From contig NW_019029002.1 of assembly GCF_002105155.1 (NCBI RefSeq), forward strand, positions 186,001 through 250,000: a DNA stretch of 64,000 nucleotides, written 5' to 3'. The position numbers and the translations under genes are program-made. Below the pieces are notes generated by a model, which searched no databases, had not been told where the DNA came from, and saw nothing but the letters and a program-made list of their open reading frames with translations. Origin of the DNA: Lobosporangium transversale (Eukaryota). How positions within the stretch are numbered: the stretch's first letter is position 1; each line of letters opens with the position of its first letter. Of the stretch, positions 1 to 64,000 are shown in pieces.

Positions 1-707
1 CAAAAGGCTAAGCGTGAGGAAGAAGAGAATCGGGGATTTAAAACATCTGCAGTAAGGGCGGAAGAAGAAAAGGCTAGAGAACGTCGCTATCCCAAGACGA
101 TCATCCGCATCCGCTTTCCCGACCGAGTTCAGCTTCAAGCCACATTCCGCAGCCAGGAGACTGTGGGTGATCTTCGGAAATGGGTTGCCAGTGCATGTGT
201 TGGTCAAGGAGAAAAGTTTGATCTATGTGAGTTTTTTTAGAAACATAATTATGTGCAGGCATTTTGATAAGACACTATTCAGTATCTTAACATGAGCTTA
301 TTTTCTTTTGTTATTACCTGACATAATGCACAGATATTACTCCTCCTAGGAAAGTACTTTCAGACAACAAACAAACATTGTATCAAGCAGGATTGGCGCC
401 TCAGAGTATTGTTTATTTCTCTTGGGTTGACTCGAAGCTCAATCAGAACCCACCATTCCTTAACGGTGAACATATGATGATGATGCAGGACCTACCCAAC
501 CCAGGTGAGGAGCCTGAAGAGAAATCAGAAGAAGCATCTTCTTCCACAATGCCTGCGTCAGGTGGGCATACTCTGAACCAACAGGGATCGACTCCTATAC
601 TTAGCAAGGAAGAACGACGGATGAGTGAGCTTATGAGCACAGAAAAGCGTGCTGGCGGTGGCAGCAATGGAGCGTTGCCTAAATGGATGAAGCTGTCAAA
701 GAAATAA
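1..707 (+). CDS. UBX-domain protein (TUG/ASPSCR1/Ubx4-like), 3' part; intron ~227-333
   Basis: Translation from the window start reads ...RRYPKTIIRIRFPDRVQLQATFRSQETVGDLRKWV...(intron)...ITPPRKVL...LYQAGLAPQSIVYFSW, a UBX domain (R..FP motif), ending in the PKWMKLSKK tail typical of the family. Confidence 0.75.
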
Positions 708-918
708 ATAAATAATAGAAATAATAAAAAAATTGATACAATCATTTAATAAAATACAGAAATACATCACTGAAAACAACGCGTTGATTTTGTTTACAAA
801 CGAGGTTCGGATTTGCAGTCACTGACGCGCCGAGTTCTTTTTGCCACTTTTTTTTTTTTTACTTTTTTCTTTCCTTGTCCATTCGTCCTTTTCTCCATCC
901 TTATACACCTGCACCGCT

Positions 919-1955
919 ATGAGTATCGTCAACATTACGCAGGTCAACGTCCTCGACAACCCTACTCATTTTGCAAACCCATATCAGTTTGAAATCACCT
1001 TTGAATGCATCGCTCCACTAGCAGCTGGTAAAGTCTGGCAGAAAAAATGATTTTTCTTTTGCTTTTCCTTCTTGTAGTCGTTACCCTGTAAGCTTCGTCA
1101 TAAACCTAGCTTACCTTACAAGTATAATGCGGGAGTTTAAATAGGTCACTAAAAGAGAAAGTAATTGCTTTTTTATTCAACTCACATGGTTAGATCTCGA
1201 ATGGAAGATCATTTATGTGGGTTCAGCTAATAGCAATGCTCATGACCAGGTACTGGAGTCCATCATGGTTGGACCTGTTCCTGTTGGTGTAAACAAGTTT
1301 GTCTTCCAGGTAAAAAAAAAAAAAAAAAAAAAAAAGCGGAGCAGGAGTGTATTTGATCATAGACAACAACATTGGCAGCTAAGGTTGAGTCTATTTGATA
1401 CTTCTGTTGAAATGGAATGTCATTTTCGTTGTTATTTTATTTAATTTATTTATTTATTTTTCTAGGCCGATGCCCCTAAGCCTGAGCTGATTCCTCATAA
1501 CGACATCGTAGGCGTGACAGTTATTCTCATCACTTGTTCGTATCAGGACAAAGAGTTTGTCAGGATTGGATATTATGTCAATAACGATTACTTGGATGAG
1601 GAACTTCGTGAGAACCCACCAGAACAGATTGCTTACGACAAGCTTTATCGGTCTATTTTGGCAGAGAAGCCAAGAGTCACCCGTTTTCCTATCAATTGGT
1701 ACTTATTTGGCATCCGGGAAAAAAAAAAAAAAAAAAAAAAAGCAAGTAGTCTTGTGAATTTTTTAATTTTGAACTATTTCGGTGCATTAACAAGTGTGCC
1801 CTTTTTTTTATTTAAAAAAAAAAAAAAAAAAAAAAAACATTAGGGAAAACCCAATGGAGGAAGAACAACCACCAGTGCAGGTGGAACCTGGGATGGATAC
1901 ATCCTCAAAAGCAAACATGATGGAGGGCAGTGACTGGGAAGATATGGAAGCTTAG
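919..1955 (+). CDS. ASF1: Histone H3-H4 chaperone ASF1 (4 exons)
   Basis: [91 protein letters not shown] introns. Confidence 0.97.
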
Positions 1956-1972
1956 ACATAAACTTAGAAAGG

Positions 1973-2003
<31 letters not shown>

Positions 2004-2187
2004 ATTAGCAATAATCGATGGAACTCTTTCATCATCCATACTGTAATTCTCTATATCAAGATACATAATACTGAAAAAGGTTCTTTAAACTGAATCAATA
2101 AGAACCATTTAATGGAGATAATGAATATAAGGATATTATAAGAGATTAAGGATATGGATTTTACTAACTAGTAAGTATATATATATT

Positions 2188-4185
2188 TTAAAGGATCAAA
2201 GTAATAGTCAAAAGACCAAGAAGAGTGGTCAAGACGCCAGCTGTGGCCTTTGAAGCAGAGTTGCCATCCTTGCCACCATCGCCAGCCTTCATGGTCGAGC
2301 ATTGAATGGCCCGGTCAAGCACAGGCTTGGTCGAGTCGGTAACAGTGCAGTTGGCACTGGACAAGATCTGACGGGCTTCATTCTCAGCAATGTTACGGAT
2401 CCAGTTGTATGGAACATCTCTTGGGAGGACTTCAGGGTGAACTGCACGGACAATGTCTTGTAAGACAGCATCGTCCATTACGACGGCGCTCATGAACCAA
2501 TCGCGACCATTGTTGGGGTTAACAATACCATCCTCACGGAAGACAGCCTTGTTCTTCAAAAACTTGTAATCAGCATCAGCAGTCAATTTATAGTTCTTGA
2601 GGAATTCTTCCATTTCAAATCCTGAAGTCATGGACTCATCAATGATAATATCAACATCTTTAATGGCGGCAAGGAAGTCTGCATTGTTGGTGAATTTGTC
2701 TGTGGTGGTACCGTTGAACAAGGTGGCCCCTGCATCAACAGTGAGAATTCGCTTGTAATCCGCTCCAGAAAGCAACCAGGATTCTGTGTTTTTGTTATAT
2801 TCCGAAGGAGCCTCATAGGCTGTCCATGCAACAATAGGTTTGTTTGCTTTAGTATTAGCAGCTTGCTTGAAACAGTTGTAGTTGTTGTTGATGGAACTTG
2901 TCAAATTCTGAGCATTCTCCTCAGTATTAAAGAAGGTAGAATAGAACTCGAGCCACTCAGCGCGCTTAATCGTGCAGTTACCGATTTAGGAGCAACAAAA
3001 TAAAAAGAAACAAAGTATTATTAATTGTGTTGTTCTAAATTCTATGGCGCTGCAACCTGTTGTAATTTTTTTTTTAAAAAAAAAATAAATAAATAAGAGA
3101 TTGAAACTAAGACAAAGATCCCACTTATGGATACATACGTGCAATGGGCCTGGATCCGAAACTTCGGAGGTGATAACGGTCTTGTTCTCCATACCAGGTT
3201 CCGATCCAAATGTGCTAAAGACAACATCAACACTCTTGAACTGATCCGCACGTTTGGCCAAGTCTTTGTCCTCAATACCAAGGATGGAGCCACGCTCGAG
3301 ATCGTATTGAAGGCAAGGGGAGCTAATCAAACCCTCTGTATCCACTGCCTTGAGGGCTGAACGCATACCCAGCATCTCAATGAATGCAACTGCAGTTGTA
3401 GCAGTTGAGGCAGCATTCTTGACTGGAATATTGACAAAGACAGTCTCATTACCGAATTGTGAAGCAGGAGGAACAGGAGTACCGCACTGAGTCAAGACAT
3501 ACTCCTTCTTGAGAGCATTGTTTACGACAACTTTGTAATTGCGCTCGTAATGGACACTAAACAAAGTAGCGTTGTCCACTGCCACAAAAAAAAAAAAAAA
3601 AAAAAAAAAAGGTCTTTTAGTAAACACATATACTTACATAGGTAAAAAAGAAATAATAATGGAAACATCAAATGTCGGCTTTAGGAAGAAGAAGAAGTGG
3701 GAATAAGTTTTATGCACAACTACACAGAGAAGGTTTGTTTGTATTTGATCAAGGTAACAAAAAGAGAATTAGTCGGATCTCGAAACACAATCTGACTTTT
3801 TGTCGGCTCTCATTAGATTCTGTTGTTGTTTTGGTTTCTGATATGCTCAGCACTTCACCTGGGAAGTTTTTCCTTTTCTTTTTTTTTTTTTTCTTTTTTT
3901 CTCACACAATTCATCTGATGAGGATGGAAATAAGAGCAGCTGCAAAGAAAGAAGAAAAAGAGAAAGAGAAAATAGGAGAAATAGGAATGGGGACGGGGAG
4001 ATAAGATGCCACAAGTTTAGGAGGATTAACATACCGGTGATTTTGTTTGTAAAGTAATCAAAGTTAGGGTCGTAGTTAGTCACACAACCATCCTGGTTGA
4101 TTGGGTTCTGTCCCTGAGATGCAACAGGGTTGGCCAGGAAGGGGAGGAGGGCCATCAAGGCAAATGAAATGGTTTTGATGGACAT
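2188..4185 (-). CDS. Secreted, probably GPI-anchored periplasmic-binding-protein fold (helical-backbone metal receptor; CBA1-like cobalamin acquisition protein)
   Basis: Hydrophobic signal peptide (MSIKTISFALMALLPFLANPVAS); motifs YKVVVN...YVLTQCGT, P.RAEWLEFYSTFFN and DWFMSAVV..D.VLQD; small-residue stretch followed by a hydrophobic C-terminal tail; 3 exons. Confidence 0.7.
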
Positions 4186-4568
4186 GTCGTAAATTGTAAG
4201 TCGAGGGCAACAAGACTAAGGTGGAGACAAGAGAAGGATGTAGAAGGAGATAGAGAGGATAGAGAGAGTGAAAAAGAAAAAAGTAACCAAAAAAAAACGT
4301 GTAAATTATAATGAATGGATAGAACGTGGCTTGGGTCACACAAATACGCCATGTACCGAATAAATGGATTTAGGTATTGTAGATTGTTACTCCTCCTCCC
4401 CACTTACATCTTTTTCATATTGAATGGTTTGTCTTTCAATTGGATCAAAATTTCTTTAGTTCTTCTAGAGCAATGCAATTTTAATGTTTTAAATGGTGTT
4501 AAATGATAAAAAAGAAGAAGAATAATAATAATATAAAAGTCAATAGTATGTATTTGTAATGTGGGCCT

Positions 4569-6383
4569 CTATTCAAGTTCAATGGTGGCAGGAGGCTTCG
4601 ATGATACATCGTAAACAACACGGTTGATTCCTTCAACCTCATTGCAGATACGTGATGAGATCTTCTTGAGGACAGCAGTAGGGAAATCGAACCAATCTGC
4701 GGTCATAAAATCAGTGGTCTCAACAGCACGCAAGCAGATCATCTGTTCATAAGTACGCTTATCACCCTTGACTCCGACAGCCTTCACAGGGAGGAGAGCA
4801 GCGTATGCCTGAGCGATTTGGCGGTACAGGCCAGCCTTCTTGATCTCCTGAATATAAATATAATCTGCTTTGCGGGCAATAGCAACTTGCTCCTTAGTGA
4901 CCTCTCCAAGAATACGAATAGCAATGCCAGGGCCAGGGAAAGGATGGCGCCAAACAAGTTCATCGTCCATGCCCAACAATCTTCCGAGCTCACGGACTTC
5001 ATCCTTGAAAAGCTCCCTAAGAGGCTCAATAAGCTTAAGCTTCATGTTCTCCTTAAGACCACCGACGTTGTGATGAGTCTTGATAGTGGCGCTAGGACCC
5101 TTGAATGAAATAGACTCAATAACATCAGGATAAAGAGTGCCTTGAAGCAAGAACTCAATTGGTGGTGCGCCTGATGCAGCGTTAGCCTCATCGATGGCCC
5201 TAGCCTCTTCCTCAAAGACATCGATAAAAGTGTTACCAATGACCTTGCGCTTTTGCTCGGGATCAGTCTTTCCTGCAAGGTTGGCCAAGAACCGGTCGCT
5301 GGCATCAGCAATCTTGAGGTTGATGCCCATTTTATCAACAAGCATCTTCTTGGCATCCACACATTCATTGTGACGCATAACTCCATTGTCGACCAAAATT
5401 CCATGGAAACGATCTCCAATAGCCATGTGCATCAATTTGGCCGCGACTGACGAGTCGACACCTCCACTGACAGCTCCAATAACCTGCCCCTTTTCTCCAA
5501 CGATAGAGCGAATGCGCTCAATCTCCTTGCCAATGAACTCGGACATGGTCCACTTTTGTTCGGCCTTGCAGACCTTGATGACAAAGTTCTTGAGGATCTG
5601 CTTTCCGTCAATAGAATGGGTGACCTCGGGATGGAACTGAATGCCAAAGATAGGTTTCTCGTTATGGCGCACGGCGGCATAGGGGGCAGTATTGGTCGTG
5701 GCAATAACACGGAATCCATCAGCGATGGTGGTAACCTGATCACCATGGGACATCCAGACCTGAGACTCGTCACTCAGTTCCTCAAAGAGCATAGAGGATT
5801 GAGCGTCAGCTTCACCGGCAGGAAGGATGGTGAGAGTGGCAGGACCATACTCGCGGTGATCGCATGGGTCAACTTTGCCTCCAAAGTAGTTGGTCATTTC
5901 CTAATAAATAAATAAAAAAGTTGGTTTCAATAAAAAAAAATAAAATAAAAAAAAAAAAATTAATCTATGGTCAAGTATGCTTACCTGAAGACCGTAGCAA
6001 ATTCCAAGGACAGGGACACCAAGGTTGAAGACATCAGGATCAAGACGAGGGGCATCGTGATCATAAACAGAGAAAGGACTTCCGGACAGAATGACACCTA
6101 TACGAGTGATATTAATATTTCATTAAAAGCAATTCAATTGATGAATAGTAAGAACAAAGAAAATATAGAGTCCCTATTAGAAAGAGCAATATCGGCGGGG
6201 CATAGAGGCATTACCAGTGGGCTTCCAGGTCAACTCCGAGATCTTTTGGGTACAAGGGAGCAACTCGCAGTAGACACCGAATTCACGAATGCGTCGAGTG
6301 ATCAAGTGCGAGTACTGTGAACCAAAGTCCAGAATGAGAATGGTGTCAAACATCTCATGGACTTGAATGGTGGAGTCAGCCAT
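4569..6383 (-). CDS. GUA1: GMP synthase (glutamine-hydrolysing)
   Basis: [69 protein letters not shown]; 2 introns. Confidence 0.98.
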
Positions 6384-6898
6384 GGTGGTGAATGTGTCCT
6401 TTTTGGATTGTGGGGAGGGTGGAAGGAGTGAAAGGAGTGAAGGGGTGTGAGTAAAGAGATAAATCCCAACCAGAAGTAGAAGAAAAAAAAAATAGAAACC
6501 CAACCACCAAAGTAAAGAAAAAAAGTTGATGCCTTTTATTTGTGGATGAGCAGTCATGTATTTGTTTTTTTTTTCTTTTTTTTTTTGGGAATCATAATTG
6601 ATCACAGTGTATTCATTCCATTCTGTAATTAAGGGCTCTTTTTATCAAGACCATCTCGCCCAGCCACAGATGGATGGGCGAAGCAGGACATCTGCTTTAT
6701 TCATGCTAAGCTAAACTATAAAAGTGGTATATTTAACATCTAAACAGGAAAAAAATTCTCCTTGCAGATCGGCTTCTTTCAATTATTTACAATGGTTGAG
6801 GAATCCTGAATATCAGACTAAACCGCGTTTAATTAAGACACTTTAACCACAATACTGGGAAACAATATGGATGAGAAAGTAAAAAAAGAAAAAAAAAG

Positions 6899-8378
6899 AT
6901 CAGATCTTTAAGCAGGACTCCGAGATGAAAATCCTAAAAGATCGAGAGATAATTTTTATTTTCTTGTTCTTTCCAAAACTTACCAGTCATGATCAGTACC
7001 ATTGGAGCTTCTGGCACGCTCCAAGTTAGAAGCCGAAATACTGCATAAATCATCCCTCACCGCTGGATCTATTAGTACATTAGTAATAACACATCGCATG
7101 CATGAGAAATAGGCTATAGCGGTGAAAGAAAAAGCTTTTTAGGTATTCTACATAATCATATATAGTCACCTCGATAATAAAACATATCTGTATTTGGCTC
7201 GTAGGCCACCAGTAGAATGAAATGTCCTATGATTAGAATATATGACGTGGGCGATTTCTCAGCATAGGTGCCTCTGATAAGTTCAATCAAGGAAATAAAA
7301 TATTGAATTGTAGTTACCAATGTAGCGAAAACCTTTCATCCTTTGCACAAATGAGTCGAATACTCCTATAGTGCAATTACAGATTGTAGTTTTTTCCTAA
7401 ATATGAATAAGTTTCCTATGTAAGTCCTGAATGATTGTGAACACCTGTGATAAAACAAATTAGACAATATAAAAAGTTGGTCAAGTGTGCCACTTACCAA
7501 GCATTGAAGACAGCTCAACAATCGTTGATTGACAAGTGTGATAATCCCGTACTTTCTGCAATACAGGAAGCGTTTGAAGTCGTCAAGCGGAAGTACCCTT
7601 CAAAAAGCCACGCATTCATAAAATAATTACAATAAGAGTAAGTATAACGTCTACGCTTATTACTGCTTGTCTCAAAGCCACGCTTCTTTTCAACAGCTCA
7701 TGCGGCTAATTTTATTACAACTATGATTATTATTATGAATATTGTTACAACCAATTCAAGACATCCTTACTTACAACTGAATCACTCTGACATTTTCAGC
7801 ATCCGCATTATCGAACAGAGCATTAACTCTCTTCTGATCATCATCAAATGACTACATATTTAAACAAGAGCCGTCTTTGCATTAATGTTGTGTATACATG
7901 TGATGCCTTTAATCAACATAGCAACTGAAGTTGCGGTATGAGCCCTACCTTCCTATAAAACTTTTCTCTAGAATGCGCTGCATCGGCACCAATGGTGCTT
8001 GTATAATACGTAAAATCCCAGCCTTCGTCACGTCTGGGTGAGAGATTTGGGATTTGTAATCGTTTTGAGAAATTGAGACGAGGTATACTGACTTGGTCAT
8101 CAGACAATTTCCGCAAAATATAGGCCAAGTCAATTGTCCATACTGACTCGTCTGTTTAGTACAAAGGAAAGGTCAGGGTTATAGGTACAAGGATTTGTTG
8201 GCTAATTGAACTAATTGAAACTAGGAAAAAGATACTTCAGACTACCTTTGCAATGCATGGCGACCTCTGCTAGGGACAAACGTGCACCGAGAGCATTGGC
8301 GACCATGGCAACACAAGCTAGCCCACAGTCCCAATCGTTTTCCTGATTGATATGAGGTATTGGCGTTGAAACTTGCAT
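6899..8378 (-). CDS. GUCD1-like protein (peptidase C39-like fold), multi-exon; 3' end approximate
   Basis: Manual translation: PHINQENDWDCGLACVAM, SVWTIDLAYILR, FTYYTSTIG, LERARSSNGTDHD. Confidence 0.7.
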
Positions 8379-9006
8379 GTGTTGGTAATAAAGCTAAGAA
8401 GACAATGAGAAGGAAGAGAAAGGAAGAGAGAAGGAAAATAAAAAAAAATAAAATTAAAAAAAAAAAAAAATAAAAAAAAGAGAGAGAGAGAGAGAGAGAA
8501 ATGGAGAGAGAAAGAGAGAGAAAGAGAGAATAAGAAGTGATTGTGAATTATAGTCGTGTATGTGTGTGCAAGGAACGTTACAAAGCTTAATGGATGAGTA
8601 TGATGTGTAGCATGAGTGAATGTTGAAAAATGTGAATGTTAATTGTAGATTCTAAAGGCGAAACTAGTCGGCTGTGCCAAAACAAGTGATGAAATAGGGA
8701 AATAGGAGCAGGGCCCTTGTGAGCTGTGCGTGTGTGCGGACCTCCTTTTTCTTTCTCCAGGGCACTGTTCATGTTTGACCTATGTGGTAACTGTGCTATC
8801 CATTGCAATACCTTATTCTCTAATTAACAGGTCTGATTATCTTCGAGATGATAATGAAGAGTACCTTTGACAAGATACCAGCCGGCTCCTTCACCAATCT
8901 TCGCCATACTTAATCAGATTATGAATAAGTTGATCTCAGCCACATTGACAACTTTGTCTTCTTTCCTTTTTCTTTTTTCTTCTTCTCGCCTTATTCACGA
9001 TCCTCC

Positions 9007-12000
9007 ATGTCTGCCGACGGAGAAGCTCTCGCTAATGCTACCAATGCAGTCCCTACCATTAAGCGTCTAGAGGAGGCTGTTGTTAATAGGATCGCTGCAG
9101 GCGAGGTAATGACCACCTGTTGTCATTTGAATACATTTCCATCCTTTCCTGGACATGACTAATGCAAATGATTTTCATTACTTTCATCAGATTATTCATC
9201 GCCCAGCTAATGCTCTTAAAGAGCTCATTGAGAATTCGTTGGATGCCAAATCTACCACCATTCAGATCTCTGTGAAGGATGGGGGACTGAAACTTCTCCA
9301 AATTCAAGACAATGGCCATGGCATCAAGGTAACGCCACCATTTTCACTAAATTAGAATATGATCGCTGTCAAAATTAAACTGTGACCGCTAATGGCTTTT
9401 TGCCCCTAACGGATAGGTCGAAGATATGGGGATCGTTTGTGAGCGATTTACCACGAGTAAACTTCGTACCTTTGATGACCTATCGTCTATGTCTACTTAT
9501 GGCTTTCGGGGCGAGGCACTTGCAAGTATCAGCCATGTTGCACATGTCACCATAACAACAAAGACCAAGGATTCTAACTGTGCCTACAAGTAAATATTGC
9601 AAAGTTGCTATAGTTCAATGCCAATCGGAACCCTAAATGCACTGCTATTAGCAAGCATATACTCTTCCTTGCATAACACTTTTGCTCTTTGCTATTAGAG
9701 CATCCTACTCAGATGGGGTAATTGTACCCGCCAAGCCAGGAGCTACTGCAGAACCAAAACCGTGTGCTGGTAACAACGGTACTCAAATATCAGTACGTGC
9801 CGGACCTGTCCAATTTAACTTCGAATAGTAGGAGGAAGAATGTGTAGTTAACCAGAGCCAATACTTTTTTTTTTATTTTTTTATTTTTTTAAAAAAAAAA
9901 CTAAGGCCGAAGACTTATTTTATAATGTTCCTACGAGACGGAACGCCCTTAAGAACCCTACGGAAGAGTATAATCGTATTTTGGATATTGTCAATCGTTA
10001 TGCAATCCATAATGAGGGCGTAAGCTTTACATGTCGAAAGGTATGTTATTATTAAAAGCAATGCGTCATTTAGTATGATTTGCATGTTGTGTGCATATCT
10101 GTGTTAATGTTAATACATCTTTCAATGGTTTCAGGTTGGATCGAACACACCGGATGTTCATACAACAACTACTGCGACTGTGCTTGACAACATTCGGACG
10201 ATATATGGCTCTGCTGTAGCTAATGAGCTGTTATCATTGGAGCAAAATTTCCCGGTCTTTTCCCTGAAGATAAAAGGATGGATTTCTAACGCTAACTACA
10301 GTGTCAAGAAATTTGCTTTCCTCTTATTCATTAACCGTATGTACCCATATTGTATCAGGATATAGCTAGTTGAGCCATGAAAGCAATTTGATCCAAAATG
10401 CTCAACGTCTTTTTTTTTTAAAAAAATATATATAGATCGATCTGTGGACTCTCCTGCTATTCGGAAAGCGATCGAGGCCGTGTACGCGGCATTTCTTCCA
10501 AAGAACACACATCCATGGGTCTATCTTTCTTTAGAAATGGATCCTAGGAATGTTGATGTAAATGTACATCCTACAAAGCGCGAGGTAAATATCCATAAAA
10601 GAAAATGTTATTTACTAAGAAAAGGTAAGCCATATTCAAGTATCTAATGCTATTGTTATTTCTTATTATGAATATAGGTTCATTTTATGAATGAGGAAGA
10701 GATCATAGAAACAATCTGTGGCGCAATCCAGAACCGATTGGGAGATGCCAATGTCTCCCGTAACTTTTTGACACAAACTTTATTGCCACAAGTAGCCGTG
10801 AGAGCCCGTACTGAAGAGGCATCGTCTAAAAAACCATCACAAAAACTTTATGAATATGATCAAGTTAGAACAGATAGTCGTGCTCAAACACTGGATTCAT
10901 TTTTAATCTCTGCTTCACCATATACCACCATTACTTCCTCATCAAACAAACGCCTGAAGATTGGTGTCGAACAACTGGTAGATATCGAGGACAACAGCGA
11001 TCAAGAGATGGATCAATCGAATGGAAAAACTGTTCAGAGTCGAGACAAAAGAACAGCTTTCGATGATAGTGAAGACGAAGACATTACTTCTACATCATCG
11101 GGGGCACGAGGCTCATTGTTGAAAAACATTGGTCAATACAAAAACAGCACACTTGAGCGAGGGGCACAAGGACGAACTCACACTTCACCACAGGGAGCTG
11201 GGACCGCGAAACTCTTAAAAAGTAGCGATTCATCAAACTCAAGAACAAAGACAAAACATCAACGTATTGAGGTCAAGTTGACGAGCGTACTTCAATTACG
11301 AGAAGATATTCGAAAGCAAGGGCACCCTATCCTTACCCCAATCTTTGCAAATCACGCCTTTGTAGGTATACTGGATAACCAGCGTGGTCTGATTCAGAAT
11401 GAATTGGCACTTTATCTAGTCAACTATGAAGCTATCAGTGAGGAGCTGTTCTATCAGATATGTTTGCGCGACTTTTCAAATTTCGGCTATATTCGACTGA
11501 CGACACCAGCACCGATTAAAGACCTTGTTATGATGGCTCTCGATGAAGAACAGGAATTAATGGAAGGAGGCACATGGCCGGAAGAGCTGAAGTCCAAAGA
11601 AGAAATTGCTGAGGTATGAAGCTATTACTTTGATTGAACAGTGTGTCTGCAATTAAAGTAGTCATTGATATTTAACTATTCCATTTTTTTAAAAAACATA
11701 TTGAAAAAGACCGTTAAATCCCATCTTGTCACCAGAAGAGAAATGTTGCGAGAGTATTTCTCAATATGCATTTCAGACAATGGCGATCTAACTGCTATTC
11801 CAATGATGCTAAAAGGATATGTTCCAAATCTTGAGAAGCTACCTGATTTCCTTTGGCGATTAGGATCAGAGGTATGCTTCACGATTTCTTTCAACGCATT
11901 AAAAAAAAAAAAAAAAAAAAAAACTAAACTGTTCGAAACTATGACTTTGTGATTAGGTTGATTGGACAGCAGAAAAGGCATGCTTCCATACCGTGGCAAG

Positions 12001-12280
12001 GGAGCTTGCCATCTTTTACAGTACCCAACCCGAATATGTAGAAGACGACATCGATGCTGATAGGGATAGTGAGGACCATGTCGACGATGAAGAAAGTTTA
12101 CATGATAGAAAGTCACCACAGGACATCCGGGATATTCAGTTCCGGCACATGGTTTCATCTACTATCTTCCCAGCCTTCAAAAGGAGCTTCATTCCTCCAA
12201 AAGCATTAATTGAAAAGTCGGGCATGGTTATCCAGGTTGCACAAGTTAAAGATCTTTATAAGGTCTTTGAAAGATGTTGA
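9007..12280 (+). CDS. MLH1: DNA mismatch repair protein MLH1 (MutL homolog), multi-exon
   Basis: [70 protein letters not shown], and the diagnostic C-terminal LYKVFERC. Confidence 0.98.
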
Positions 12281-12360
12281 TTAAATAAACAAGTAAAAAA
12301 AAAAACTTTGCATTTTATTATCATAATGATGATGATATTCCTAGATAGGTTGCATTGCTC

Positions 12361-13826
12361 CTAGAGTCTGGCTTTGATCTCGTTCGGTCCATGAACATAC
12401 TTTCGCACATTCATTCCCTTTTTAGACTTTGTAATATGAATTCGATGTCTGTGCCCCTTCTTCACATGAGTGGAGTGACCCTCGTCTCCAGGCAAAATAC
12501 CACTCAAATGTACACCGTTTTCGTCCTGTGACTCGACCACAAACTCTGGCATGGTGTTTACGATTTCGAGGTCCTTGAAATACTCCAAAAGGTCTTCATG
12601 TTTCTTGACTGGCAATAAATTTGCCAAAGTCACGAACTGGGGAGGCAAAAATGTCTGAATAGTATTATTACGATAGGCTTCAAGAGCCTCCTCAGGTGTA
12701 AACCAATCCAAGCGTGTTGTTTCCTTGCCATCCGCAAAGACTCTTGAATCTGAGAACGAGCTCCTGGACCATGGCAATACCGTCAAATAAAAGTGAGTAT
12801 GAAATCGCTTTGTTTCCATTGGTGGAGTGATCCAAGAGGAGAAATGTGATAATCGCTCAACTGCAGGCTTGATATGATGCGATGTACAGAGGTTGTAGAA
12901 TTCTTCGCCATTAGCATGTACACGATCTCGCCAAACTTTGATCTCCTCATCTGACAACTCCGTAAGAGGATCACAAACAAGGACACCCGATTCTTCAAAG
13001 GCTTCTCGGATAGCACAAATAGCACTGCAGAGTGGTGGATCATTAGGGTTCTTGGATTTGTAATTCAACAGAGTAGCCCAACGAGGATCATGGTCCGCTT
13101 TATCCACATTTCCTCCTGAAAAATTGCCACGAATTATTTTGTTAGTTACATACACATGAATAAAAAAAAAAAAAAAAAAAAAAAGGTAAGCAAAATAAGG
13201 AATGTAATATTCGGGGAATACAAACCTGGGAAGACATGGGCACTAGCAGAAGTTCCAATCCGTCCACGCTGCAGCAAAAGAAGCTTGTAATTGGCTTTTC
13301 CGGGCTCGACTTTAGACCTGGAAATAGGGGCAGCAATGATAAGAGTAGCTGAAGGCCTCAATTGTTCCAAATTGGATGACATTTTGGCTAGTACAGTTGA
13401 AGCAATATAATACAAAGAAAAAAAAAGATAGAGATAAGGACCGAGACAGAAGCAGAAGCAGAGACAAAGAGGAGAAGGAAGAAAAAGAGAAAGACATTTC
13501 AAGCTCGGTAAGTATAAATAGAGAGAATGAATAAAGCGCAGATACAAGACTGCTATCGGGTTGAAACAGCATGCTCTATTACCGCTTGTAGTGAAGTGAG
13601 AGAGCTGCTGGTAATAATTTAGAGTGGACACGGACAAAGGCTTAGAGCGTTTTTGTTGTGGAGCTGAATGGATAAACAATGAGTATGGAGCACGGACGTG
13701 CGAAGTATTGAAAAGAGGAGAAAGTGATGAAGTGGCTCTCAAATGAGGTGATTGTGTAAATGATGAAAGATTATTCAATCTCGTTCGTGCAGAGAAAGCC
13801 AATGCATTCTTTAACAATGGAATCAT
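12361..13826 (-). CDS. Nudix hydrolase (NUDT19/RP2-like acyl-CoA diphosphatase), possible mitochondrial presequence
   Basis: RPSATLII..., HVFPG/GNVDKAD, CAIREAFEESGV (Nudix box), WITPPMETKRFHTHFY, FLPPQF. Confidence 0.85.
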
Positions 13827-13949
13827 TTGTGTTGCAGCTGGGCACTCTTAAGTTTTTATTTTCGTTTTTCGGCTCGGAAGATAGAAGTGAACATGACAAA
13901 AAGAAAGGGAAACCGGAAAAAAGTACCCGTCCTTTATTCTAACTTTTAA

Positions 13950-14991
13950 CAAACCATTCCCTTGCTTTTTATAAAGCCGTTCTGCATTTTGCAGTTGGGA
14001 CCTTGCTCAAGTCACCATTTCTATATGATCAATGGCAATGTGTTTTCATATTCAACAGAGATCGATCTGGGGTGCAGGCCAAAGAGGCACCAATCGCCAA
14101 TTTTCTGTGAAATTTAAGGGATCGTGGGAACAAATCAGTCAATGCAACATTTCTTCAAAGCAGGACAAAAAAAAAAAAGATCTTACAAGTCTTGCAGATT
14201 TCATAATTTCTGCCATCCTCATGGGTCCTTTTGAATTTTGATCAAGCGTTTCGATTCGACTTCTAACGTCATACCCCCTCCCCTTGCTCTTATCGACTTG
14301 ATGGGGTACATCCTTTTGCAATGAATGAGCAACGGATTGCCTTCGATTATTCCGAGGAATCTTTGACAGATGAACAAGCGAATCAGTTGCATATCTCCAG
14401 CCTGCGCTTTGATCCGGTTTTACATGACATGTTGCCAGAACAGAAGGCGTTTGTTCCTCAGGGTGAATAGGGACAGACATAGTAGTCACCTTTGAAAGAA
14501 TGAGTTCAAAGACAGATATCATGTAGTAGCATAAATAACACCAATCACGTCTTTTGTCATCCTACCAAAACCGTGAGGTTAAAGTCAATAGCTATACGTC
14601 GAAGTTCTCTTGATAAATGCATCATAGTAGCATATCCTAAATTGTTTATCCAAAAGACTGTATAAACAAGTGGAGGCCTCAACATAAATAATACATGTCA
14701 ATAAGTCAAGAATCAATCGACTAACCAGTGTTGTTATCATTCTGCATTAGCTTCGTAAGCACTTCGCTCATGGAATCAATTACAATGAGCCGTATAGACG
14801 ACAAGGATGCGACAGTAGGTTGCTCAAGGCCCTTCCTTATTGACTCAATTGCATTTATGATGTCAAAAATATCTTGACAAGCACAAAGATGGATCCTTGA
14901 GAGAATTTCCAGAGCTTGCTCCTAGAAATCCAGATTGAGATATTGAGTTATTCGTGGATTAAAGTGCAGATCCTGATTGGGAACTCTACAT

Positions 14992-27454: not shown

Positions 27455-28003
27455 GGCGACTGTTCGATGCTTGTTGGTTTTCCAAATCTGCTTTGATTTC
27501 ACCATAGTTTAGCGGAATTGATTAGCATCCCCTGAATGGCTGCCATCCAAGGGACTAACTTCGAATGGACAGGATTTACTGTGTTGTTCAAAACAATAAA
27601 ACTTGACTGAAAGTCTGCTAATCCTCAAACTATGAGGCAAATAATGCCTCTGAACGCTTCAATAGGATTATGGCGAGTTTTTGGGGTGCAGAAAAGACAA
27701 GATTGTATCTTTTGAGCAATGAAGGATATAGGATTTGTTCCTTGGAGGCAAACTTTTTTGAAACCACGCTTGTTGCTAGTAAAAACACAAATGGTTCCCG
27801 TTTTCCGCATACTTTCAACGCTTCCACAATCCAAGGGCTGTGATGTAGCCATTAAATGTTACATGTTTGTCGAAGTATTGACACATCCCTTGCAAAAGTT
27901 CAGATGTATGCTAAGAATATTGTTTAAGGGACGTAGAGTAGTCAATAGCATGTGGCAGTATTCAGGTGTTTATACAGTATCAGATGGAGTCCGAACAGTC
28001 GCC
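27455..28003. repeat. E1 right long direct repeat (549 bp) with 12-bp TIRs
   Basis: Near-identical to 17530-18079. Confidence 0.95.
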
Positions 28004-29400
28004 AATAGGTTTGTGCTGTATGAGCGACAAGTTTGTGCTCGTTTTCTTCCAACACGTGCTGGAAATCGGAACATCACGCCCTTTCTCTTCAGGCTCAGAT
28101 CTCTAATAATGTCACCTTTCGCCTACCAAAAAGAGAACATGGACCATAATGAAAAAAGCACGATGAACTCAAGTCTTAGTGAACCAGAACAGCCTATTAA
28201 CCTTCCTGGAAACTCAGGTGATGTTAATGAGAACGATGATAATGAGGACGTGGAAATAGTTTCAGGAAGTTCAAGTCACCTATATGAATAACCAGAACAT
28301 TGACCTATGGAACTGTCTTCACAAGAACTGTCTCTAAAGATCTATCTCATTTGCTCAAAGCCAAAAGAGGAGAGGAAAATGCAACAGTAATGACGAATAG
28401 AGTACTGAGCCAAAAAAAAAAAAAAAAAAAAAAAGCTGTGTAGACAGTAACAACCAGTCATCTAAAATGAAGTTTAGTCAAAAAAAATAAAATACTGAAA
28501 TAGCTTCGCAGGGAAACATTTTCTTCAATCTCTTTCTTCCGTTTCCCAGATATAAATAGTTTGAGTAAGCTACCATGTCCTGACACTTAGACATCGAGCA
28601 AAAAGGTATCATTGTTGGGATGCACCTCGCAGGCATGAAGTATGTGGAAATCGCATTGCAATGCGGTGTAGCCCGAACCCCTGCCAATAATGTATCAGGG
28701 TGTATTGAGAAGGAGGTACAGGAACTTTGCTGTATATCCGACTTTCTGGCTCTTCTTAAAGACGCGTCTCCTTTCCTTTGTCTCTGTTCCTGCCCAGAAT
28801 CTTGAAGGGCACCTTGAGGGGTATCTTGGGGAGAGGAGGGCCTTGAGGAGCGGTTTGGGCGCAATTTTGGCCTCGTGAGTTATGGTTACGGTAGTATTTG
28901 TAGGTTTAAAATAAAATACTTGCTTCTGTCATCTAGTTTATTTTCTCAATGTACGTGACATATCCAAACGAAATAATGATCGCGACAATCTTGTTCAAGC
29001 CAAGAGCTGAAGTCCTCTTCGTTCACGTAAAAAACTCGAGGCAGATAGTCATACGGTTCTTTATGGAAGTCGTTTACAATAACATTGATCGTTTCATCAT
29101 CGAGAGTTGACTTAATCCATTTATAACCATGCACCTCCGAGCGCAAAATCTTAGTTGTTATTTCATTGGCCTTCGCAATGATCCTCTCGTCAAGTTCTGA
29201 ACTTTCTGAACCATCCGGCATGAGTGACCTTTCCCTGGTATCAAAATCTGCTGTAGGATGGATATCAATGGCCTCAACGAGAGCTGCAGGTGATTCACGC
29301 TCTATTTCTGAGTCGGAATCTGACATCTCACTCGAATAGTTATTACAGTCAACGTTCCATGAGTCCCAGTCAGAATTTGATTCCTCACCCCATAGTCATG
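28004..29400 (-). pseudogene. Degraded coding remnant, possibly from an older DNA transposon
   Basis: Broken minus-strand ORFs (28946-29326 acidic; 28478-28864) with no intact gene structure; family not identifiable by eye. Confidence 0.25.
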
Positions 29401-30233
29401 ATCAGAATCGAACTCTTCTAGGCCATCAACGCGTTCTATTTCGTTTACATTATCCAATAAGCTATTCCTAATAAGCTCTAAGCTCTACACAAAAAGCAAG
29501 GACAAGGAGAACCGAAGGACGAATAATAATTGTGCAAATGCTTATTATTGATAGAAAAGAAACAGAGCTTTGCGCTATAATCTTTGTTCAATGAAATGAT
29601 CTAACTGAATGCTGAAATAATACAAATGTTAATTTACATTCAGCATTCGACACGCATAGGCAACAATTTGCGAGATGACATGAAGGAAATCCATGCATAT
29701 CTTCTATTATAGTTTAGTATATCATATTGCAAATGCATCCATTGCAGCAACTATCGGATACGCCACACATATCCAATATGTCCAGTACAAGGCGCTGTAC
29801 AAGATCATTAACAAGGCCCCTCTCAGCAAGAGGAGGACGATCAAATATATGTTCACTCACACTTTCGCTTCAAAAAGCAATAAGCACAATCAACAACATC
29901 CCTCCCCTTCTCCCTTTTGATGAACGAATGCCTCTAATATAATGCTGATTTACTAGAGTTGTTGAAACAAAGAGTGACATCTGAACCCATTCTCCTTGAT
30001 TAACAAAAAAAAAGGCCCTTTTTCAGCTGTTGTTCCCTGACAAGACTAATAACCTTCTGCTTCAAAACCAGTTCCTGAACACGAGTCAAATCTGTTCATG
30101 TAAACAGTGCTTCCAATCCCCATACAATAATTTGAATCTTTTGTTTTGTTTACTATTCAAACTACATCCGTTTCCTTTTCCACTGTCCTTAATATAAATC
30201 CGATACATGGGCCGCTTGCTGCCACAGTCCCCT

Positions 30234-31880
30234 TTAGATCAAACTCGGCTGCACCACAGGGCGATCGTGAGTAAACCTCGCTGGCTCTGTCTCGACATTG
30301 ACCAGGAACGGTGTCTCTCCATTGCGAGGACTCGCGTCCTCCAGTAGAGGGCGCTCATACTGAGTATCCCCTCTTCCATTCACCACCGGCACGATTGTTG
30401 ATGCTTCTGCTTGTGTCTTTGCGTCTTCAAGTTCTTCTTGCTTCCAGCCCCTGAGTTTCAAGAAGTTGATTGCAGAAAGAGTCATGACTAACAACATGAG
30501 TGGGAGCTAGCATAGGAATAAATGGAGAAAAAGTTAGTATGCACAATTCAGAAGCTATACCTTATTCCTTACGTCCCCCTCCTTGGTTTGTCCTGTATTT
30601 TCCTTCAGAAGCTTACCAGTATGGTCACTTGGCCAAGCAAAAGATTTCGGATTCCTTTATGCCATCGTTCAAAATCCTTGGTAAGATCAGCCTTACAAGC
30701 CACCTTGAATCCATAAGCGTCATTCTCACTGCAAGTCCGGTCCTTGGGCTTCTCGGAGCCCTTTGGGGCTATAGGCGGGAAAGGTCTATCTGAGATATGG
30801 TTGTAGCCACAGCATTCATGACGGAGCTCAAAGTCACTAATAAGCTTTGTGCGGTGGCGATTCGCTTCAGTCCAGGCATTATTCAGCTCAATGCCCATCT
30901 ATTGTTAAAACCAGAAAGAGGTAGCAACAGGGTCACTCTAGTATATCAAAAGAGGTAGCATTCATTTAAAAAACCCAAAGCAAAAGGCTTTTTTTTACCT
31001 GTGAAAGATGACCCGACCGTTGTGTAACACAGATTATAAAAAACATTAGGGTCACAGCTAGGAAGATGGCGTTGCCATTTAACAGATAAGCAGATGCTTT
31101 AGTGAACATGATTCTTGGACGCCTGGCCTGCTGCTGCTGTGGGGCTATGGGAGAGTCACTATTGCGTCCATGCATAATATTGGTGGAGTGTGGTGGAGTC
31201 GGGGTCCTTGGTCCTAAATCCCCTCCATTCCCACCAGAGCCGTTGCCTCGACGACCATCGTCATTGTCCCTTTTATCTCCTCCCTTAGTGTCTTCCACTA
31301 AGAGATTGTAAGCGACCGCAAATCCAAAGGCGCCTGCCACAATCGCAAAACCTGCGGCAAAGATTGTAACCTCACTTTCTGGAAGCAGATAATCCAAAAT
31401 AGGTTCACGTAACACCATCTCTACTATTTCTACACCCATTAAAAGAAAAGCTGAAACCTAACATAGGCGAGAGAGAGATGGCATACATGAGGAGAGAAGG
31501 AAGGTAGCGAGTCGGCTTGTTGAGAATAGGATAGCCAGAGAGGAATAATGGGCGTGGGAAAACTGGTATACAAAGCAAAGAAAACTCACCACAAGAATGA
31601 CATTGACAATCATCATAAACATTCTGGCGACCCGTGCGTTCTGCACCCAGTTCACGGCAGACGAATCTTCGCTCTCGTGAAGTACCTTGGCTGCCCAGCC
31701 CTGAAAGAGTGCAAGACTTCGTTGGACTTGGGTAAGAAACGTCCGAGGGTCCCGTCGGCCAGGGTCTTCGCTGGTGCGCGGCGGATGGTTGTAGTTGTGA
31801 TGGGGAGCATTCCCAGCATTGTAGCCGTTCAAGGCACTATTTGAACGGACAAGGCTTGTTCTTTCGTCGTGTTCCTCCAT
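30234..31880 (-). CDS. Tetraspanin-like membrane protein (4 exons)
   Basis: Four hydrophobic segments; extracellular loop FELRHECCGY...C...C carries the CCG motif. Confidence 0.7.
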
Positions 31881-32599
31881 AGTTAGTTGAAAAACAAAAG
31901 TAAATGTGTGTTGTATGTGAGTGGGAATGAAGAAATGAAAGCACATGAGAGTGTAGACTTGAAACCATTTCTTTTCATTTTGCAGTCACGAAAGCCAGCT
32001 GTAGTTGGTGCCCTGTGTCTGTAAATTGTTGGTCTTTCAGATTTTGCCTCTTCATAATTTTTTTGCTATTACAACTATAATTCTCCTTTCATCGTCAATA
32101 ACCGCGCCTTGAGTATCAACTGTTAATTTTTACACTTTATGCTTTTTCTCTCGGTCGTTTAATACAGCTTTGATCATCCATAAGATTTGCGTGAGGATCG
32201 CCTCTGTCTCTTACTCTCAGTGCTCGCTTTTGTATGAGAGCATGAACAGAGCCTCATCAAAATAATGGAACAAGGAGTGGTGGTAGTGCGTTACTTAAAG
32301 GCGACGTGTCTCTTGTTAAATCGAGCGTGCATTCAACGAAATACCATAGAACCCCAGTTGTGGCGATACTATACGAAACCATCAAAATTGTTTCATTGTA
32401 GAACACCCAACGATATCGAACGCTCCTTTAGGGGTGTTGTTACAAACAAATAAAAGAAAAAAAAAGAATACGTGTGGAGCATATCAATGGTTCAGTGATA
32501 GAGATAGAACAATGAATACACCACCAATTAAATTGAACAAAAGCCCAATATTGTTCCCAAATGCAGAAGCTACTTTTTATTGATCATCGATTATTACGA

Positions 32600-33615
32600 G
32601 ATATGGAACCCTTCGTTTGACATGTACCGAAAATATTCCCAACCGACGCGTGTCCAGAAAAAAATAAGAAGGTAGGTCATGCAATCTGTGGCCGGCGTGC
32701 CTTCTTCAAATAATATTTCTATAGCAAAAAAAGGAGATAAAAAGGTTGCCAATGGCTATCACCTTAATTTTCTGTCATGAATCCACAACATACAGCTCGC
32801 TCTCCCCGGTATCAACGCCTGCGGGGCTCCTGTTGCCAAAAGCGACTACAAACACAAAATGTATCCGTCCTTGTTCATCTCGTTGGTGGGGATAATGCTT
32901 AATGTCCATCAATTGGCTACAATGAGATCCTCAGGATCAGCGCTTTGGTCAAGCCCAGGATGGACTCAGAAGTCACTGGTAATCATTACTAGAGGCGTCT
33001 CATAGTTTGGTAGGCTATAAACGATGAGCTGATACTCGGAATGAGCATTGAAAATCCCCCTTTATAGGTAGGCCACGATCGTCATTTGAGTAGTAGAATC
33101 TGTCAACGAAGCTAGAGGCCCACCGTTCGACTATGACGAGAATACAGGAGCAACAGCAGAATCAGAAGAGAGCGCAAGCATGTGTAAAGGCTGGATATGC
33201 TTGGCTCAACTCGGCTTCATGACTAGGCGTGGTGGTCCAGATACCGAAAAGGATTGTTGTGGATCTACCCAGTCGCGTTTATTGCGGAAATAGTCGTCCA
33301 AGTCAACGATTCTCCAGGCCTTGTCGGCCCCTCGTAGATGATCGACCATGGGGCCGGCGGAATAGTATGCATTTTTTTCGATTGAACATGTATTTTCAGA
33401 TATTTGGGCAGTCAAATCTCTGAAAATACTGCATGCTTGCGTGAGATTATTCAAGACTGGGGGTCATCTACATGGCCTATAATTTGCAAAAGCACTTCGT
33501 TTGGATAATCTGTTATGCGGATTTTCTTGCCGGGTGGAGATATGGCTCCTTTATCGTTAGAGTCTTGATGGTCGGCATCAGGATACAAAGGATGCTTTCG
33601 CTGGGATCGGTTCAT
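32600..33615 (-). pseudogene. Degraded F-box-like gene
   Basis: ITDYPNEVLLQIIGHVDD F-box-like start, followed by stops and frameshifts. Confidence 0.4.
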
Positions 33616-33949
33616 GGAAGGGTTAAAAAAATGCTTGGATATACTGGAAGCTGTGAGGATTTCTCTTTTTTGTCTGTATTTATTGCCCAAAAGTTACTTC
33701 GCCAAGAGAACCTACAATAATATGAGCAAACGGCATATTCTTATTGAATTAATTTCCAAATGTTGAGTACATATAAATATATATTATATATAAATATATA
33801 TATTTATTTAATCAATTGAAGTATAAATATTTATACAATTGTCGTTTGTCAGTCATTGATAGACCCTGACCTTCGGCCATAACAAGGTCGAAACTTCTAA
33901 GAAGTTGTCAACTTTGTTGGAGAGCAAGCTACTCAATATCCAATCAAAA

Positions 33950-34021
33950 TCAGAGTTGCTCAGCTCTTGAACGGGGAGGTGCGTGTCAGAGTTGCTCAGC
34001 TCTTGAACGGGGAGGTGCGTG
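33950..34021. repeat. Perfect 36-bp tandem duplication
   Basis: TCAGAGTTGCTCAGCTCTTGAACGGGGAGGTGCGTG x2. Confidence 0.9.
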
Positions 34022-34285
34022 CACATGTGTTACCGTGCATAGATATGTAAATTAACACGTTACGATCTCGCTCAGGTTGTTGCACCTTCACGCTATTGTA
34101 GGCCGAGGGCTATTTAAGAAACAAAAAAGTACCAAAGAAGAAAAAAATACAATTGTTCAATATCCATATCTTCTATCATTATAACAAGCCATCGCCATGT
34201 CCAGAAGCGCTGCTAGACGGTTTCCCCGTGTCCCATTGGATCCACAGATTCATATCCCTCATCCAACCGCTCCAGTAGCCGCTGC

Positions 34286-34436
34286 TCCTGCTCCTGCTTC
34301 TGCTTCTGCTCCTGTTCCTGTTCCTGTTCCTGTCCCTGTTCCTGTCCCTGTTCCTGTCCCTGTTCCTGTCCCTGCTCCTGTCCCTGCTCCTGTCCCTGCT
34401 CCCGTTCCTGCTCCTGTTCCTGCTCCTGTTCCTGTC
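34286..34436. repeat. Hexamer minisatellite (CCTGYY)n within small ORF 34197-34535 (Pro-Val/Pro-Ala repeats)
   Basis: About 25 hexamer units read directly. Confidence 0.85.
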
Positions 34437-35363
34437 CACGGCTCCGGCGACGATGTAGCTGTGCTGATCGATCCACTTTATTATACTGTCAAGGTTGAGG
34501 TTATCGATTTCGCAATGGATGACCAAGGTCTATAATAAGGCTAGGCAGGCCTATAACTCGTGATACCAATGCAAGAGAAGTTGAGAAAGGACAACCCTGG
34601 ACTGCAAATGCTGTATAGTTGTGCTTCTCTATGCGATCAATGTCGCGCTGCGATATGTCTGTCGGTTCAGTATCCTCAAGCTTATACGTTTTGGTTGGAA
34701 TTCATTTTTATTTTTGAGTGTTGTGGGTGCATACTAATAAAAACTACCTTTGCTGGTATATGTATTTATACATCAGCAATAAATATTAAAGAGTTTTCGC
34801 AGATTTTTTTTTCGTCATTTTCATCACAGGCAATTGAACCTTATTTTCGCCAGTTTGAAAAATACTGCGGTACTGTGATATCACGTTGGTGAAAAGAAAA
34901 TTTCCAAAAACGTCGCTTGATGTTAAATTCATCAGGAGAATTCTATTAAACGCTCACATCACCAATCACGCATCACGCTCATTCTGGCGGTCAAAAAAGA
35001 AAGAACACCAGACAAAAAAAATATCAATAAATTGGAAAAACTAAACATTGGAAAAGTTGACCACGCCAATGCCTCCAAAAAAAAAAAAAAAAAAAAAAAA
35101 GGCTGACAATGCCTTCCATCTGCATCTTCTGCTACCCATGATTTCATAATAACCATCTCTCAATAGCTGCAAGGCTCCTGTAAGCACAATGCGCATCCGC
35201 CCTTCCTTGTTAAGCTACGACGGTATCCAATCATGTGGCTGTATTTTACGTGTCAAGAAAAGCGTGTCAAGAAAAGCGCACTGACTTTTTTTTTTTTTTT
35301 TTTTTTTTCTCATATTTACATTCCATTTCACTCATTTTCATCGACCTTTCATTTTTTCTAATC

Positions 35364-36203
35364 ATGAATCCTATTCATCGCTTGGCCCAGGTGTTTGCCC
35401 ACCTCCGGGCTCAAGCTTTTGCTACGACATCAGCTTCATCTCCAATGTCTCGTATGGTTTCTGTTTCTACTTCTACATCCTCTCTCTATCGTAACTATAC
35501 CTCGTCCTCATCTTCCCCTACTTCAAACAAAGGTGCTGCTGATTCTACCACTACTGCCGCGACCACTCCAAAGGCTCACAAGGTCACCAAAAAGGACCGC
35601 GCCTTTTACCCTTATTCCCTTGACATCCAATCCCGTTGGGCAGACAATGATCAATACGGTCACCTCAACAATACTTATTATTATGCTCTCTTTGACACGG
35701 TGATAAACACATTCCTCATCCAAGAGGCAGGATTAGACCCACATAACCAAAGTCAGGGCACAGCCATTGGCGTAGCCGCTGAGTCAGGTTGTCAATATTT
35801 TGATTCCCTTTCGTTCCCAGACATGATCGAGGCACGATTAGCTGTGATCAAATTGGGACGATCCAGTGTTGTCTATCAGGTTGGTATTTTCAAGAAACTT
35901 TCGCTTACACAACGACAACAACAACAACAAGAAGGAGGAGGAGAAGCAGGAGCAGGAGGTAATACGGTTACTCGAGGTGCATCTCCATCGTCCGCAGGAG
36001 TATTTTCGAGAGCTGCGACATCAGTCTTGGATCCTGTAAAGGAAGCAGATATCGACAAGGTATTCCATCCGAACCAGCTTCAGGGAGATGTGGCAGCAGC
36101 TGGACATTTCTGTCATGTCTTTGTGGACAAGAACAGTCGTCGGCCTGTTCCGATCCCTGAAAGGATCCGTGCCGGATTAGAACGTCTTCAAGTGACACCA
36201 TGA
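35364..36203 (+). CDS. Hotdog-fold acyl-CoA thioesterase (4HBT/YbgC-like)
   Basis: IQSRWADNDQYGHLNNTYYY, KLGRSSVVYQVGIF, AAGHFCHVFVD...RPVPIP. Confidence 0.9.
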   Translation: MNPIHRLAQVFAHLRAQAFATTSASSPMSRMVSVSTSTSSLYRNYTSSSSSPTSNKGAADSTTTAATTPKAHKVTKKDRAFYPYSLDIQSRWADNDQYGHLNNTYYYALFDTVINTFLIQEAGLDPHNQSQGTAIGVAAESGCQYFDSLSFPDMIEARLAVIKLGRSSVVYQVGIFKKLSLTQRQQQQQEGGGEAGAGGNTVTRGASPSSAGVFSRAATSVLDPVKEADIDKVFHPNQLQGDVAAAGHFCHVFVDKNSRRPVPIPERIRAGLERLQVTP

Positions 36204-36460
36204 ATACTATCATATTGAAAATAATAATAATAAAAAAAAAAAAGAAGAAGAAGAAATAGAGATAGAAATAGAGATAGAATCAGAACATTGCTTGATGGAT
36301 ATCTCAAGAGGCAGCTTCTTTTTCTGCGTTGGTATCTTTGCTCCCAACTCCATTCCTGCGATTTTTTTTTTTTTTTTTTTTTTTTATTTTTCTTTGTCTT
36401 TGTTCTCCTATACCCATTGATTACAACAGTAAACTGTCGAATCAGCTTTGTCCCCGCGAT

Positions 36461-36498
<38 letters not shown>

Positions 36499-37073
36499 CA
36501 TCCGCAAAGACCGCATGTTTAAAAAAAAAAAATTATTGATCTTTTTTCTACCAATAATCCAAAAAGGGCTTGACACTCGAGGCATGTTATCGGGAGAAGG
36601 AAACAAGGCAATAAAGAGAATAAAAATAAAAAATAATAATAAAAATTAAAAATAAAAATAAAATAAAATAAAAATAAAATAAAATAAAAATAAAAATAAA
36701 AAAGAAAACAAAGTATACAATTCTTTTCTTTTTTTTTTTTTTTTTTTTTTTCCTCTAGCCTTTGCGATTTAAGATCCAAGAGCATTCGAAAAATTGATGC
36801 CGATTATTATTCTGTATACCATAGTTAGTCCCCACACCATAAAAAGCTTTCTTCTTTAACTTTTCCTTTTCTTTTTTTTTTTTTTTTTTTTTTTTTTTGT
36901 AAAATAATTCAAAAAATAAAATTAAATTAAAATAAAAGGTTTAATCGTGGATGCTTCATGATTGTGTTGCTACAAAAAAAAAAAAAAGAGAGGGATGAAG
37001 AAAAAGAAAGAATGGTATGCGGATGACAATAAAAACAAAAGGAAAAAAAAAAAAGCGTTTGAACGGCCTATAT

Positions 37074-39728
37074 TTAAAGATTACGAATTGTGTTGCGCCC
37101 AGCACTTCTTCTCTCTCTGCGTTGAGGTCCACCACCACTTTCGCCTCCATTCCTTGATGATGATGATGTTGATGATTTTGTATTACCACGACCACCCTTG
37201 CCTCCACGTCCCTTGACCTGGAATGACATCTCCATACCACCAGCAGTCGAACGTGAGACTGAATTGTCACTGCCTCTATCCTTTGCAACACGTTCTGCAA
37301 AAGATCTCTGAGCTTGTGATTTGAGTACGGGTCCTGAACTGTTTCCTGCTCGTTGCTATCAATAATGAAAATTAGTTCGGTTAGAAATACTCCTTATCGA
37401 GTTCACGCCTTTTTTTTTTTTTTTTTTTTTTTGTCTTGTCATATTGTGTATGTACCTTGAGTGCCTCCATCTTGGGAATGCGTTTACGGTCCTTGACTCC
37501 GGAACGAATCGATGTAATTTGATCCGCCTTCTTCTTCTTATTGTTATTATCCCGATCTGACTTGTAATGACTAACACGGATCAAATCCTCATCTGAATCC
37601 ACATCGCTACCATCACTGTTGCTAACCTCGCTAGCCTCCTCGATCTCATCCTCGCCCACAACGCGGTAGCTAGGCTTCGCAGTTGATTTCACAGGGTTGA
37701 GCAACTTGTATTCGTTCGTATCCTCATCCACCTGGAAATCAGGGTTGGTGAACAGATCTGCGAAACGGCTATCCTTCAGGGCTCCGCCTTCTGTGGCCGC
37801 CTCAGGAAGAGCACCATCTCCAGAAGCTGCAGCCTTGCGACGAGCCTTGGCCTCATCCAACATCATCTTGGTCGCCAATTGTTTGTTGACCTTGGGAAGC
37901 TTCATCGTCGCACGAATACGAGAACCAGCCTCCTTGGCCAACTTCTCCTTTGCTTCTCTCTCCCGGTAATCTGCATACGCGAATGGATTGGCGATTGCCT
38001 TGGCCTTCTCATAGAGTCGTAGGTCAATGAAGAATCCATGCATGTAAGGCTTCAATACAGAGCTTCCAACCAAATGATCCAATCCCAGCCTATATGTTAT
38101 CATATTCAACAAAGAATTAAAGCGTTCATTAGTTAGCCACATTAACAAGATCGGTCATCTATCAATAAGGACCTGAATAAAATGCAATAGCAAACAAACA
38201 AACAAACAAACGAAAAAAGAAAAAAAAAAAAATCATATACGTACGAGGCAAGTTCCTTGCGTGTAACAAACTTGTAATCGTCATAGATATTCTGAACAGG
38301 ATTCTCTTCCAATTCTTCTGTGAGGTTATCGAGGAAGGAACACCATTTTGGTGCTGGTCCCAATGAAGGGATATAATAACTCTGCATCTGAATACCCTCA
38401 TTCGCCACAAACATCAATCCCGAATTATCGACCACGCACACATCATTGATATCGTTGACAGGTTCGATCGATGTGAAATTATTGCCATTTTCTCTGTCCC
38501 AAATCTTGATAATCTTACAATCGGCCGAGACCACTTTAGTACGACCGTCCTCACCCTGGGTACCCTCATGGAATGTCAAACTCTTGATAGGGAAGCCATA
38601 TTGATGATCCTTGACAAAGAGGGGAATACTGCTACGAAGATCATACATGAGCACATGTCCTGTGGTCGTACCAACAGCCATCGTTAATCCATCCTCTCTG
38701 AATTTCATGGAGGAGATACCGAGGGAGGAGGACATGACACTCTCGGGTAAAGAGGGTGCCAGCACTCCAACTCGACCTCTGACACGCAAATCCCAGAATT
38801 CGACTGTTCCTGCATCTGTTCCACATCCGTAGAGTAAATGAGCAGGGTTGATCTCTCCACAGTTGACTCCATTGCCTCCAGTGGGGTCGATGTCTGTGAC
38901 GAGTGAGTTCAAGAACCGTCCTTGTTCCAGATTCAGTCGATAGATTTCATTAGAGGATGCTGTGACGAGAAGATCGCATGAAGGGTAATGATAGGTAAGA
39001 GAACGTCCGAATTTAGGGATCCTGGTTCTGAAATGAAGTCCTCCTTGAGCCTGAAACTCAATACTCCGATCGGCTTGAAGGTGTACAGTCTTTGTCCAAT
39101 CGTCCGATAGGATCTGAAAGTCGACATTCTCCGCATCAGTATGACGATCAAACTTCATGGACATTTCTGAATACTCGTATACTCTCATCTGAGGCTTATA
39201 GACACCTTTATTTATTTAAATAAATAATAAATAAAAAAAATTAGTTATAAAACAGAAAAATAAAATAGGACTTGAACCCTAGATGCGGGGGTAAAAAAAC
39301 TTACCAGTAGCGATAGCATATTTCCCATCCCGAGTCGTTTTGATCTTGAGTGATGCTTCTGGGAATTCGAAATCCTGAATGAGCTCGATACGATGCCTCC
39401 ATTCTTTTTTTTTTTTTTTTTATTTTTTTTTTTATTTTAAAAATAAAATAAAAATCATATTAACACTTGATGGCATTATTAAAAAGAACTTCATGATAGT
39501 ATAAAGAATCTCTAACCCTATTTCCCTATTTCTTTGTCTTTTTTCTTTTTTTTTTTTTTTTTTTCCTTTTCATCACCACTCCTTCCTAGATAAAGGATTG
39601 GTACCTAAATCATTCTTGAGTGCTTTCTTGTTCCGTCTAGCAAGCCAGTCAGGTATGGACCGTGAGCCTTTTGAACCCGAAACTGTGTAAATCTTGACAT
39701 TGTTTGCATTCTGAACTTGCAATGACAT
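37074..39728 (-). CDS. ENP2: Ribosome biogenesis WD40 protein ENP2/NOL10, multi-exon
   Basis: RIELIQDFEFPEAS, YRLNLEQGRFL, IPSLGPAPKWCSFLDNLTEELEE, YMHGFFIDLRLY, DSRFADLFTNPDFQVDE. Confidence 0.95.
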
Positions 39729-39795
39729 TGTGATAAATTAAGCAACGAACTGCAATGGAAATATTTATGTGTATATTTATATATATATGTATGTC

Positions 39796-39827
<32 letters not shown>

Positions 39828-40267
39828 ATGGTATGTGTAATAGAGAATAAGACCTCATAAAAAAAAAAAAAAAGGCAAAAAACAAACAGAGTGACTGCTA
39901 CATCTAGGCAGGCACGTGACGCTAGGAAGTTCAAAAAAACGTTTGAGACAGCATTAGATTGACGCCAAGCAGATAAAAAGGCGTAATATCCCACGGATAT
40001 GTCAATAGCTGAATCCAGAAGCATGGGGGCAACAAACAAGAAAATGCTTAAGGTGGGGTAGGCTACTTCAGAGAAACTTTAGTTAGAATAGTAATGTCAT
40101 GTTATGAACACTGAATAAACTTACATCAAGGGCGCTTTTACATCACGATTATTAGTCGATCATCGAAAGAGACATTCCCATCCCCATACTCGCCTTTTTT
40201 ATTTTTTTATTTTATTTTTATTATTGTTATTATTACTTATTTTTGATCTTCCAACAAAATATGCTTC

Positions 40268-40948
40268 TTAAACAGTACTGATCCTCAGTGTAGGCAATCT
40301 CTCTTTAAGCATCGCTTTCAACTTTTGAATCTCCTCCAGGTGTTCTGCTCGTGCCAGGCAATGGCTGTAAAGGCCAAACTTCCGCAACGGCAGCATTAGT
40401 TGCTTACTATGTAGCAGATGGTCCACCAGAAGCTTAAACATCTCCAAATTAAAATGCATCAAGGAATCGGACGACGACATATGGAAAGGCATTACCTTTA
40501 GGATAAATAAATATCATAAGCCTTTCCAACATGCAACGTCCTTTCAGCAGTACCGTTTGCTCTCGGATTTCTGTAACACTTTCAATAACTGTGGCGAATT
40601 CACAAGAGCTTGGTGATCCATAGAGAAGCTCCAGCGACCTCAGTGTTCGAACCAGTGGTAGTTTGTCGTCAAATACTCTTTCAAGTAATGTACCAACTAT
40701 GAAGGTTCCGAGTGTAAGCTCTACAAGGTTGGGGCAGCAGACGAGAAGATTACTGAAATGGGACACTGCAGAGGGGTTACTGAAATTAATTCTGATCAAG
40801 TGAAGGCTTCGAAGGTTTGGTGCCATTGCAAAAGTCGAAATGTTGACACGGGAGAAAAGGTTCTCAAAATATCTGAGTTTCATCGATTGGATACGTGCGT
40901 TGCTAATGAGCTGAATAAGTGGATTGAACCGGCGACCGCGATTGATAA
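40268..40948 (-). pseudogene. 3' half of a Mortierellaceae-type LRR/RNI-like gene interrupted by E2
   Basis: INRGRRFNPLIQLISNARIQSM...LRSLHL...CPNLVELTL; continues the frame of 52045-53980 once E2 is removed. Confidence 0.8.
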
Positions 40949-41464
40949 GGCGGACATCCGAACCCGAGAAGTTGCCCAAAATACAAATAAATGTAAGATA
41001 TTCGAAGGTCCAAGCTACATCCGAAGGCTCTCAGAAAGTAAGTTGTTGCCATAACTAATCTTTTAAAATATATTCTGATGAATAGATGCGAGACTCGAGC
41101 AACAAATCTAATTAAAAACATTCTAACTATCACAAAGCTGAAGTCCTTTTGCCCGGTGATTTGATAGGCTGTTTAAAATTTATTTATTAAAGACATTGAC
41201 TACTTATCTGAGGATAGACTTCATGTGAGACACTGATGCGGCTGGTCAACCTATAACCAGACCAACAGACACCACTGCTGCCTTCGGATTATAATGCCAA
41301 ACACCCAATACATATACTACGGGTTCATTAAAACACACTGTTCGGCCTGCAGCCCACTAATATCAAACACTCCCAAATTGGGCATCTCTTTTTTAAAAAG
41401 TGCGATTAAATTCGAACAGGATTTATCTGGGTGGCCAAATCAGTTTCGAGCTCGGATGTCCGCC
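40949..41464. repeat. E2 left long direct repeat (516 bp) with 13-bp TIRs GGCGGACATCCGA...TCGGATGTCCGCC
   Basis: Only one substitution noticed versus 51529-52044. Confidence 0.97.
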
Positions 41465-41557
41465 TTGTGGTATCCCTTCTTTCGTTTTCGGTCCTCATGA
41501 TACCCGAATTCTCATATGATAACACATTCCTACGGAAGAAGGGATAGTTAAACTAGA

Positions 41558-42943
41558 TCAAAACTCGCGTTTGGAGTTCCAGTAGTCATCAATGGCGCGA
41601 GTCTGATTAAAGCTGCTGAGTGGCTCCCATGAATTGTCACATTTATTGTAGCCCTTCCATTGAACAAGATATTCTACTCCATCCCCTTCTCCTCGGTGCT
41701 CTATTATCTTTTTGATTTCATATGCAGTTTCTATATTGCTATCACCCATTTCATGATCGTTGTCAACATTTGAGGTAGTAGTGATACCGAGATTTAAAAA
41801 AGCATCCTGAAGCTGATACATGCTTCGAGCATCTTTGATTTCTACAACATAGCTTGGAGCAGTGGGAATTTGAGAAATGTTTGCCTCAGTGCCATCTGGA
41901 TAGTCGAAGTTCTCTTGCATCCAGAAGCTGTGATGTGGCTCTATAGTTATATTACGTAAGGCAACCATGCGTTTGATATTGAGAAGTAGGCAGCATAGCT
42001 TAAATTGCAGAGAGAAAATACTCTTTTCAGATACCCTCTTCACCACAGTATGACTGAATTTGGTGAAGATGGTCTGCATTTCTCCGAAATAACTTTCAAT
42101 CCTAGAACGAAAACTCCCAACCATTTCGTTATACTTTTTTTCCTGGTCTGTAAATGCTATCCCTCTTGTCTTGCGGACTGGACAGCAGAAGTTTGTTGAT
42201 TCCAGTTGGTCACTGTGTTCAATGATCCCATGTAGGAATTGCGAATAGCCTCCATCCAGGGTAATACAGTCAAGGCGATCGATTTTCTTCTCAATGGCCA
42301 TTTTGGAGAGCATGGTTCCATCACTAAAATCACGGCATTCGGCGGGTTGTGATACAAACACAATCATGCTATTCATATCACAGCATACTTGTGTGCGGAA
42401 CCCAGACTTTTTGAGTTTGTATGAATACAAACTGGCTTTATCTGCATTTAGGTATGCCACTCGACTATCATGGCCATCGATGTGAAGTGTAATATGTTTG
42501 AACTCCTCTGGGTTGATGGATCGTGATGTGAGCAGACGCAAGGTAATACTTGAGGACATGTTAGCAAGACAGGACGTTAACTTTGAATCCAGGGTATGTG
42601 TTTCCCTGCCAAAAAAATCTTTATACACATCATGGAATGAACTCTTGGGTAAAAATACACTCATCTCAGAGGTCGAAACCCCTTTCAATAACATGTACAG
42701 TATTAGGATGCCTTTCTCAACATTTCTGTAAGGGCCAGGATAATTCCTCGTGCCAAAAATCACTGTCAAGAAAAAGAACACTGGAACGATGCCCAGACGG
42801 TGCTGCACAAAGTCTTTGGCCTTCTCTATATTTTCCACACTCTTGATCTCAGTACGGTGGAATTTGCTCCGCTTCAAAATGGGCCAGTCCTGGTGCAGGA
42901 ATCCCCATTGAGTTGATATCAATCTGTCAAACTCTGCATCCAT
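41558..42943 (-). CDS. PIF/Harbinger-type DDE transposase with C-terminal chromodomain
   Basis: LHIDGHD, ITLDGGY, FRSRIESYFGE; YEIKKIIEHR...EYLVQWKGYNKCDNSWEP chromodomain; intact 461 aa. Confidence 0.9.
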   Translation of the reverse strand: MDAEFDRLISTQWGFLHQDWPILKRSKFHRTEIKSVENIEKAKDFVQHRLGIVPVFFFLTVIFGTRNYPGPYRNVEKGILILYMLLKGVSTSEMSVFLPKSSFHDVYKDFFGRETHTLDSKLTSCLANMSSSITLRLLTSRSINPEEFKHITLHIDGHDSRVAYLNADKASLYSYKLKKSGFRTQVCCDMNSMIVFVSQPAECRDFSDGTMLSKMAIEKKIDRLDCITLDGGYSQFLHGIIEHSDQLESTNFCCPVRKTRGIAFTDQEKKYNEMVGSFRSRIESYFGEMQTIFTKFSHTVVKRVSEKSIFSLQFKLCCLLLNIKRMVALRNITIEPHHSFWMQENFDYPDGTEANISQIPTAPSYVVEIKDARSMYQLQDAFLNLGITTTSNVDNDHEMGDSNIETAYEIKKIIEHRGEGDGVEYLVQWKGYNKCDNSWEPLSSFNQTRAIDDYWNSKREF

Positions 42944-43008
42944 TGTATAACATCACTAGCTATTATAGATATATATTCATTTAAAGATTATATTTTGGGA
43001 TTTGCTCT

Positions 43009-43090
43009 GCGGACCAGGGGCCAACTTGCAAGCTCTCTCTTAGAAAAGAATTTGTAAGTTGGCCCCGGATAAACTGGTCGGGTAAATATG
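43009..43090 (+). repeat. E2 hairpin site 1 (orientation A, 'flip' core)
   Basis: GCGGACCA-GGGGCCAACTT-GCAAGCTCTCTCTTAGAAAAGAATTTGT-AAGTTGGCCCC-GGATAAACT...GGGTAAATATG. Confidence 0.95.
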
Positions 43091-43386
43091 TTAAAAAATA
43101 AAAAGATAGCCCTCGGGAGGGAGCAGGCGAGTGGCAGACGAGAGATACGTTATACTCGACTTTTTAATAAAAGCGGAAATAGGCACATTTTTAAATCAAA
43201 ATCTTGTGTTCTTTATTTTTAAAAAGTGCATAACATATAATGCAGTCAGCGCGAGGTCATTGAGTGTTGGTGTTGTAGATGCGAGTGATATATTCGATCA
43301 TCTCCTCCTCAGTCTTCTTTTCCTACCGAAGGTCCTATCCACTAAGCGTGGGGCTGGAGGATTGCAGAATGCTGTGGGCCTTCAGG

Positions 43387-44170
43387 CTAATCGCTTTCTG
43401 GGCTGGGAGCAACAGCAGGAGTGGTGGCAGTGGCTGGACTGGCAGCGGCAGCTGGGCCGTCCCTAGTATAGGTATGGAAAACCTTTGTGATATACCCAAT
43501 CATCTCAGCTTCAGTGTTATTCTCGCTTCGAAGTACAAAGCTACGGTTATTAAGCTTGATCGGGGCATCTTTGTCGCGCCTCATATGCTGAATGACATTA
43601 TCTCCTCTTGGCGACGGATCAAATCGCAACTCCTTAACCTCAATAGCATCAAGCTCAGGGTTGTCGGTAATAAATTGCTTGACTCTACCGTCGATAAGCT
43701 TCCGTTGTTGAGCAAAGATGCGAAATCCTCCAACTGGCAATGGTTGAGGCTTCTGGAACTTTAAAACAACAAAGATCTCCTGGTCTTTAGATGGACGCGG
43801 TAAAACTCGATTCTGGTTGGCTTCTTGGAGTGCGCGCTCGCAGTTGACAAAGGCATCTTTAACGTTCTGCAGTTCGAGCTTAGTCTCAGCGTGGCTAGAT
43901 AACTCCTTATCAAGCTCCGCCTTGGTCCCTTGGCGCGCATACTCACTGTTGGCAAGAGCGAGTTTAGAGTTTTTCAACTCCAGTTCTTTCTCTTCCAAAT
44001 TGGATAGAGCTGTGTCAAGATCCGATTGAGTGGATTCCAGGTCATCCTTGGCATCCATAAGGTCTAGCTGCGTATTTCGGAGTTCAAGTGAGGGCTGCAA
44101 CCTTCTCTTGCAGTCTTTCAATACTGGACTCTTGTGCTGGTCTGGCGGGTCTGGTGGTGGTGGTGGTCAT
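43387..44170 (-). CDS. Coiled-coil + DUF3627-like protein; apparent frameshift near 44090
   Basis: ATG 44170 gives MTTTTTRPARPAQESSIERLQEKVAAL, which shifts into LELRNTQLDL...; homolog of 23058-23621. Confidence 0.65.
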
Positions 44171-44506
44171 AGTTCAAAATTGTTTTTTGGGTGAAGTAAT
44201 TAAGAAAGTTTTGAGTGGCATAATTTCAAAAGGCCACGGTTTAAATTGCAAATTTCGACAGAAATTGGTTGAGCTGGCATAATTTAATTGGTTCAGGTAA
44301 GGAAAATTGGGAAGGAAAAGAGGTGATTTGGCAGAATTCCATTGGACGAATTTTTTTTTTAAAAAAAGAAAAGGAAGGAAAAGGAAGCAAACTCACGTCA
44401 CAGGGTGAAGGATTTTATTTTAATGACTTTAAAAAGCACTATCTCGTTTTGGCGAACCTGAGCCACAGCCGGAAATTTTTTTTTCGGTGCATTTGAACAG
44501 CTTCAT

Positions 44507-44600
44507 GCGCACGGGCCAGGCTTGGCGGTGGCCAACTTACAAATTCTTTTCTAAGAGAGAGCTTGCAAGTTGGCCACCGGCTAAACTACGGGTAAATATG
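44507..44600 (+). repeat. E2 hairpin site 2 (orientation A, 'flop' core)
   Basis: GCGCACGG...CGGTGGCCAACTT-ACAAATTCTTTTCTAAGAGAGAGCTTGC-AAGTTGGCCACCG-GCTAAACTACGGGTAAATATG. Confidence 0.95.
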
Positions 44601-44847
44601 GTGACTGGATCGCACGGCCACCACTACCACCACTTTTTTGCATTTTTAAAAAAAAAAAAAAAAATTTATTACTGAGATGTCGATTGTGTTACCATTCGCC
44701 TCCAGAAATAAATGCTCTTGAAGACCAGCTCAAATTCCATATAAATACACCCAACTTGTGGAGGACCTTTTCTGCTCTATTTAATTCTATTTTCTAAATA
44801 CGACAATTAAAAAGGTGACCAACATTTGCATCATTGCGTGGTGGATT

Positions 44848-45016
44848 GGACGTATCTGGCACGATCTGGACTAATAATTAGCGAAGCCACTTCTTAGCGA
44901 CAGCCGTGGACAGCACGTGACAATCCTGTCGGGGTATGGACATATCTGGCACAATCTGGACTAACAGTTGGCAAGCCACCTTTTAGCGACAGTTGTGGAC
45001 AGCATGCGACAATCCC
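44848..45016. repeat. Imperfect 90-bp tandem duplication upstream of the E2 cargo gene
   Basis: GGAC.TATCTGGCAC.ATCTGGACTAA...AAGCCAC...TTAGCGACAG..GTGGACAGCA.G.GACAATCC starting at 44848 and 44938. Confidence 0.85.
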
Positions 45017-45353
45017 GGGTAGCAAAATTTCTTTCACTACGCCACAAAGAAACAAATGCTGATGTCTGGCAAGAAATTTGCGACCGTAAATTTATAAACA
45101 TTTAAGCTGTCACAATAAAACTCTCATGGAATTTTTTTTGGAAAAATGCATTTGAAGTATGTGGGACCTAATCAATATGTCTTTTTTTGAAATTTTAGAT
45201 ATAACAGTCACAAATGTGACATGATGCTAAAAATAGATGGTTTTTTTTTGAAAAAAGAAAAATTCTCACACTTCTTCTCACACTTCTTCTCACACTTCTA
45301 CAACTTTTCAATCACACACTTTATTCCCAAGTTTTCCTTTCGCCCTGAAAATA

Positions 45354-47208
45354 ATGATTTCAAAAGCAGAATTTCTCCGCAACACCAAGGCAACTGAGCC
45401 CTATCACATTATTGAACCATTCGTACGATTATTTGGAATTAAGGATACAGAAGAATTTTTAAGTGTTATTTCCGCCGCCTTGACGGAGCTCCTTGATGTA
45501 AATTACGACAATAATGACCAGGAACTATATCAACAATGCAAACGCTACGCTCGATGGAAACAAGTTGTTGAGGTATAGAGGCCCGAGATAGTATTAAATA
45601 ATTCATATTTGAACGCCTCTAATGTATGACCAAGCAGACCGTAACACGATCTCTTATTGTTATTTATAGTCAAAGACATTCCGCACGTCTTGTACCAAAT
45701 TTTTCGCTAAGAAGACTGCCGCCGCGACGTCTACCCCTGCTACCACTGCCAACACATTTCGTCGCTCGGACCGAATTAAGGAGATCCAGTCACCAGCAGC
45801 GCCTGTGAAATCCCTAACTGAGGAGGAAATACGGATTGATGGATTATTTTTAAAAAAAGACACGGAAACGATCGGACAAAGGATCAAACAGAGAGCTCTG
45901 GACCTAGAAGCTACTGTAACATCACCTGAGTTCAAAGATGTACACGAGCGCCGGATCTTTTCTCTTGGAGCCTCGTCAATTCTGGATCTAGTAGATATGT
46001 CAAACGAGAGTCAGCTTTTCGATGTATTTCCCAGTAAGAGTGATCAGGATGAGTTAATGACGATGTTTGCTCATCTAAGCATGAAGAGATCCATTAATGC
46101 ACCTGAACCAACTGAGTTGCTGACACATTGGGATATCTGCAGTGCGATTGCTTCTAAAGATGGGCTTGCTGAAGCACGATCCTACCTATATCGAGAGATG
46201 GGAGCCTGTCTGCCGAGCTTTGCGGAGAATCTCAAGCCTCTCCTGATAATGATTGACGCCCTCCTATGTTATCCCAAGATATTTGCACAAGAGTATGACG
46301 TAACGGAGCAGGACTTAATGAATGTTCTTTGGAGCCCGATGCTGTCTTCCTTATTTCTCCGGCAGCAGAGTGAAACTGGGATTAGGATAAAAGGAGGAGA
46401 TTCGACACAGGTAGCGTCAAACATCGAGAAAAGAGAATTCTACGATGACGGACACGCTATTGCCTTCAAAATAGATTCTCGGATCATAATAGATGTTTCC
46501 CGAAAGGGTGAAATCGACATTGCAGCCGTCGAGGTTGCTCCCAATTGCCAAGAGACCAAAATTTTTTCAGATGGGGCCAAAGTCCTCCGAGAGGCGAAGG
46601 AGATAGTAAATGGCTTGACCAAAATTTTTCCGGATGACGAAAACTTTCTCAAGAATACGATTGGTTACGGCGTTCAGATAGGGAATCTGTCTGGGTCGAT
46701 ATTTTCTCTGCATCTAGTTGCTCCGAAGCTATATGTAGCATGGCCAGAACATACATTCTGCCTTCCTGATTCACGAGGATCCTTGGATCGATTCAAGGAA
46801 GTCATTATAGCACTATCTTGGTTTCAACAGGCCGTCCAAGGCACCGCCATGAATATCAAATCAGCTCTTTCAGTGCAGAAAACAGTCGGAGCACTCTATG
46901 GCCACGGCTACAGCCATAAACCACTGGGTCAAAAGCAGTGGACTAACCCAACCTGGTTTGAACCATCAAAACCATCTAAGGCTCGGCCAATCCAGGAATT
47001 AATGAGGGTGGTGCACCCCATTCAGACTGCAATTAGTCCTCAATCAAGCGAAGACCTAAATAAGCAAACCCATGCGAATGCTACATATGACAGTAATGGA
47101 TGGGCCATTGTAGTGGCCAAAGATGGCCGACCAATGTACTTTAACAAGCATACACTGCAGTATCTTGAGGAACGTGGTGGCAAAAAAGCCAAAATGGACG
47201 TAGCTTAA
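45354..47208 (+). CDS. E2 cargo: putative PD-(D/E)XK/REase-fold protein with WW-like C-terminus (intron 45573-45669)
   Basis: Exon 1 splices in frame into ORF 45805-47208; EQDL...LWSPML, FKIDSRII...EIDIAAVEVA...KIFSDGAKVLREAK; tail NGWAIVVAKDGRPMYFNKHT. Confidence 0.6.
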
Positions 47209-48017
47209 TATATCAGGTAATCTATACTCTTGCTTTTCATACATGCATCTGACGTTATTCTACTTGAATTCAGTCTTGTTTTTTTTTTAAAAAAAAAAAA
47301 AAACAAAGGGTATTTTCTCGCTTCGCATTTGTATTTTCTTCTGATATTCAGATAGCATAGTGAGACCTGCACCCAATCTTATGTAGAAGTATTCCTGTTT
47401 TACGAAATAAATCAGCCATTCACAAAGACTTAGCATATCTGGTGTCCTCGAGACTCACGAGGACGAAGTGCGGGGAAGCAGCTGTGGTCGAAAGCCATTG
47501 TCTTTTTTTTAAAAAAAAATGTAACCCGAGACTTTTCGAATTAATGGATGCCTGGGCTCCAACTGCTGGGCCGCTCCCAAAGCTATGTAAGACTCGCTTC
47601 GGCCTCTTCCACTTTTTTTTCAGCCAAGGCTCGCGAGAGCGCATATATCCAATAAGCGGAAGAAATTATTTGACAAGGGTCCCAATCAGTCAGCTCAACT
47701 TTGATATTGGATCCCGGATGTCCAAAATGGCCCACGATAATTCCAATAAAATAACAAGATATTTTCAAAAATCCGGAAGATTACGTCTTTGAAAATGCTG
47801 TGCTGTTGGTCATATTATATTTGCATCAGTTCACAGCCCATAATCACCCCGGATCATACTAGGGTCGACACAGACCCGGGGCAGTTTGTTCAGTTGCAAA
47901 AGGATTAGACTGGGATTATAAATTAAAGTTATTTGTATTAATAATAATAAACTTGGGGATTTCTTTTTTTTTAAAATGCAAAAAAGTGGTGATAGTGGAG
48001 GCCTTGTGATCCAGTCC

Positions 48018-48115
48018 CATATTTAGCCGGCCGAAGGACCTGACAGTTTAGCCGGGGCCAACTTGCAAGCTCTCTCTTAGAAAGAAATTTACAAGTTAGC
48101 CCCTGGTCCGTGCGC
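48018..48115 (-). repeat. E2 hairpin site 3 (orientation B, 'flop' core)
   Basis: AGTTTAGCC-GGGGCCAACTT-GCAAGCTCTCTCTTAG...-AAGTTAGCCCC-TGGTCCGTGCGC. Confidence 0.95.
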
Positions 48116-48192
48116 AGGGAATGATTTCAAAAATTAAATAACTGAATATAAATTTTTTATATGTATATACAACAAGACGCACATTATAAACA

Positions 48193-51100
48193 ATGTACAA
48201 ATTTGGAGCCACATTCTACTCGCAAAAGCAACAGGGCCTTAGGCCACAGGCAGCATCTTTCAAGAGAGCTGATGAGGCTCAGAACACATTTCTTGTTGCT
48301 CATCAATTCAAGCTCAACTCGGAGGGCAAACCGCTTTGGGCATTTGGTAGCTACAAAAATCTGCAGAGCTTCCTGGAATGCACAAAGTATGTACCAGCCA
48401 CTGAATGCTTCTTCTTTGAGCAAATCCGCGATGGGACATCTTGCTGGGAATACTACGACCTGGAATGGGATCCCTCAAAGACAGAGGACACTGAGGAGAC
48501 AATCTTCTCAGATTTTTTGCAGCAAAGGAATGCCTTCTGTCTAGAATATGAGGTCTTAGCTTCTGAGTGCCGCATCTTGAGTGCATCAAATGCTGAAAAA
48601 GGGTCAATGCATATCATCTTATCAGGGTCTGGATTCAAGTTCAGAGACAACACATGCCATATGAAAAACTTTATGGACGCCTTCCATTTGATGGTTAAAG
48701 AACATCCACTTTCAAAACACATTGATTGGATTGTCTACACAAAGAATCGAAACTTCAGATGCATCAATAGTGCTAAGCGCCATGATCCAACAAGGGTTCT
48801 CCGACCTGCAATTTGGCACAATGCCTCCTGCTCTGCACCTGAGAGTGAGTTTTTTGTCACCAATGTGAGTGCTGATGCCACAGATATTGTGCATTGTCAT
48901 CTTGCAGCAAGCAAAGGTGCTAGAAATAAAGTACCTCAAGTACAGGGGTCTGAGCAGGATCAAGACCAAGAGCAAAACGAAAAGTTGCCACCTAGTGTGA
49001 TTAAAGCAATAAATACCATGCTTGCAAATATGGATTGCTTGTCACAGTTCAAGATTGGCGAATCTCATAACAATCGTATGCACCTGAAGCGTATAAGATC
49101 AGGGCACTGTCAAATATGTAATAGGATCCACGACAATGACAATGCATATGTGACAATTGCAGATCAGGGGAAAGTGTACCTCCACTGCTATAGGGTGGAT
49201 GCAAATTCCAGGCGTGATGGACTTCAAATTGGCAAACTGGATTTTCCAAGCATGATCGCACTTCGAGTACATAGGGCACAGACCAATCAAGAAGAAACAA
49301 TCACTGCGAACAAACATTGCTCACTTCGCCATTTGGAGTATAAGAAAGTTATGAAGCTGCTGCAAAACCAGAAACAGAGTCTTGTGATCCGCAGTGAACC
49401 AGACACTGCTAAGACCTCTTTTGTTGAAAGTTTTATGGATAGGCACAAGAACTTAGCATACATTTTTGTGTCTCCTCGACAATCACTAGCACGCAATCTA
49501 GAGAAGCGCCTTGAGCTAAGGAGCTATCTTAGTTTCCCTGGGCCTGTCTCTGGGAAGCGCGTGATCATTCAAGCTGAGTCCTTATATAAGCTTGACCTTG
49601 AATACTATAGCATGGATGTGGTCCTGGTCTTGGATGAGGTCTGCTCTATTTTTGAACAGATGACAAGTGTGGGCACCATGAAAGGCCGCCATGGCGCAAA
49701 CAATCAAGTCCTAGAAGAACTTATGCGCAAGTCCAAGAGGGTAATTGCCTTGGATGCTGATGTGACAGACCGAGAGGCTGAAATCATCAAGTCTGTGAGG
49801 AGCGATGTTTTTGTCATTCACAACACTTTCAAGCCACAGCAAGGGCATCAAGTTGTGTGCTTCCAGCATAAAGAAGTCTTAGAGTCTCATGTTATTGATC
49901 TTGTAAAATCTGGTCATAAGGTCTGGATATCAACCACACACTCAGCTGAAGATGCCGAGACCCTGCATAAGACACTGCAGAAAATGGGCAGAAGGGGTGT
50001 CTGTATCACAAAGAACACATCTGATGCTGATAAGATTGGCATCTCACAAAATATCAACAAAATTGTGCTGGACCTTGACTATTTCATTCACACTCCGACC
50101 ATCACAGTTGGTATAGACTGCAATGTGAAGCATTTCAACTATGTCGTGGGGTTCTTTGAAGCACAAACTGGCGTCATTGTTGAAACATGTAGACAGATGT
50201 TGCGACGACCGCGAAATGTCAGCACTCAAAAATATCTCATCTATATCAAAAATGTAACTAGCAATCTACCCACCACTTTCAGAGAGATTGTTGAGTATAT
50301 GGAAAGCCAGGAAGTGCGACTGAATGGATGTGAATTAGACATAAGTGGATTTCCTTATATATCTCAAATGGGTCAGCCTCCATCCGTTGACTTGAAAGTG
50401 CTATATGCATTAATATACATGCAGACACTCATCAAGAAGCACTTGACAAAGAATGACTTTTATCAACGCTTTATTGACCAAATGGTCCAAGTTGGCTGCA
50501 GTGTACAGGAAGCTGACTCGCATCTGTGTAAAAACGATGAATATACTGTGGAACTAAACCAAAACAAGAAAGAGCTGCTACATATCAAGTACACAGGAAT
50601 TTCGAAAGCTAGGGTCCTTGATACTGAGGAGTTTTCTCGGTTAGATGTACAAAACAGTCGAACACAGGAGGAACAATATGCTGTGACGAAGTATAAGCTA
50701 ATGGAGACCTACAGTGTACAAGATGCATCTCTTTTGACTCCTGATTGGGTTGAGAAATATGACAAACCTCGAGAGAAGAAGATCTATAAGAATCTTGCTA
50801 TGTTGAAAGAGGACCCCACACTTCAAATCTTGCGACAAGAAGATAGATTGGGTCTCAAATGTGGCAAAGCTACAGTTGGGGTTCACACACTGGGAAATTC
50901 GAGATACCTCAGGTTTAAGTATGCAAAAGACATTCTTGACAGCTGTGGATTTGATTCGCCATTTGATGACAGAGAGATGTCAGCTGAGGAGCTCAAGAGA
51001 AAAATAGATCTTCGTTGGTCAGATTTGGTCAAGGACGGAAGTATGAGAGACATCTGCACTCAGCTGGGGATTAGATGCCCCTCACACAACAATTGGGACT

Positions 51101-51249
51101 TCAAAAATAAGAAAAGCTTTTTGAATAGTGTGTTGAACGAGATTTGGGGGATCCACATAGTCAGAACTGATCACAAGTCGCATCATTATTATATCAAGTA
51201 TATGACAGAGGTTGGTAAACACAAAGATGACTTTTTCATGACACAGTAG
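48193..51249 (+). CDS. AEP primase-polymerase + Zn finger + UL9-like SF2 helicase fusion (1018 aa, intronless)
   Basis: EYYDLEW, GSMHII, HIDWIVYTKNRNFRCINSAK; CQICNRIHDNDN...LHCYR; SEPDTAKTS (degenerate Walker A), LVLDEV, HTPTITVGID, RQMLRRPR. Confidence 0.88.
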   Translation: MYKFGATFYSQKQQGLRPQAASFKRADEAQNTFLVAHQFKLNSEGKPLWAFGSYKNLQSFLECTKYVPATECFFFEQIRDGTSCWEYYDLEWDPSKTEDTEETIFSDFLQQRNAFCLEYEVLASECRILSASNAEKGSMHIILSGSGFKFRDNTCHMKNFMDAFHLMVKEHPLSKHIDWIVYTKNRNFRCINSAKRHDPTRVLRPAIWHNASCSAPESEFFVTNVSADATDIVHCHLAASKGARNKVPQVQGSEQDQDQEQNEKLPPSVIKAINTMLANMDCLSQFKIGESHNNRMHLKRIRSGHCQICNRIHDNDNAYVTIADQGKVYLHCYRVDANSRRDGLQIGKLDFPSMIALRVHRAQTNQEETITANKHCSLRHLEYKKVMKLLQNQKQSLVIRSEPDTAKTSFVESFMDRHKNLAYIFVSPRQSLARNLEKRLELRSYLSFPGPVSGKRVIIQAESLYKLDLEYYSMDVVLVLDEVCSIFEQMTSVGTMKGRHGANNQVLEELMRKSKRVIALDADVTDREAEIIKSVRSDVFVIHNTFKPQQGHQVVCFQHKEVLESHVIDLVKSGHKVWISTTHSAEDAETLHKTLQKMGRRGVCITKNTSDADKIGISQNINKIVLDLDYFIHTPTITVGIDCNVKHFNYVVGFFEAQTGVIVETCRQMLRRPRNVSTQKYLIYIKNVTSNLPTTFREIVEYMESQEVRLNGCELDISGFPYISQMGQPPSVDLKVLYALIYMQTLIKKHLTKNDFYQRFIDQMVQVGCSVQEADSHLCKNDEYTVELNQNKKELLHIKYTGISKARVLDTEEFSRLDVQNSRTQEEQYAVTKYKLMETYSVQDASLLTPDWVEKYDKPREKKIYKNLAMLKEDPTLQILRQEDRLGLKCGKATVGVHTLGNSRYLRFKYAKDILDSCGFDSPFDDREMSAEELKRKIDLRWSDLVKDGSMRDICTQLGIRCPSHNNWDFKNKKSFLNSVLNEIWGIHIVRTDHKSHHYYIKYMTEVGKHKDDFFMTQ

Positions 51250-51423
51250 GCTTGTATATAATGATTTTTAAAAAAGTGGCGTCCTTCAGTCAAGATTTAG
51301 AAGATGGATTCAAGTATAGTTCATGTAATATTACCATCTGGGTAACCAATCAGAGCAGGCTAATAGGCTAATAGGCTAATATATTATTTGAGTTACTACT
51401 GAGGACTATATAACCGGGAGTAA

Positions 51424-51494
51424 CATTTAGCCGGGGCCAACTTACAAATTCTTTTCTAAGAGAGAGCTTGCAAGTTGGCCCCTGGTGCGTGCGC
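51424..51494 (-). repeat. E2 hairpin site 4 (orientation B, 'flip' core)
   Basis: CATTTAGCC-GGGGCCAACTT-ACAAATTCTTTTCTAAGAGAGAGCTTGC-AAGTTGGCCCC-TGGTGCGTGCGC, 34 bp before the right direct repeat. Confidence 0.95.
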
Positions 51495-51528
51495 AGGGCT
51501 TGACTCACCCTCCAAAAGAAATTGGGAA

Positions 51529-52044
51529 GGCGGACATCCGAACCCGAGAAGTTGCCCAAAATACAAATAAATGTAAGATATTCGAAGGTCCAAGCTACAT
51601 CCGAAGGCTCTCAGAAAGTAAGTTGTTGCCATAACTAATCTTTTAAAATATATTCTGATGAATAGATGCGAGACTCGAGCAACAAATCTAATTAAAAACA
51701 TTCTAACTATCACAAAGCTGAAGTCCTTTTGCCCGGTGATTTGATAGGCTGTTTAAAATTTATTTATTAAAGACATTGACTACTTATCTGAGGATAGACT
51801 TCATGTGAGACACTGATGCGGCTGGTCAACCTATAACCAGACCAACAGACACCACTGCTGCCTTCGGATTATAATGCCAAACACCCAATACATATACTAC
51901 GGGTTCATTAAAACACACTGTTCGGCCTGCAGCTCACTAATATCAAACACTCCCAAATTGGGCATCTCTTTTTTAAAAAGTGCGATTAAATTCGAACAGG
52001 ATTTATCTGGGTGGCCAAATCAGTTTCGAGCTCGGATGTCCGCC
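51529..52044. repeat. E2 right long direct repeat (516 bp) with 13-bp TIRs
   Basis: Near-identical to 40949-41464; followed by TAA. Confidence 0.97.
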
Positions 52045-53505
52045 TAATGTCAGGTGTTGGTCGTCGAAGATACTCTCCGTCCACGCAGAGGCGGACAAGG
52101 TTTGATGTAGTAGCAGCCGTTGCAAATTCTCAAAAGTCCTCCATTGTTGCGTCCCACCCGAATTTGAAAGTCAACTCCTGGATACCGCGCGCTTGGACCA
52201 TGACTTCATAAAACTCCTTTGCTTGTACTGACGATCTGAGACTAGTGTCGATGCTACCATGCTGCTCATCATATTCGCCGCCGTTAGCTGCAACGATCTC
52301 CTTGAACCGCTATACTACTGATTCCCTGTAGCTCTCTCGATAGTGGTCGAAACATACCCATTTGACATGGCCCTCAAGAGTGACAATGCGATATAGGTTA
52401 CCGAGGGTACGGCTCTGGTTGTGGGCCAGCAAAAACGATTGGAGCCGCCGTAGGTCTGCCCCTTCAAGCACTTCTGATTTCCCGATCATTGCCTGGCCCG
52501 CAATGTTATTAATACCACCATCGGCTTCCTGATGATTGTTTTGGAAGTAATTGATTGATTCATCCACAAGTAATACGATCCCGTGCCCTGACACCTTCAC
52601 TACACCTCTCGCTACATCAATCCAGTCTGAGATGTCGAGTTGAGCCAATGGAGGCAAGACAAAGCCAGCAGCAAGGACTCCGTATTTAAGTATCTGTAGC
52701 ATTGTCAATACATAGGATCCGTACTTCTCAAAGAACTCTGCGGGTCGGTCGATATTATACCCTTCATGCTTTGCCAGATGTATATGGTGCGGGATATTGC
52801 TCTTGGATGGCTTCGTGTGACCGCCACACTTACGCAGGAAGAACAACCGAAACTGGTATGCAAATGGTTTCCCTAGCTTATCAAGGGGTCCTGTAAGCTT
52901 TGGGAGGACGATGAACAGTCTGGGGATTGGGTATTCGTGCAATTCGTAGGTCTGAGTGATGGGAGCTTGCACTCGGCTTTGAATGATGGCTAGCCTGTCC
53001 AGAACCTGTTTCTGCATCTGCAACATCTCACTCTGTTTATTCTGCAAAAGCTGCAGTTCCTCCCTATTCTTCTTTATCTCTTGTTGCATCTGCTGTCGAA
53101 GGGCTTTGATGAGCTCGGTGTCTTCTCGCTGCTGACTAAAATGTACTGCCATGGTTGCTTTGAGCCATAACATCGGTTTGATTCATTTGGATCACCTCCG
53201 TTGATTTAGAGTGAGAGCTGTCGATGCAGTTATTCTGAAAGGATGGCGGTTGGACATTAGTGTCCATAGCACTGGGAAGAAGGGTCAGTTTGGGTCCCTC
53301 CAAAAGCTTGTCTGAGATGGGAAGGTCCCCAATGTGCTTTGACATTGCACTCGTTAGTGCTTCGGCGGAGGATGCTTTTAAGAACGCATGAAAAGGTGAA
53401 AGGGGTACCTCAGAGGTGGCGTTGATACGAGCTGGCGCGCTGACCACGACTTGCAAGGTAGTCCCTGGTCGATATTGGACCCTTAAAGGAACAAGACTAA
53501 AAGGA

Positions 53506-53536
<31 letters not shown>

Positions 53537-53980
53537 GATTGAAAGGAGAAGAAATGTGCGTTTTTGCACGTCGAACAGTTAACGCTGTGTCAATTCTGCA
53601 TTTATTCTGCCTTTGTTCTGCCTGCTTTATGGATCCCTCCTCCCCTGTGATTTAACAAGCTGATTCAGAAAATGAGGAGGCTTTATGGTATAGCATACTC
53701 TTCACAGTTTTGACCAGTCAGTCATAAAGAGTATGACTTGGGCATGATCCAAAAGGTATTCCGCGTTTTTAAAGACTTGTTGGAGATCTTTCCACATTAT
53801 CAGTTGATGGCCTGTCTCTTTGTCAGCTCTTGTCTGAATAGAAAAGATTACGTCCGAGAGTGGACGAAGATCAGAGATTGAGATGGCTATGAATGCCTGT
53901 TGAGGCAGCGTAGTGGTTACTGTATCTGTGTCTGTATCTGTGTCTGTATCTGTGTCTGTATCCGTATCTGTAGGAGCCAT
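52045..53980 (-). pseudogene. 5' half of the E2-interrupted Mortierellaceae-expanded gene; in-frame stops and a frameshift
   Basis: MAPTDTDTD...LIMWKDLQQVFKNA; ITQTYELHEYPIPRLFIVLP; HLAKHEGY; LEGADLRRL...LGNLYRIVTLEGHVKWVC; stops at ~52310 (TAG) and ~52130 (TGA). Confidence 0.8.
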
Positions 53981-54922
53981 GATTTTATTGCTGTGAAGAA
54001 GAGAGAAAGGAGGTGTTTTCAAAGAAGTTTAAAAGAAAATGCATATGCCCTTGATGAGCAACCACAACAAGCGGCATATATACGCCCGGCTTCATTCTTT
54101 CTTTCTTTCTTTCTTTTTTTTTTTTTTTTCTCTCTTTGCAAACTCTATTAACCTTTAGTACTTTTTTAAGCAGGGAGGAATACATGTTGCACAAAGATTA
54201 TGCATATACACATATACCATCATCAATCTACCCGAGTATGTAGTTACTAATTCAGTGGCTATGCTTCTGTATACATATGTTGTAGCTTTACAAATATACA
54301 TATCATTGTTTCATTGGTTGTTGTGTTGTTTTGACCATTGCTGTTGTCATTCCGAGATTGTTGAGACAAGCGGTAAAAGATGAATATGAACGTGATGGTG
54401 CCAGATAAAAAGGATTTACTTTTTTTCATTCATTCACTGTTTGCTTTTTTTTTTTTTTTTTTTTTTTTTTCCTATCGCTTTGGATCGGATCGTTGATAAA
54501 TATACAACATATACAGATATATACTTCAATAAGAAACGCGTTGGGATCGAATTAATTCGTTGCAAAAGTACATGTGTTACGTTGCTTGCATGAAAAAAAA
54601 TTATCCGTTCCGAAACGGGTCCAATAAAATCGTTCTGCTTCTTTTTCCTTTTTAGAGCTTTCTCTTAGGGAGGGTTTCTTTTAGAGGGGGGGGGGAAATC
54701 TTTTAAAGAAAGTTGATGGCATAATAATATAAATAAATATAAAATATTATATATATACATTTACATTTACATTTACATTTACATGTTTATTTTGTTACAT
54801 GTTTCACCATAATAATCGAGAAACAAATGAAATCCGTTGCAGCAACACATTTTTAGTCGATCATTGAAGACTAATTTGAAAATGAAGCCACGCTATCGCA
54901 CTATCGCAATGCAAAAGGCAGA

Positions 54923-54954
<32 letters not shown>

Positions 54955-56692
54955 GGGAAGGGGTTTTGGTAGGTAAACTGCATTAGAAATCAAGACGAGA
55001 GAGATGTAAACAGATTCATAGTCAAAGTAGGCTAAGAGGTTTTTTTGTTTTTTGTTGCAACAGAGCTTTTGAGAGCGAATTATGAAGAACAACTGTCGAG
55101 CAGGGCTGTTCAAGACAGGCGGATGTATGTATATACAATGTTATAAATGTACATGTATATAATATACATTATAAATAATCTATATATGTCTGTATATATA
55201 AATGATGCGAAGACTTTCTGAATTCAGAAAAGTAGATGTTTAAATATATATTTGTGATTGCCAAATTAGTAGAGAGGCAAGTGGGTAGGGGATCTGTAAA
55301 GTGCTCAAGAGGAGTCATCAATGTCAAAAGAACGAGAATGACAAAAGAAAATAATAAAGGTAAGAAAAAAAAAAAAAGGAGAGAGAGAGAGAGAGAGATG
55401 ACGAGAAATGAGGAAAAGGGTTTCTGTAGCCCTCTTTCATTGGGTACACTTCAGGAGGACAAACGCGTAAGGGCGGCAAGGGGTTGTTTACAGAAAAAGG
55501 AACGGGTCCATCATATCACAAGCTGTACATGTACACAAGAAAAGAAAGAAAGAAAGAAGGAAAGAAAAAAAAAGGGTCTTGAGCAGTTTATGCAGATCAA
55601 ATGATATTGGTTACTTTTTCACATTGCAGCAAGCAGCGAGTCAGAATGGTCTTTTTTATTTTATTTTTTCATTGCTCTCGCTCTCATGGACTCCAATTGA
55701 CTGTGATGGACAACCAGACGGCCGTAACAGAGGCAGGTTATCCAAATAGAGACAAACCTCTCTCTACTTTACACTTTCTTGGGAGGATAGAATCCATGTC
55801 GATCTTTGTGAGTACCTTTTCTTTTACAGATCCACAAATCCACAAATCCGTTGAAAGAGCTGACAAAACTGACAGACAAAAACAGAGAAGACCTTCATCA
55901 TCAATGCTCTTTTTGGAAAAGAAAATAAAAAAAATAAAAAAAAAAAAAATGATGGTGGTGGCTGGCTCAGTTGGGTTGCATCTTTCGTTTATTTATACAG
56001 TAAAACTATATTGCGATTACCATGCATATATACATGTTGTATACACATCCAACGAGTTTTGCTGGAGGAAAGAAAGAAAGATGAAAAAAAAAAAAAAAAA
56101 AAAAGACATGGGCAGTAGATGTTTTTTGTCACCAATAGGGCGTTTCTACAAATACAGACGTATACATGTACAGTATAGACAGATATATCTACATGTCTAT
56201 ATACTAAGGATGTCTATTTGTCAAACAAGGAATTCGATGTCGGATGGATGTGCTCCAACGTGTTTGCAGCCACATGGCTTATTTGCACATCTCTTTGTCT
56301 TACTATTTTTGGTCTCTTTCCTCTATCTCTTTCCTTTTTCTTTTCTCTTCTCTCTTTTCTCATCCTCGTTTAATTTCTATTTCCTCCTTCTCCCATGCAT
56401 CCAAATCCATTCCCCAACACCCTTCCCTAGAAAAAAAAGTCTTCTCAACCTTGTTTCTTGCATGTCTCCTTAATTTTTATTTTATTTTATTTATTCTTTA
56501 TTTTATTTTATTTTTTTATTTCTCTTTTCTTTTCTTTTCTTTTCTTTAGTGTATTTCACTTTACCCCATCTCATTACTTTCAGTTTTTTTTTATTCTCAC
56601 CTTCACTTTGACATTCACACATTCAGATTCAGATTCAGATTCAGATTCAGATTCAGATTCAGATTCAGATTCAGATTCAGATTCATTTAATA

Positions 56693-57330
56693 ATGTTTCA
56701 GGCCGATAATTACATTTCATTTCATGACCTCAGTCCCGAGGCACGCATCCTTTGGGTGTCACCGTCCATGATGGATGTGCTCGGGTATTCGTCAGAGGAT
56801 GTGGTTGGACGGAATGCATATGATATCATTTATCCGGATGACCACACCCAGGGGCGAGTGGTTCATAAGGAGAATGTGATGAATGACTTTGTGGCCAGTC
56901 AGGTCGTCCTTCGATACAAGGCCAAGGACGGTCGAGCTGTGCCCTGTGTAGCAGTCTTCAGTCTCTGCTATGACTTTATCCTCAATTGTTCCACCCTTGT
57001 CGATCCAAGTGCTGCTGCCTGTGAGTTTTCTTTTTCTTTTCTTTCCCTTTCCCTTTCCCTTTTCTACCTTATCCTCACTCAATCCTCAATCAATCCTCAA
57101 CCAACCCGTAACTGGTTTTTTATTATTATTATTATTATTATTGTTGATTCAGGTCCCTTTGAGGACCGTTTTTATCCAAAGGATATCACTGGTTAAATTT
57201 CTTTTTTTGTTCTAGTCTCCTATTTTCTTTTTTTTTTTTTTTTCTTCTTGACCAATTGGGAGAGGATTGCTTGTCCAAAGGTTGAAGCATTTAACAACAT
57301 AGTATCAGAAAACTCAAACTGACAATGTCC

Positions 57331-57364
<34 letters not shown>

Positions 57365-58963
57365 TTGCAGATAGACACCTTCGAGCGCATTCTTCTGCAA
57401 TGACTCGCCTCGTAGGATCTAGAAAAGCGGTAAGTGAACTAACTTGTTAGCTAAAAAAACATTTATGCACTTTCTTTTTTAAAAAAAGAGTGTAACTCTT
57501 CCCTTCCATTCCTCCATCTATCTGTCTACCAATCTATCCATCCATCCATCCATCGGAGTGTAATAGTGCAATGCATTGCATTGTCCATATTCTGTATACG
57601 ACTGTATACATATCTATATACATATATGTATACATTAATTCAAAATTCAAAATTCAAAATTCACTATTCAGTATTCAGTATTCAATATTCAATATTCAAT
57701 TTGTACAAAAGATTAAATGCTGCATTTGCATAAGGTCTAGAACAGCTCGTATTCCATTGCTATCAATATATGACAACATGAACTTGTGGACTAGACAATT
57801 TTTTTTATTTTTTATTTTTTTATTTTTTTATAAATATATTTTTTTTTCTTTATTTTGTCGATCAATGGATGAATAAAAAAAAAAAAAAAAAAAAAAGACT
57901 AATGACAGCAATTTGCCTTTGATTTTTACTTGATCCGTAGGAATTCGAGCGGATCAAACGTCATCACGAGGCATTTGCAGCCAATTCATGGAATCATCAC
58001 GGATTGGAACCAGAGTTGAGGGTTTGTATGATTATGAACCGGTTCACGCGGAATCTGGTGATCATGTACGCCTCCTCAGCATGTGAATCCATCTTCCATA
58101 TCGATGCAGACTCGATCGTGGGCAAGCCCGTTCTGTTGTTTGTCCGTGCCGATGACCTGGCCCCGTTCGTGGAGCAGATGGACTCTGTCAAGGCCTCGTC
58201 CGCGATCTCCCATATGCGCTTCTGGTTTCAATCTCCTCATTGGCCACGGGAAATTCCATGCGAGGCCATCATGTTTGGGGCTGCAGACGGGATTGTGGCG
58301 ATTATGCGGAGATGTAAACCTTTTTTGAGAAAGCAGTTTATCACGGACAGTTCACATTGTGGGCCATATCATCATCATAATAATAATAACAATAAAAGTT
58401 TGGGATCATCATGGTCTTCCCTTGCCAGTGCTGCAAGGTCACGCCTCTCCACGCCCTCGACCTCCTTCAACTCGACCTCATCTCTAAAATATCCATCCCA
58501 GACAGCAAGTCCAGGGTACTATGCTGCCTCCAGAGCCAGGCTCAATAAGATCCGCATTGTGGATGAGAACGATGGACGGTTAAGGCCCCTGGCCATTCCG
58601 AAGGACGATCCCAATCTTTTGTCAGACACATCTCTCCCTGCAGCGTTCAAGGAGCATCGGGCACAATATGTGGAGGAGGAGGAGGAGGATGATGATTCGA
58701 TCGAGGTAGAGAATGAGGAGGAAGTAGAGAGATTGAGCATAGGTCTAGACGATGGAGAGACCCATATGGATTTCAATCTTGTGCAGGGTACAAAGGAGAT
58801 GGACATTGGAGGTGGCAATAGATTTCATTACCAGCAGCAGCAACAGCAACAACAACAATACTATGACTCTCACCATGATCACGGGAGTGTATACAATTCT
58901 CAGTACTCTAGTCATTCCAATATATTGGATCGTACGCGTAACAATCGTACTTCACAATCATAA
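56693..58963 (+). CDS. Tandem PAS-domain protein, copy 1 (3 exons)
   Basis: YISFHDLSPEARILWVSPSMMDVLGY..EDVVGRNAYDIIYPDD (PAS); second PAS IMYAS...IVGKPVLLFVRADD. Confidence 0.85.
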
Positions 58964-59110
58964 TCCTAATCGAATTTGAATAAAATAAAATAAAATAATA
59001 AAAAAACGTGTCGTATATGTGATATATATATATTATACATGTATAGTTCAAGAAAGAAAAAGAAAAGGCAAGCAATGTTGCTTATGCTGTGTTTGTTTAT
59101 AGCCGGAAAG

Positions 59111-59143
<33 letters not shown>

Positions 59144-60304
59144 ACTACATGTACATGTATATAGTCTATGCCTTTACACACATATACTGTACATGTACAT
59201 GTACAATGTGAAAAAAAAAGACAAAGATTATAATTTATAGAGTGGAATATGTATAAATGTAAACATTCTTTTTTTTTTTTTTTATTTGTTCCTATTAGCA
59301 GACTATCTGCAGAAAAAAAAAAAAAAAAAATGCCATGCACGTTACATGTTACATGTTACAAAACCATAAAAGAGATGTGGATGTTCGGATGGATATAGAC
59401 AAGCGGAAAAAAAGAAAGGGCTCTCGTCTGTCTGTCTGTCTGTCTGTTTTCTTCTGTTTGTTTTGTTTTCATGGGTTTTTGGCTTTTTTACCTCTGCTGT
59501 GGTTTGGACGGATGGATGGAGGGCAGGGATGTCTGCATCTGACTGGAAAAAAGTTGTTATCCATGCATAACAGTTACAGTTACACTTGCAGGGTTATACA
59601 GTTACACTTGTAGCGTTATTCATGTACATGTATACATATGTACAGTACAGTTACACTCGCACTCTACCCCTGCAACTCATGTGTCCATTATAAAGACATG
59701 GGACGGACATGGTTTATTGTTCATTCATGCATCTATTCCACTGGTAAAAAGCCAAACCAAAAAGCCGGGAACTTGCATGTTTGTGTACAGCAAAACATTG
59801 TTCGCTTGTTCCTTCCCGTCATCTTTTTTTTTTTTTTTTTTTTTTTTTTTTCACTTTGCCCAGGCTTCGACCCCCTCTTCCCCTTCTCCTTCCCCTTCCC
59901 CTCCCCCTTGACATCCTTTGGCTCCAGACCAAAAGAAGGGGGGCAAGAAACAACTTGACCTTGACATGTTCTTTTTTGTTTGTTTAAAAACATATTACCA
60001 ATCTTATCCGGGATGCTGTGTTGTCCACTCATTCCCTATCACCCTATCATTGATACTTTTTCTGTTTTTTCAACTTCAATCTTTGGTGCTTAATCTTTAG
60101 CATGGCATCGTTGCCCTACCCAATCAACGTTCACCTGTCTTTAACAAAACCCGCTCCTGAGGGTTTTTTTGTCATGGGTAAATTCAAAAAAATATTTCTT
60201 CTCTCTCTCTTTCTCTCTTTTTGCGTCTCTTACAACACACAAACACTTACTTCTTTCATTTCATTTTATCACTCTCTCTTTTCATATCTCTCCTCACCAT
60301 TTGC

Positions 60305-60340
<36 letters not shown>

Positions 60341-60543
60341 CTACAACACAACACAACTCAATACAACACTACACTACACTGCACTGCACTACACTATCTA
60401 TACCATACTATACTATACTACACTTCACTACAACTGCACTACATCATAAACACACACACGTTTATACCACTCTTAATCGAATATATACAAATATATATAC
60501 ATATAAAAATACACATACAACATATACATATTCACATAGAGCC

Positions 60544-64000: not shown

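Follow-up and report, generated by a model that had tools for sequence, protein, structure and literature searches.

The window analysed here, a stretch of 64,000 nucleotides from a contig of the fungus Lobosporangium transversale, raises the question of how an element of about 11 kb, designated E2 (40949-52044), came to lie inside a host gene and by what route elements of this type move. E2 is a Mortierellaceae element with a repeat-interior-repeat layout, and the positions of its parts are collected in Table 1.

Boundaries of the element and the interrupted gene

TAA is present at each outer end of E2: the left junction reads GATTGA-TAA/GGCGGAC (40946-48/40949) and the right one GTCCGCC/TAA-TGTCAGG (52044/52045-47). 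The two direct repeats are identical at 515 of 516 positions, each has its own short terminal inverted repeat, and their inner flanks, TTG (41465-67) and GAA (51526-28), are unduplicated. Re-reading of the sequence gave the same junctions and inner flanks as the preliminary description. The chance that two outer 3-mers agree is 1.9%, and that both are TAA or both are TTA 0.06%.

A relative in a different organism (X8) also retains the inner flank TTGTGGT after the repeat end, and ATA is common to the neighbour element E1 and its relative L001; inner flanks of this type are therefore fixed parts of the element. Unitig ends in three data sets revealed no third repeat with the same ends and TA or TT after it, contigs being prone to lose rare or diverged copies, so the E2 repeat does not appear to be an amplifying MITE in this genome. 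Both results make two independent MITE insertions at this site unlikely, in line with the earlier view.

Removal of E2 with one TAA rejoins the minus-strand reading as had been quoted. The precisely split ORF had been offered, together with the duplication, as showing that E2 inserted as one unit; the frame does reopen with one TAA, but it is open with none or two as well, so its restoration is no test of the duplication. The rejoined protein was compared with homologs, as had been proposed, using the best 120 of 1050 host homologs. With one TAA kept, the alignment was ungapped across the junction in 90 of the 109 homologs spanning it, versus 10/111 with two and 5/109 with none. The host ORF itself is not intact and belongs to a pseudogene, since it has two in-frame stops. 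With codons numbered from 53173, these are a TAG at position 288, for which Q prevails among homologs (71), and a TGA at position 348, for which R prevails (85). The homolog test supports insertion of E2 at a single site, with duplication of the 3-bp TAA. Arrival of the whole element in one step is likely; the earlier wording, that it inserted as one unit, goes further than the single site and its duplication, as a solo repeat inserted first, with a later recombined interior, leaves the same sequence.

E2 junctions were found in contigs of four studies. Logan contigs from three studies reach 28-30 letters into the repeats, which is below the 31-letter threshold of the contig search, and they break off at the very point at which a 31-mer unitig has to end when a repeat is present in two copies; among the matches listed, all four junctions are covered in X1 and X4 and at least three of four in X3. 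In a contig of X10 that spans the right junction, the sequence extends 70 letters to one side and 117 to the other. The X10 joint 41428-52101, considered as a solo repeat, was rejected, being the right junction aligned to the other copy of the repeat (with 92 letters in between). The empty-site joint (40948 to 52045/52048) was absent from eight runs, where the runs with a close host gene all had E2 and perhaps represent one strain, so that this absence carries no weight. Contig depth in X1, which is not a measure of copy number, is about the same in the E2 interior and its flanks.

Table 1. Features of E2 and of the interrupted host gene (positions in the window;., no strand)
Feature	Position	Strand	Remarks
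3' part of interrupted host gene, pseudogene	40449..40948	-	large Mortierellaceae family, 1050 homologs
Left target-site duplication TAA	40946..40948	.	junction read and homolog test
Left long terminal direct repeat, 516 bp, 13-bp inverted ends GGCGGACATCCGA	40949..41464	+	
DDE transposase, 461 aa, C-terminal chromodomain	41558..42943	-	DDE_Tnp_4
Palindromic site p1	43017..43066	-	B side left, A side right; core flipped relative to p2 and p3
Cargo gene, 223 aa, coiled coil and DUF3627-like domain	43387..44058	-	covered by X5 contig (RNA by guess)
Palindromic site p2	44528..44577	-	part of 154-bp inverted repeat with p3
Two-exon cargo gene, about 585 aa	45354..47208	+	intron 45573-45669, GT..AG joint in X5
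Palindromic site p3	48054..48103	+	A side left
Replicase, 1018 aa	48193..51249	+	PrimPol-like primase-polymerase domain, zinc finger, UL9-type superfamily 2 helicase
Palindromic site p4	51433..51482	+	inverted copy of p1, 97% over 64 bp
Right long terminal direct repeat, 516 bp	51529..52044	+	one mismatch with left repeat
Right target-site duplication TAA	52045..52047	.	junction read and homolog test
5' part of interrupted host gene	52048..53173	-	in-frame TAG and TGA

Gene content and replication partners of the transposase

The reading frames of E2 are intact. In the transposase, the catalytic residues D156, D230 and E283 are invariant in 36 of 36 family members, and the PF13359 match is over the cut-off (E 4.8e-8); a match to IS5_4 is weak and occurs in 18/36. 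The replicase, absent from the preliminary description, is the main point of the present analysis. Key residues of its primase (acidic, SxH and zinc ligands) and the DE and QxxxR motifs of its helicase are conserved; its Walker A motif is EPDTAKT, with A replacing the usual G, as in P0002 and P0133, and its activity is a prediction. Full-length relatives of the replicase occur at 52 loci in giant-virus contigs (19-26% identity, alignment scan), and a single-sequence scan of viral contigs was empty. The DUF3627-like domain of the smaller cargo protein is of the type found in giant-virus KilA-N/Bro proteins, and the larger one has no Pfam or PHROG family.

Four polar 50-bp palindromes separate the interior genes, and likeness to contigs of organism B begins at 48047, near p3. 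Such palindromes were located in E1, E2 and L051 only and not in the UL9 loci L003 and L035. The X5 data, RNA by guess, leave the transposase and replicase uncovered, and no RNA data set was among the listed runs with this sequence; neither observation carries weight as evidence. No Rfam match was obtained in E2. Its four ORFs gave no Pfam match to a Myb/SANT protein and no match to a His-Me nuclease, capsid, packaging ATPase, polymerase or other viral hallmarks; protein-primed PolB, retroviral-type integrase and Cas1 were without Pfam or PHROG matches in E2, which has no HUH Rep either.

E1 has the same repeat-interior-repeat plan, and its outer flanks, TAC and AAT, show no target duplication. 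The assembly of L001/L002 is a circle of 3.46 kb made up of one 418-bp unit bearing the ends of E1, GGCGACTGT, a transposase and a Rep-like gene, so that L001 is a minimal relative consisting of these three parts only. Such a circular assembly may equally come from a collapsed repeat-interior-repeat structure or a tandem array. The transposases of E1, E2 and L001 are 53-74% identical and lie outside the inverted-end unit, and the direct repeats or units in this family measure 418, 516 or 550 bp. In two other circular loci (L014, L022), a GG..CC unit near the transposase and a recognised replicase are both missing. Scanning of 79 transposase flanks for GG..CC units yielded 6 regions at 9 bp versus 11/395 in shuffles, and of these regions a known end is matched by L001 alone. 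Long inverted repeats form the ends of six Rep-like loci, a feature also compatible with plain TIR elements. Relatives of the transposase were found neither in viral contigs nor in plasmids.

Replication-type neighbours are present at 26 of the 64 loci with this transposase (Rep-like 23, UL9 2, D5 1); 29, many of them short, are without an identified partner, and 8 have a partner that looks non-replicative. Two extra gene models join such parts, namely P0413 (UL9+DDE) and P0135 (Prim-Pol+D5+DDE). Sister transposases with different partners are E1/L001 (74% identical), E2/P0135 (68%) and L003/L010 (89%), each pair supported at 100/99 or better in trees containing this transposase family only. 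A single UL9 clade was rejected by the AU test (p-AU 1e-50) on 16 rows picked after, and hence not blind to, a quick 71-row tree from which 10 short loci had been dropped. Comparison of transposases and their neighbours shows that close transposases swap predicted replication partners, namely UL9, a D5-helicase and a candidate Rep_trans initiator.

The Rep-like partner, which occurs in relatives and not in E2, gave 4cij as the top structural match (Z 7.2, rmsd 5.5, 170 aligned), a result equalled by TBP and S6 folds; its Atlas values were 0.90-0.91, with low recognition. Rep_trans initiators are characterised by a TBP-like catalytic fold, a DxD motif, a catalytic Tyr and RxE. The family's invariant motifs HDxDxxxD, KVYNK and RxExxFY may correspond to these. 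Pfam matches were absent in 12 of 12 members, no match was obtained in PDB sequences, viral contigs or phages, and Foldseek against viral structures gave weak hits only (TM 0.2 or less). The modelled fold faintly suggests that this partner may be a Rep_trans initiator.

Possible life cycle and rival explanations

Between insertions, E2 may exist as a self-replicating one-repeat circle that inserts by duplication of its repeat, a proposal which, in our opinion, has about an even prospect of being correct. It proceeds from the observed boundaries, duplication and gene content of E2, the same plan in E1, the one-repeat circular assembly of a relative and the swapping of partners. Recombination between the two repeats would free the circle and leave a solo repeat, the PrimPol-UL9 protein would copy the circle, and the polar palindromes could be origins or cassette-exchange sites. 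The transposase would then nick the single repeat at its two ends, joining these inverted ends to a TAA target, and replication through the repeat would duplicate it, giving a cointegrate with the target duplication outside, fixed flanks inside and identical repeats. Alternatively, the transposase might free the element from a replication dimer by cutting at the outer ends of two adjacent repeats. The chromodomain may direct insertion to methylated chromatin. The outer TAA, the unduplicated conserved inner flanks and the near identity of the repeats amount to a cointegrate pattern, seen as its end product alone, of the kind described in the available text of PMC4471558. Points against this proposal are the lack of target duplication in E1, the other possible origins of the circular assembly, the lack of unit and replicase in L014 and L022, the 29 of 64 loci without a partner and the 8 with a non-replicative-looking one, the long inverted repeats at six Rep-like loci, the altered Walker A motif, the UL9 loci in which no palindromes were located and the weakness of the Rep_trans assignment.

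Alternatively, E2 may be a stable composite-like transposon moved by cut-and-paste, excised at the outermost inverted ends with its repeats inherited and the replicase as cargo or repair helper, without a free replicon, a mode also put forward for KolobokP. The TWA target and the DDE_Tnp_4 domain are those of PIF/Harbinger in the accessible part of PMC4482050, KolobokP retains the same build without any replicase in that of PMC9587614, and two other cargo genes in like cassettes indicate that E2 does gather genes. This explanation nevertheless seems rather unlikely, as random cargo hardly explains why sister transposases lie next to replication-type modules of three unrelated kinds, and the minimal L001 still has a Rep-like gene; furthermore, inherited repeats should diverge, yet 1/516 differs, which recent origin or conversion would also explain. 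An improbable course is one of two steps, with a solo 516-bp unit landing at TAA and a one-repeat circle with the interior recombining into it later. It would yield exactly the sequence of E2 and, in the text available, is proposed for KolobokP (model b1; PMC9587614) and reported for the targeted mode of IS26 (PMC4471558), but it requires solo landing units, and the three data sets contain no other identical-ended copy of the kind sought, with the reservation that rare or diverged ones drop from contigs.

That E2 is an assembly artefact, or a decayed piece of an endogenous giant virus caught by chance between a pair of MITEs, is hardly tenable and largely refuted. The full-length replicase relatives in giant-virus contigs and the DUF3627 fold speak for a viral origin; against this explanation stand the junctions in four studies, the shared plan of E1 and L001, the intact frames, and the absence of transposase relatives from viral contigs and of capsid or hallmark matches in the four ORFs. 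Returning to the replicating circle, we tentatively suggest a wider reading: small replicons of any kind (PrimPol-UL9, PrimPol-D5 or rolling-circle Rep) may be made into LTR-like elements by one chromodomain-DDE family, which would form cointegrates replicatively at a non-coding unit with inverted ends, while polar palindromes would shuffle cassettes, Crinkler-type exons among them, from one element or genus to another. This would be a class of eukaryotic integrative plasmids.

Relation to known systems and significance

The preliminary assignment to PIF/Harbinger holds for the DDE_Tnp_4 transposase, the TWA target duplication (one insertion) and the short inverted ends starting with G. It fits less well with the gene content and with the sister E1, which is without duplication: compared with the elements in the accessible part of PMC4482050, E2 is about 11 kb rather than about 4 kb, has a primase-helicase and no Myb/SANT partner found, and carries four inverted ends on two direct repeats instead of a single terminal inverted pair enclosing the genes. 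KolobokP, like E2 and E1, has long direct repeats (about 450 or 660 bp) with their own short inverted ends, a transposase in the interior and target duplication outside only, and a one-repeat circle was proposed for it, although the available text leaves open the upkeep of the build and the involvement of circles (PMC9587614). Its Kolobok-type transposase and His-Me nuclease are known from animals (PMC9587614), whereas E2 is fungal and has a PHIS/IS5-type transposase with a chromodomain, a replicase, palindrome-bounded cassettes and a 3-bp TAA. KolobokP also occurs as solo repeats and multimers in genomes; for E2, the unitig ends in three data sets speak against further identical-ended copies. 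We infer that the build arose independently in the two.

E2 also resembles IS26/IS903 cointegrates, in which two direct units surround a replicon with duplication outside only, and IS903, an IS5-family relative, is reported to transpose replicatively (PMC4471558, available text). There, the transposase is inside the IS and any plasmid serves as the replicon; in the eukaryotic E2, the repeated unit is non-coding and the interior holds both transposase and replicase. Helitrons and Replitrons, unlike E2, use an HUH Rep as transposase. With Polintons/Mavericks, casposons and Teratorn, E2 shares an integrase or transposase coupled to DNA synthesis and giant-virus-like genes. The first two have protein-primed PolB, terminal inverted repeats and a retroviral-type integrase or Cas1, and in Teratorn a whole herpesvirus is the DNA-synthesis partner. 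The E2 family differs from them in its AEP primase-helicase or Rep-like gene, its direct repeats and the absence of a detected capsid.

The pairing of such a transposase with a replicase and the corresponding life cycle were not found in the openly accessible literature searched, which yielded KolobokP but no account of the present family; earlier entries may exist elsewhere, for instance in Repbase. To our knowledge, eukaryotic DDE elements have been treated as cut-and-paste transposons. The E2 family would be a second, independent case of the repeat-interior-repeat build, here with replication genes, and the intact recent E2 copy in a culturable fungal family makes replicative (Mu/IS26-like) transposition in a eukaryote directly testable. 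Among the Mortierellaceae, this family may spread genes of giant-virus-like and Crinkler type, and it could perhaps serve these fungi as an episomal or large-cargo vector.

Target duplication and the interrupted host gene

The TAA target duplication claimed for E2, an ~11-kb element, in the preliminary description was confirmed. The element terminates in direct repeats (516 bp, 1 mismatch), each having the 13-bp inverted repeat GGCGGACATCCGA at both ends. TAA is found on both outer sides, and the inner flanks are TTG and GAA. The computed chance agreement of two random outer 3-mers is 1.9%, and 0.06% as TAA or TTA. Alignment of the rejoined protein to homologs was carried out with the best 120 of 1050 members of the host family. 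The junction was ungapped in 90 of 109 spanning alignments for the one-TAA model, versus 10 of 111 with two TAA and 5 of 109 with none, and because of this the site before insertion had a single TAA, with no other gain or loss of bases. The rejoined minus-strand frame reads as was quoted, but it stays open whether no TAA, a single one or two are kept. The host gene is a pseudogene: upstream of the break it carries two nonsense codons, at positions usually occupied by Q and R in its homologs.

Logan contigs of runs X1, X3 and X4 extend 28–30 letters into the E2 repeats; these runs belong to three studies and may all represent a single strain or even the source. The contig ends at 40976, 41436 and 52016 are exactly as expected from two known contexts alone; if a third repeat copy with identical ends preceded TA or TT, they would lie elsewhere. 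The right junction is bridged by an X10 contig with C>T and G>A differences only, and 8 runs showed no empty-site allele. One of the gene models annotated for Lobosporangium transversale corresponds to this locus. All 10 of 10 replicase matches and, likewise, the named transposase matches are fungal, from Mortierellaceae or Mucorales where named. X1, X3 and X4 also yielded contigs ~90% alike to part of the central cargo region; a paralogous copy of this cassette probably exists elsewhere in the same genome.

Coordinates of features (window positions unless a locus is named)
Feature	Position	Remarks
Outer TAA of E2	40946-48; 52045-47	
E2	40949-52044	
E1, sister element	17530-28003	repeats 550/549 bp, 97.6% identical
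E1 replicase break	near 22712	frameshift
E1 Crinkler-like gene	24424-27244	in pieces
E1 palindrome p3	24961-25008	
Central cargo region of E2	44726-45787	upstream and 5' part of gene
Edge of E2 palindrome p3	48047	
X8 contig, joint on the replicase side (to 48047)	51415	
Tandem paralogous segments	56710-62306	57939-58350 vs 61895-62306, 74%; 56710-57044 vs 60561-60894, 68%
Inverted repeat	61478-61738	
418-bp unit	L001 794-1211	
~570-aa family, example	L025 1478-3181	plus 22 other loci
Second unnamed family	L014 3420-6326	also L022, L019, L027, L008, L009, L045, L052

Genes of E2 and E1

The E2 transposase (461 aa, DDE_Tnp_4 and chromodomain) has catalytic residues invariant across 36 aligned relatives. 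The replicase (1018 aa) contains a primase-like domain, a zinc finger and, C-terminal to them, a Herpes_ori_bp helicase (E 6e-14). The best solved match of its front domain is human PrimPol (E 0.004, over three catalytic motifs); the catalytic-motif and zinc-finger residues are conserved among 33 relatives, and the Walker A is a variant that also occurs in two relatives. In total, 2632 relatives were found at E 0.001 among 50% representatives. A 223-aa protein carries a domain resembling DUF3627, which occurs in KilA-N/Bro proteins of giant viruses, and the two-exon central cargo gene belongs to no known family. X5 contigs (RNA by guess) cover both these genes with zero differences, one showing a GT..AG joint.

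E1 has the same plan, repeat ends GGCGACTGTTCG, a transposase 53% and a frameshifted PrimPol-UL9 replicase 45% identical to those of E2, and Crinkler-like cargo. Its outer flanks, TAC and AAT, are unmatched; the target duplication is missing perhaps due to adjacent deletion or recombination between copies.

Relatives, mode of insertion and known systems

Scanning with the transposase alignment gave 64 loci (62 metagenome, 2 MAG). An unnamed ~570-aa family was the neighbour in 23, of which 12 built its profile; a second unnamed family with a Cys/His-rich N-terminus and a long acidic tail in 8; UL9 in 2; D5 helicase and a 223-aa homolog in 1 each; 29 had no identified neighbour. Gene models P0135 (Prim-Pol, D5, DDE, chromo) and P0413 (UL9, DDE) show the same adjacency. 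The ~570-aa family (alignment A2) matched no Pfam domain, and by three weak pointers it is likely a Rep_trans-type rolling-circle initiator. Six of its loci terminate in long inverted repeats, and 126–130-bp end overlaps occur in 4 of the 64. L001 and L002, 99% identical, represent a single element and the minimal form of the family, a 3.46-kb circular assembly of a Rep-like gene, the transposase and one 418-bp unit. This unit has the ends GGCGACTGT and, on its right, the flank ATA, both as in E1. No inverted-end unit of this kind was found in L014 and L022, which assemble as circles (9.5 and 6.0 kb, respectively) and contain numerous internal repeats. Transposase trees, the rows of the second being picked after the first, strongly pair E1 with L001 (Rep-like), E2 with P0135 (D5) and L003 (UL9) with L010 (D5), and reject a single clade for UL9 or for Rep partners. 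Gene models P0085 (Cunninghamella label) and P0040 (Linnemannia label) fuse such a transposase to an aspartyl protease domain and a Crinkler N-terminus, respectively. It also occurs on two short Bacilli MAG contigs (L063, L064), likely eukaryotic contamination.

In E2 the duplication is on the outside, the inner flanks are fixed, the repeats are almost identical, and the transposase gene lies beyond the unit that bears the inverted ends; replicative transposition of a one-unit circle yields this combination, on the pattern described in PMC4471558. Together with a replicase that is swapped among relatives yet found in most cases with a recognisable partner, it favours E2 as a replicating circle, to which we would give an even chance. 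A circle with one repeat would be replicated by the element's replicase and inserted via cointegrate formation or out of a dimer. Cut-and-paste with inherited composite ends would leave the same sequence and is a less probable possibility. Arrival in two steps, with a solo repeat as the landing site, is improbable; its outcome would also be identical, so that the duplication bears out insertion as one unit only in part. Giant-virus contigs contain full-length replicase relatives, with an E2-type transposase near 0 of 52 such loci; a viral relic, or an assembly artefact, is very unlikely.

The feature is real, and its first reading was correct on the duplication and partly on the meaning. The proposed PIF/Harbinger signature holds for the target and the transposase domain, but E2 shows no counterpart of that superfamily's Myb/SANT protein or of its simple ends, as given in PMC4482050, and for this reason is not placed there. 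KolobokP, as described in PMC9587614, resembles E2 in its repeat-interior-repeat build but differs in transposase, accessory gene and hosts. Passages of PMC5751038 and PMC12730594 mention Harbinger elements of Mortierella and the diversity of PHIS; they describe no E2-like elements and do not contain the word primase. No description of such elements was found in the literature searched, a scope lying outside Repbase and supplements. In our opinion, E2 is a composite-like DNA transposon with its own replicase; a categorically new integrative replicon is conceivable, with somewhat less than even probability.

Palindromic sites and cassettes

The genes of E2 are separated by four imperfect palindromes of ~50 bp, three of which form much more stable folds than their shuffled versions (z -3.7 to -6.0; p3, z -1.4). 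Each is polar, with A side ttta-rcc and B side tggtccgtgcgc. E1 has four with different arms, the same sides and a similar core, and the order BA, BA, AB, AB is common to both elements. The core of E2 p1 and p4 is flipped relative to E2 p2, p3 and all those of E1. L051 has one palindrome with a third type of arms between the 223-aa homolog and the transposase. Herpes oriS is an origin analogue for a UL9-type protein, and by this analogy the palindromes may be origins, or they may be recombination sites; E2 encodes no recombinase other than the transposase.

From the p3 edge onwards, contigs of another organism, from two studies, match the E2 replicase region at 97% identity, and they have unlike DNA upstream: p3 marks the boundary of a module. 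The E2 replicase is 96–98% identical to proteins that carry the label Gamsiella multidivaricata, suggesting its transfer between genera. One X8 contig runs from the replicase end back to p3, with a short side of 37 letters; it may be an excised replicase cassette circle, or p4 with an unflipped core. E1 p3 falls in what is probably an intron, directly behind the exon for the N-terminal domain (ending HIFVKLPPQG, then GT), and thus cassette exchange at this site would swap the N- and C-terminal modules of the Crinkler-like gene.

Follow-up and report, generated by a model that had tools for sequence, protein, structure and literature searches.

Two LTR-like elements with a transposase and a primase-helicase in Lobosporangium transversale: candidates for integrated, self-replicating DNA circles

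How does an element that encodes no reverse transcriptase come to be flanked by two near-identical long direct repeats, each of which carries inverted repeats at its own ends? The window analysed here, the whole stretch of 64,000 nucleotides from the soil fungus Lobosporangium transversale (Mortierellaceae), raises this question twice, in elements A and B.

17530..28003: element A, 10,474 bp, the older of the two and in partial decay
17530..18079, + strand: left terminal direct repeat of A, 550 bp, 12-bp terminal inverted repeats (TIRs)
27455..28003, + strand: right terminal direct repeat of A, 549 bp, 12-bp TIRs
40949..52044: element B, 11,096 bp, repeat-internal-repeat, delimited by self-comparison
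40949..41464, + strand: left terminal direct repeat of B, 516 bp, 13-bp TIRs
51529..52044, + strand: right terminal direct repeat of B, 516 bp, one mismatch relative to the left repeat

The first-pass annotation had described four terminal repeats, each bounded by an inverted repeat of 12-13 bp, and this description proved exact: the coordinates were correct, and a perfect TIR was present at both ends of all four repeats (13 bp in B and 12 bp in A). An exact 13-bp inverted repeat at two fixed ends has a probability of about 2e-8. A consensus TIR word built from the repeat ends was found at nine sites in the window with up to one mismatch, comprising the eight ends and one stray site; shuffled controls gave a mean of 2.0 and a maximum of 7 sites. 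The two repeats of B were 99.8% identical over 516 bp, and those of A were 97.6% identical, with 13 differences consisting of 11 transitions, one transversion, and one indel. Between the two elements, the repeats were unrelated beyond the TIR, and common matches were limited to chance-level stretches of 10-13 bp. The annotation had also reported neither TG...CA termini nor RT, gag, or integrase genes, which is borne out here: the repeat termini were GG..CC, and RT, gag, and rve domains were absent from the 48 ORFs scanned, out of 96 window ORFs of at least 100 aa and including every such ORF inside A and B. An LTR retrotransposon was rejected on these two grounds. The proposed resemblance to bacterial composite transposons held for the layout and failed for the Tn10 type, which was rejected because the repeats (516-550 bp) are themselves non-coding and the transposase gene is located between them.

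The insertion of B could be read directly from the host gene that it interrupts.

40277..40948, - strand: 3' portion of the host gene that B interrupts, matching homolog P0289 residues 577-687 and 1153-1212
40946..40948, + strand: left copy (TAA) of the B target site duplication
52045..52047, + strand: right copy (TAA) of the B target site duplication
52048..53908, - strand: 5' part of the interrupted host gene, matching P0289 residues 9-576, with two in-frame stops

P0289, a paralog of the interrupted gene, was collinear across B: its residues as far as 576 aligned to the right flank and the following ones to the left flank, without a gap when one TAA was counted. Since collinearity is obtained with one TAA removed, all 11,096 bp of B entered via the outer ends with a 3-bp duplication, and B is a single-unit insertion into a host exon at a TAA site. 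At A, a target duplication was absent (outer flanks TAC and AAT), and a reading-frame test around the element gave no decisive interrupted gene. The trinucleotides flanking the individual repeats were TAA/TTG and GAA/TAA in B and TAC/ATA and TAA/AAT in A; none of the four repeats had a duplication on both sides, the inner junctions lacked duplications, and no third or solo copy of either repeat was found within the 64-kb window. Movement of a single repeat as a MITE, which had been suggested earlier, was not seen on either count.

Illumina contigs of run X1, which may be the window's own source, split and rejoined at the repeat ends of B, and these breaks argue against the repeats being an assembly artefact. 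The X1 depth, a weak measure from a run that is not independent, was 214.7 on the B repeat, 102-138 inside B, and 105 and 85 on the flanks. The value on the repeat, compared with 85-138 around it, suggests close to two repeat copies, and the depth inside B, being near that of the flanks, suggests no clear excess of circles. This read-contig evidence covers the region of element B. Run X13 was rejected as empty-site evidence, since its C>T/G>A pattern suggests a converted library and pieces of the element are present in it.

The internal region of each element encodes a transposase and a large primase-helicase.

18173..19600, + strand: A transposase, DDE_Tnp_4 and chromodomain, open frame
41558..42943, - strand: B transposase, DDE_Tnp_4 (D159, D233, and E286 in P0003) and C-terminal chromodomain, open frame
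19771..22933, - strand: A primase-helicase, frame broken near 22710
48193..51249, + strand: B primase-helicase, 1018 aa, with a PrimPol-type AEP, a UL52-like zinc finger, and a UL9/CyRepA1-type SF2 helicase; open frame, variant Walker A

The transposases of A and B were 50% identical. DDE_Tnp_4 was matched in 59 of 59 aligned homologs and the chromodomain in 55, no invariant histidine was present between D233 and E286, and the IS5 HMM matched weakly. Its predicted sequence identifies the protein as a DDE enzyme of the IS5/PIF-Harbinger type that also carries a chromodomain. The best named homologs belonged to Mortierellaceae, and others were found in Apophysomyces, Rhizomucor, and Rhizopus. 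No relative was found in IMG/VR, and a metagenome scan with a single transposase as the query returned no match. In GTDB, two short contigs binned as Bacilli MAGs (L095 and L096) hold transposases that are 34-41% identical.

The primase-helicases (about 1020 aa) were 45-46% identical between A and B. The top Foldseek matches of the structure model (pLDDT 86) were HSV-1 UL9 on oriS (E 7e-17) and human PrimPol (E 1e-10, TMt 0.71), and the zinc finger was matched at E 0.002. The CyRepA1 plasmid-initiator HMM (NF042913) gave 219.7 bits for A (E 9e-65, above the cutoff of 200) and 196.7 bits for B (E 8e-58, just under it); CyRepA1 is essential for replication of pSYSA (PMC9978351). The primase motifs were intact, and the Walker A motif of B deviated, as it did in two close homologs. 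The family is large, with 4411 representatives at E up to 0.001, and its nearest Atlas clusters were from Mucoromycota and Nucleocytoviricota. A transposase, coiled-coil, or cargo gene was found beside the helicase in 0 of 50 viral helicase loci. A protein record of L. transversale matched the B helicase over 1018 of 1018 residues and continues into downstream window DNA. Helicases of Gamsiella multidivaricata were 96-98% identical to that of B (window 48193-50358), compared with the far lower identity between A and B, and a contig of run X6 (organism B) differed from the window at 72 letters over 48047-50359. Judging from this comparison of helicases, horizontal movement of the B-type helicase appears possible.

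The remaining coding content comprised one coiled-coil ORF and one cargo gene per element.

23058..23624, - strand: A coiled-coil ORF
24406..27244, + strand: A cargo gene, Crinkler domain at the N-terminus, downstream part in several broken frames
43387..44166, - strand: B coiled-coil ORF, common to A, no family match, covered by a contig of run X5 (guessed to be RNA)
45304..47216, + strand: B cargo gene, 512-aa exon, no family match

The coiled-coil ORF was common to both elements, the cargo gene differed between them, and in A both the helicase and cargo genes were broken. A contig of X5, a run only guessed as RNA, skips a GT..AG intron at 45571-45667 in the B cargo gene; no X5 contig fell on the transposase or helicase, which is uninformative on their expression. 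No capsid gene was found in the elements. An 80-bp tandem duplication is present in B at 44847-45015. Both elements are located in gene-rich DNA, and the ordinary host genes of the window include those for GMP synthase (4569-5900), MLH1 (10678-11619), a thioesterase (35214-36203), and NOL10 (37381-39215). Tandem paralogous PAS-domain ORFs occupy 55583-62748, with a 261-bp MITE-like inverted-repeat element (61478-61738, 77-nt arms of 91% identity) between PAS-domain genes.

Each element also contained four palindromes of 46-47 bp, each set in an asymmetric conserved frame.

19652..19698, - strand: A palindrome H1
23982..24028, - strand: A palindrome H2
24962..25007, + strand: A palindrome H3
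27365..27411, + strand: A palindrome H4
43019..43064, - strand: B palindrome H1, core 'flip'
44530..44575, - strand: B palindrome H2, 'flop' core that exactly reverse-complements the H1/H4 core
48056..48101, + strand: B palindrome H3, core 'flop', more diverged, folding no better than shuffles
51435..51480, + strand: B palindrome H4, core 'flip'

The orientation was minus, minus, plus, plus in both A and B despite their different gene order. The pattern matched eight sites in the window, all within the elements, compared with 0.15 expected matches, and seven of the eight folded with z below -2.3, the exception being H3 of B. Relative to the frame, the core was flipped in two of B's four palindromes, and that of H2 was the reverse complement of the H1 and H4 core at 46 of 46 positions. 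Flip-flop cores occur at the ends of viruses that replicate through hairpins, and the GC-rich arms and AT-rich core resemble herpes oriS. We infer from these features that the palindromes are candidate replication origins. Inverted repeats of 150 bp around H2 and H3 (44506-44659 and 47960-48116) bracket the B cargo gene like a cassette. In A, the H3 region (24928-25022) follows closely on exon 1 of the cargo gene with the Crinkler domain, and H3 resembles H4 plus its flank (89% over 97 bp).

A wider metagenome scan yielded at least 44 transposase loci, of which 31 close ones were used and 13 (L032-L044) were dropped as distant, with 24-34% over short stretches. Among the 31 close loci listed, the partner of the transposase was a Rep-like ORF in 13, a protein family without assignment in 5, and a UL9-type helicase, a D5 primase-helicase, a coiled-coil ORF, and a Tc1 neighbour in one each; no partner was identifiable in 9. 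Two assemblies yielded L001 and L002, which represent the same 3.46-kb unit in circularly permuted form (99.1-99.5%, periods 3457 and 3468); the closures fall within the transposase and the Rep-like gene. Each contains one 418-bp segment with A's TIR word at both ends. This segment separates the stop of the Rep-like ORF from the start of the transposase and so has the same placement as in A, just upstream of the transposase. Their transposase fell into a five-row clade with that of A (68%, SH-aLRT 99). In the same quick tree, which comprised 40 rows of family members only, A, B, L002, and the models linked to UL9-type and D5 genes formed one clade (SH-aLRT 99), within which L002 grouped with A. 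In gene models of named Mortierellaceae, the transposase is joined to UL9-type (P0286, P0117, and P0059) or Prim-Pol/D5 (P0321) genes, and also to coiled-coil or Crinkler sequences, and the pairing of transposase and replication gene recurs in several genera. The occurrence of different initiators within one transposase clade suggests that initiators have been swapped among close transposases.

The motifs of the Rep-like ORF resemble those of Rep_trans initiators. Foldseek ranked RepDE first (E 3e-3, on a model with pLDDT 55), the Atlas leads stood at 0.85-0.86, and a wide VIA search gave no Rep protein or fold among the best 50 matches. Because of the weak Foldseek score and the lack of a Rep match in VIA, Rep_trans is used here as a tentative label for a predicted initiator. 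Many transposase homologs lie on contigs of 3.2-3.8 kb, the unit size of the L001/L002 circle, and a small element of transposase plus Rep-like gene may be widespread.

The distribution of the repeats was narrower. The paired-repeat form was found in none of the 31 close loci listed, most of them on short contigs, and the integrated paired copies are A and B, both in this window; an A-type TIR unit was present in 2 of the 31, both representing the L001/L002 element. The layout is probably limited to a transposase subclade. Generic GG..CC matches upstream occurred in 8 of 26 loci, near chance (0-0.28), and L004 has a candidate 149-bp inverted-repeat unit flanked by TA (chance 0.18). None of the 31 close loci listed matched the palindrome pattern, not even the helicase-bearing L003; L007 holds a degenerate copy of the palindrome. 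L010, L014, L015, and L016 represent a second layout within the family: they fall into a separate clade and have long inverted ends instead of a TIR unit. In these four, the Rep-like gene is convergent with the transposase, and the contigs have 74-142 bp inverted repeats at or near their ends. L011 closes into a 5.97-kb circle but contains no TIR unit. L009 and L022 were rejected as circles, since their end overlaps were imperfect (94.5 and 98.5%, respectively) and apparently lay in repeated ORFs. The partner in L008, L011, L012, L017, and L022 is a protein family of up to 969 aa without a convincing Pfam match, which may be a fourth initiator type.

The combination of twin repeats, a transposase, and a plasmid- or virus-type replication gene makes it likely that A and B are the integrated form of a DNA circle that would replicate itself. 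The replication genes and palindromes, which the first-pass annotation had not included, point to the likely mechanism. With moderate confidence, we read A and B from their sequences as the integrated form of a plasmid-like circle with one repeat, a repeat that replicative transposition would copy into two upon integration. That the insertion was made by a transposase is shown for B. Recombination between the two repeats would free a one-repeat circle and leave a solo repeat. The primase-helicase would bind the palindromes as origins and replicate the circle; alternatively, it may restart forks at the transfer joint. The transposase would then nick both ends of the single repeat and join them to a TWA target (a Shapiro intermediate), and replication through the repeat would generate a target-repeat-internal-repeat-target cointegrate. 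Each jump would reset the repeats to identity, as reverse transcription does for LTRs, and the chromodomain may steer insertion on chromatin. IS903 of the IS5 family is reported to be able to switch to a replicative mode (PMC3627910, PMC12730594).

A one-repeat circle and its integration had already been proposed from the repeats, and the proposal gains indirect support from the L001/L002 unit and from the repeats, which nearly match their partner in the same element but bear no relation to those of the other element. With the proteins of A and B diverged by half, this contrast suggests that the repeats of each element were reset from one template, for which integration of a one-repeat circle by nicking, strand transfer, and replication would be the simplest route. 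Against the integrated-circle reading stand the lack of a target duplication at A, the deviating Walker A of B, and the broken helicase gene of A. The same holds for the restriction of the paired form to A and B in the material examined, the scarcity of the A-type TIR unit and the lack of the palindrome pattern among the 31 close loci listed, the weak Rep_trans label, and the X1 depth inside B; moreover, a circular contig can also be a collapsed assembly of many integrated repeat-internal-repeat copies.

A different account, which we regard as rather unlikely, makes A and B a composite of the KolobokP kind that moves by cut-and-paste or copy-out via the outermost TIRs, with gene conversion or unequal crossover keeping the repeats alike and the primase-helicase serving as captured cargo or as help in repair. 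PIF/Harbinger elements are classically cut-and-paste, and cut-and-paste from the outer ends explains the junctions of B equally well. Cargo capture does occur here, as seen in the Crinkler-domain gene of A and the other gene of B, and KolobokP retains its layout while, in the published description of its structure, carrying no replication gene (PMC9587614). This account leaves unexplained why three unrelated initiator types recur beside the transposase and swap between sisters, and it offers no explanation for the single-unit circular contigs or the conserved palindromes. More doubtful still is a two-step route, in which a solo repeat that has transposed as a MITE, producing the TAA duplication, becomes the site into which a replicating one-repeat circle recombines, as in translocatable units of the IS26 type and model b1 of KolobokP. 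This route would produce the same final structure including the duplication, is consistent with the circular contigs, and has a parallel in KolobokP, where solo LTDRs are common (PMC9587614, Tables 2-3). It would require many solo targets, whereas the window holds none, and the X1 depth, weak and not independent as it is, fits about two copies of the repeat.

The idea that each locus is a one-off, i.e., an assembly artefact, a decayed LTR retroelement, or a piece of a virus or plasmid captured between two independent MITE insertions, is largely refuted and highly improbable. The helicase family is common to giant viruses, as a captured viral fragment would predict, but the viral helicase loci lacked the transposase throughout and the gene pairing recurs across genera. 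Two diverged elements share the same layout and gene set, their inner junctions carry no duplications, the retroelement genes are missing, and the short-read contigs of X1 support the junctions of B.

If the integrated-circle reading is extended to the relatives, A and B may belong to a class of integrative nuclear plasmids in early-diverging fungi, a proposal that we advance tentatively and with some doubt. Such plasmids would be self-replicating circles with interchangeable initiators (PrimPol-UL9, Prim-Pol-D5, and Rep_trans-like), with a chromodomain PHIS transposase acting as the integrase and a single non-coding TIR unit as the attachment site, would regenerate LTR-like repeats without reverse transcription, and would carry cargo genes and cross genera. 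The authors of the KolobokP study left open how the four-ended layout persists in eukaryotes and whether circles are involved (PMC9587614). An independent lineage in culturable fungi, with an open-frame element and a one-repeat circular relative, makes these questions directly testable. If the circles replicate, they would be hybrids of transposon and plasmid residing in eukaryotic nuclei, a means by which genes move among Mucoromycota, and possibly an episomal replicon for oil-producing Mortierellaceae.

Among known systems, Polinton/Maverick elements and casposons likewise pair an integrating enzyme with the element's own replication enzyme, and they use a family B polymerase, terminal inverted repeats, and a retroviral-type integrase or Cas1. 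The replication protein of A and B is instead an AEP with an SF2 helicase, and no PolB match was found in the scanned element ORFs. The combination of a primase with a UL9-type SF2 helicase is shared with CyRepA1, herpesvirus UL9/oriS, and giant-virus fusions; unlike in those systems, the gene of A and B is located inside a transposase-mobilised nuclear element with predicted origins. IS6/IS26 elements are known for pseudo-compound transposons and translocatable units; they are bacterial, the IS itself encodes the transposase, and they have no replication initiator of their own. A and B share with the pseudo-compound transposons the end copies in direct orientation and, on the integrated-circle reading, would also share a one-copy circle and the cointegrate logic (PMC9587614).

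With PIF/Harbinger (PHIS) elements, A and B share the DDE_Tnp_4 catalytic domain, short TIRs starting with G, and, for B, a TWA duplication (TAA; absent in A), but they differ in having four ends instead of two, a chromodomain fusion, and replication genes (PMC4482050). The Myb/SANT ORF of PIF/Harbinger had no match in element ORFs of at least 100 aa. Harbinger-type elements have been recorded in Mucoromycota without paired repeats or a primase-helicase in the relevant sections of these reports (PMC5751038, PMC9963178, PMC3627910), and a fungal Harbinger-type element with either feature appeared in no title or abstract of the literature searched, a body outside which Repbase and most subscription journals lie; for the layout, it contained KolobokP and a single review in which KolobokP is mentioned.

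The eukaryotic precedent, overlooked by the first-pass annotation, is KolobokP of animals, which has the same LTDR-INT-LTDR layout and which its authors set apart from every other DNA transposon (Kojima and Bao 2022, PMC9587614). In both systems, a DDE transposase region lies between two non-coding long direct repeats, each with short TIRs and RR..YY ends. The TIRs are 11-18 bp long in KolobokP and 12-13 bp in A and B, and the repeats of A and B (516-550 bp) fall between the two KolobokP classes of about 450 and 660 bp; a one-repeat circle is likewise discussed by the KolobokP authors (PMC9587614). KolobokP combines a Kolobok transposase with a His-Me nuclease, measures about 4-4.7 kb in the oyster families, and is distributed over seven animal phyla (PMC9587614). 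A and B, in contrast, are fungal elements of 10.5-11 kb with an IS5/PHIS-type chromodomain transposase, a primase-helicase, palindromes, and cargo. No Pfam match to a His-Me finger nuclease was found in element ORFs of at least 100 aa. By their predicted transposase, with DDE_Tnp_4 in every aligned homolog and no invariant histidine, A and B are not KolobokP. The twin-repeat layout, so far described only for that unrelated animal transposon, most likely arose independently in A and B, where it is coupled to replication initiators; TIR-bounded terminal direct repeats would thus have originated a second time, in fungi.

What the first reader, a model, noticed from the sequence alone, without database searches (positions are those of the whole stretch)
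41558..42943. Harbinger-type transposase fused to a chromodomain, with no Myb/SANT partner
Seen: both transposases end in a chromodomain that keeps aromatic-cage-like residues (E2: Y...W.GY; E1: Y...W.GF), and I see no Myb/SANT ORF in either element. Established: chromodomains on chromovirus integrases steer insertion toward heterochromatin. Inference: chromatin-guided targeting, which fits insertion into degraded or accessory sequence between housekeeping blocks.
Basis: partly seen in the sequence, partly recalled or inferred. Interest (0 to 1): 0.7.

Follow-up and report, generated by a model that had tools for sequence, protein, structure and literature searches.

The report
Self-copying fungal transposon with chromodomain transposase
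This gene is the chromodomain-tipped transposase of an 11-kb fungal mobile element that is bounded by long direct repeats and also carries a giant-virus-type primase-helicase gene and four palindromic repeats, so it likely copies its own DNA as well as inserting it and would be a new kind of self-replicating transposon.

Summary
ORF 41558-42943 is an intact IS5/Harbinger-like DDE transposase with a C-terminal chromodomain and full aromatic cage, and no Myb/SANT frame was found. The finding misses the larger unit. The gene lies in an 11,096-bp element (E2, 40949-52044) bounded by two 516-bp direct repeats (515/516 identical, each with its own TIRs) and a TAA target duplication, inserted as one piece into a host pseudogene. 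E2 and a sister element (E1, 17530-28003; transposase 50% identical) both encode a PrimPol-type primase fused to a UL9-like helicase, a DUF3627-like protein, cargo, and four ~50-bp palindromes found nowhere else in the window. In other Mortierellaceae the transposase adjoins the same primase-helicase (5 fused gene models), the DUF3627-like gene (5 cases), or an unrelated Prim-Pol/D5 primase-helicase (1). Farther relatives pair with a possible Rep_trans initiator. Best reading (0.55): a capsid-less, self-replicating, composite-like transposon. Replication and chromatin targeting are inferred, not shown; the cage is lost in one subfamily and the chromodomain in another clade. Ten literature searches found no description; Repbase could not be searched.

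The parts
40949..52044 (.). Element E2, 11,096 bp, inserted as one unit; TAA on both sides (40946-40948, 52045-52047)
40949..41464 (+). E2 left long terminal direct repeat (516 bp) with 13-bp TIRs starting GGC
41558..42943 (-). DDE transposase (IS5/PHIS-like) fused to chromodomain, 461 aa, intact
43017..43066 (.). E2 palindrome 1 (GC-rich arms, AT-rich spacer, conserved flanks)
43387..44058 (-). Gene Y: coiled coil plus DUF3627-like domain; conserved partner; covered by a contig of run X5 (RNA status a guess)
44526..44579 (.). E2 palindrome 2 (spacer inverted relative to flanks compared with palindrome 1)
45354..47208 (+). Cargo gene X with one 97-bp GT..AG intron near 45571-45669; no Pfam hit; restriction-endonuclease-like by recalled motif only, untested
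48054..48103 (.). E2 palindrome 3
48193..51249 (+). PrimPol-type AEP primase + UL52-like Zn finger + UL9-like SF2 helicase, 1018 aa, open frame; Walker A variant with Lys kept
51433..51482 (.). E2 palindrome 4
51529..52044 (+). E2 right long terminal direct repeat, 515/516 identical to the left
52310..53173 (-). 5' part of the host gene interrupted by E2; 2 in-frame stops between it and the junction
40449..40883 (-). 3' part (weak LRR-like hit, E 0.082) of the same host gene; frame continuous across the computed empty site
17530..28003 (.). Sister element E1, 10,474 bp; flanking triplets TAC and AAT do not match (no intact TSD)
17530..18079 (+). E1 left direct repeat (550 bp, 12-bp TIRs starting GGC)
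18212..19600 (+). E1 transposase-chromodomain, 462 aa
19649..19701 (.). E1 palindrome a
19771..22984 (-). E1 primase-helicase, 45% identical to E2's; frameshifted near its 5' end
23061..23624 (-). E1 gene Y homolog
23980..24030 (.). E1 palindrome b
24424..27244 (+). Broken Crinkler-family cargo gene (N-terminal domain Pfam E 1.9e-21; rest in several frames), with palindrome c (24958-25011) inside it
27363..27413 (.). E1 palindrome d
27455..28003 (+). E1 right direct repeat (549 bp; 537 identities, 12 mismatches, 1 gap against the left)

Best explanation
The gene is the chromodomain-bearing DDE transposase of an 11-kb element that is bounded by TIR-tipped direct repeats, was inserted as one unit with a TAA duplication and co-encodes a primase-helicase, and the element likely works as a capsid-less self-replicating transposon. 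Shown: anatomy, single-unit insertion of E2, the same gene set in E1, and the gene linkage in other genomes. Inferred: (1) the transposase cuts at the outer TIRs and integrates at TWA; (2) recombination between the direct repeats, or excision, frees a circle; (3) the UL9-like helicase binds and melts the palindromes as origins, PrimPol primes, and host polymerases or PrimPol extend, giving extra copies or repeat-sharing concatemers from which new units with fresh identical repeats are cut; (4) recombination at the palindromes shuffles and inverts cassettes and picks up cargo; (5) the chromodomain tethers the integration complex to methyl-lysine nucleosomes (probably H3K9me), an accessory step that some lineages dropped.
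For: Direct repeats with TIRs, TSD and restored host frame. Same four gene types in two elements whose transposases fall in different well-supported subfamilies. Primase-helicase: UL9 E 9e-13 and PrimPol E 7e-4; a near full-length relative is a Marseillevirus origin-binding protein. 8 palindromes in the window, all inside E1/E2; 40 shuffles give mean 0.275, max 2; E2 spacers occur in both orientations, 2 and 2. Linkage elsewhere: primase-helicase joined to the transposase in 5 gene models from 4 species and adjacent in L001 (E 4.5e-26); Y next to the transposase in 3 of 53 tag pairs against 0.02 expected, plus 2 fused models and L003; Y next to the primase-helicase in two related assemblies. 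An unrelated Prim-Pol + D5/SF3 helicase is joined to an E2-type transposase-chromodomain in P0342: the replicase function recurs while the protein is swapped. A possible Rep_trans initiator lies beside the transposase in 12 of 29 close metagenome loci and in P0120.
Against: No free circle, concatemer or amplification was seen: contig depth inside E2 is close to the flanks (X2 102-122 vs 85-105; X4 10-13 vs 8.5-10.7; a rough measure). Only 1 of 29 named primase-helicase records itself showed a transposase neighbour and 3 a Y neighbour; contigs are mostly short and only 120 of 175 transposase hits were listed. Direct-repeat ends are shown only for the two elements in this window. E1 lacks a matching TSD and its primase-helicase is frameshifted; E2's Walker A is non-canonical. 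The Rep_trans call is a lead only (Foldseek E about 0.01; atlas 0.80; not among the top VIA rows). L025/L028 hold a distant relative alone between 117-bp inverted repeats.
Confidence: 0.55

Rival explanations
1. An ordinary cut-and-paste composite-like PHIS element (KolobokP-style) that carries, as passenger or nested guest, a separate palindrome-bounded primase-helicase/Y element; the transposase does not depend on it.
For: The block between the outer palindromes lies downstream of the transposase in E1 and upstream in E2, with palindromes as nested inverted pairs; most named primase-helicase records show no listed transposase neighbour; depth shows no amplification.
Against: Y is linked to all three Mortierellaceae subfamilies and the primase-helicase to all three (window; subfamilies); no TSD was seen by eye at the palindrome ends; a second, unrelated primase-helicase fills the same slot.
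Confidence: 0.27
2. Integrated form of a helper-dependent virus or transpoviron-like satellite that replicates only during giant-virus infection, with the transposase as its integrase.
For: Primase-helicase and DUF3627-like gene both have Nucleocytoviricota relatives; size of 10-11 kb.
Against: No capsid or packaging gene, and little room for one; the spliceosomal-type intron and the chromodomain point to a nuclear life.
Confidence: 0.1
3. One reading: a simple Harbinger whose chromodomain replaces the Myb/SANT partner, with the neighbouring genes unrelated.
For: Intact DDE, cage, TAA TSD, GG-start TIRs, no Myb/SANT.
Against: The TSD flanks the whole 11-kb unit, not the transposase gene; each repeat alone has no TSD; partners are conserved across species; relatives without a chromodomain also show no Myb hit among the partner ORFs scanned.
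Confidence: 0.08

Closest known systems
PIF/Harbinger and the PHIS superfamily (PMC4482050, parts 1-2 of 4 read)
   Same: DDE_Tnp_4 transposase, TWA target duplication, short TIRs starting with G
   Different: No Myb/SANT ORF; chromodomain fusion; about 11 kb against about 4 kb; direct-repeat ends; replication genes
KolobokP (PMC9587614, part 1 of 6 and passages read)
   Same: Internal region between two ~450-660-bp direct repeats that have their own short TIRs; transposase inside; circular intermediate proposed there
   Different: PHIS-type instead of Kolobok transposase; TAA not TTAA; primase-helicase, DUF3627-like gene and palindromes instead of a His-Me finger nuclease; fungal
Polintons/Mavericks and casposons (self-synthesizing transposons; passage in PMC6839031, abstract start of PMC4779613 in a search listing)
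   Same: Integrase plus own replication enzyme in one mobile unit
   Different: AEP primase + SF2 helicase rather than family B polymerase; IS5-like transposase rather than retroviral integrase or Cas1; direct repeats; no capsid gene found
Chromovirus integrases (passage in PMC6839031 citing Gao et al. 2008)
   Same: C-terminal chromodomain on a DDE enzyme
   Different: DNA transposase, no reverse transcriptase; targeting untested here
Herpesvirus UL9/oriS and AEP-helicase plasmid replicons such as pRN1 and RSF1010 (origin anatomy recalled, no call)
   Same: UL9-like helicase beside palindromes with AT-rich spacers; primase-helicase fusion
   Different: Chromosome-integrated, transposase-bearing; binding to the palindromes untested

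Membership tests
PIF/Harbinger (sensu PMC4482050) | DDE transposase of the DDE_Tnp_4/IS5 type | tested here: met
PIF/Harbinger (sensu PMC4482050) | TWA target site duplication | tested here: met
   TAA at E2; E1 has no matching pair
PIF/Harbinger (sensu PMC4482050) | Short TIRs starting with A or G | tested here: met
   12-13-bp TIRs starting GGC on each direct repeat
PIF/Harbinger (sensu PMC4482050) | Second ORF with Myb/SANT domain (most autonomous elements) | tested here: not met
PIF/Harbinger (sensu PMC4482050) | Phylogenetic placement inside the Harbinger clade | not testable with these tools
   No reference PHIS set on hand; the tree holds only relatives found here
ISL2EU | THAP domain, YqaJ exonuclease ORF and AT TSD | tested here: not met
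   No THAP or YqaJ Pfam hit; TSD is TAA
Pangu/Harbinger2 | ANT TSD, transposase without extra domains | tested here: not met
   TAA TSD and chromodomain
KolobokP | Long terminal direct repeats with own TIRs | tested here: met
KolobokP | Kolobok transposase and His-Me finger nuclease | tested here: not met
   DDE_Tnp_4/IS5 hits and no His-Me hit
KolobokP | Solo repeats and multimers in the genome | not testable with these tools
   No whole genome held
Polinton/Maverick | Protein-primed PolB, retroviral integrase, capsid genes, long TIRs | tested here: not met
   None among ORFs; ends are direct repeats
Self-synthesizing transposons (functional class) | Integrase and replication enzyme in one bounded unit | tested here: met
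Self-synthesizing transposons (functional class) | Extrachromosomal replication by the encoded enzyme | not testable with these tools
   Only contigs were available; depth near single copy
Canonical methyl-lysine-reading chromodomain | Chromo fold with three-residue aromatic cage | tested here: met
Canonical methyl-lysine-reading chromodomain | Binding to H3K9me/H3K27me and biased insertion | not testable with these tools
   Needs peptide binding and chromatin maps
Rep_trans initiators (partner ORF of relatives) | RepD/TBP-like fold with catalytic motifs | tested here: inconclusive
   Foldseek 4cwe and 4cij E about 0.01 with TBP; atlas 0.80; no Pfam hit; VIA top rows generic

The most novel reading that the evidence does not exclude
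A previously undescribed class of capsid-less, self-replicating eukaryotic DNA transposons: one IS5-like transposase lineage of Mucoromycota and other eukaryotes, ancestrally chromodomain-guided, that swaps among three unrelated replicases (PrimPol-UL9, Prim-Pol-D5, Rep_trans-like), uses palindromes as origins and cassette-exchange sites, regenerates LTR-like direct repeats from concatemers, and ferries Crinkler-type genes.
Probability: 0.4. Interest if true: 0.88.

Novelty: new variant of a known kind. Interest (0 to 1): 0.76.

Why it matters
It would add a third route to self-synthesizing transposons after Polintons and casposons, built from a Harbinger-like transposase and giant-virus-type replication genes, and give a second, independent origin of composite-like direct-repeat ends in eukaryotes with a testable mechanism for keeping them identical. 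It offers a young, apparently intact element (repeats 515/516 identical) to test whether a chromodomain can steer a DNA transposase as it does chromovirus integrases, and a vehicle that could explain the spread of Crinkler-type genes and virus-like replication genes in early-diverging fungi.

Tried and rejected
No whole genome is held, so copy number, solo repeats and insertion-site chromatin could not be counted. Viral contig scans with both alignments found no relative; the prokaryote scan gave 2 short contigs in bacterial bins with no primase-helicase or Rep-like neighbour, likely misbinned eukaryotic DNA. No RNA holder was listed; run X5 left the transposase and primase-helicase uncovered and run X6 left cargo, repeats and host flanks uncovered: no evidence either way. 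An empty site in another strain remains untested. The idea that the direct repeats are 500-bp target duplications was rejected: they carry their own TIRs and the host frame is restored only when both are removed. The two elements' repeats are not detectably related (best local score 30). Palindromes as promoters: rejected as the general role, since their tail faces gene 3' ends in 6 of 8 cases. RNAalifold gave no useful covariation (covariation term 0; only two families). A sequence search of the PDB with the Rep-like alignment gave nothing. The wide structural search was not run; the narrower one was. Three look-ups of earlier findings were blank. Ten literature searches found no description of this element; passages of PMC9963178, PMC5751038 and PMC12730594 mention Harbinger elements in fungi but none with these partners. 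One wanted paper on Crinkler origins was not held; supplements were not read and Repbase could not be searched, so a catalogued entry cannot be excluded.

Full report
1. Observation. The ORF at 41558-42943 (-) encodes 461 aa with DDE_Tnp_4 (E 4.8e-8) and Chromo (E 5.8e-11); the paralog at 18212-19600 has both and is 50% identical. NCBIfam gives IS5-family hits below cut-off for 23 of 35 aligned members. The model (pLDDT 86) aligns to Tn5 transposase (Z 11.6, rmsd 5.6, 258 aligned) and to HP1/CDY/CBX chromodomains. In 121 sequences (E1, E2 and 119 of the 120 listed hits; 175 were found) the DDE triad is nearly invariant; 85 have the chromodomain region and 72 of these keep the three-residue cage. 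No Myb/SANT hit was found in the main ORFs or 133 further frames. Named homologs come from Mortierellaceae and, more distantly, Mucorales; the host is inferred to be a Mortierellaceae fungus.

2. The real unit. Self-comparison shows two pairs of long direct repeats. E2 spans 40949-52044; its repeats are 516 bp, 515 identical, each with its own short TIRs. TAA flanks the whole element but not either repeat alone, and removing the element and one TAA by computation restores one reading frame between the host ORF pieces at 52310-53173 and 40449-40883. That frame holds 2 further stops; given the young repeats, the target was probably already a pseudogene (inference). E1 spans 17530-28003, repeats 550/549 bp with 12 mismatches and 1 gap, and no matching TSD. 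Long poly-A/T runs, typical of the host DNA, number 51 in the window and only 2 lie in the elements.

3. Gene content. Both elements encode a ~1,000-aa protein (45% identical) with AEP motifs, a UL52-like Zn finger and a UL9-like SF2 helicase: Pfam Herpes_ori_bp; PDB hits UL9 (E 9e-13), PrimPol (7e-4) and, weakly, poxvirus D5 primase. 1,037 clusters match at E 1e-30 or better, and one near full-length hit is a Marseillevirus origin-binding protein. E1's copy is frameshifted near the 5' end. Both encode gene Y, a coiled coil plus a DUF3627-like domain (atlas TM 0.74 to a KilA-N/DUF3627 cluster; features score 0.87, a lead). Cargo differs: a broken Crinkler-family gene in E1, gene X in E2. A contig of run X5 (RNA status a guess) covers Y, another covers X with a GT..AG joint. 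Eight ~50-bp GC-armed palindromes occur in the window, four per element and none outside (shuffles mean 0.275). They share flanks across the two families, stand as two forward and two reverse copies in each element, and in E2 the spacer is inverted in 2 of 4 copies. Gene order differs between E1 and E2, but transposase and primase-helicase keep the same cyclic orientation.

4. Other genomes. Locus tags and equal contig lengths place Y within two genes of a transposase in three species (3 of 53 pairs, 0.02 expected) and next to a primase-helicase in two related assemblies. Among the proteins held, 8 match two profiles: 5 primase-helicase + transposase, 2 Y + transposase, 1 transposase + Rep-like; these are probably neighbouring genes merged by gene prediction. 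P0342 joins Prim-Pol, D5_N and DUF5906 (SF3 helicase) to an E2-type transposase-chromodomain. Crinkler parts adjoin the transposase (P0030) or Y (P0142). Of 29 close metagenome loci (9 weak hits set aside; L025 and L028 are the same locus), L001 has the primase-helicase C-terminus beside a chromodomain transposase, L003 has Y plus a worn palindrome, and 12 have a ~550-aa partner (8 of them built the profile) that may be a Rep_trans initiator (not confirmed). The tree (44 rows) gives a Mortierellaceae clade (100/99) with three subfamilies, each with a Y-linked member, and a separate clade of 13 chromodomain-less loci. Against: only 1 of 29 named primase-helicase records showed a transposase neighbour itself (short contigs, partial lists), and direct-repeat ends were seen only here; three Rep-like loci end in 51-100-bp inverted repeats instead.

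5. Mechanism. Shown: single-unit insertion with TAA, and stable coupling of the transposase to replication-type genes. Inferred from the families involved: the transposase integrates; a circle formed by repeat recombination or excision is copied by the primase-helicase from the palindromes (UL9/oriS and plasmid primase-helicase origins are recalled analogies); concatemers supply units with identical repeats; palindrome recombination shuffles cassettes; the chromodomain adds tethering to methylated nucleosomes. Contig depth shows no amplification in two DNA runs, so any replication is rare or silent there. Confidence 0.55; passenger or nested element 0.27; virus satellite 0.10; simple Harbinger 0.08.

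6. Comparison. It meets the transposase, TSD and TIR criteria of PIF/Harbinger but not the Myb/SANT one (PMC4482050, parts 1-2 read); absence of Myb is itself known in Pangu and PHISTA, so that part of the finding is not surprising. It shares KolobokP's ends (PMC9587614) but not its enzymes, and works like Polintons and casposons without their genes. Chromodomain targeting is established for LTR integrases (passage in PMC6839031). Ten searches found no paper on this combination; Repbase and supplements were not seen.

7. Verdict. A real and larger feature than reported: a new composite-like, probably self-replicating PHIS-related transposon group. Novelty: new variant of a known kind, possibly a new class. 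Interest 0.76.

Noticed in passing
run X6 laid on window 42457-43324 and 48047-50359: A second organism (coded B) holds transposase and primase-helicase stretches about 96-97% identical to E2, with different sequence upstream of palindrome 3; possible recent transfer or a close sister species.
   Followed up: partly
L003:290-345: An E1-type palindrome sits before a transposase 85% identical to E2's, suggesting module exchange between families.
   Followed up: partly
window 17530-17536 and 19652-19660: E1's palindrome arms share a 7-base start with E1's TIR; E2's do not.
   Followed up: no
P0336, P0311, P0326, P0103, P0047: In the cage-less subfamily the primase-helicase runs head to tail into the transposase in 5 gene models; a true fusion or read-through is not excluded.
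   Followed up: partly
L006:1-6097, L014:1-9673, L004, L007: Chromodomain-less relatives beside a 750-940-aa ORF with Cys/His motifs of no Pfam family; L006 and L014 have 130-bp terminal direct overlaps, as in circles or tandem arrays.
   Followed up: partly
P0075, P0076: Cunninghamella models join an aspartyl protease to the transposase-chromodomain; perhaps an adjacent retroelement fragment.
   Followed up: no
window 56693-58963 and 60544-62748: Tandem duplicated PAS-domain genes (68-74% DNA identity).
   Followed up: no
window 61478-61738: A ~100-bp inverted repeat pair (86%), MITE-like, inside the second PAS gene.
   Followed up: no
window 44847-45015: An 80-bp direct repeat (85%) upstream of gene X, with related copies elsewhere in the runs.
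   Followed up: no
window 34197-34535: ORF with a long Val/Ala-Pro tandem repeat.
   Followed up: no

Follow-up and report, generated by a model that had tools for sequence, protein, structure and literature searches.

PIF/Harbinger transposons have short inverted ends that start with GGC, make a 3-bp TAA or TTA target-site duplication, and carry a second ORF with a Myb/SANT domain. They are present in Mucorales (PMC9963178). A different organization is described for the KolobokP elements, in which an interior with a DDE transposase lies between terminal direct repeats of 450-660 bp that have 11-18-bp inverted ends of their own; circle and multimer routes have been proposed for these elements, and that work leaves open how the terminal repeats are regenerated (PMC9587614).

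Hairpin transfer and concatemer resolution predict that palindromes lie at termini or symmetric junctions, that a nicking or resolving enzyme is present, and that isomers are scrambled. Parvoviruses replicate as rolling-hairpin replicons with an HUH nickase (Rep/NS1) that has an SF3 helicase, and in N15-like phages, which encode a protelomerase for their hairpin ends, Rep starts at an internal origin. Poxvirus isomers are found at genome ends within inverted repeats, where they derive from symmetric concatemer junctions cut by the A22 resolvase, and the flip/flop forms are scrambled in progeny (PMC8956199). An origin of another type is HSV-1 oriS, the target of UL9, in which inverted boxes are arranged around an A+T-rich spacer (PMC13483431). 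Palindromes can also be altered in place: intermolecular template switching causes reversible spacer inversion and arm extension where arms exceed 9 bp, the yeast inversions on record there having spacers of 2-5 bp in coding DNA (PMC8604942), and circoviruses switch templates at a palindromic origin (PMC2690592).

Anatomy of E1 and E2

The window, by which we mean the whole 64,000-nucleotide stretch of fungal DNA that was analysed, contains two elements, E1 and E2 (Table 1), that are two distant members of one element family. The family has terminal direct repeats of ~520-550 bp, each with short inverted ends of its own, a likeness to KolobokP (PMC9587614). Because its two terminal repeats differ at 1 position in 516 bp, E2 is young; it is also intact, and its excision in silico leaves a host frame that reads open over the junction (27 + 166 codons). 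The terminal repeats of E1 have 13 differences and 12-bp inverted ends, and no matching target duplication is found around E1, the outer flanks being TAC and AAT. The cargo of E1 is a broken Crinkler-like gene.

Table 1. Features of E1 and E2, in window positions
Feature	Position	Strand	Remarks
E1, second family member	17530..28003	.	same parts as E2, different gene order
E1 left terminal repeat	17530-18079		
E1 transposase	18212-19600		
E1 primase-helicase	~19771-22915		frameshifted
E1 DUF3627-like gene	23058-23621		
E1 sites	19651-19699, 23981-24029, 24961-25008, 27364-27412	+, +, -, -	all form R
E1 right terminal repeat	27455-28003		
E2, whole span	40949-52044		~11 kb
TAA, E2 left target-site duplication	40946..40948	+	same TAA after right repeat, 52045-52047
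E2 left long terminal direct repeat	40949..41464	+	516 bp, own 13-bp terminal inverted repeat
E2 Harbinger-type DDE transposase with C-terminal chromodomain	41558..42943	-	461 aa, intact frame
E2 site 1 (s1)	43010..43073	+	11-bp perfect arms, core form F at 43028-43055
E2 coiled-coil and DUF3627-like gene	43387..44058	-	223 aa, homologue of E1 23058-23621
E2 site 2 (s2)	44506..44585	+	13-bp perfect arms, core form R at 44539-44566
E2 cargo gene X, 3' exon	45805..47208	+	~585 aa whole; Mucoromycota family
E2 site 3 (s3)	48047..48119	-	core form R at 48065-48092 (24/28), one arm mismatch
E2 PrimPol-type primase fused to UL9-like SF2 helicase	48193..51249	+	1018 aa, intact frame
E2 site 4 (s4)	51426..51498	-	core form F at 51444-51471; 31 bp from right terminal repeat
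E2 right long terminal direct repeat	51529..52044	+	followed by TAA

There are other ways in which the repeats might have arisen. Long target duplications are ruled out by the repeats' own inverted ends and by the outer TAA, and two separately inserted MITEs by the finding that neither repeat has a duplication of its own. Independent MITE insertions are likewise ruled out for the palindromes, which have flanks common to the sites and are not found outside the elements. In contigs of run X2, the E2 left repeat has ~2x the depth of the interior, suggesting only two close copies. Depths in this run are 102-122 for the E2 interior and 85-105 for the flanks, values that are not to be equated with copy number; the interior is not two-fold over the flanks in contig depth, so an amplified-circle signal is not seen in X2.

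The parallels with described transposons are partial. KolobokP elements are found in animals and have a Kolobok transposase, a TTAA-type duplication and a His-Me nuclease (PMC9587614), whereas E2 is in a fungus and has a Harbinger-type transposase with a chromodomain, a TAA duplication, a primase-helicase, a DUF3627-like gene and four internal palindromes. Like PIF/Harbinger elements, E2 has a DDE_Tnp_4 transposase, short inverted ends starting with GGC and TAA, and E1 has the transposase and the inverted ends, with no TAA; the composite ends and replication genes of E1 and E2 are extra. A Myb/SANT partner was not found in the 78 frames of the two elements, though such frames may fail to reveal a gene that is spliced or has diverged, and there is no match to a nuclease of the His-Me finger type among these frames.

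Both elements have four palindromes in the order > > < <, one of which sits 24-31 bp inward of the right terminal repeat, and in both the modules are bounded by palindrome sites, though gene order differs. The combination of transposase, helicase, DUF3627-like gene and four > > < < sites, of which two whole copies are seen, looks like an old pairing and not a one-off capture, because the transposases of E1 and E2, at 50% identity, belong to separate, well-supported clades that each span several genera (in a tree of 20 of the 120 listed homologues). Close homologues that bear a name are all from Mortierellaceae.

Encoded proteins

The DDE_Tnp_4 transposase is present in both elements. That of E2 matches the Pfam families DDE_Tnp_4 (E 4.8e-8) and Chromo (E 5.8e-11), and acidic residues are kept in its IDG, LDGGY and IES motifs. 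The DUF3627-like proteins of E1 and E2 are 54% identical. DUF3627 is named in ESM Atlas structure rows with lead-level scores (TM 0.79 and 0.74; feature score 0.87), and some structural neighbours are in clusters that carry T5orf172; the predicted model is poor (pLDDT 45), and the best fold match on that model has Z 5.3.

The primase-helicase of E2 matches Herpes_ori_bp in Pfam (E 6e-14). With a family profile searched against PDB, the middle of the protein matches UL9 in the helicase part only (E 5e-52) and the N-terminus matches PrimPol (E 5.5e-21); the C-terminal third has no PDB match with this profile, and the UL9 origin-binding domain is unmatched. At E <= 1e-30 the primase-UL9 family comprises 1037 clusters; a record from another genus has a helicase that is 96% identical. 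The closest annotated phage homologues are the replication proteins of the Vibrio phages VP58.5, MAR and VHML (E 2e-13 to 6e-11). These N15-like linear plasmid phages (VHML, VP58.5 and vB_VpaM_MAR) have a homologous primase-helicase Rep, with ~24% identity over 445 aa and a likeness in the helicase region only (~24-27% identity). Their hairpin ends are served by a phage-encoded protelomerase, which E1 and E2 lack. In phage MAR, a putative protelomerase is ~1 kb from the Rep-type gene; in tblastn against the window it gives nothing at E <= 1, and the MAR Rep matches both helicases. Relatives of the helicase, transposase and DUF3627-like protein are absent from the viral contigs searched. In metagenome contigs there is one locus, 1180 bp long; its helicase is partial, and inspection by eye of the 399 upstream bases reveals no site.

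Gene X, the cargo of E2, is without a counterpart in E1 and is identical to a Lobosporangium transversale protein record. Its fold is predicted to be restriction-endonuclease-like: structural matches include DrdV (Z 8.8) and BpuSI (Z 8.5), the top rows being mitoribosomal proteins (Z 11), and Foldseek gives no match at E <= 0.001. A Pfam search of the 78 E1 and E2 frames (>= 70 aa, E <= 0.01) gave no HUH, protelomerase or resolvase/RuvC-type family (0/78), and no tyrosine or serine recombinase is found among these frames. The long frames of E2 are all otherwise assigned.

Palindromes and their core forms

The orientation of each site was set by two differing flank motifs. At all eight sites a GCGCACGGACCA-like motif is upstream and a CGGCTAAA-like motif downstream, the upstream motif being truncated at s1. 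In this orientation the cores of s1 and s4 are identical (28/28; form F), the core of s2 agrees with the reverse complement of this sequence at every position (28/28; form R), and s3 has a variant of R. The four E1 cores are alike, agreeing at 25-26/27 positions among themselves. A reading made from the sequence alone had noted two reverse-complement core forms in E2 and a single isomer in E1, and both observations hold, with the sites at the positions it gave. The E1 cores match R, as found in s2, in 20-21 of 28-29 columns and F in 16-17; because they align better with R, R is likely the older form and F derived.

Within each element the arms are uniform, and between E1 and E2 the left and the right arm have both changed, a pattern that cognate binding sites would be expected to show; the AT-richer 28-bp core is conserved between the elements. 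AT content is 36-45% in the arms, 64-74% in the cores and 58% in the element, the enrichment of the core being modest in E2. Perfect arms are 5-13 bp long, and complementarity beyond them (43-54 of 180) is at background. For folding against 200 shuffles, seven of the eight sites have z-scores of -3.1 to -5.2, and s3 has -1.5. The 11-bp arm words, with <= 1 mismatch, occur in 64 kb at the eight sites and as one isolated single arm. The E2 arm pattern has one match in genome contigs, in a bacterium, where ~0.6 is the estimated chance expectation; the merged site pattern has no match in the viral contigs searched.

The flanks are mosaic: the downstream flank is common to s1, s2 and s3, the upstream flank to s3 and s4, and the core to s1 and s4. 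Whole sites s1 and s4 match as inverted copies at 62/64 positions. The upstream sides of s1, s2 and s3 face the starts of the transposase (67 bp away), DUF3627-like and helicase genes, respectively. For s4 and for E1 site D the feature faced is a terminal repeat, and for E1 site A it is the end of a gene; E1 site C is in an apparent intron.

One of the sites has an additional change. The left arm of s2 contains a ~10-nt insertion that resembles the reverse complement of the right flank of s2 itself, with 8 of 11 columns in agreement; in a post hoc test, 33 of 20000 random E2 11-mers equalled this. The insertion lengthens the perfect arm to 13 bp and includes a base found only in the right arm of s2. 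Judged by its sequence, it is what would be expected of a template-switch-type scar.

Isomer states were compared in assembled contigs of several runs; the window itself may derive from two of these, X1 and X2. In X1, X2 and X4, contigs bridge s3 with 0 differences from the window and enter the cores of s1, s2 and s4 by 13-21 bases without a difference. They break within these three cores, so that only s3 is truly bridged. For each side displayed, 2-3 runs have the diagnostic core bases in the window form, in contigs with unique flanks. Contigs of three runs that carry one species label thus show one isomer per site, contigs being a form of data that hides rare or hairpin-capped molecules; short-read libraries, moreover, lose covalently closed ends. 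Strand-change joints are absent among the matches listed for X1, X2 and X4, and there are no fold-back duplications. In organism B (run X5), a related copy is ~97% identical over the helicase and has s3 in the same orientation; its homology with the helicase module does not continue past 48047, the outer boundary of s3, and in its homologue of site 1 a gap of 16 bases falls on the left arm. Runs X6 and X7 have next to no sequence words in common with the window, an observation that says nothing on absence.

Proposed replication origins and fixed flips, and rival readings

On balance it is probable that the palindromes serve the helicase encoded by the element as oriS-like origins, and that the core forms are fixed template-switch micro-inversions rather than hairpin-end isomers. 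The sites are read as likely origins because an oriS-like layout coincides with a UL9-type helicase, joined to a primase, in the same element. As in oriS, there is an imperfect palindrome of ~50-56 bp with GC-rich inverted boxes and an AT-rich centre, and a helicase of the UL9 family (PMC13483431). There are also differences: the arm sequences are unrelated, the E2 helicase is fused to PrimPol and is without a match to the UL9 origin-binding domain, and E2 has four sites in a transposon with no viral polymerase or capsid. That the UL9 match is to the helicase part, without the origin-binding domain, counts against the origin reading.

In the proposed mechanism, the helicase would bind the arms and melt the core, and the primase would begin synthesis at the melted core. 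Repeated melting and priming at an inverted repeat of 11-13 bp may prompt strand switches. A single R-to-F flip could then have spread to the outer pair, s1 and s4, while s2 would either have stayed in form R or have returned to it when its arm was lengthened. Because the arms are symmetric, either core form might be tolerated. By parsimony, a single R-to-F flip common to s1 and s4 accounts for all eight sites. If the s2 scar was made with a flip there were two events, which would explain why s2 is a perfect match and s3 a poorer match to s1 and s4. The yeast inversions offer a parallel in having arms over 9 bp, a spacer flipped in place and an arm that is sometimes extended, and differ in their spacers of 2-5 bp in coding DNA (PMC8604942); that of E2 is 28 bp, non-coding and part of a repeated site. 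Micro-inversion between the arms, which the sequence-only reading had mentioned as the simpler alternative, emerges as the better supported of its two explanations, given the asymmetric flanks, the single form per site and the s2 scar. Counting against fixed flips is the observation that a 2 + 2 division of forms in E2, with a 28/28 match, would also be expected from frequent isomerisation.

More speculatively, recombination between the terminal repeats could yield a circle, amplification could start at these origins, and the transposase could cut units from the resulting multimer and thereby regenerate two near-identical terminal repeats. The fullest version of such a scheme would be a self-synthesising composite transposon of Mortierellaceae that exits as a circle or in hairpin-capped form, is copied by its PrimPol-UL9 protein from four isomerising origins, and reinserts by a Harbinger-type reaction that regenerates LTR-like repeats without reverse transcription; we regard this complete scheme as rather unlikely.

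A second possibility is that the sites are crossover points, whether site-specific or homology-driven, at which modules are shuffled, and that flips arise through exchange between arms or opposite-register exchange between sites. The boundaries of the modules, the mosaic flanks, the homogenisation of sites within each element and the end of organism B homology at s3 all agree with this. However, neither a tyrosine nor a serine recombinase is encoded in the 78 frames, a recombinase core normally fixes direction and yet both orientations are present, and inverted junctions do not occur in the contigs. Crossover as the main function of the sites is therefore unlikely, but it is compatible with the origin model and fits alongside it. 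That the flanks are mosaic, that E1 and E2 differ in gene order and that homology breaks at s3 in organism B together suggest that the putative origin sites may double as module-shuffling points.

Hairpin-capped linear intermediates, as the sequence-only reading had proposed, would require a nuclease, of the element or of the host, to cut extruded cruciforms, with recopying that scrambles the cores as in poxviruses. Exact reverse-complement forms within a single element are in keeping with this, and are a likeness to the imperfect palindromes of poxvirus telomeres (PMC8956199). The inverted match between s1 and s4 could bound a linear unit, and the closest annotated phage relatives of the helicase carry protelomerases. 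Nuclease candidates exist in gene X, by its predicted fold, and in the DUF3627-like protein, by its neighbours in T5orf172 clusters. A ratio of 6 R to 2 F fits random isomers (p 0.29), and four alike in E1 has p 0.125. These points are offset by others. The perfect arms are short, and the E2 sites, unlike poxvirus telomeres, are internal and have unrelated, asymmetric flanks with differing conserved motifs on either side. The frames of E1 and E2, in contrast to parvoviruses, are without an HUH Rep, the helicase being of the SF2 UL9 type, and have no protelomerase or resolvase family; gene X is cargo that E1 is missing; and contigs of three runs have one form per site with no strand-change joint listed. 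The proposal is partly supported by these observations, and we consider it quite unlikely.

It is also conceivable that the palindromes have no role in replication and act as operators or in promoter control, with the DUF3627-like protein, the transposase or the helicase as the factor that uses them and with the flip as a neutral accident. The upstream sides of s1, s2 and s3 do face gene starts; s4 and E1 sites A, C and D, however, are not at gene starts, the AT-richer core is conserved between the elements, and an encoded helicase of the origin-binding type needs a loading site. This makes control of transcription distinctly unlikely as the sole function. Finally, the two forms could result from misassembly of a 46-bp repeat present in three copies, as breakage of contigs inside the s1, s2 and s4 cores might suggest, but uniquely flanked contigs carry the window's core bases (2-3 runs per side) and s3 is bridged, so that an error is extremely improbable.

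The core flip is probably an ordinary palindrome micro-inversion, and the novelty is in the surrounding element. No published description of the element family was found in the literature searched, the scope of which excluded Repbase and most subscription papers; the composite transposon family is apparently undescribed and is possibly self-replicating. A cut-and-paste-type transposase is here associated with an initiator like that of large DNA viruses, with candidate origins and with LTR-like ends. This association suggests that a eukaryotic DDE transposon could replicate by a route that needs neither a protein-primed polymerase nor an HUH enzyme nor reverse transcriptase. Being young, intact and cargo-bearing, and with a 96% identical helicase in another genus, E2 provides a small system for the regeneration of terminal direct repeats. 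It also bears on the question of what DNA is recognised by the uncharacterised primase-UL9 family.

Relatives of the E2 helicase and the E2 insertion site

Over 722 aa, the helicase of element E2, a PrimPol-type primase fused to a UL9-like SF2 helicase, shares 96% identity with a protein (P0144) from a different genus, Gamsiella multidivaricata. Such identity across genera is a hint, at the level of sequence, of recent horizontal transfer. The Walker A motif reads EPDTAKT rather than GxGKT; the same variant is found in P0002, so it could be the functional form of a subfamily. The element itself splits a host gene that lies on the minus strand, is LRR-like and has decayed; when the empty site is reconstructed, the frame of this gene is open across the junction.

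Features in the window
Feature	Position	Remark
E2 helicase, part matching P0144	48193-50360
Walker A motif	about 49396-49416
Split host gene	40449-40948 and 52045-53173	minus strand
Repeat and gene X start	44726-45787
Direct repeat, 80-bp	44847-44926 / 44937-45015	within 44726-45787
Site 1 and flanks	43012-43080
Region of organism B match	42457-43324	run X5 record 24
Crinkler-like gene, broken	24424-27244	within E1
Site C	24951-25022
E1 flanks	17527-17529 and 28004-28006	TAC and AAT
E1 GGCGACT	17530-17536	terminal inverted repeat
Duplicated PAS-domain genes	56710-62591
Inverted repeat, 77-103-bp	61478-61738	with PAS-domain genes

The interior of E2

Diverged copies of the 80-bp repeat and of the start of the cargo gene X exist elsewhere in the genome; depth here is about twice as high and contigs contain skip joints. 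This suggests that the genome has another related element, or another copy of the cargo.

At the site 1 palindrome, an inverted copy of 5-6 bases in the downstream flank allows pairing with the upstream motif; this is possibly a second fold-back scar and possibly chance. In the related element of organism B, the transposase, the region around site 1 and the DUF3627-like gene's end are still adjacent, and a 16-base gap falls over the left arm of the site.

Cargo and ends of E1

Palindrome C of element E1 lies inside the apparent first intron of the Crinkler-like gene, which implies that an inversion between sites B and C would flip exon 1 of this gene. The flanks of E1 are mismatched, without a matching target duplication, perhaps because the element was rearranged afterwards or because two insertions recombined with each other. 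In E1, the 7-mer GGCGACT occurs both in the terminal inverted repeat and in the palindrome arm; E2 has no such identity between terminal inverted repeat and palindrome arm.

Elsewhere in the window, PAS-domain genes are duplicated, with nucleotide identity of 68-83%.

Follow-up and report, generated by a model that had tools for sequence, protein, structure and literature searches.

The stretch of DNA analysed here (the window, 64,000 nucleotides of Lobosporangium transversale) contains an 11.1-kb element, E2 (40949-52044), with the order repeat-[transposase, P, DUF3627, P, cargo, P, primase-helicase, P]-repeat, in which P is a palindrome. The left long terminal direct repeat (516 bp, 40949-41464) has its own TIRs, GGCGGACATCCGA..TCGGATGTCCGCC, and the right one (51529-52044) is identical to it at 515 of 516 positions. 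The same TAA borders both outer ends (40946-40948 and 52045-52047) as target-site duplication (TSD). E2 interrupts a host LRR-type gene, whose 3' part (40449-40945, minus strand) and 5' part (52048-53173) are in phase after discounting E2 and one TAA. E2 is thus a clean, TAA-duplicating insertion into a host gene. A reading of the 516-550-bp direct repeats of this and a second element as a long TSD, that is, as duplicated host DNA, was rejected: TIRs bound each repeat, and the host gene stays in phase with a duplication of TAA alone.

Within E2, the transposase gene (41558-42943, minus strand) encodes a DDE_Tnp_4, PHIS/IS5-like protein with an intact D156/D231/E283-type triad and a C-terminal chromodomain. 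It is followed by palindrome P1 (43017-43066), by a gene for a coiled-coil and DUF3627 protein of a giant-virus-type family (43387-44121, minus strand; TM 0.77 to the DUF3627/KilA-N cluster), which has homologues in the second element, E1, and at the related locus L005, and by P2 (44528-44577). The cargo ORF (45805-47208, plus strand) could be assigned to none of the families in Pfam, PHROGs and NCBIfam, nor to any PDB sequence, and is unrelated to the last cargo ORF of E1. P3 (48054-48103) lies 90 bp upstream of the ATG of the primase-helicase gene (48193-51249, plus strand), and P4 (51433-51482) follows that gene. In one sequencing run, whose RNA-like type is a guess (n = 1), contigs fall on the genes for the DUF3627 protein and the cargo, the latter spliced, and none on the transposase or primase-helicase genes, which is not evidence of silence; none of the listed runs with matches is recorded as RNA. 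Contig depth is slightly higher inside E2 than in the flanks, depth not being copy number. The ORFs scanned in the elements include no PolB, rve integrase, capsid or packaging ATPase, no Pfam match for a Myb/SANT second ORF and no match to a His-Me nuclease. Relatives of the transposase, the Rep-like protein described below and the primase-helicase were absent from viral_contigs in pattern-seeded scans, in which a blank is weak. An endogenous virus or Polinton was rejected as an explanation, as the ORFs scanned lack the hallmark genes and these weak scans of viral_contigs gave no relatives.

The primase-helicase gene is a single intronless frame from ATG to TAG (1018 aa, 0 internal stops), as the sequence-only reading had described it. 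AEP motifs I (DxE/D), II (SxH) and III (hD) are all present, as YYDLE (aa 87-91), GSMH (aa 137-140) and HID (aa 176-178), together with R189 and K195; D89, D178, R189 and K195 are invariant in an alignment of 85 sequences. The C-x2-C-x3-H...C pattern of a Zn finger was likewise seen again, as C307-x2-C310-x3-H314...C333, with the UL52-type Zn finger family PF03121 below cut-off (E 0.012). The helicase part matches PF02399 (E 6e-14). [quoted passage not shown] Both folds on which the sequence-only reading depended were therefore recovered, by profile search, Foldseek and structure alignment, and its placing of the gene inside a transposon is borne out by the repeats, the TAA duplication and the neighbouring transposase. 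By sequence and model, the protein is a PrimPol-type AEP with a putative Zn finger and a UL9-like SF2 helicase, of predicted enzymatic activity.

SF2 helicase motifs had been claimed for both copies of the gene in the window. They are present in both, with two qualifications: the E1 gene is frameshifted, and the Walker A of E2, SEPDTAKT, is non-canonical, keeping the invariant K407 and missing the glycines. SEPDTAKT is common to E2 and the homologue P0002; the E1 copy has SETGTGKT. The CyRepA1 NCBIfam model matches the helicase and C-terminal region of the E2 protein over 490 aa (E 8e-58), with the AEP N-terminus outside the model; at a cut-off of 200 bits, the E1 copy scores above (219.7) and the E2 copy just below (196.7). 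Between E1 and E2, pN is 0.26-0.50 and pS saturated, which indicates that the gene is under constraint. The AEP-UL9 fusion itself is already known, from full-length giant-virus homologues and 13,442 clusters; the new part is its setting in a fungal repeat-bounded transposon.

E1 (17530-28003) is an older element with the same plan. Its left repeat (550 bp, 17530-18079; TIRs GGCGACTGTTCG..CGAACAGTCGCC) differs from the right one (27455-28003) by 12 mismatches and 1 gap. Between them lie a DDE transposase with chromodomain (18212-19600, plus strand; 50% identical to that of E2), P1 (19651-19699), the AEP-UL9 gene (19771-22963, minus strand), a coiled-coil and DUF3627-like gene that clusters with its E2 counterpart (23058-23621, minus strand), P2 (23981-24029), and cargo (24424-27244, plus strand) in which P3 (24961-25008) separates a Crinkler N-terminal domain (24424-24879) from downstream ORF pieces, followed by P4 (27364-27412). 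As read from the assembled sequence, the AEP-UL9 gene keeps all motifs despite a frameshift near its 5' end, because of which the 1016-aa frame listed for it, with GTG as start, is spurious at its N-terminus. The E1 flanks, also read from the assembled sequence, show no matching TSD (TAC versus AAT), so that a 3-bp TWA duplication is found in one of the two elements, E2, where host-gene phase backs it. Identity of the terminal repeats tracks decay, from 515/516 in intact, TSD-flanked E2 to 537/549 in frameshifted E1 without a TSD. The interiors of the E1 and E2 repeats are unrelated.

Four oriented palindromes of 50 bp separate the genes of E2, and their orientation is + + - - in both elements. 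In folding, seven of the eight beat all of 200 shuffles and P3 beats 195 of 200; compensatory changes were read by eye. Each palindrome has two different conserved flanks. Two of the four E2 spacers, those of P1 and P4, are inverted relative to the flanks, and longer inverted arms flank the cargo between P2 and P3, an arm of ~80 bp after P2 being inverted with 47960-48050. The palindromes occur at 8 of 8 sites in E1 and E2, twice in L005 and not in L001, a relative with a Rep-like gene, which indicates that they follow the replication module and not the transposase.

Replication-type genes are found at 24 of 50 loci with this transposase: Rep_trans-like genes at 21, UL9-like helicases at 2 and a D5-type primase-helicase at 1. 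Where at least 1 kb of flank is available, the fraction is 21/35; the other 14 of these 35 well-flanked loci lack any recognised module, which counts against the circular form proposed below. The transposases of L003 (UL9-like) and L009 (D5-type) are 89% identical, and that of E1 is closer to L001 (Rep_trans-like, 69%) than to E2 (50%). These identities indicate that close transposase relatives swap replication modules; the transposase tree is a quick version within the family only, with 9 short rows and 2 duplicates left out. L003 and L031 show just the helicase/C-terminal part and no homologous palindrome, a further point against that proposal. The TIR-bearing repeat is seen only in E1, E2 and L001/L002, several Rep-like loci having long inverted ends instead, and among 20 flanking stretches scanned for TIRs, L001 alone had a GGCG-type repeat unit.

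L001 and L002 are circularly permuted contigs of 3.46-3.47 kb with one ~420-bp repeat unit (TIR GGCGACTGT, as in E1), a transposase and a Rep-like gene. They are one sequence, which weakens their weight for a circle, and a tandem array, or a loop made by the assembler, can also yield a closed contig. No free circle of E2 was observed, which also speaks against the circular form. The Rep-like partner, whose profile was built from 10 of the 21 loci, has no Pfam match (10 members), and the A4 profile found nothing below E 0.5 among PDB sequences. In Foldseek, RepD/RepDE are best (4cwe, E 2.1e-3; 4cwc, E 5e-3), with none below 1e-3; in VIA, 4cij (Z 6.3) ranks below TBP-fold rows (7.2-7.5); in Atlas, values are 0.90-0.91 with a low recognition score. 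From sequence and models, we moderately favour a Rep_trans rolling-circle initiator, with a tentative RepD/RepSTK1-like fold, as its likely identity.

Relatives have other proteins that likely copy DNA next to this transposase, so the element likely multiplies as a small plasmid-like circle before it re-inserts into the chromosome. We accordingly read the primase-helicase, at a probability of roughly 0.55, as likely to initiate replication of a composite-like DDE transposon in a circular, plasmid-like state. In this scheme, a one-repeat circle would be set free by recombination between the terminal repeats. The primase-helicase would attach to the oriented palindromes, melt them and lay down primers, most of the elongation probably falling to host polymerases. 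The transposase would then use the TIRs of the one remaining repeat to join the circle to a TAA target, perhaps steered by its chromodomain reading histone marks, and replication would duplicate the repeat at the fusion in a cointegrate-like manner. We propose that this duplication resets both repeats to identity at each insertion; the cointegrate step remains a proposal, because known PHIS transposases are cut-and-paste. The non-canonical Walker A of E2 and the missing TSD of E1 count against the replicon reading. The earlier suggestion that the protein could recognise the hairpin, unwind it, prime and possibly polymerise, making the element partly self-synthesising without PolB, is supported in part, namely as to a replication role, which the CyRepA1 match, the other replication-type genes beside the transposase and the closed one-repeat contig favour. 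A stand-alone substitute for PolB is disfavoured: interchange with a likely rolling-circle initiator suggests an initiator or primer role on host polymerases.

Alternatively, the protein might be an accessory of cut-and-paste or excision, IEE-like, filling gaps or joining ends, with the composite moving via its outermost TIRs. The TAA duplication at the outer ends fits this equally well, IEE of E. coli is described as an AEP and helicase protein promoting excision of a DDE insertion sequence (PMC9943667), and helicase-bearing DNA transposons, KolobokH, are known in fungi (PMC9587614). We nevertheless consider it unlikely, as this role is taken in relatives by a D5-type primase-helicase or a likely rolling-circle initiator, as the protein is similar to the origin initiators UL9 and CyRepA1, and as cut-and-paste alone leaves the near-identical terminal repeats unexplained. 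Less likely still is passive cargo from a giant virus, with no role in the element cycle, like the DUF3627, Crinkler and other cargo genes. The nearest full-length folds are indeed giant-virus proteins, the element does hold host-like cargo, and modules are shuffled between E1 and E2; but three unrelated replication-type proteins recur beside the transposase at those 24 of 50 loci, and the gene is intact, intronless, constrained between E1 and E2 and accompanied by conserved palindromes.

Replication might also proceed through hairpin-ended linear forms or in place, by rolling-hairpin or local re-replication, with the palindromes as former ends and no repeat-containing circle. Flip/flop hairpin ends have their spacer in both orientations, as the E2 palindromes do, and the longer inverted arms around the P2-P3 cargo would suit such ends. 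The two different conserved flanks of each palindrome are unlike a head-to-head end junction, though, no resolvase or telomere-resolvase gene was recognised, and palindromes of this kind are missing from the closed L001 contig; we regard this route as improbable, more so than passive cargo. Least credible, and very doubtful, is a chance arrangement in which an unrelated element, bounded by palindromes, happens to lie between copies of an independent MITE. Each repeat does have MITE-like TIRs and E1 lacks a TSD, but the layout occurs twice with unrelated repeat interiors, plus a single unit in L001, TAA is common to the outer ends of E2 only, and the reading phase of the host gene continues from one side of the entire unit to the other.

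Extending the replicon reading, we tentatively suggest, at somewhat less than even odds, that these elements make up a class, so far undescribed, of integrative plasmids in the eukaryotic nucleus, present in Mucoromycota. The integration unit would consist of a Harbinger-type transposase with chromodomain and a single TIR-bearing repeat, freely exchanged AEP-UL9, D5-type or Rep_trans replicons would copy the circle, cargo would lie between palindromes, and re-entry would be cointegrate-like. The literature searched contained no description of such an element. To our knowledge, DDE transposons of eukaryotes are viewed as moving by cut-and-paste and as having no replication machinery themselves, and those that do replicate themselves, the Polintons, depend on PolB and an rve integrase. 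If the suggestion is true, the pairing of a Harbinger-type transposase with plasmid-type initiators that can replace one another would constitute a new route of copy-number increase and gene shuttling in early-diverging fungi, and would give the orphan 'origin-binding protein' genes of their genomes a testable origin. The circle model of KolobokP would become directly testable, and an autonomous replicon could serve genetic work in Mortierellaceae.

Among known systems, Polintons/Mavericks and pipolins are integrating elements with their own replication proteins; unlike them, E1 and E2 have no PolB, retroviral-type integrase/recombinase or capsid. In IS26 translocatable units and TnGBS, one-repeat circles re-integrate as direct-repeat-bounded units; as far as we know, bacterial systems of this type have no chromodomain and carry the transposase inside the repeat. 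The palindromic sites of E1 and E2 with their A+T-rich centre resemble HSV-1 oriS. HSV-1 UL9 is an SF2 helicase whose motif II is DEV, as in the E2 protein, but lacks the primase domain that the latter has. The giant-virus AEP-UL9 'replication origin-binding proteins' (Marseillevirus, Bodo saltans virus, Catovirus) share this arrangement of AEP, helicase and C-terminus over their full length (Foldseek E 1e-46 to 1e-36; 17-19% identity), whereas genes for a capsid, a packaging ATPase or PolB are absent from the ORFs scanned in the 11-kb E2. CyRepA1, described as a plasmid replication initiator of cyanobacteria with autonomous replication activity (PMC10899382), belongs to bacterial plasmids, and the AEP N-terminus of E2 extends beyond its model. 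IEE is similar in fusing AEP and helicase and acting with a DDE element, but is a stand-alone bacterial gene outside the element, acting in trans and with a helicase of another family (PMC9943667). The PIF/Harbinger group of the PHIS superfamily has a DDE_Tnp_4 transposase and short TIRs starting with G, as here, and a 3-bp TWA TSD, as in E2; the passages on it do not mention chromo, helicase or direct repeat (PMC4482050). E1 and E2 differ from this group in having no recognised Myb/SANT partner, a fused chromodomain, composite ends and a replication module. KolobokP consists of an internal region between ~450-660-bp terminal direct repeats with short TIRs, and a circle of one repeat plus the internal region has been proposed for it (PMC9587614). 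Such long terminal direct repeats with their own TIRs are shared by E1 and E2. KolobokP, however, is an animal element with a Kolobok transposase, a TTAA TSD and a His-Me nuclease (PMC9587614), whereas E1 and E2 combine a DDE_Tnp_4/IS5-like transposase and chromodomain, replication-type genes and internal palindromes in fungi, with a TAA TSD in E2.

The primase-helicase, which joins a PrimPol-type AEP, a putative Zn finger and a UL9-like SF2 helicase, is a real feature of the window, encoded on the forward strand at 48193-51249 by one uninterrupted frame of 1018 aa. Its sequence reads as AEP motifs I–III, a C-x2-C-x3-H...C cluster and SF2 motifs, and D89, D178, R189, K195, K407, D481, E482 and D521 do not vary in an alignment of 85 sequences. 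The protein matches Pfam Herpes_ori_bp (E 6e-14). Searched against solved structures, its profile retrieved HSV UL9 (E 2.6e-31) and human PrimPol (E 6.4e-9), followed by poxvirus D5-type primases (E 0.003). UL9 and PrimPol were also the top Foldseek matches of its AlphaFold model (pLDDT 91.6) and ranked first in VIA (UL9, Z 27, rmsd 14.6; PrimPol, Z 24, rmsd 2.4), so that the profile and both structure comparisons recovered the AEP and UL9-like SF2 folds proposed in the sequence-only reading. That reading had also assigned AEP, Zn-cluster and SF2 motifs to both copies of the protein; the motifs are present, but the Walker A of the copy in transposon E2 is a non-canonical SEPDTAKT (the same in P0002, a homologue), and the copy in transposon E1 (19771-22963) is frameshifted close to its start. 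Both copies are under selective constraint (pN 0.26-0.50, pS saturated).

The AEP-helicase fusion is already known and not new. With an E-value limit of 0.001, a profile search yielded 13,442 clusters, many of them full length. The closest named sequences, like those of the adjoining transposase, come from Mortierellaceae, which makes a fungus of this family the most likely source of the window. The best predicted viral folds belong to giant-virus origin-binding/helicase proteins, aligned across at least 1,000 columns. The helicase half matches CyRepA1, a cyanobacterial plasmid initiator family, at 196.7 bits in the E2 copy and 219.7 bits in the E1 copy (cut-off 200); PMC10899382 attributes autonomous replication activity to this family.

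E2 (40949-52044; 11,096 bp) has direct repeats at both ends and contains, besides the primase-helicase, a DDE_Tnp_4 transposase with a chromodomain (also matching IS5, weakly), a DUF3627 protein and a cargo ORF. The terminal repeats are 516 bp long, differ by one base and carry 13-bp TIRs on each. TAA is found on either side of the element, and the LRR-type host gene that it interrupts keeps its phase across the unit after discounting one TAA; the entire element is therefore a single clean insertion. E2 and its flanks are covered by contigs that break at the repeats; these come from three DNA runs, each of a different study, and two of the runs may be the window's own source. In an RNA-like run, the cargo gene is spliced, with GT..AG joints at 45570-45668 and 47211-47411, and a contig also lies on the DUF3627 gene. 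A loose contig end at 49734 in sequencing run X1 resembles the E1 helicase (21300-21335; 2 of 30 bases different), a weak hint of a third genomic copy.

The older E1 (17530-28003) follows the same plan, with repeat interiors unrelated to those of E2. Its left and right repeats differ by 12 mismatches and one gap, and its cargo is Crinkler-like (24424-27244; PF20147, E 2e-21). No TSD was found at its outer ends; pieces resembling other transposon debris in the right flank (28004-29500) may account for this. Elsewhere, the window contains a diverged tandem gene duplication (57939-58350/61895-62306 and 56710-57044/60561-60894) and a 260-bp MITE-like inverted repeat (61478-61738), neither related to the primase-helicase finding.

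Each element contains four imperfect palindromes of ~50 bp (P1-P4), sited at module borders, with G+C-rich arms and an A+T-rich centre. In folding comparisons, seven of the eight beat all 200 shuffles and the remaining one beat 195 of 200. The conserved flanks on their two sides differ, and their orientation is + + - - in either element. Relative to the flanks, the E2 spacers are inverted at P1 and P4 and not at P2 and P3, from which we infer that in the cell the arms undergo recombination or template switching. A palindrome profile (E under 0.02) was run on the window and 50 loci with a related transposase; its only matches were the eight palindromes of the window and a further two in L005, with none in L001, whose transposase is a close relative of that of E1. 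The palindromes therefore travel with the primase-helicase/DUF3627 part and not with the transposase, which lends indirect support to the origin role that the sequence-only reading proposed. P3 of E1 sits between a Crinkler N-terminal domain and downstream ORF pieces, and the palindromes might provide a means of reshuffling the N- and C-terminal parts of Crinkler proteins.

The loci were collected with the transposase alignment (48 from metagenomes, then 2 further), and 24 of the 50 contain a replication-type gene: a UL9-like helicase or its C-terminal part in L003 and L031, a D5-type primase/SF3 helicase in L009, and a ~560-aa Rep-like protein in 21, 10 of which built the profile, with L001/L002 and L019/L027 as near-duplicate pairs. 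Where at least 1 kb of flank is available (35 loci), 21 have a module and 14 have none. The Rep-like protein, known from Mortierellaceae and Apophysomyces, is likely a Rep_trans member, judging from its model (pLDDT 72): RepD/RepDE rolling-circle initiators are the top Foldseek matches (E 2e-3 and 5e-3), a TBP-like sheet is predicted, with RepSTK1 at Z 6.3 in VIA, and Atlas places the protein with phage "replication protein" clusters. Modules are swapped among closely related transposases, as different modules accompany those of L003 and L009 (89% identical) and of E1 and L001 (69%), and on a quick transposase tree the UL9-like label changes at least three times, on starred branches.

Individual loci show further features. 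Six Rep-like loci (L006, L012, L018, L021, L022 and L023) are without a chromodomain; their ends are inverted over 51-142 bp or more and enclose small GAGGG..CCC hairpins shared among these loci. A zinc-ribbon and coiled-coil third gene, which may correspond to the DUF3627 gene, recurs in Rep-like elements (L018:3701-4306, L021:4098-4796, L023:3954-4652, L033:3231-3833). In L009, a separate set of imperfect palindromes (TGGATA..TATCCA) recurs at the borders of genes (325-427, 1401-1440, 2627-2665, 5154-5223), and part of the D5 gene is present a second time in inverted orientation. Iteron-like 77-bp tandem repeats immediately follow the UL9-like gene of L031 (4937-5176). L016 (a 6-kb contig with ends overlapping by 130 bp), L025 and L041 form one transposase clade, whose partner is a Cys/His-rich, lysine-rich protein of no assigned family. 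L049 and L050, filed in bacterial MAGs, encode this eukaryote-type transposase, and binning contamination is likely.

L001 and L002 are one circularly permuted sequence of 3.46-3.47 kb, which contains the transposase, the Rep-like gene and one ~420-bp repeat unit, whose TIR starts GGCGACTGT, as in E1. A circle with one repeat is expected to look like this, though a tandem array or an assembly loop would yield an identical contig.

From the observed element architecture, clean insertion, folds, module exchange and constraint on both primase-helicase copies, we favor, at a probability of about 0.55, a model in which a circle with one repeat would be released from the element and the primase-helicase would initiate replication at the palindromes. 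Host enzymes would perform most of the elongation, because a rolling-circle initiator can apparently serve in the same role, and the transposase would re-integrate the circle and duplicate the repeat, which would account for repeat identity tracking the decay of each copy. Alternatively, the primase-helicase may be an accessory akin to IEE, an AEP-helicase protein that helps a bacterial IS (PMC9943667); we consider this unlikely, and slightly more so that the protein is passive cargo. Replication in place, or via hairpin-ended linear forms, is improbable, and a chance pair of MITEs is a very improbable source of the direct repeats.

The element is best read as a composite-like, self-replicating DNA transposon, a variant within a kind already known; the idea of a new class of fungal nuclear plasmids that integrate is a tentative proposal, short of an even chance. 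The protein family is known and the element is apparently undescribed: the parts of PMC12730594, PMC5751038 and PMC13483431 consulted describe no element of this type, and the literature searched, itself available in part, did not mention any PHIS transposon that has terminal direct repeats or carries replication genes of its own, with a Repbase entry possible. Further comparators are Polintons, pipolins, IS26 units and TnGBS among integrating elements and, for the palindromes, the oriS layout and flip/flop ends. The PIF/Harbinger elements of PHIS (PMC4482050) agree with E2 in transposase and TSD but have a Myb/SANT partner, which was not recognised among the element ORFs scanned here. KolobokP (PMC9587614) has the same end structure as E1 and E2 and differs in transposase, TSD and partner.
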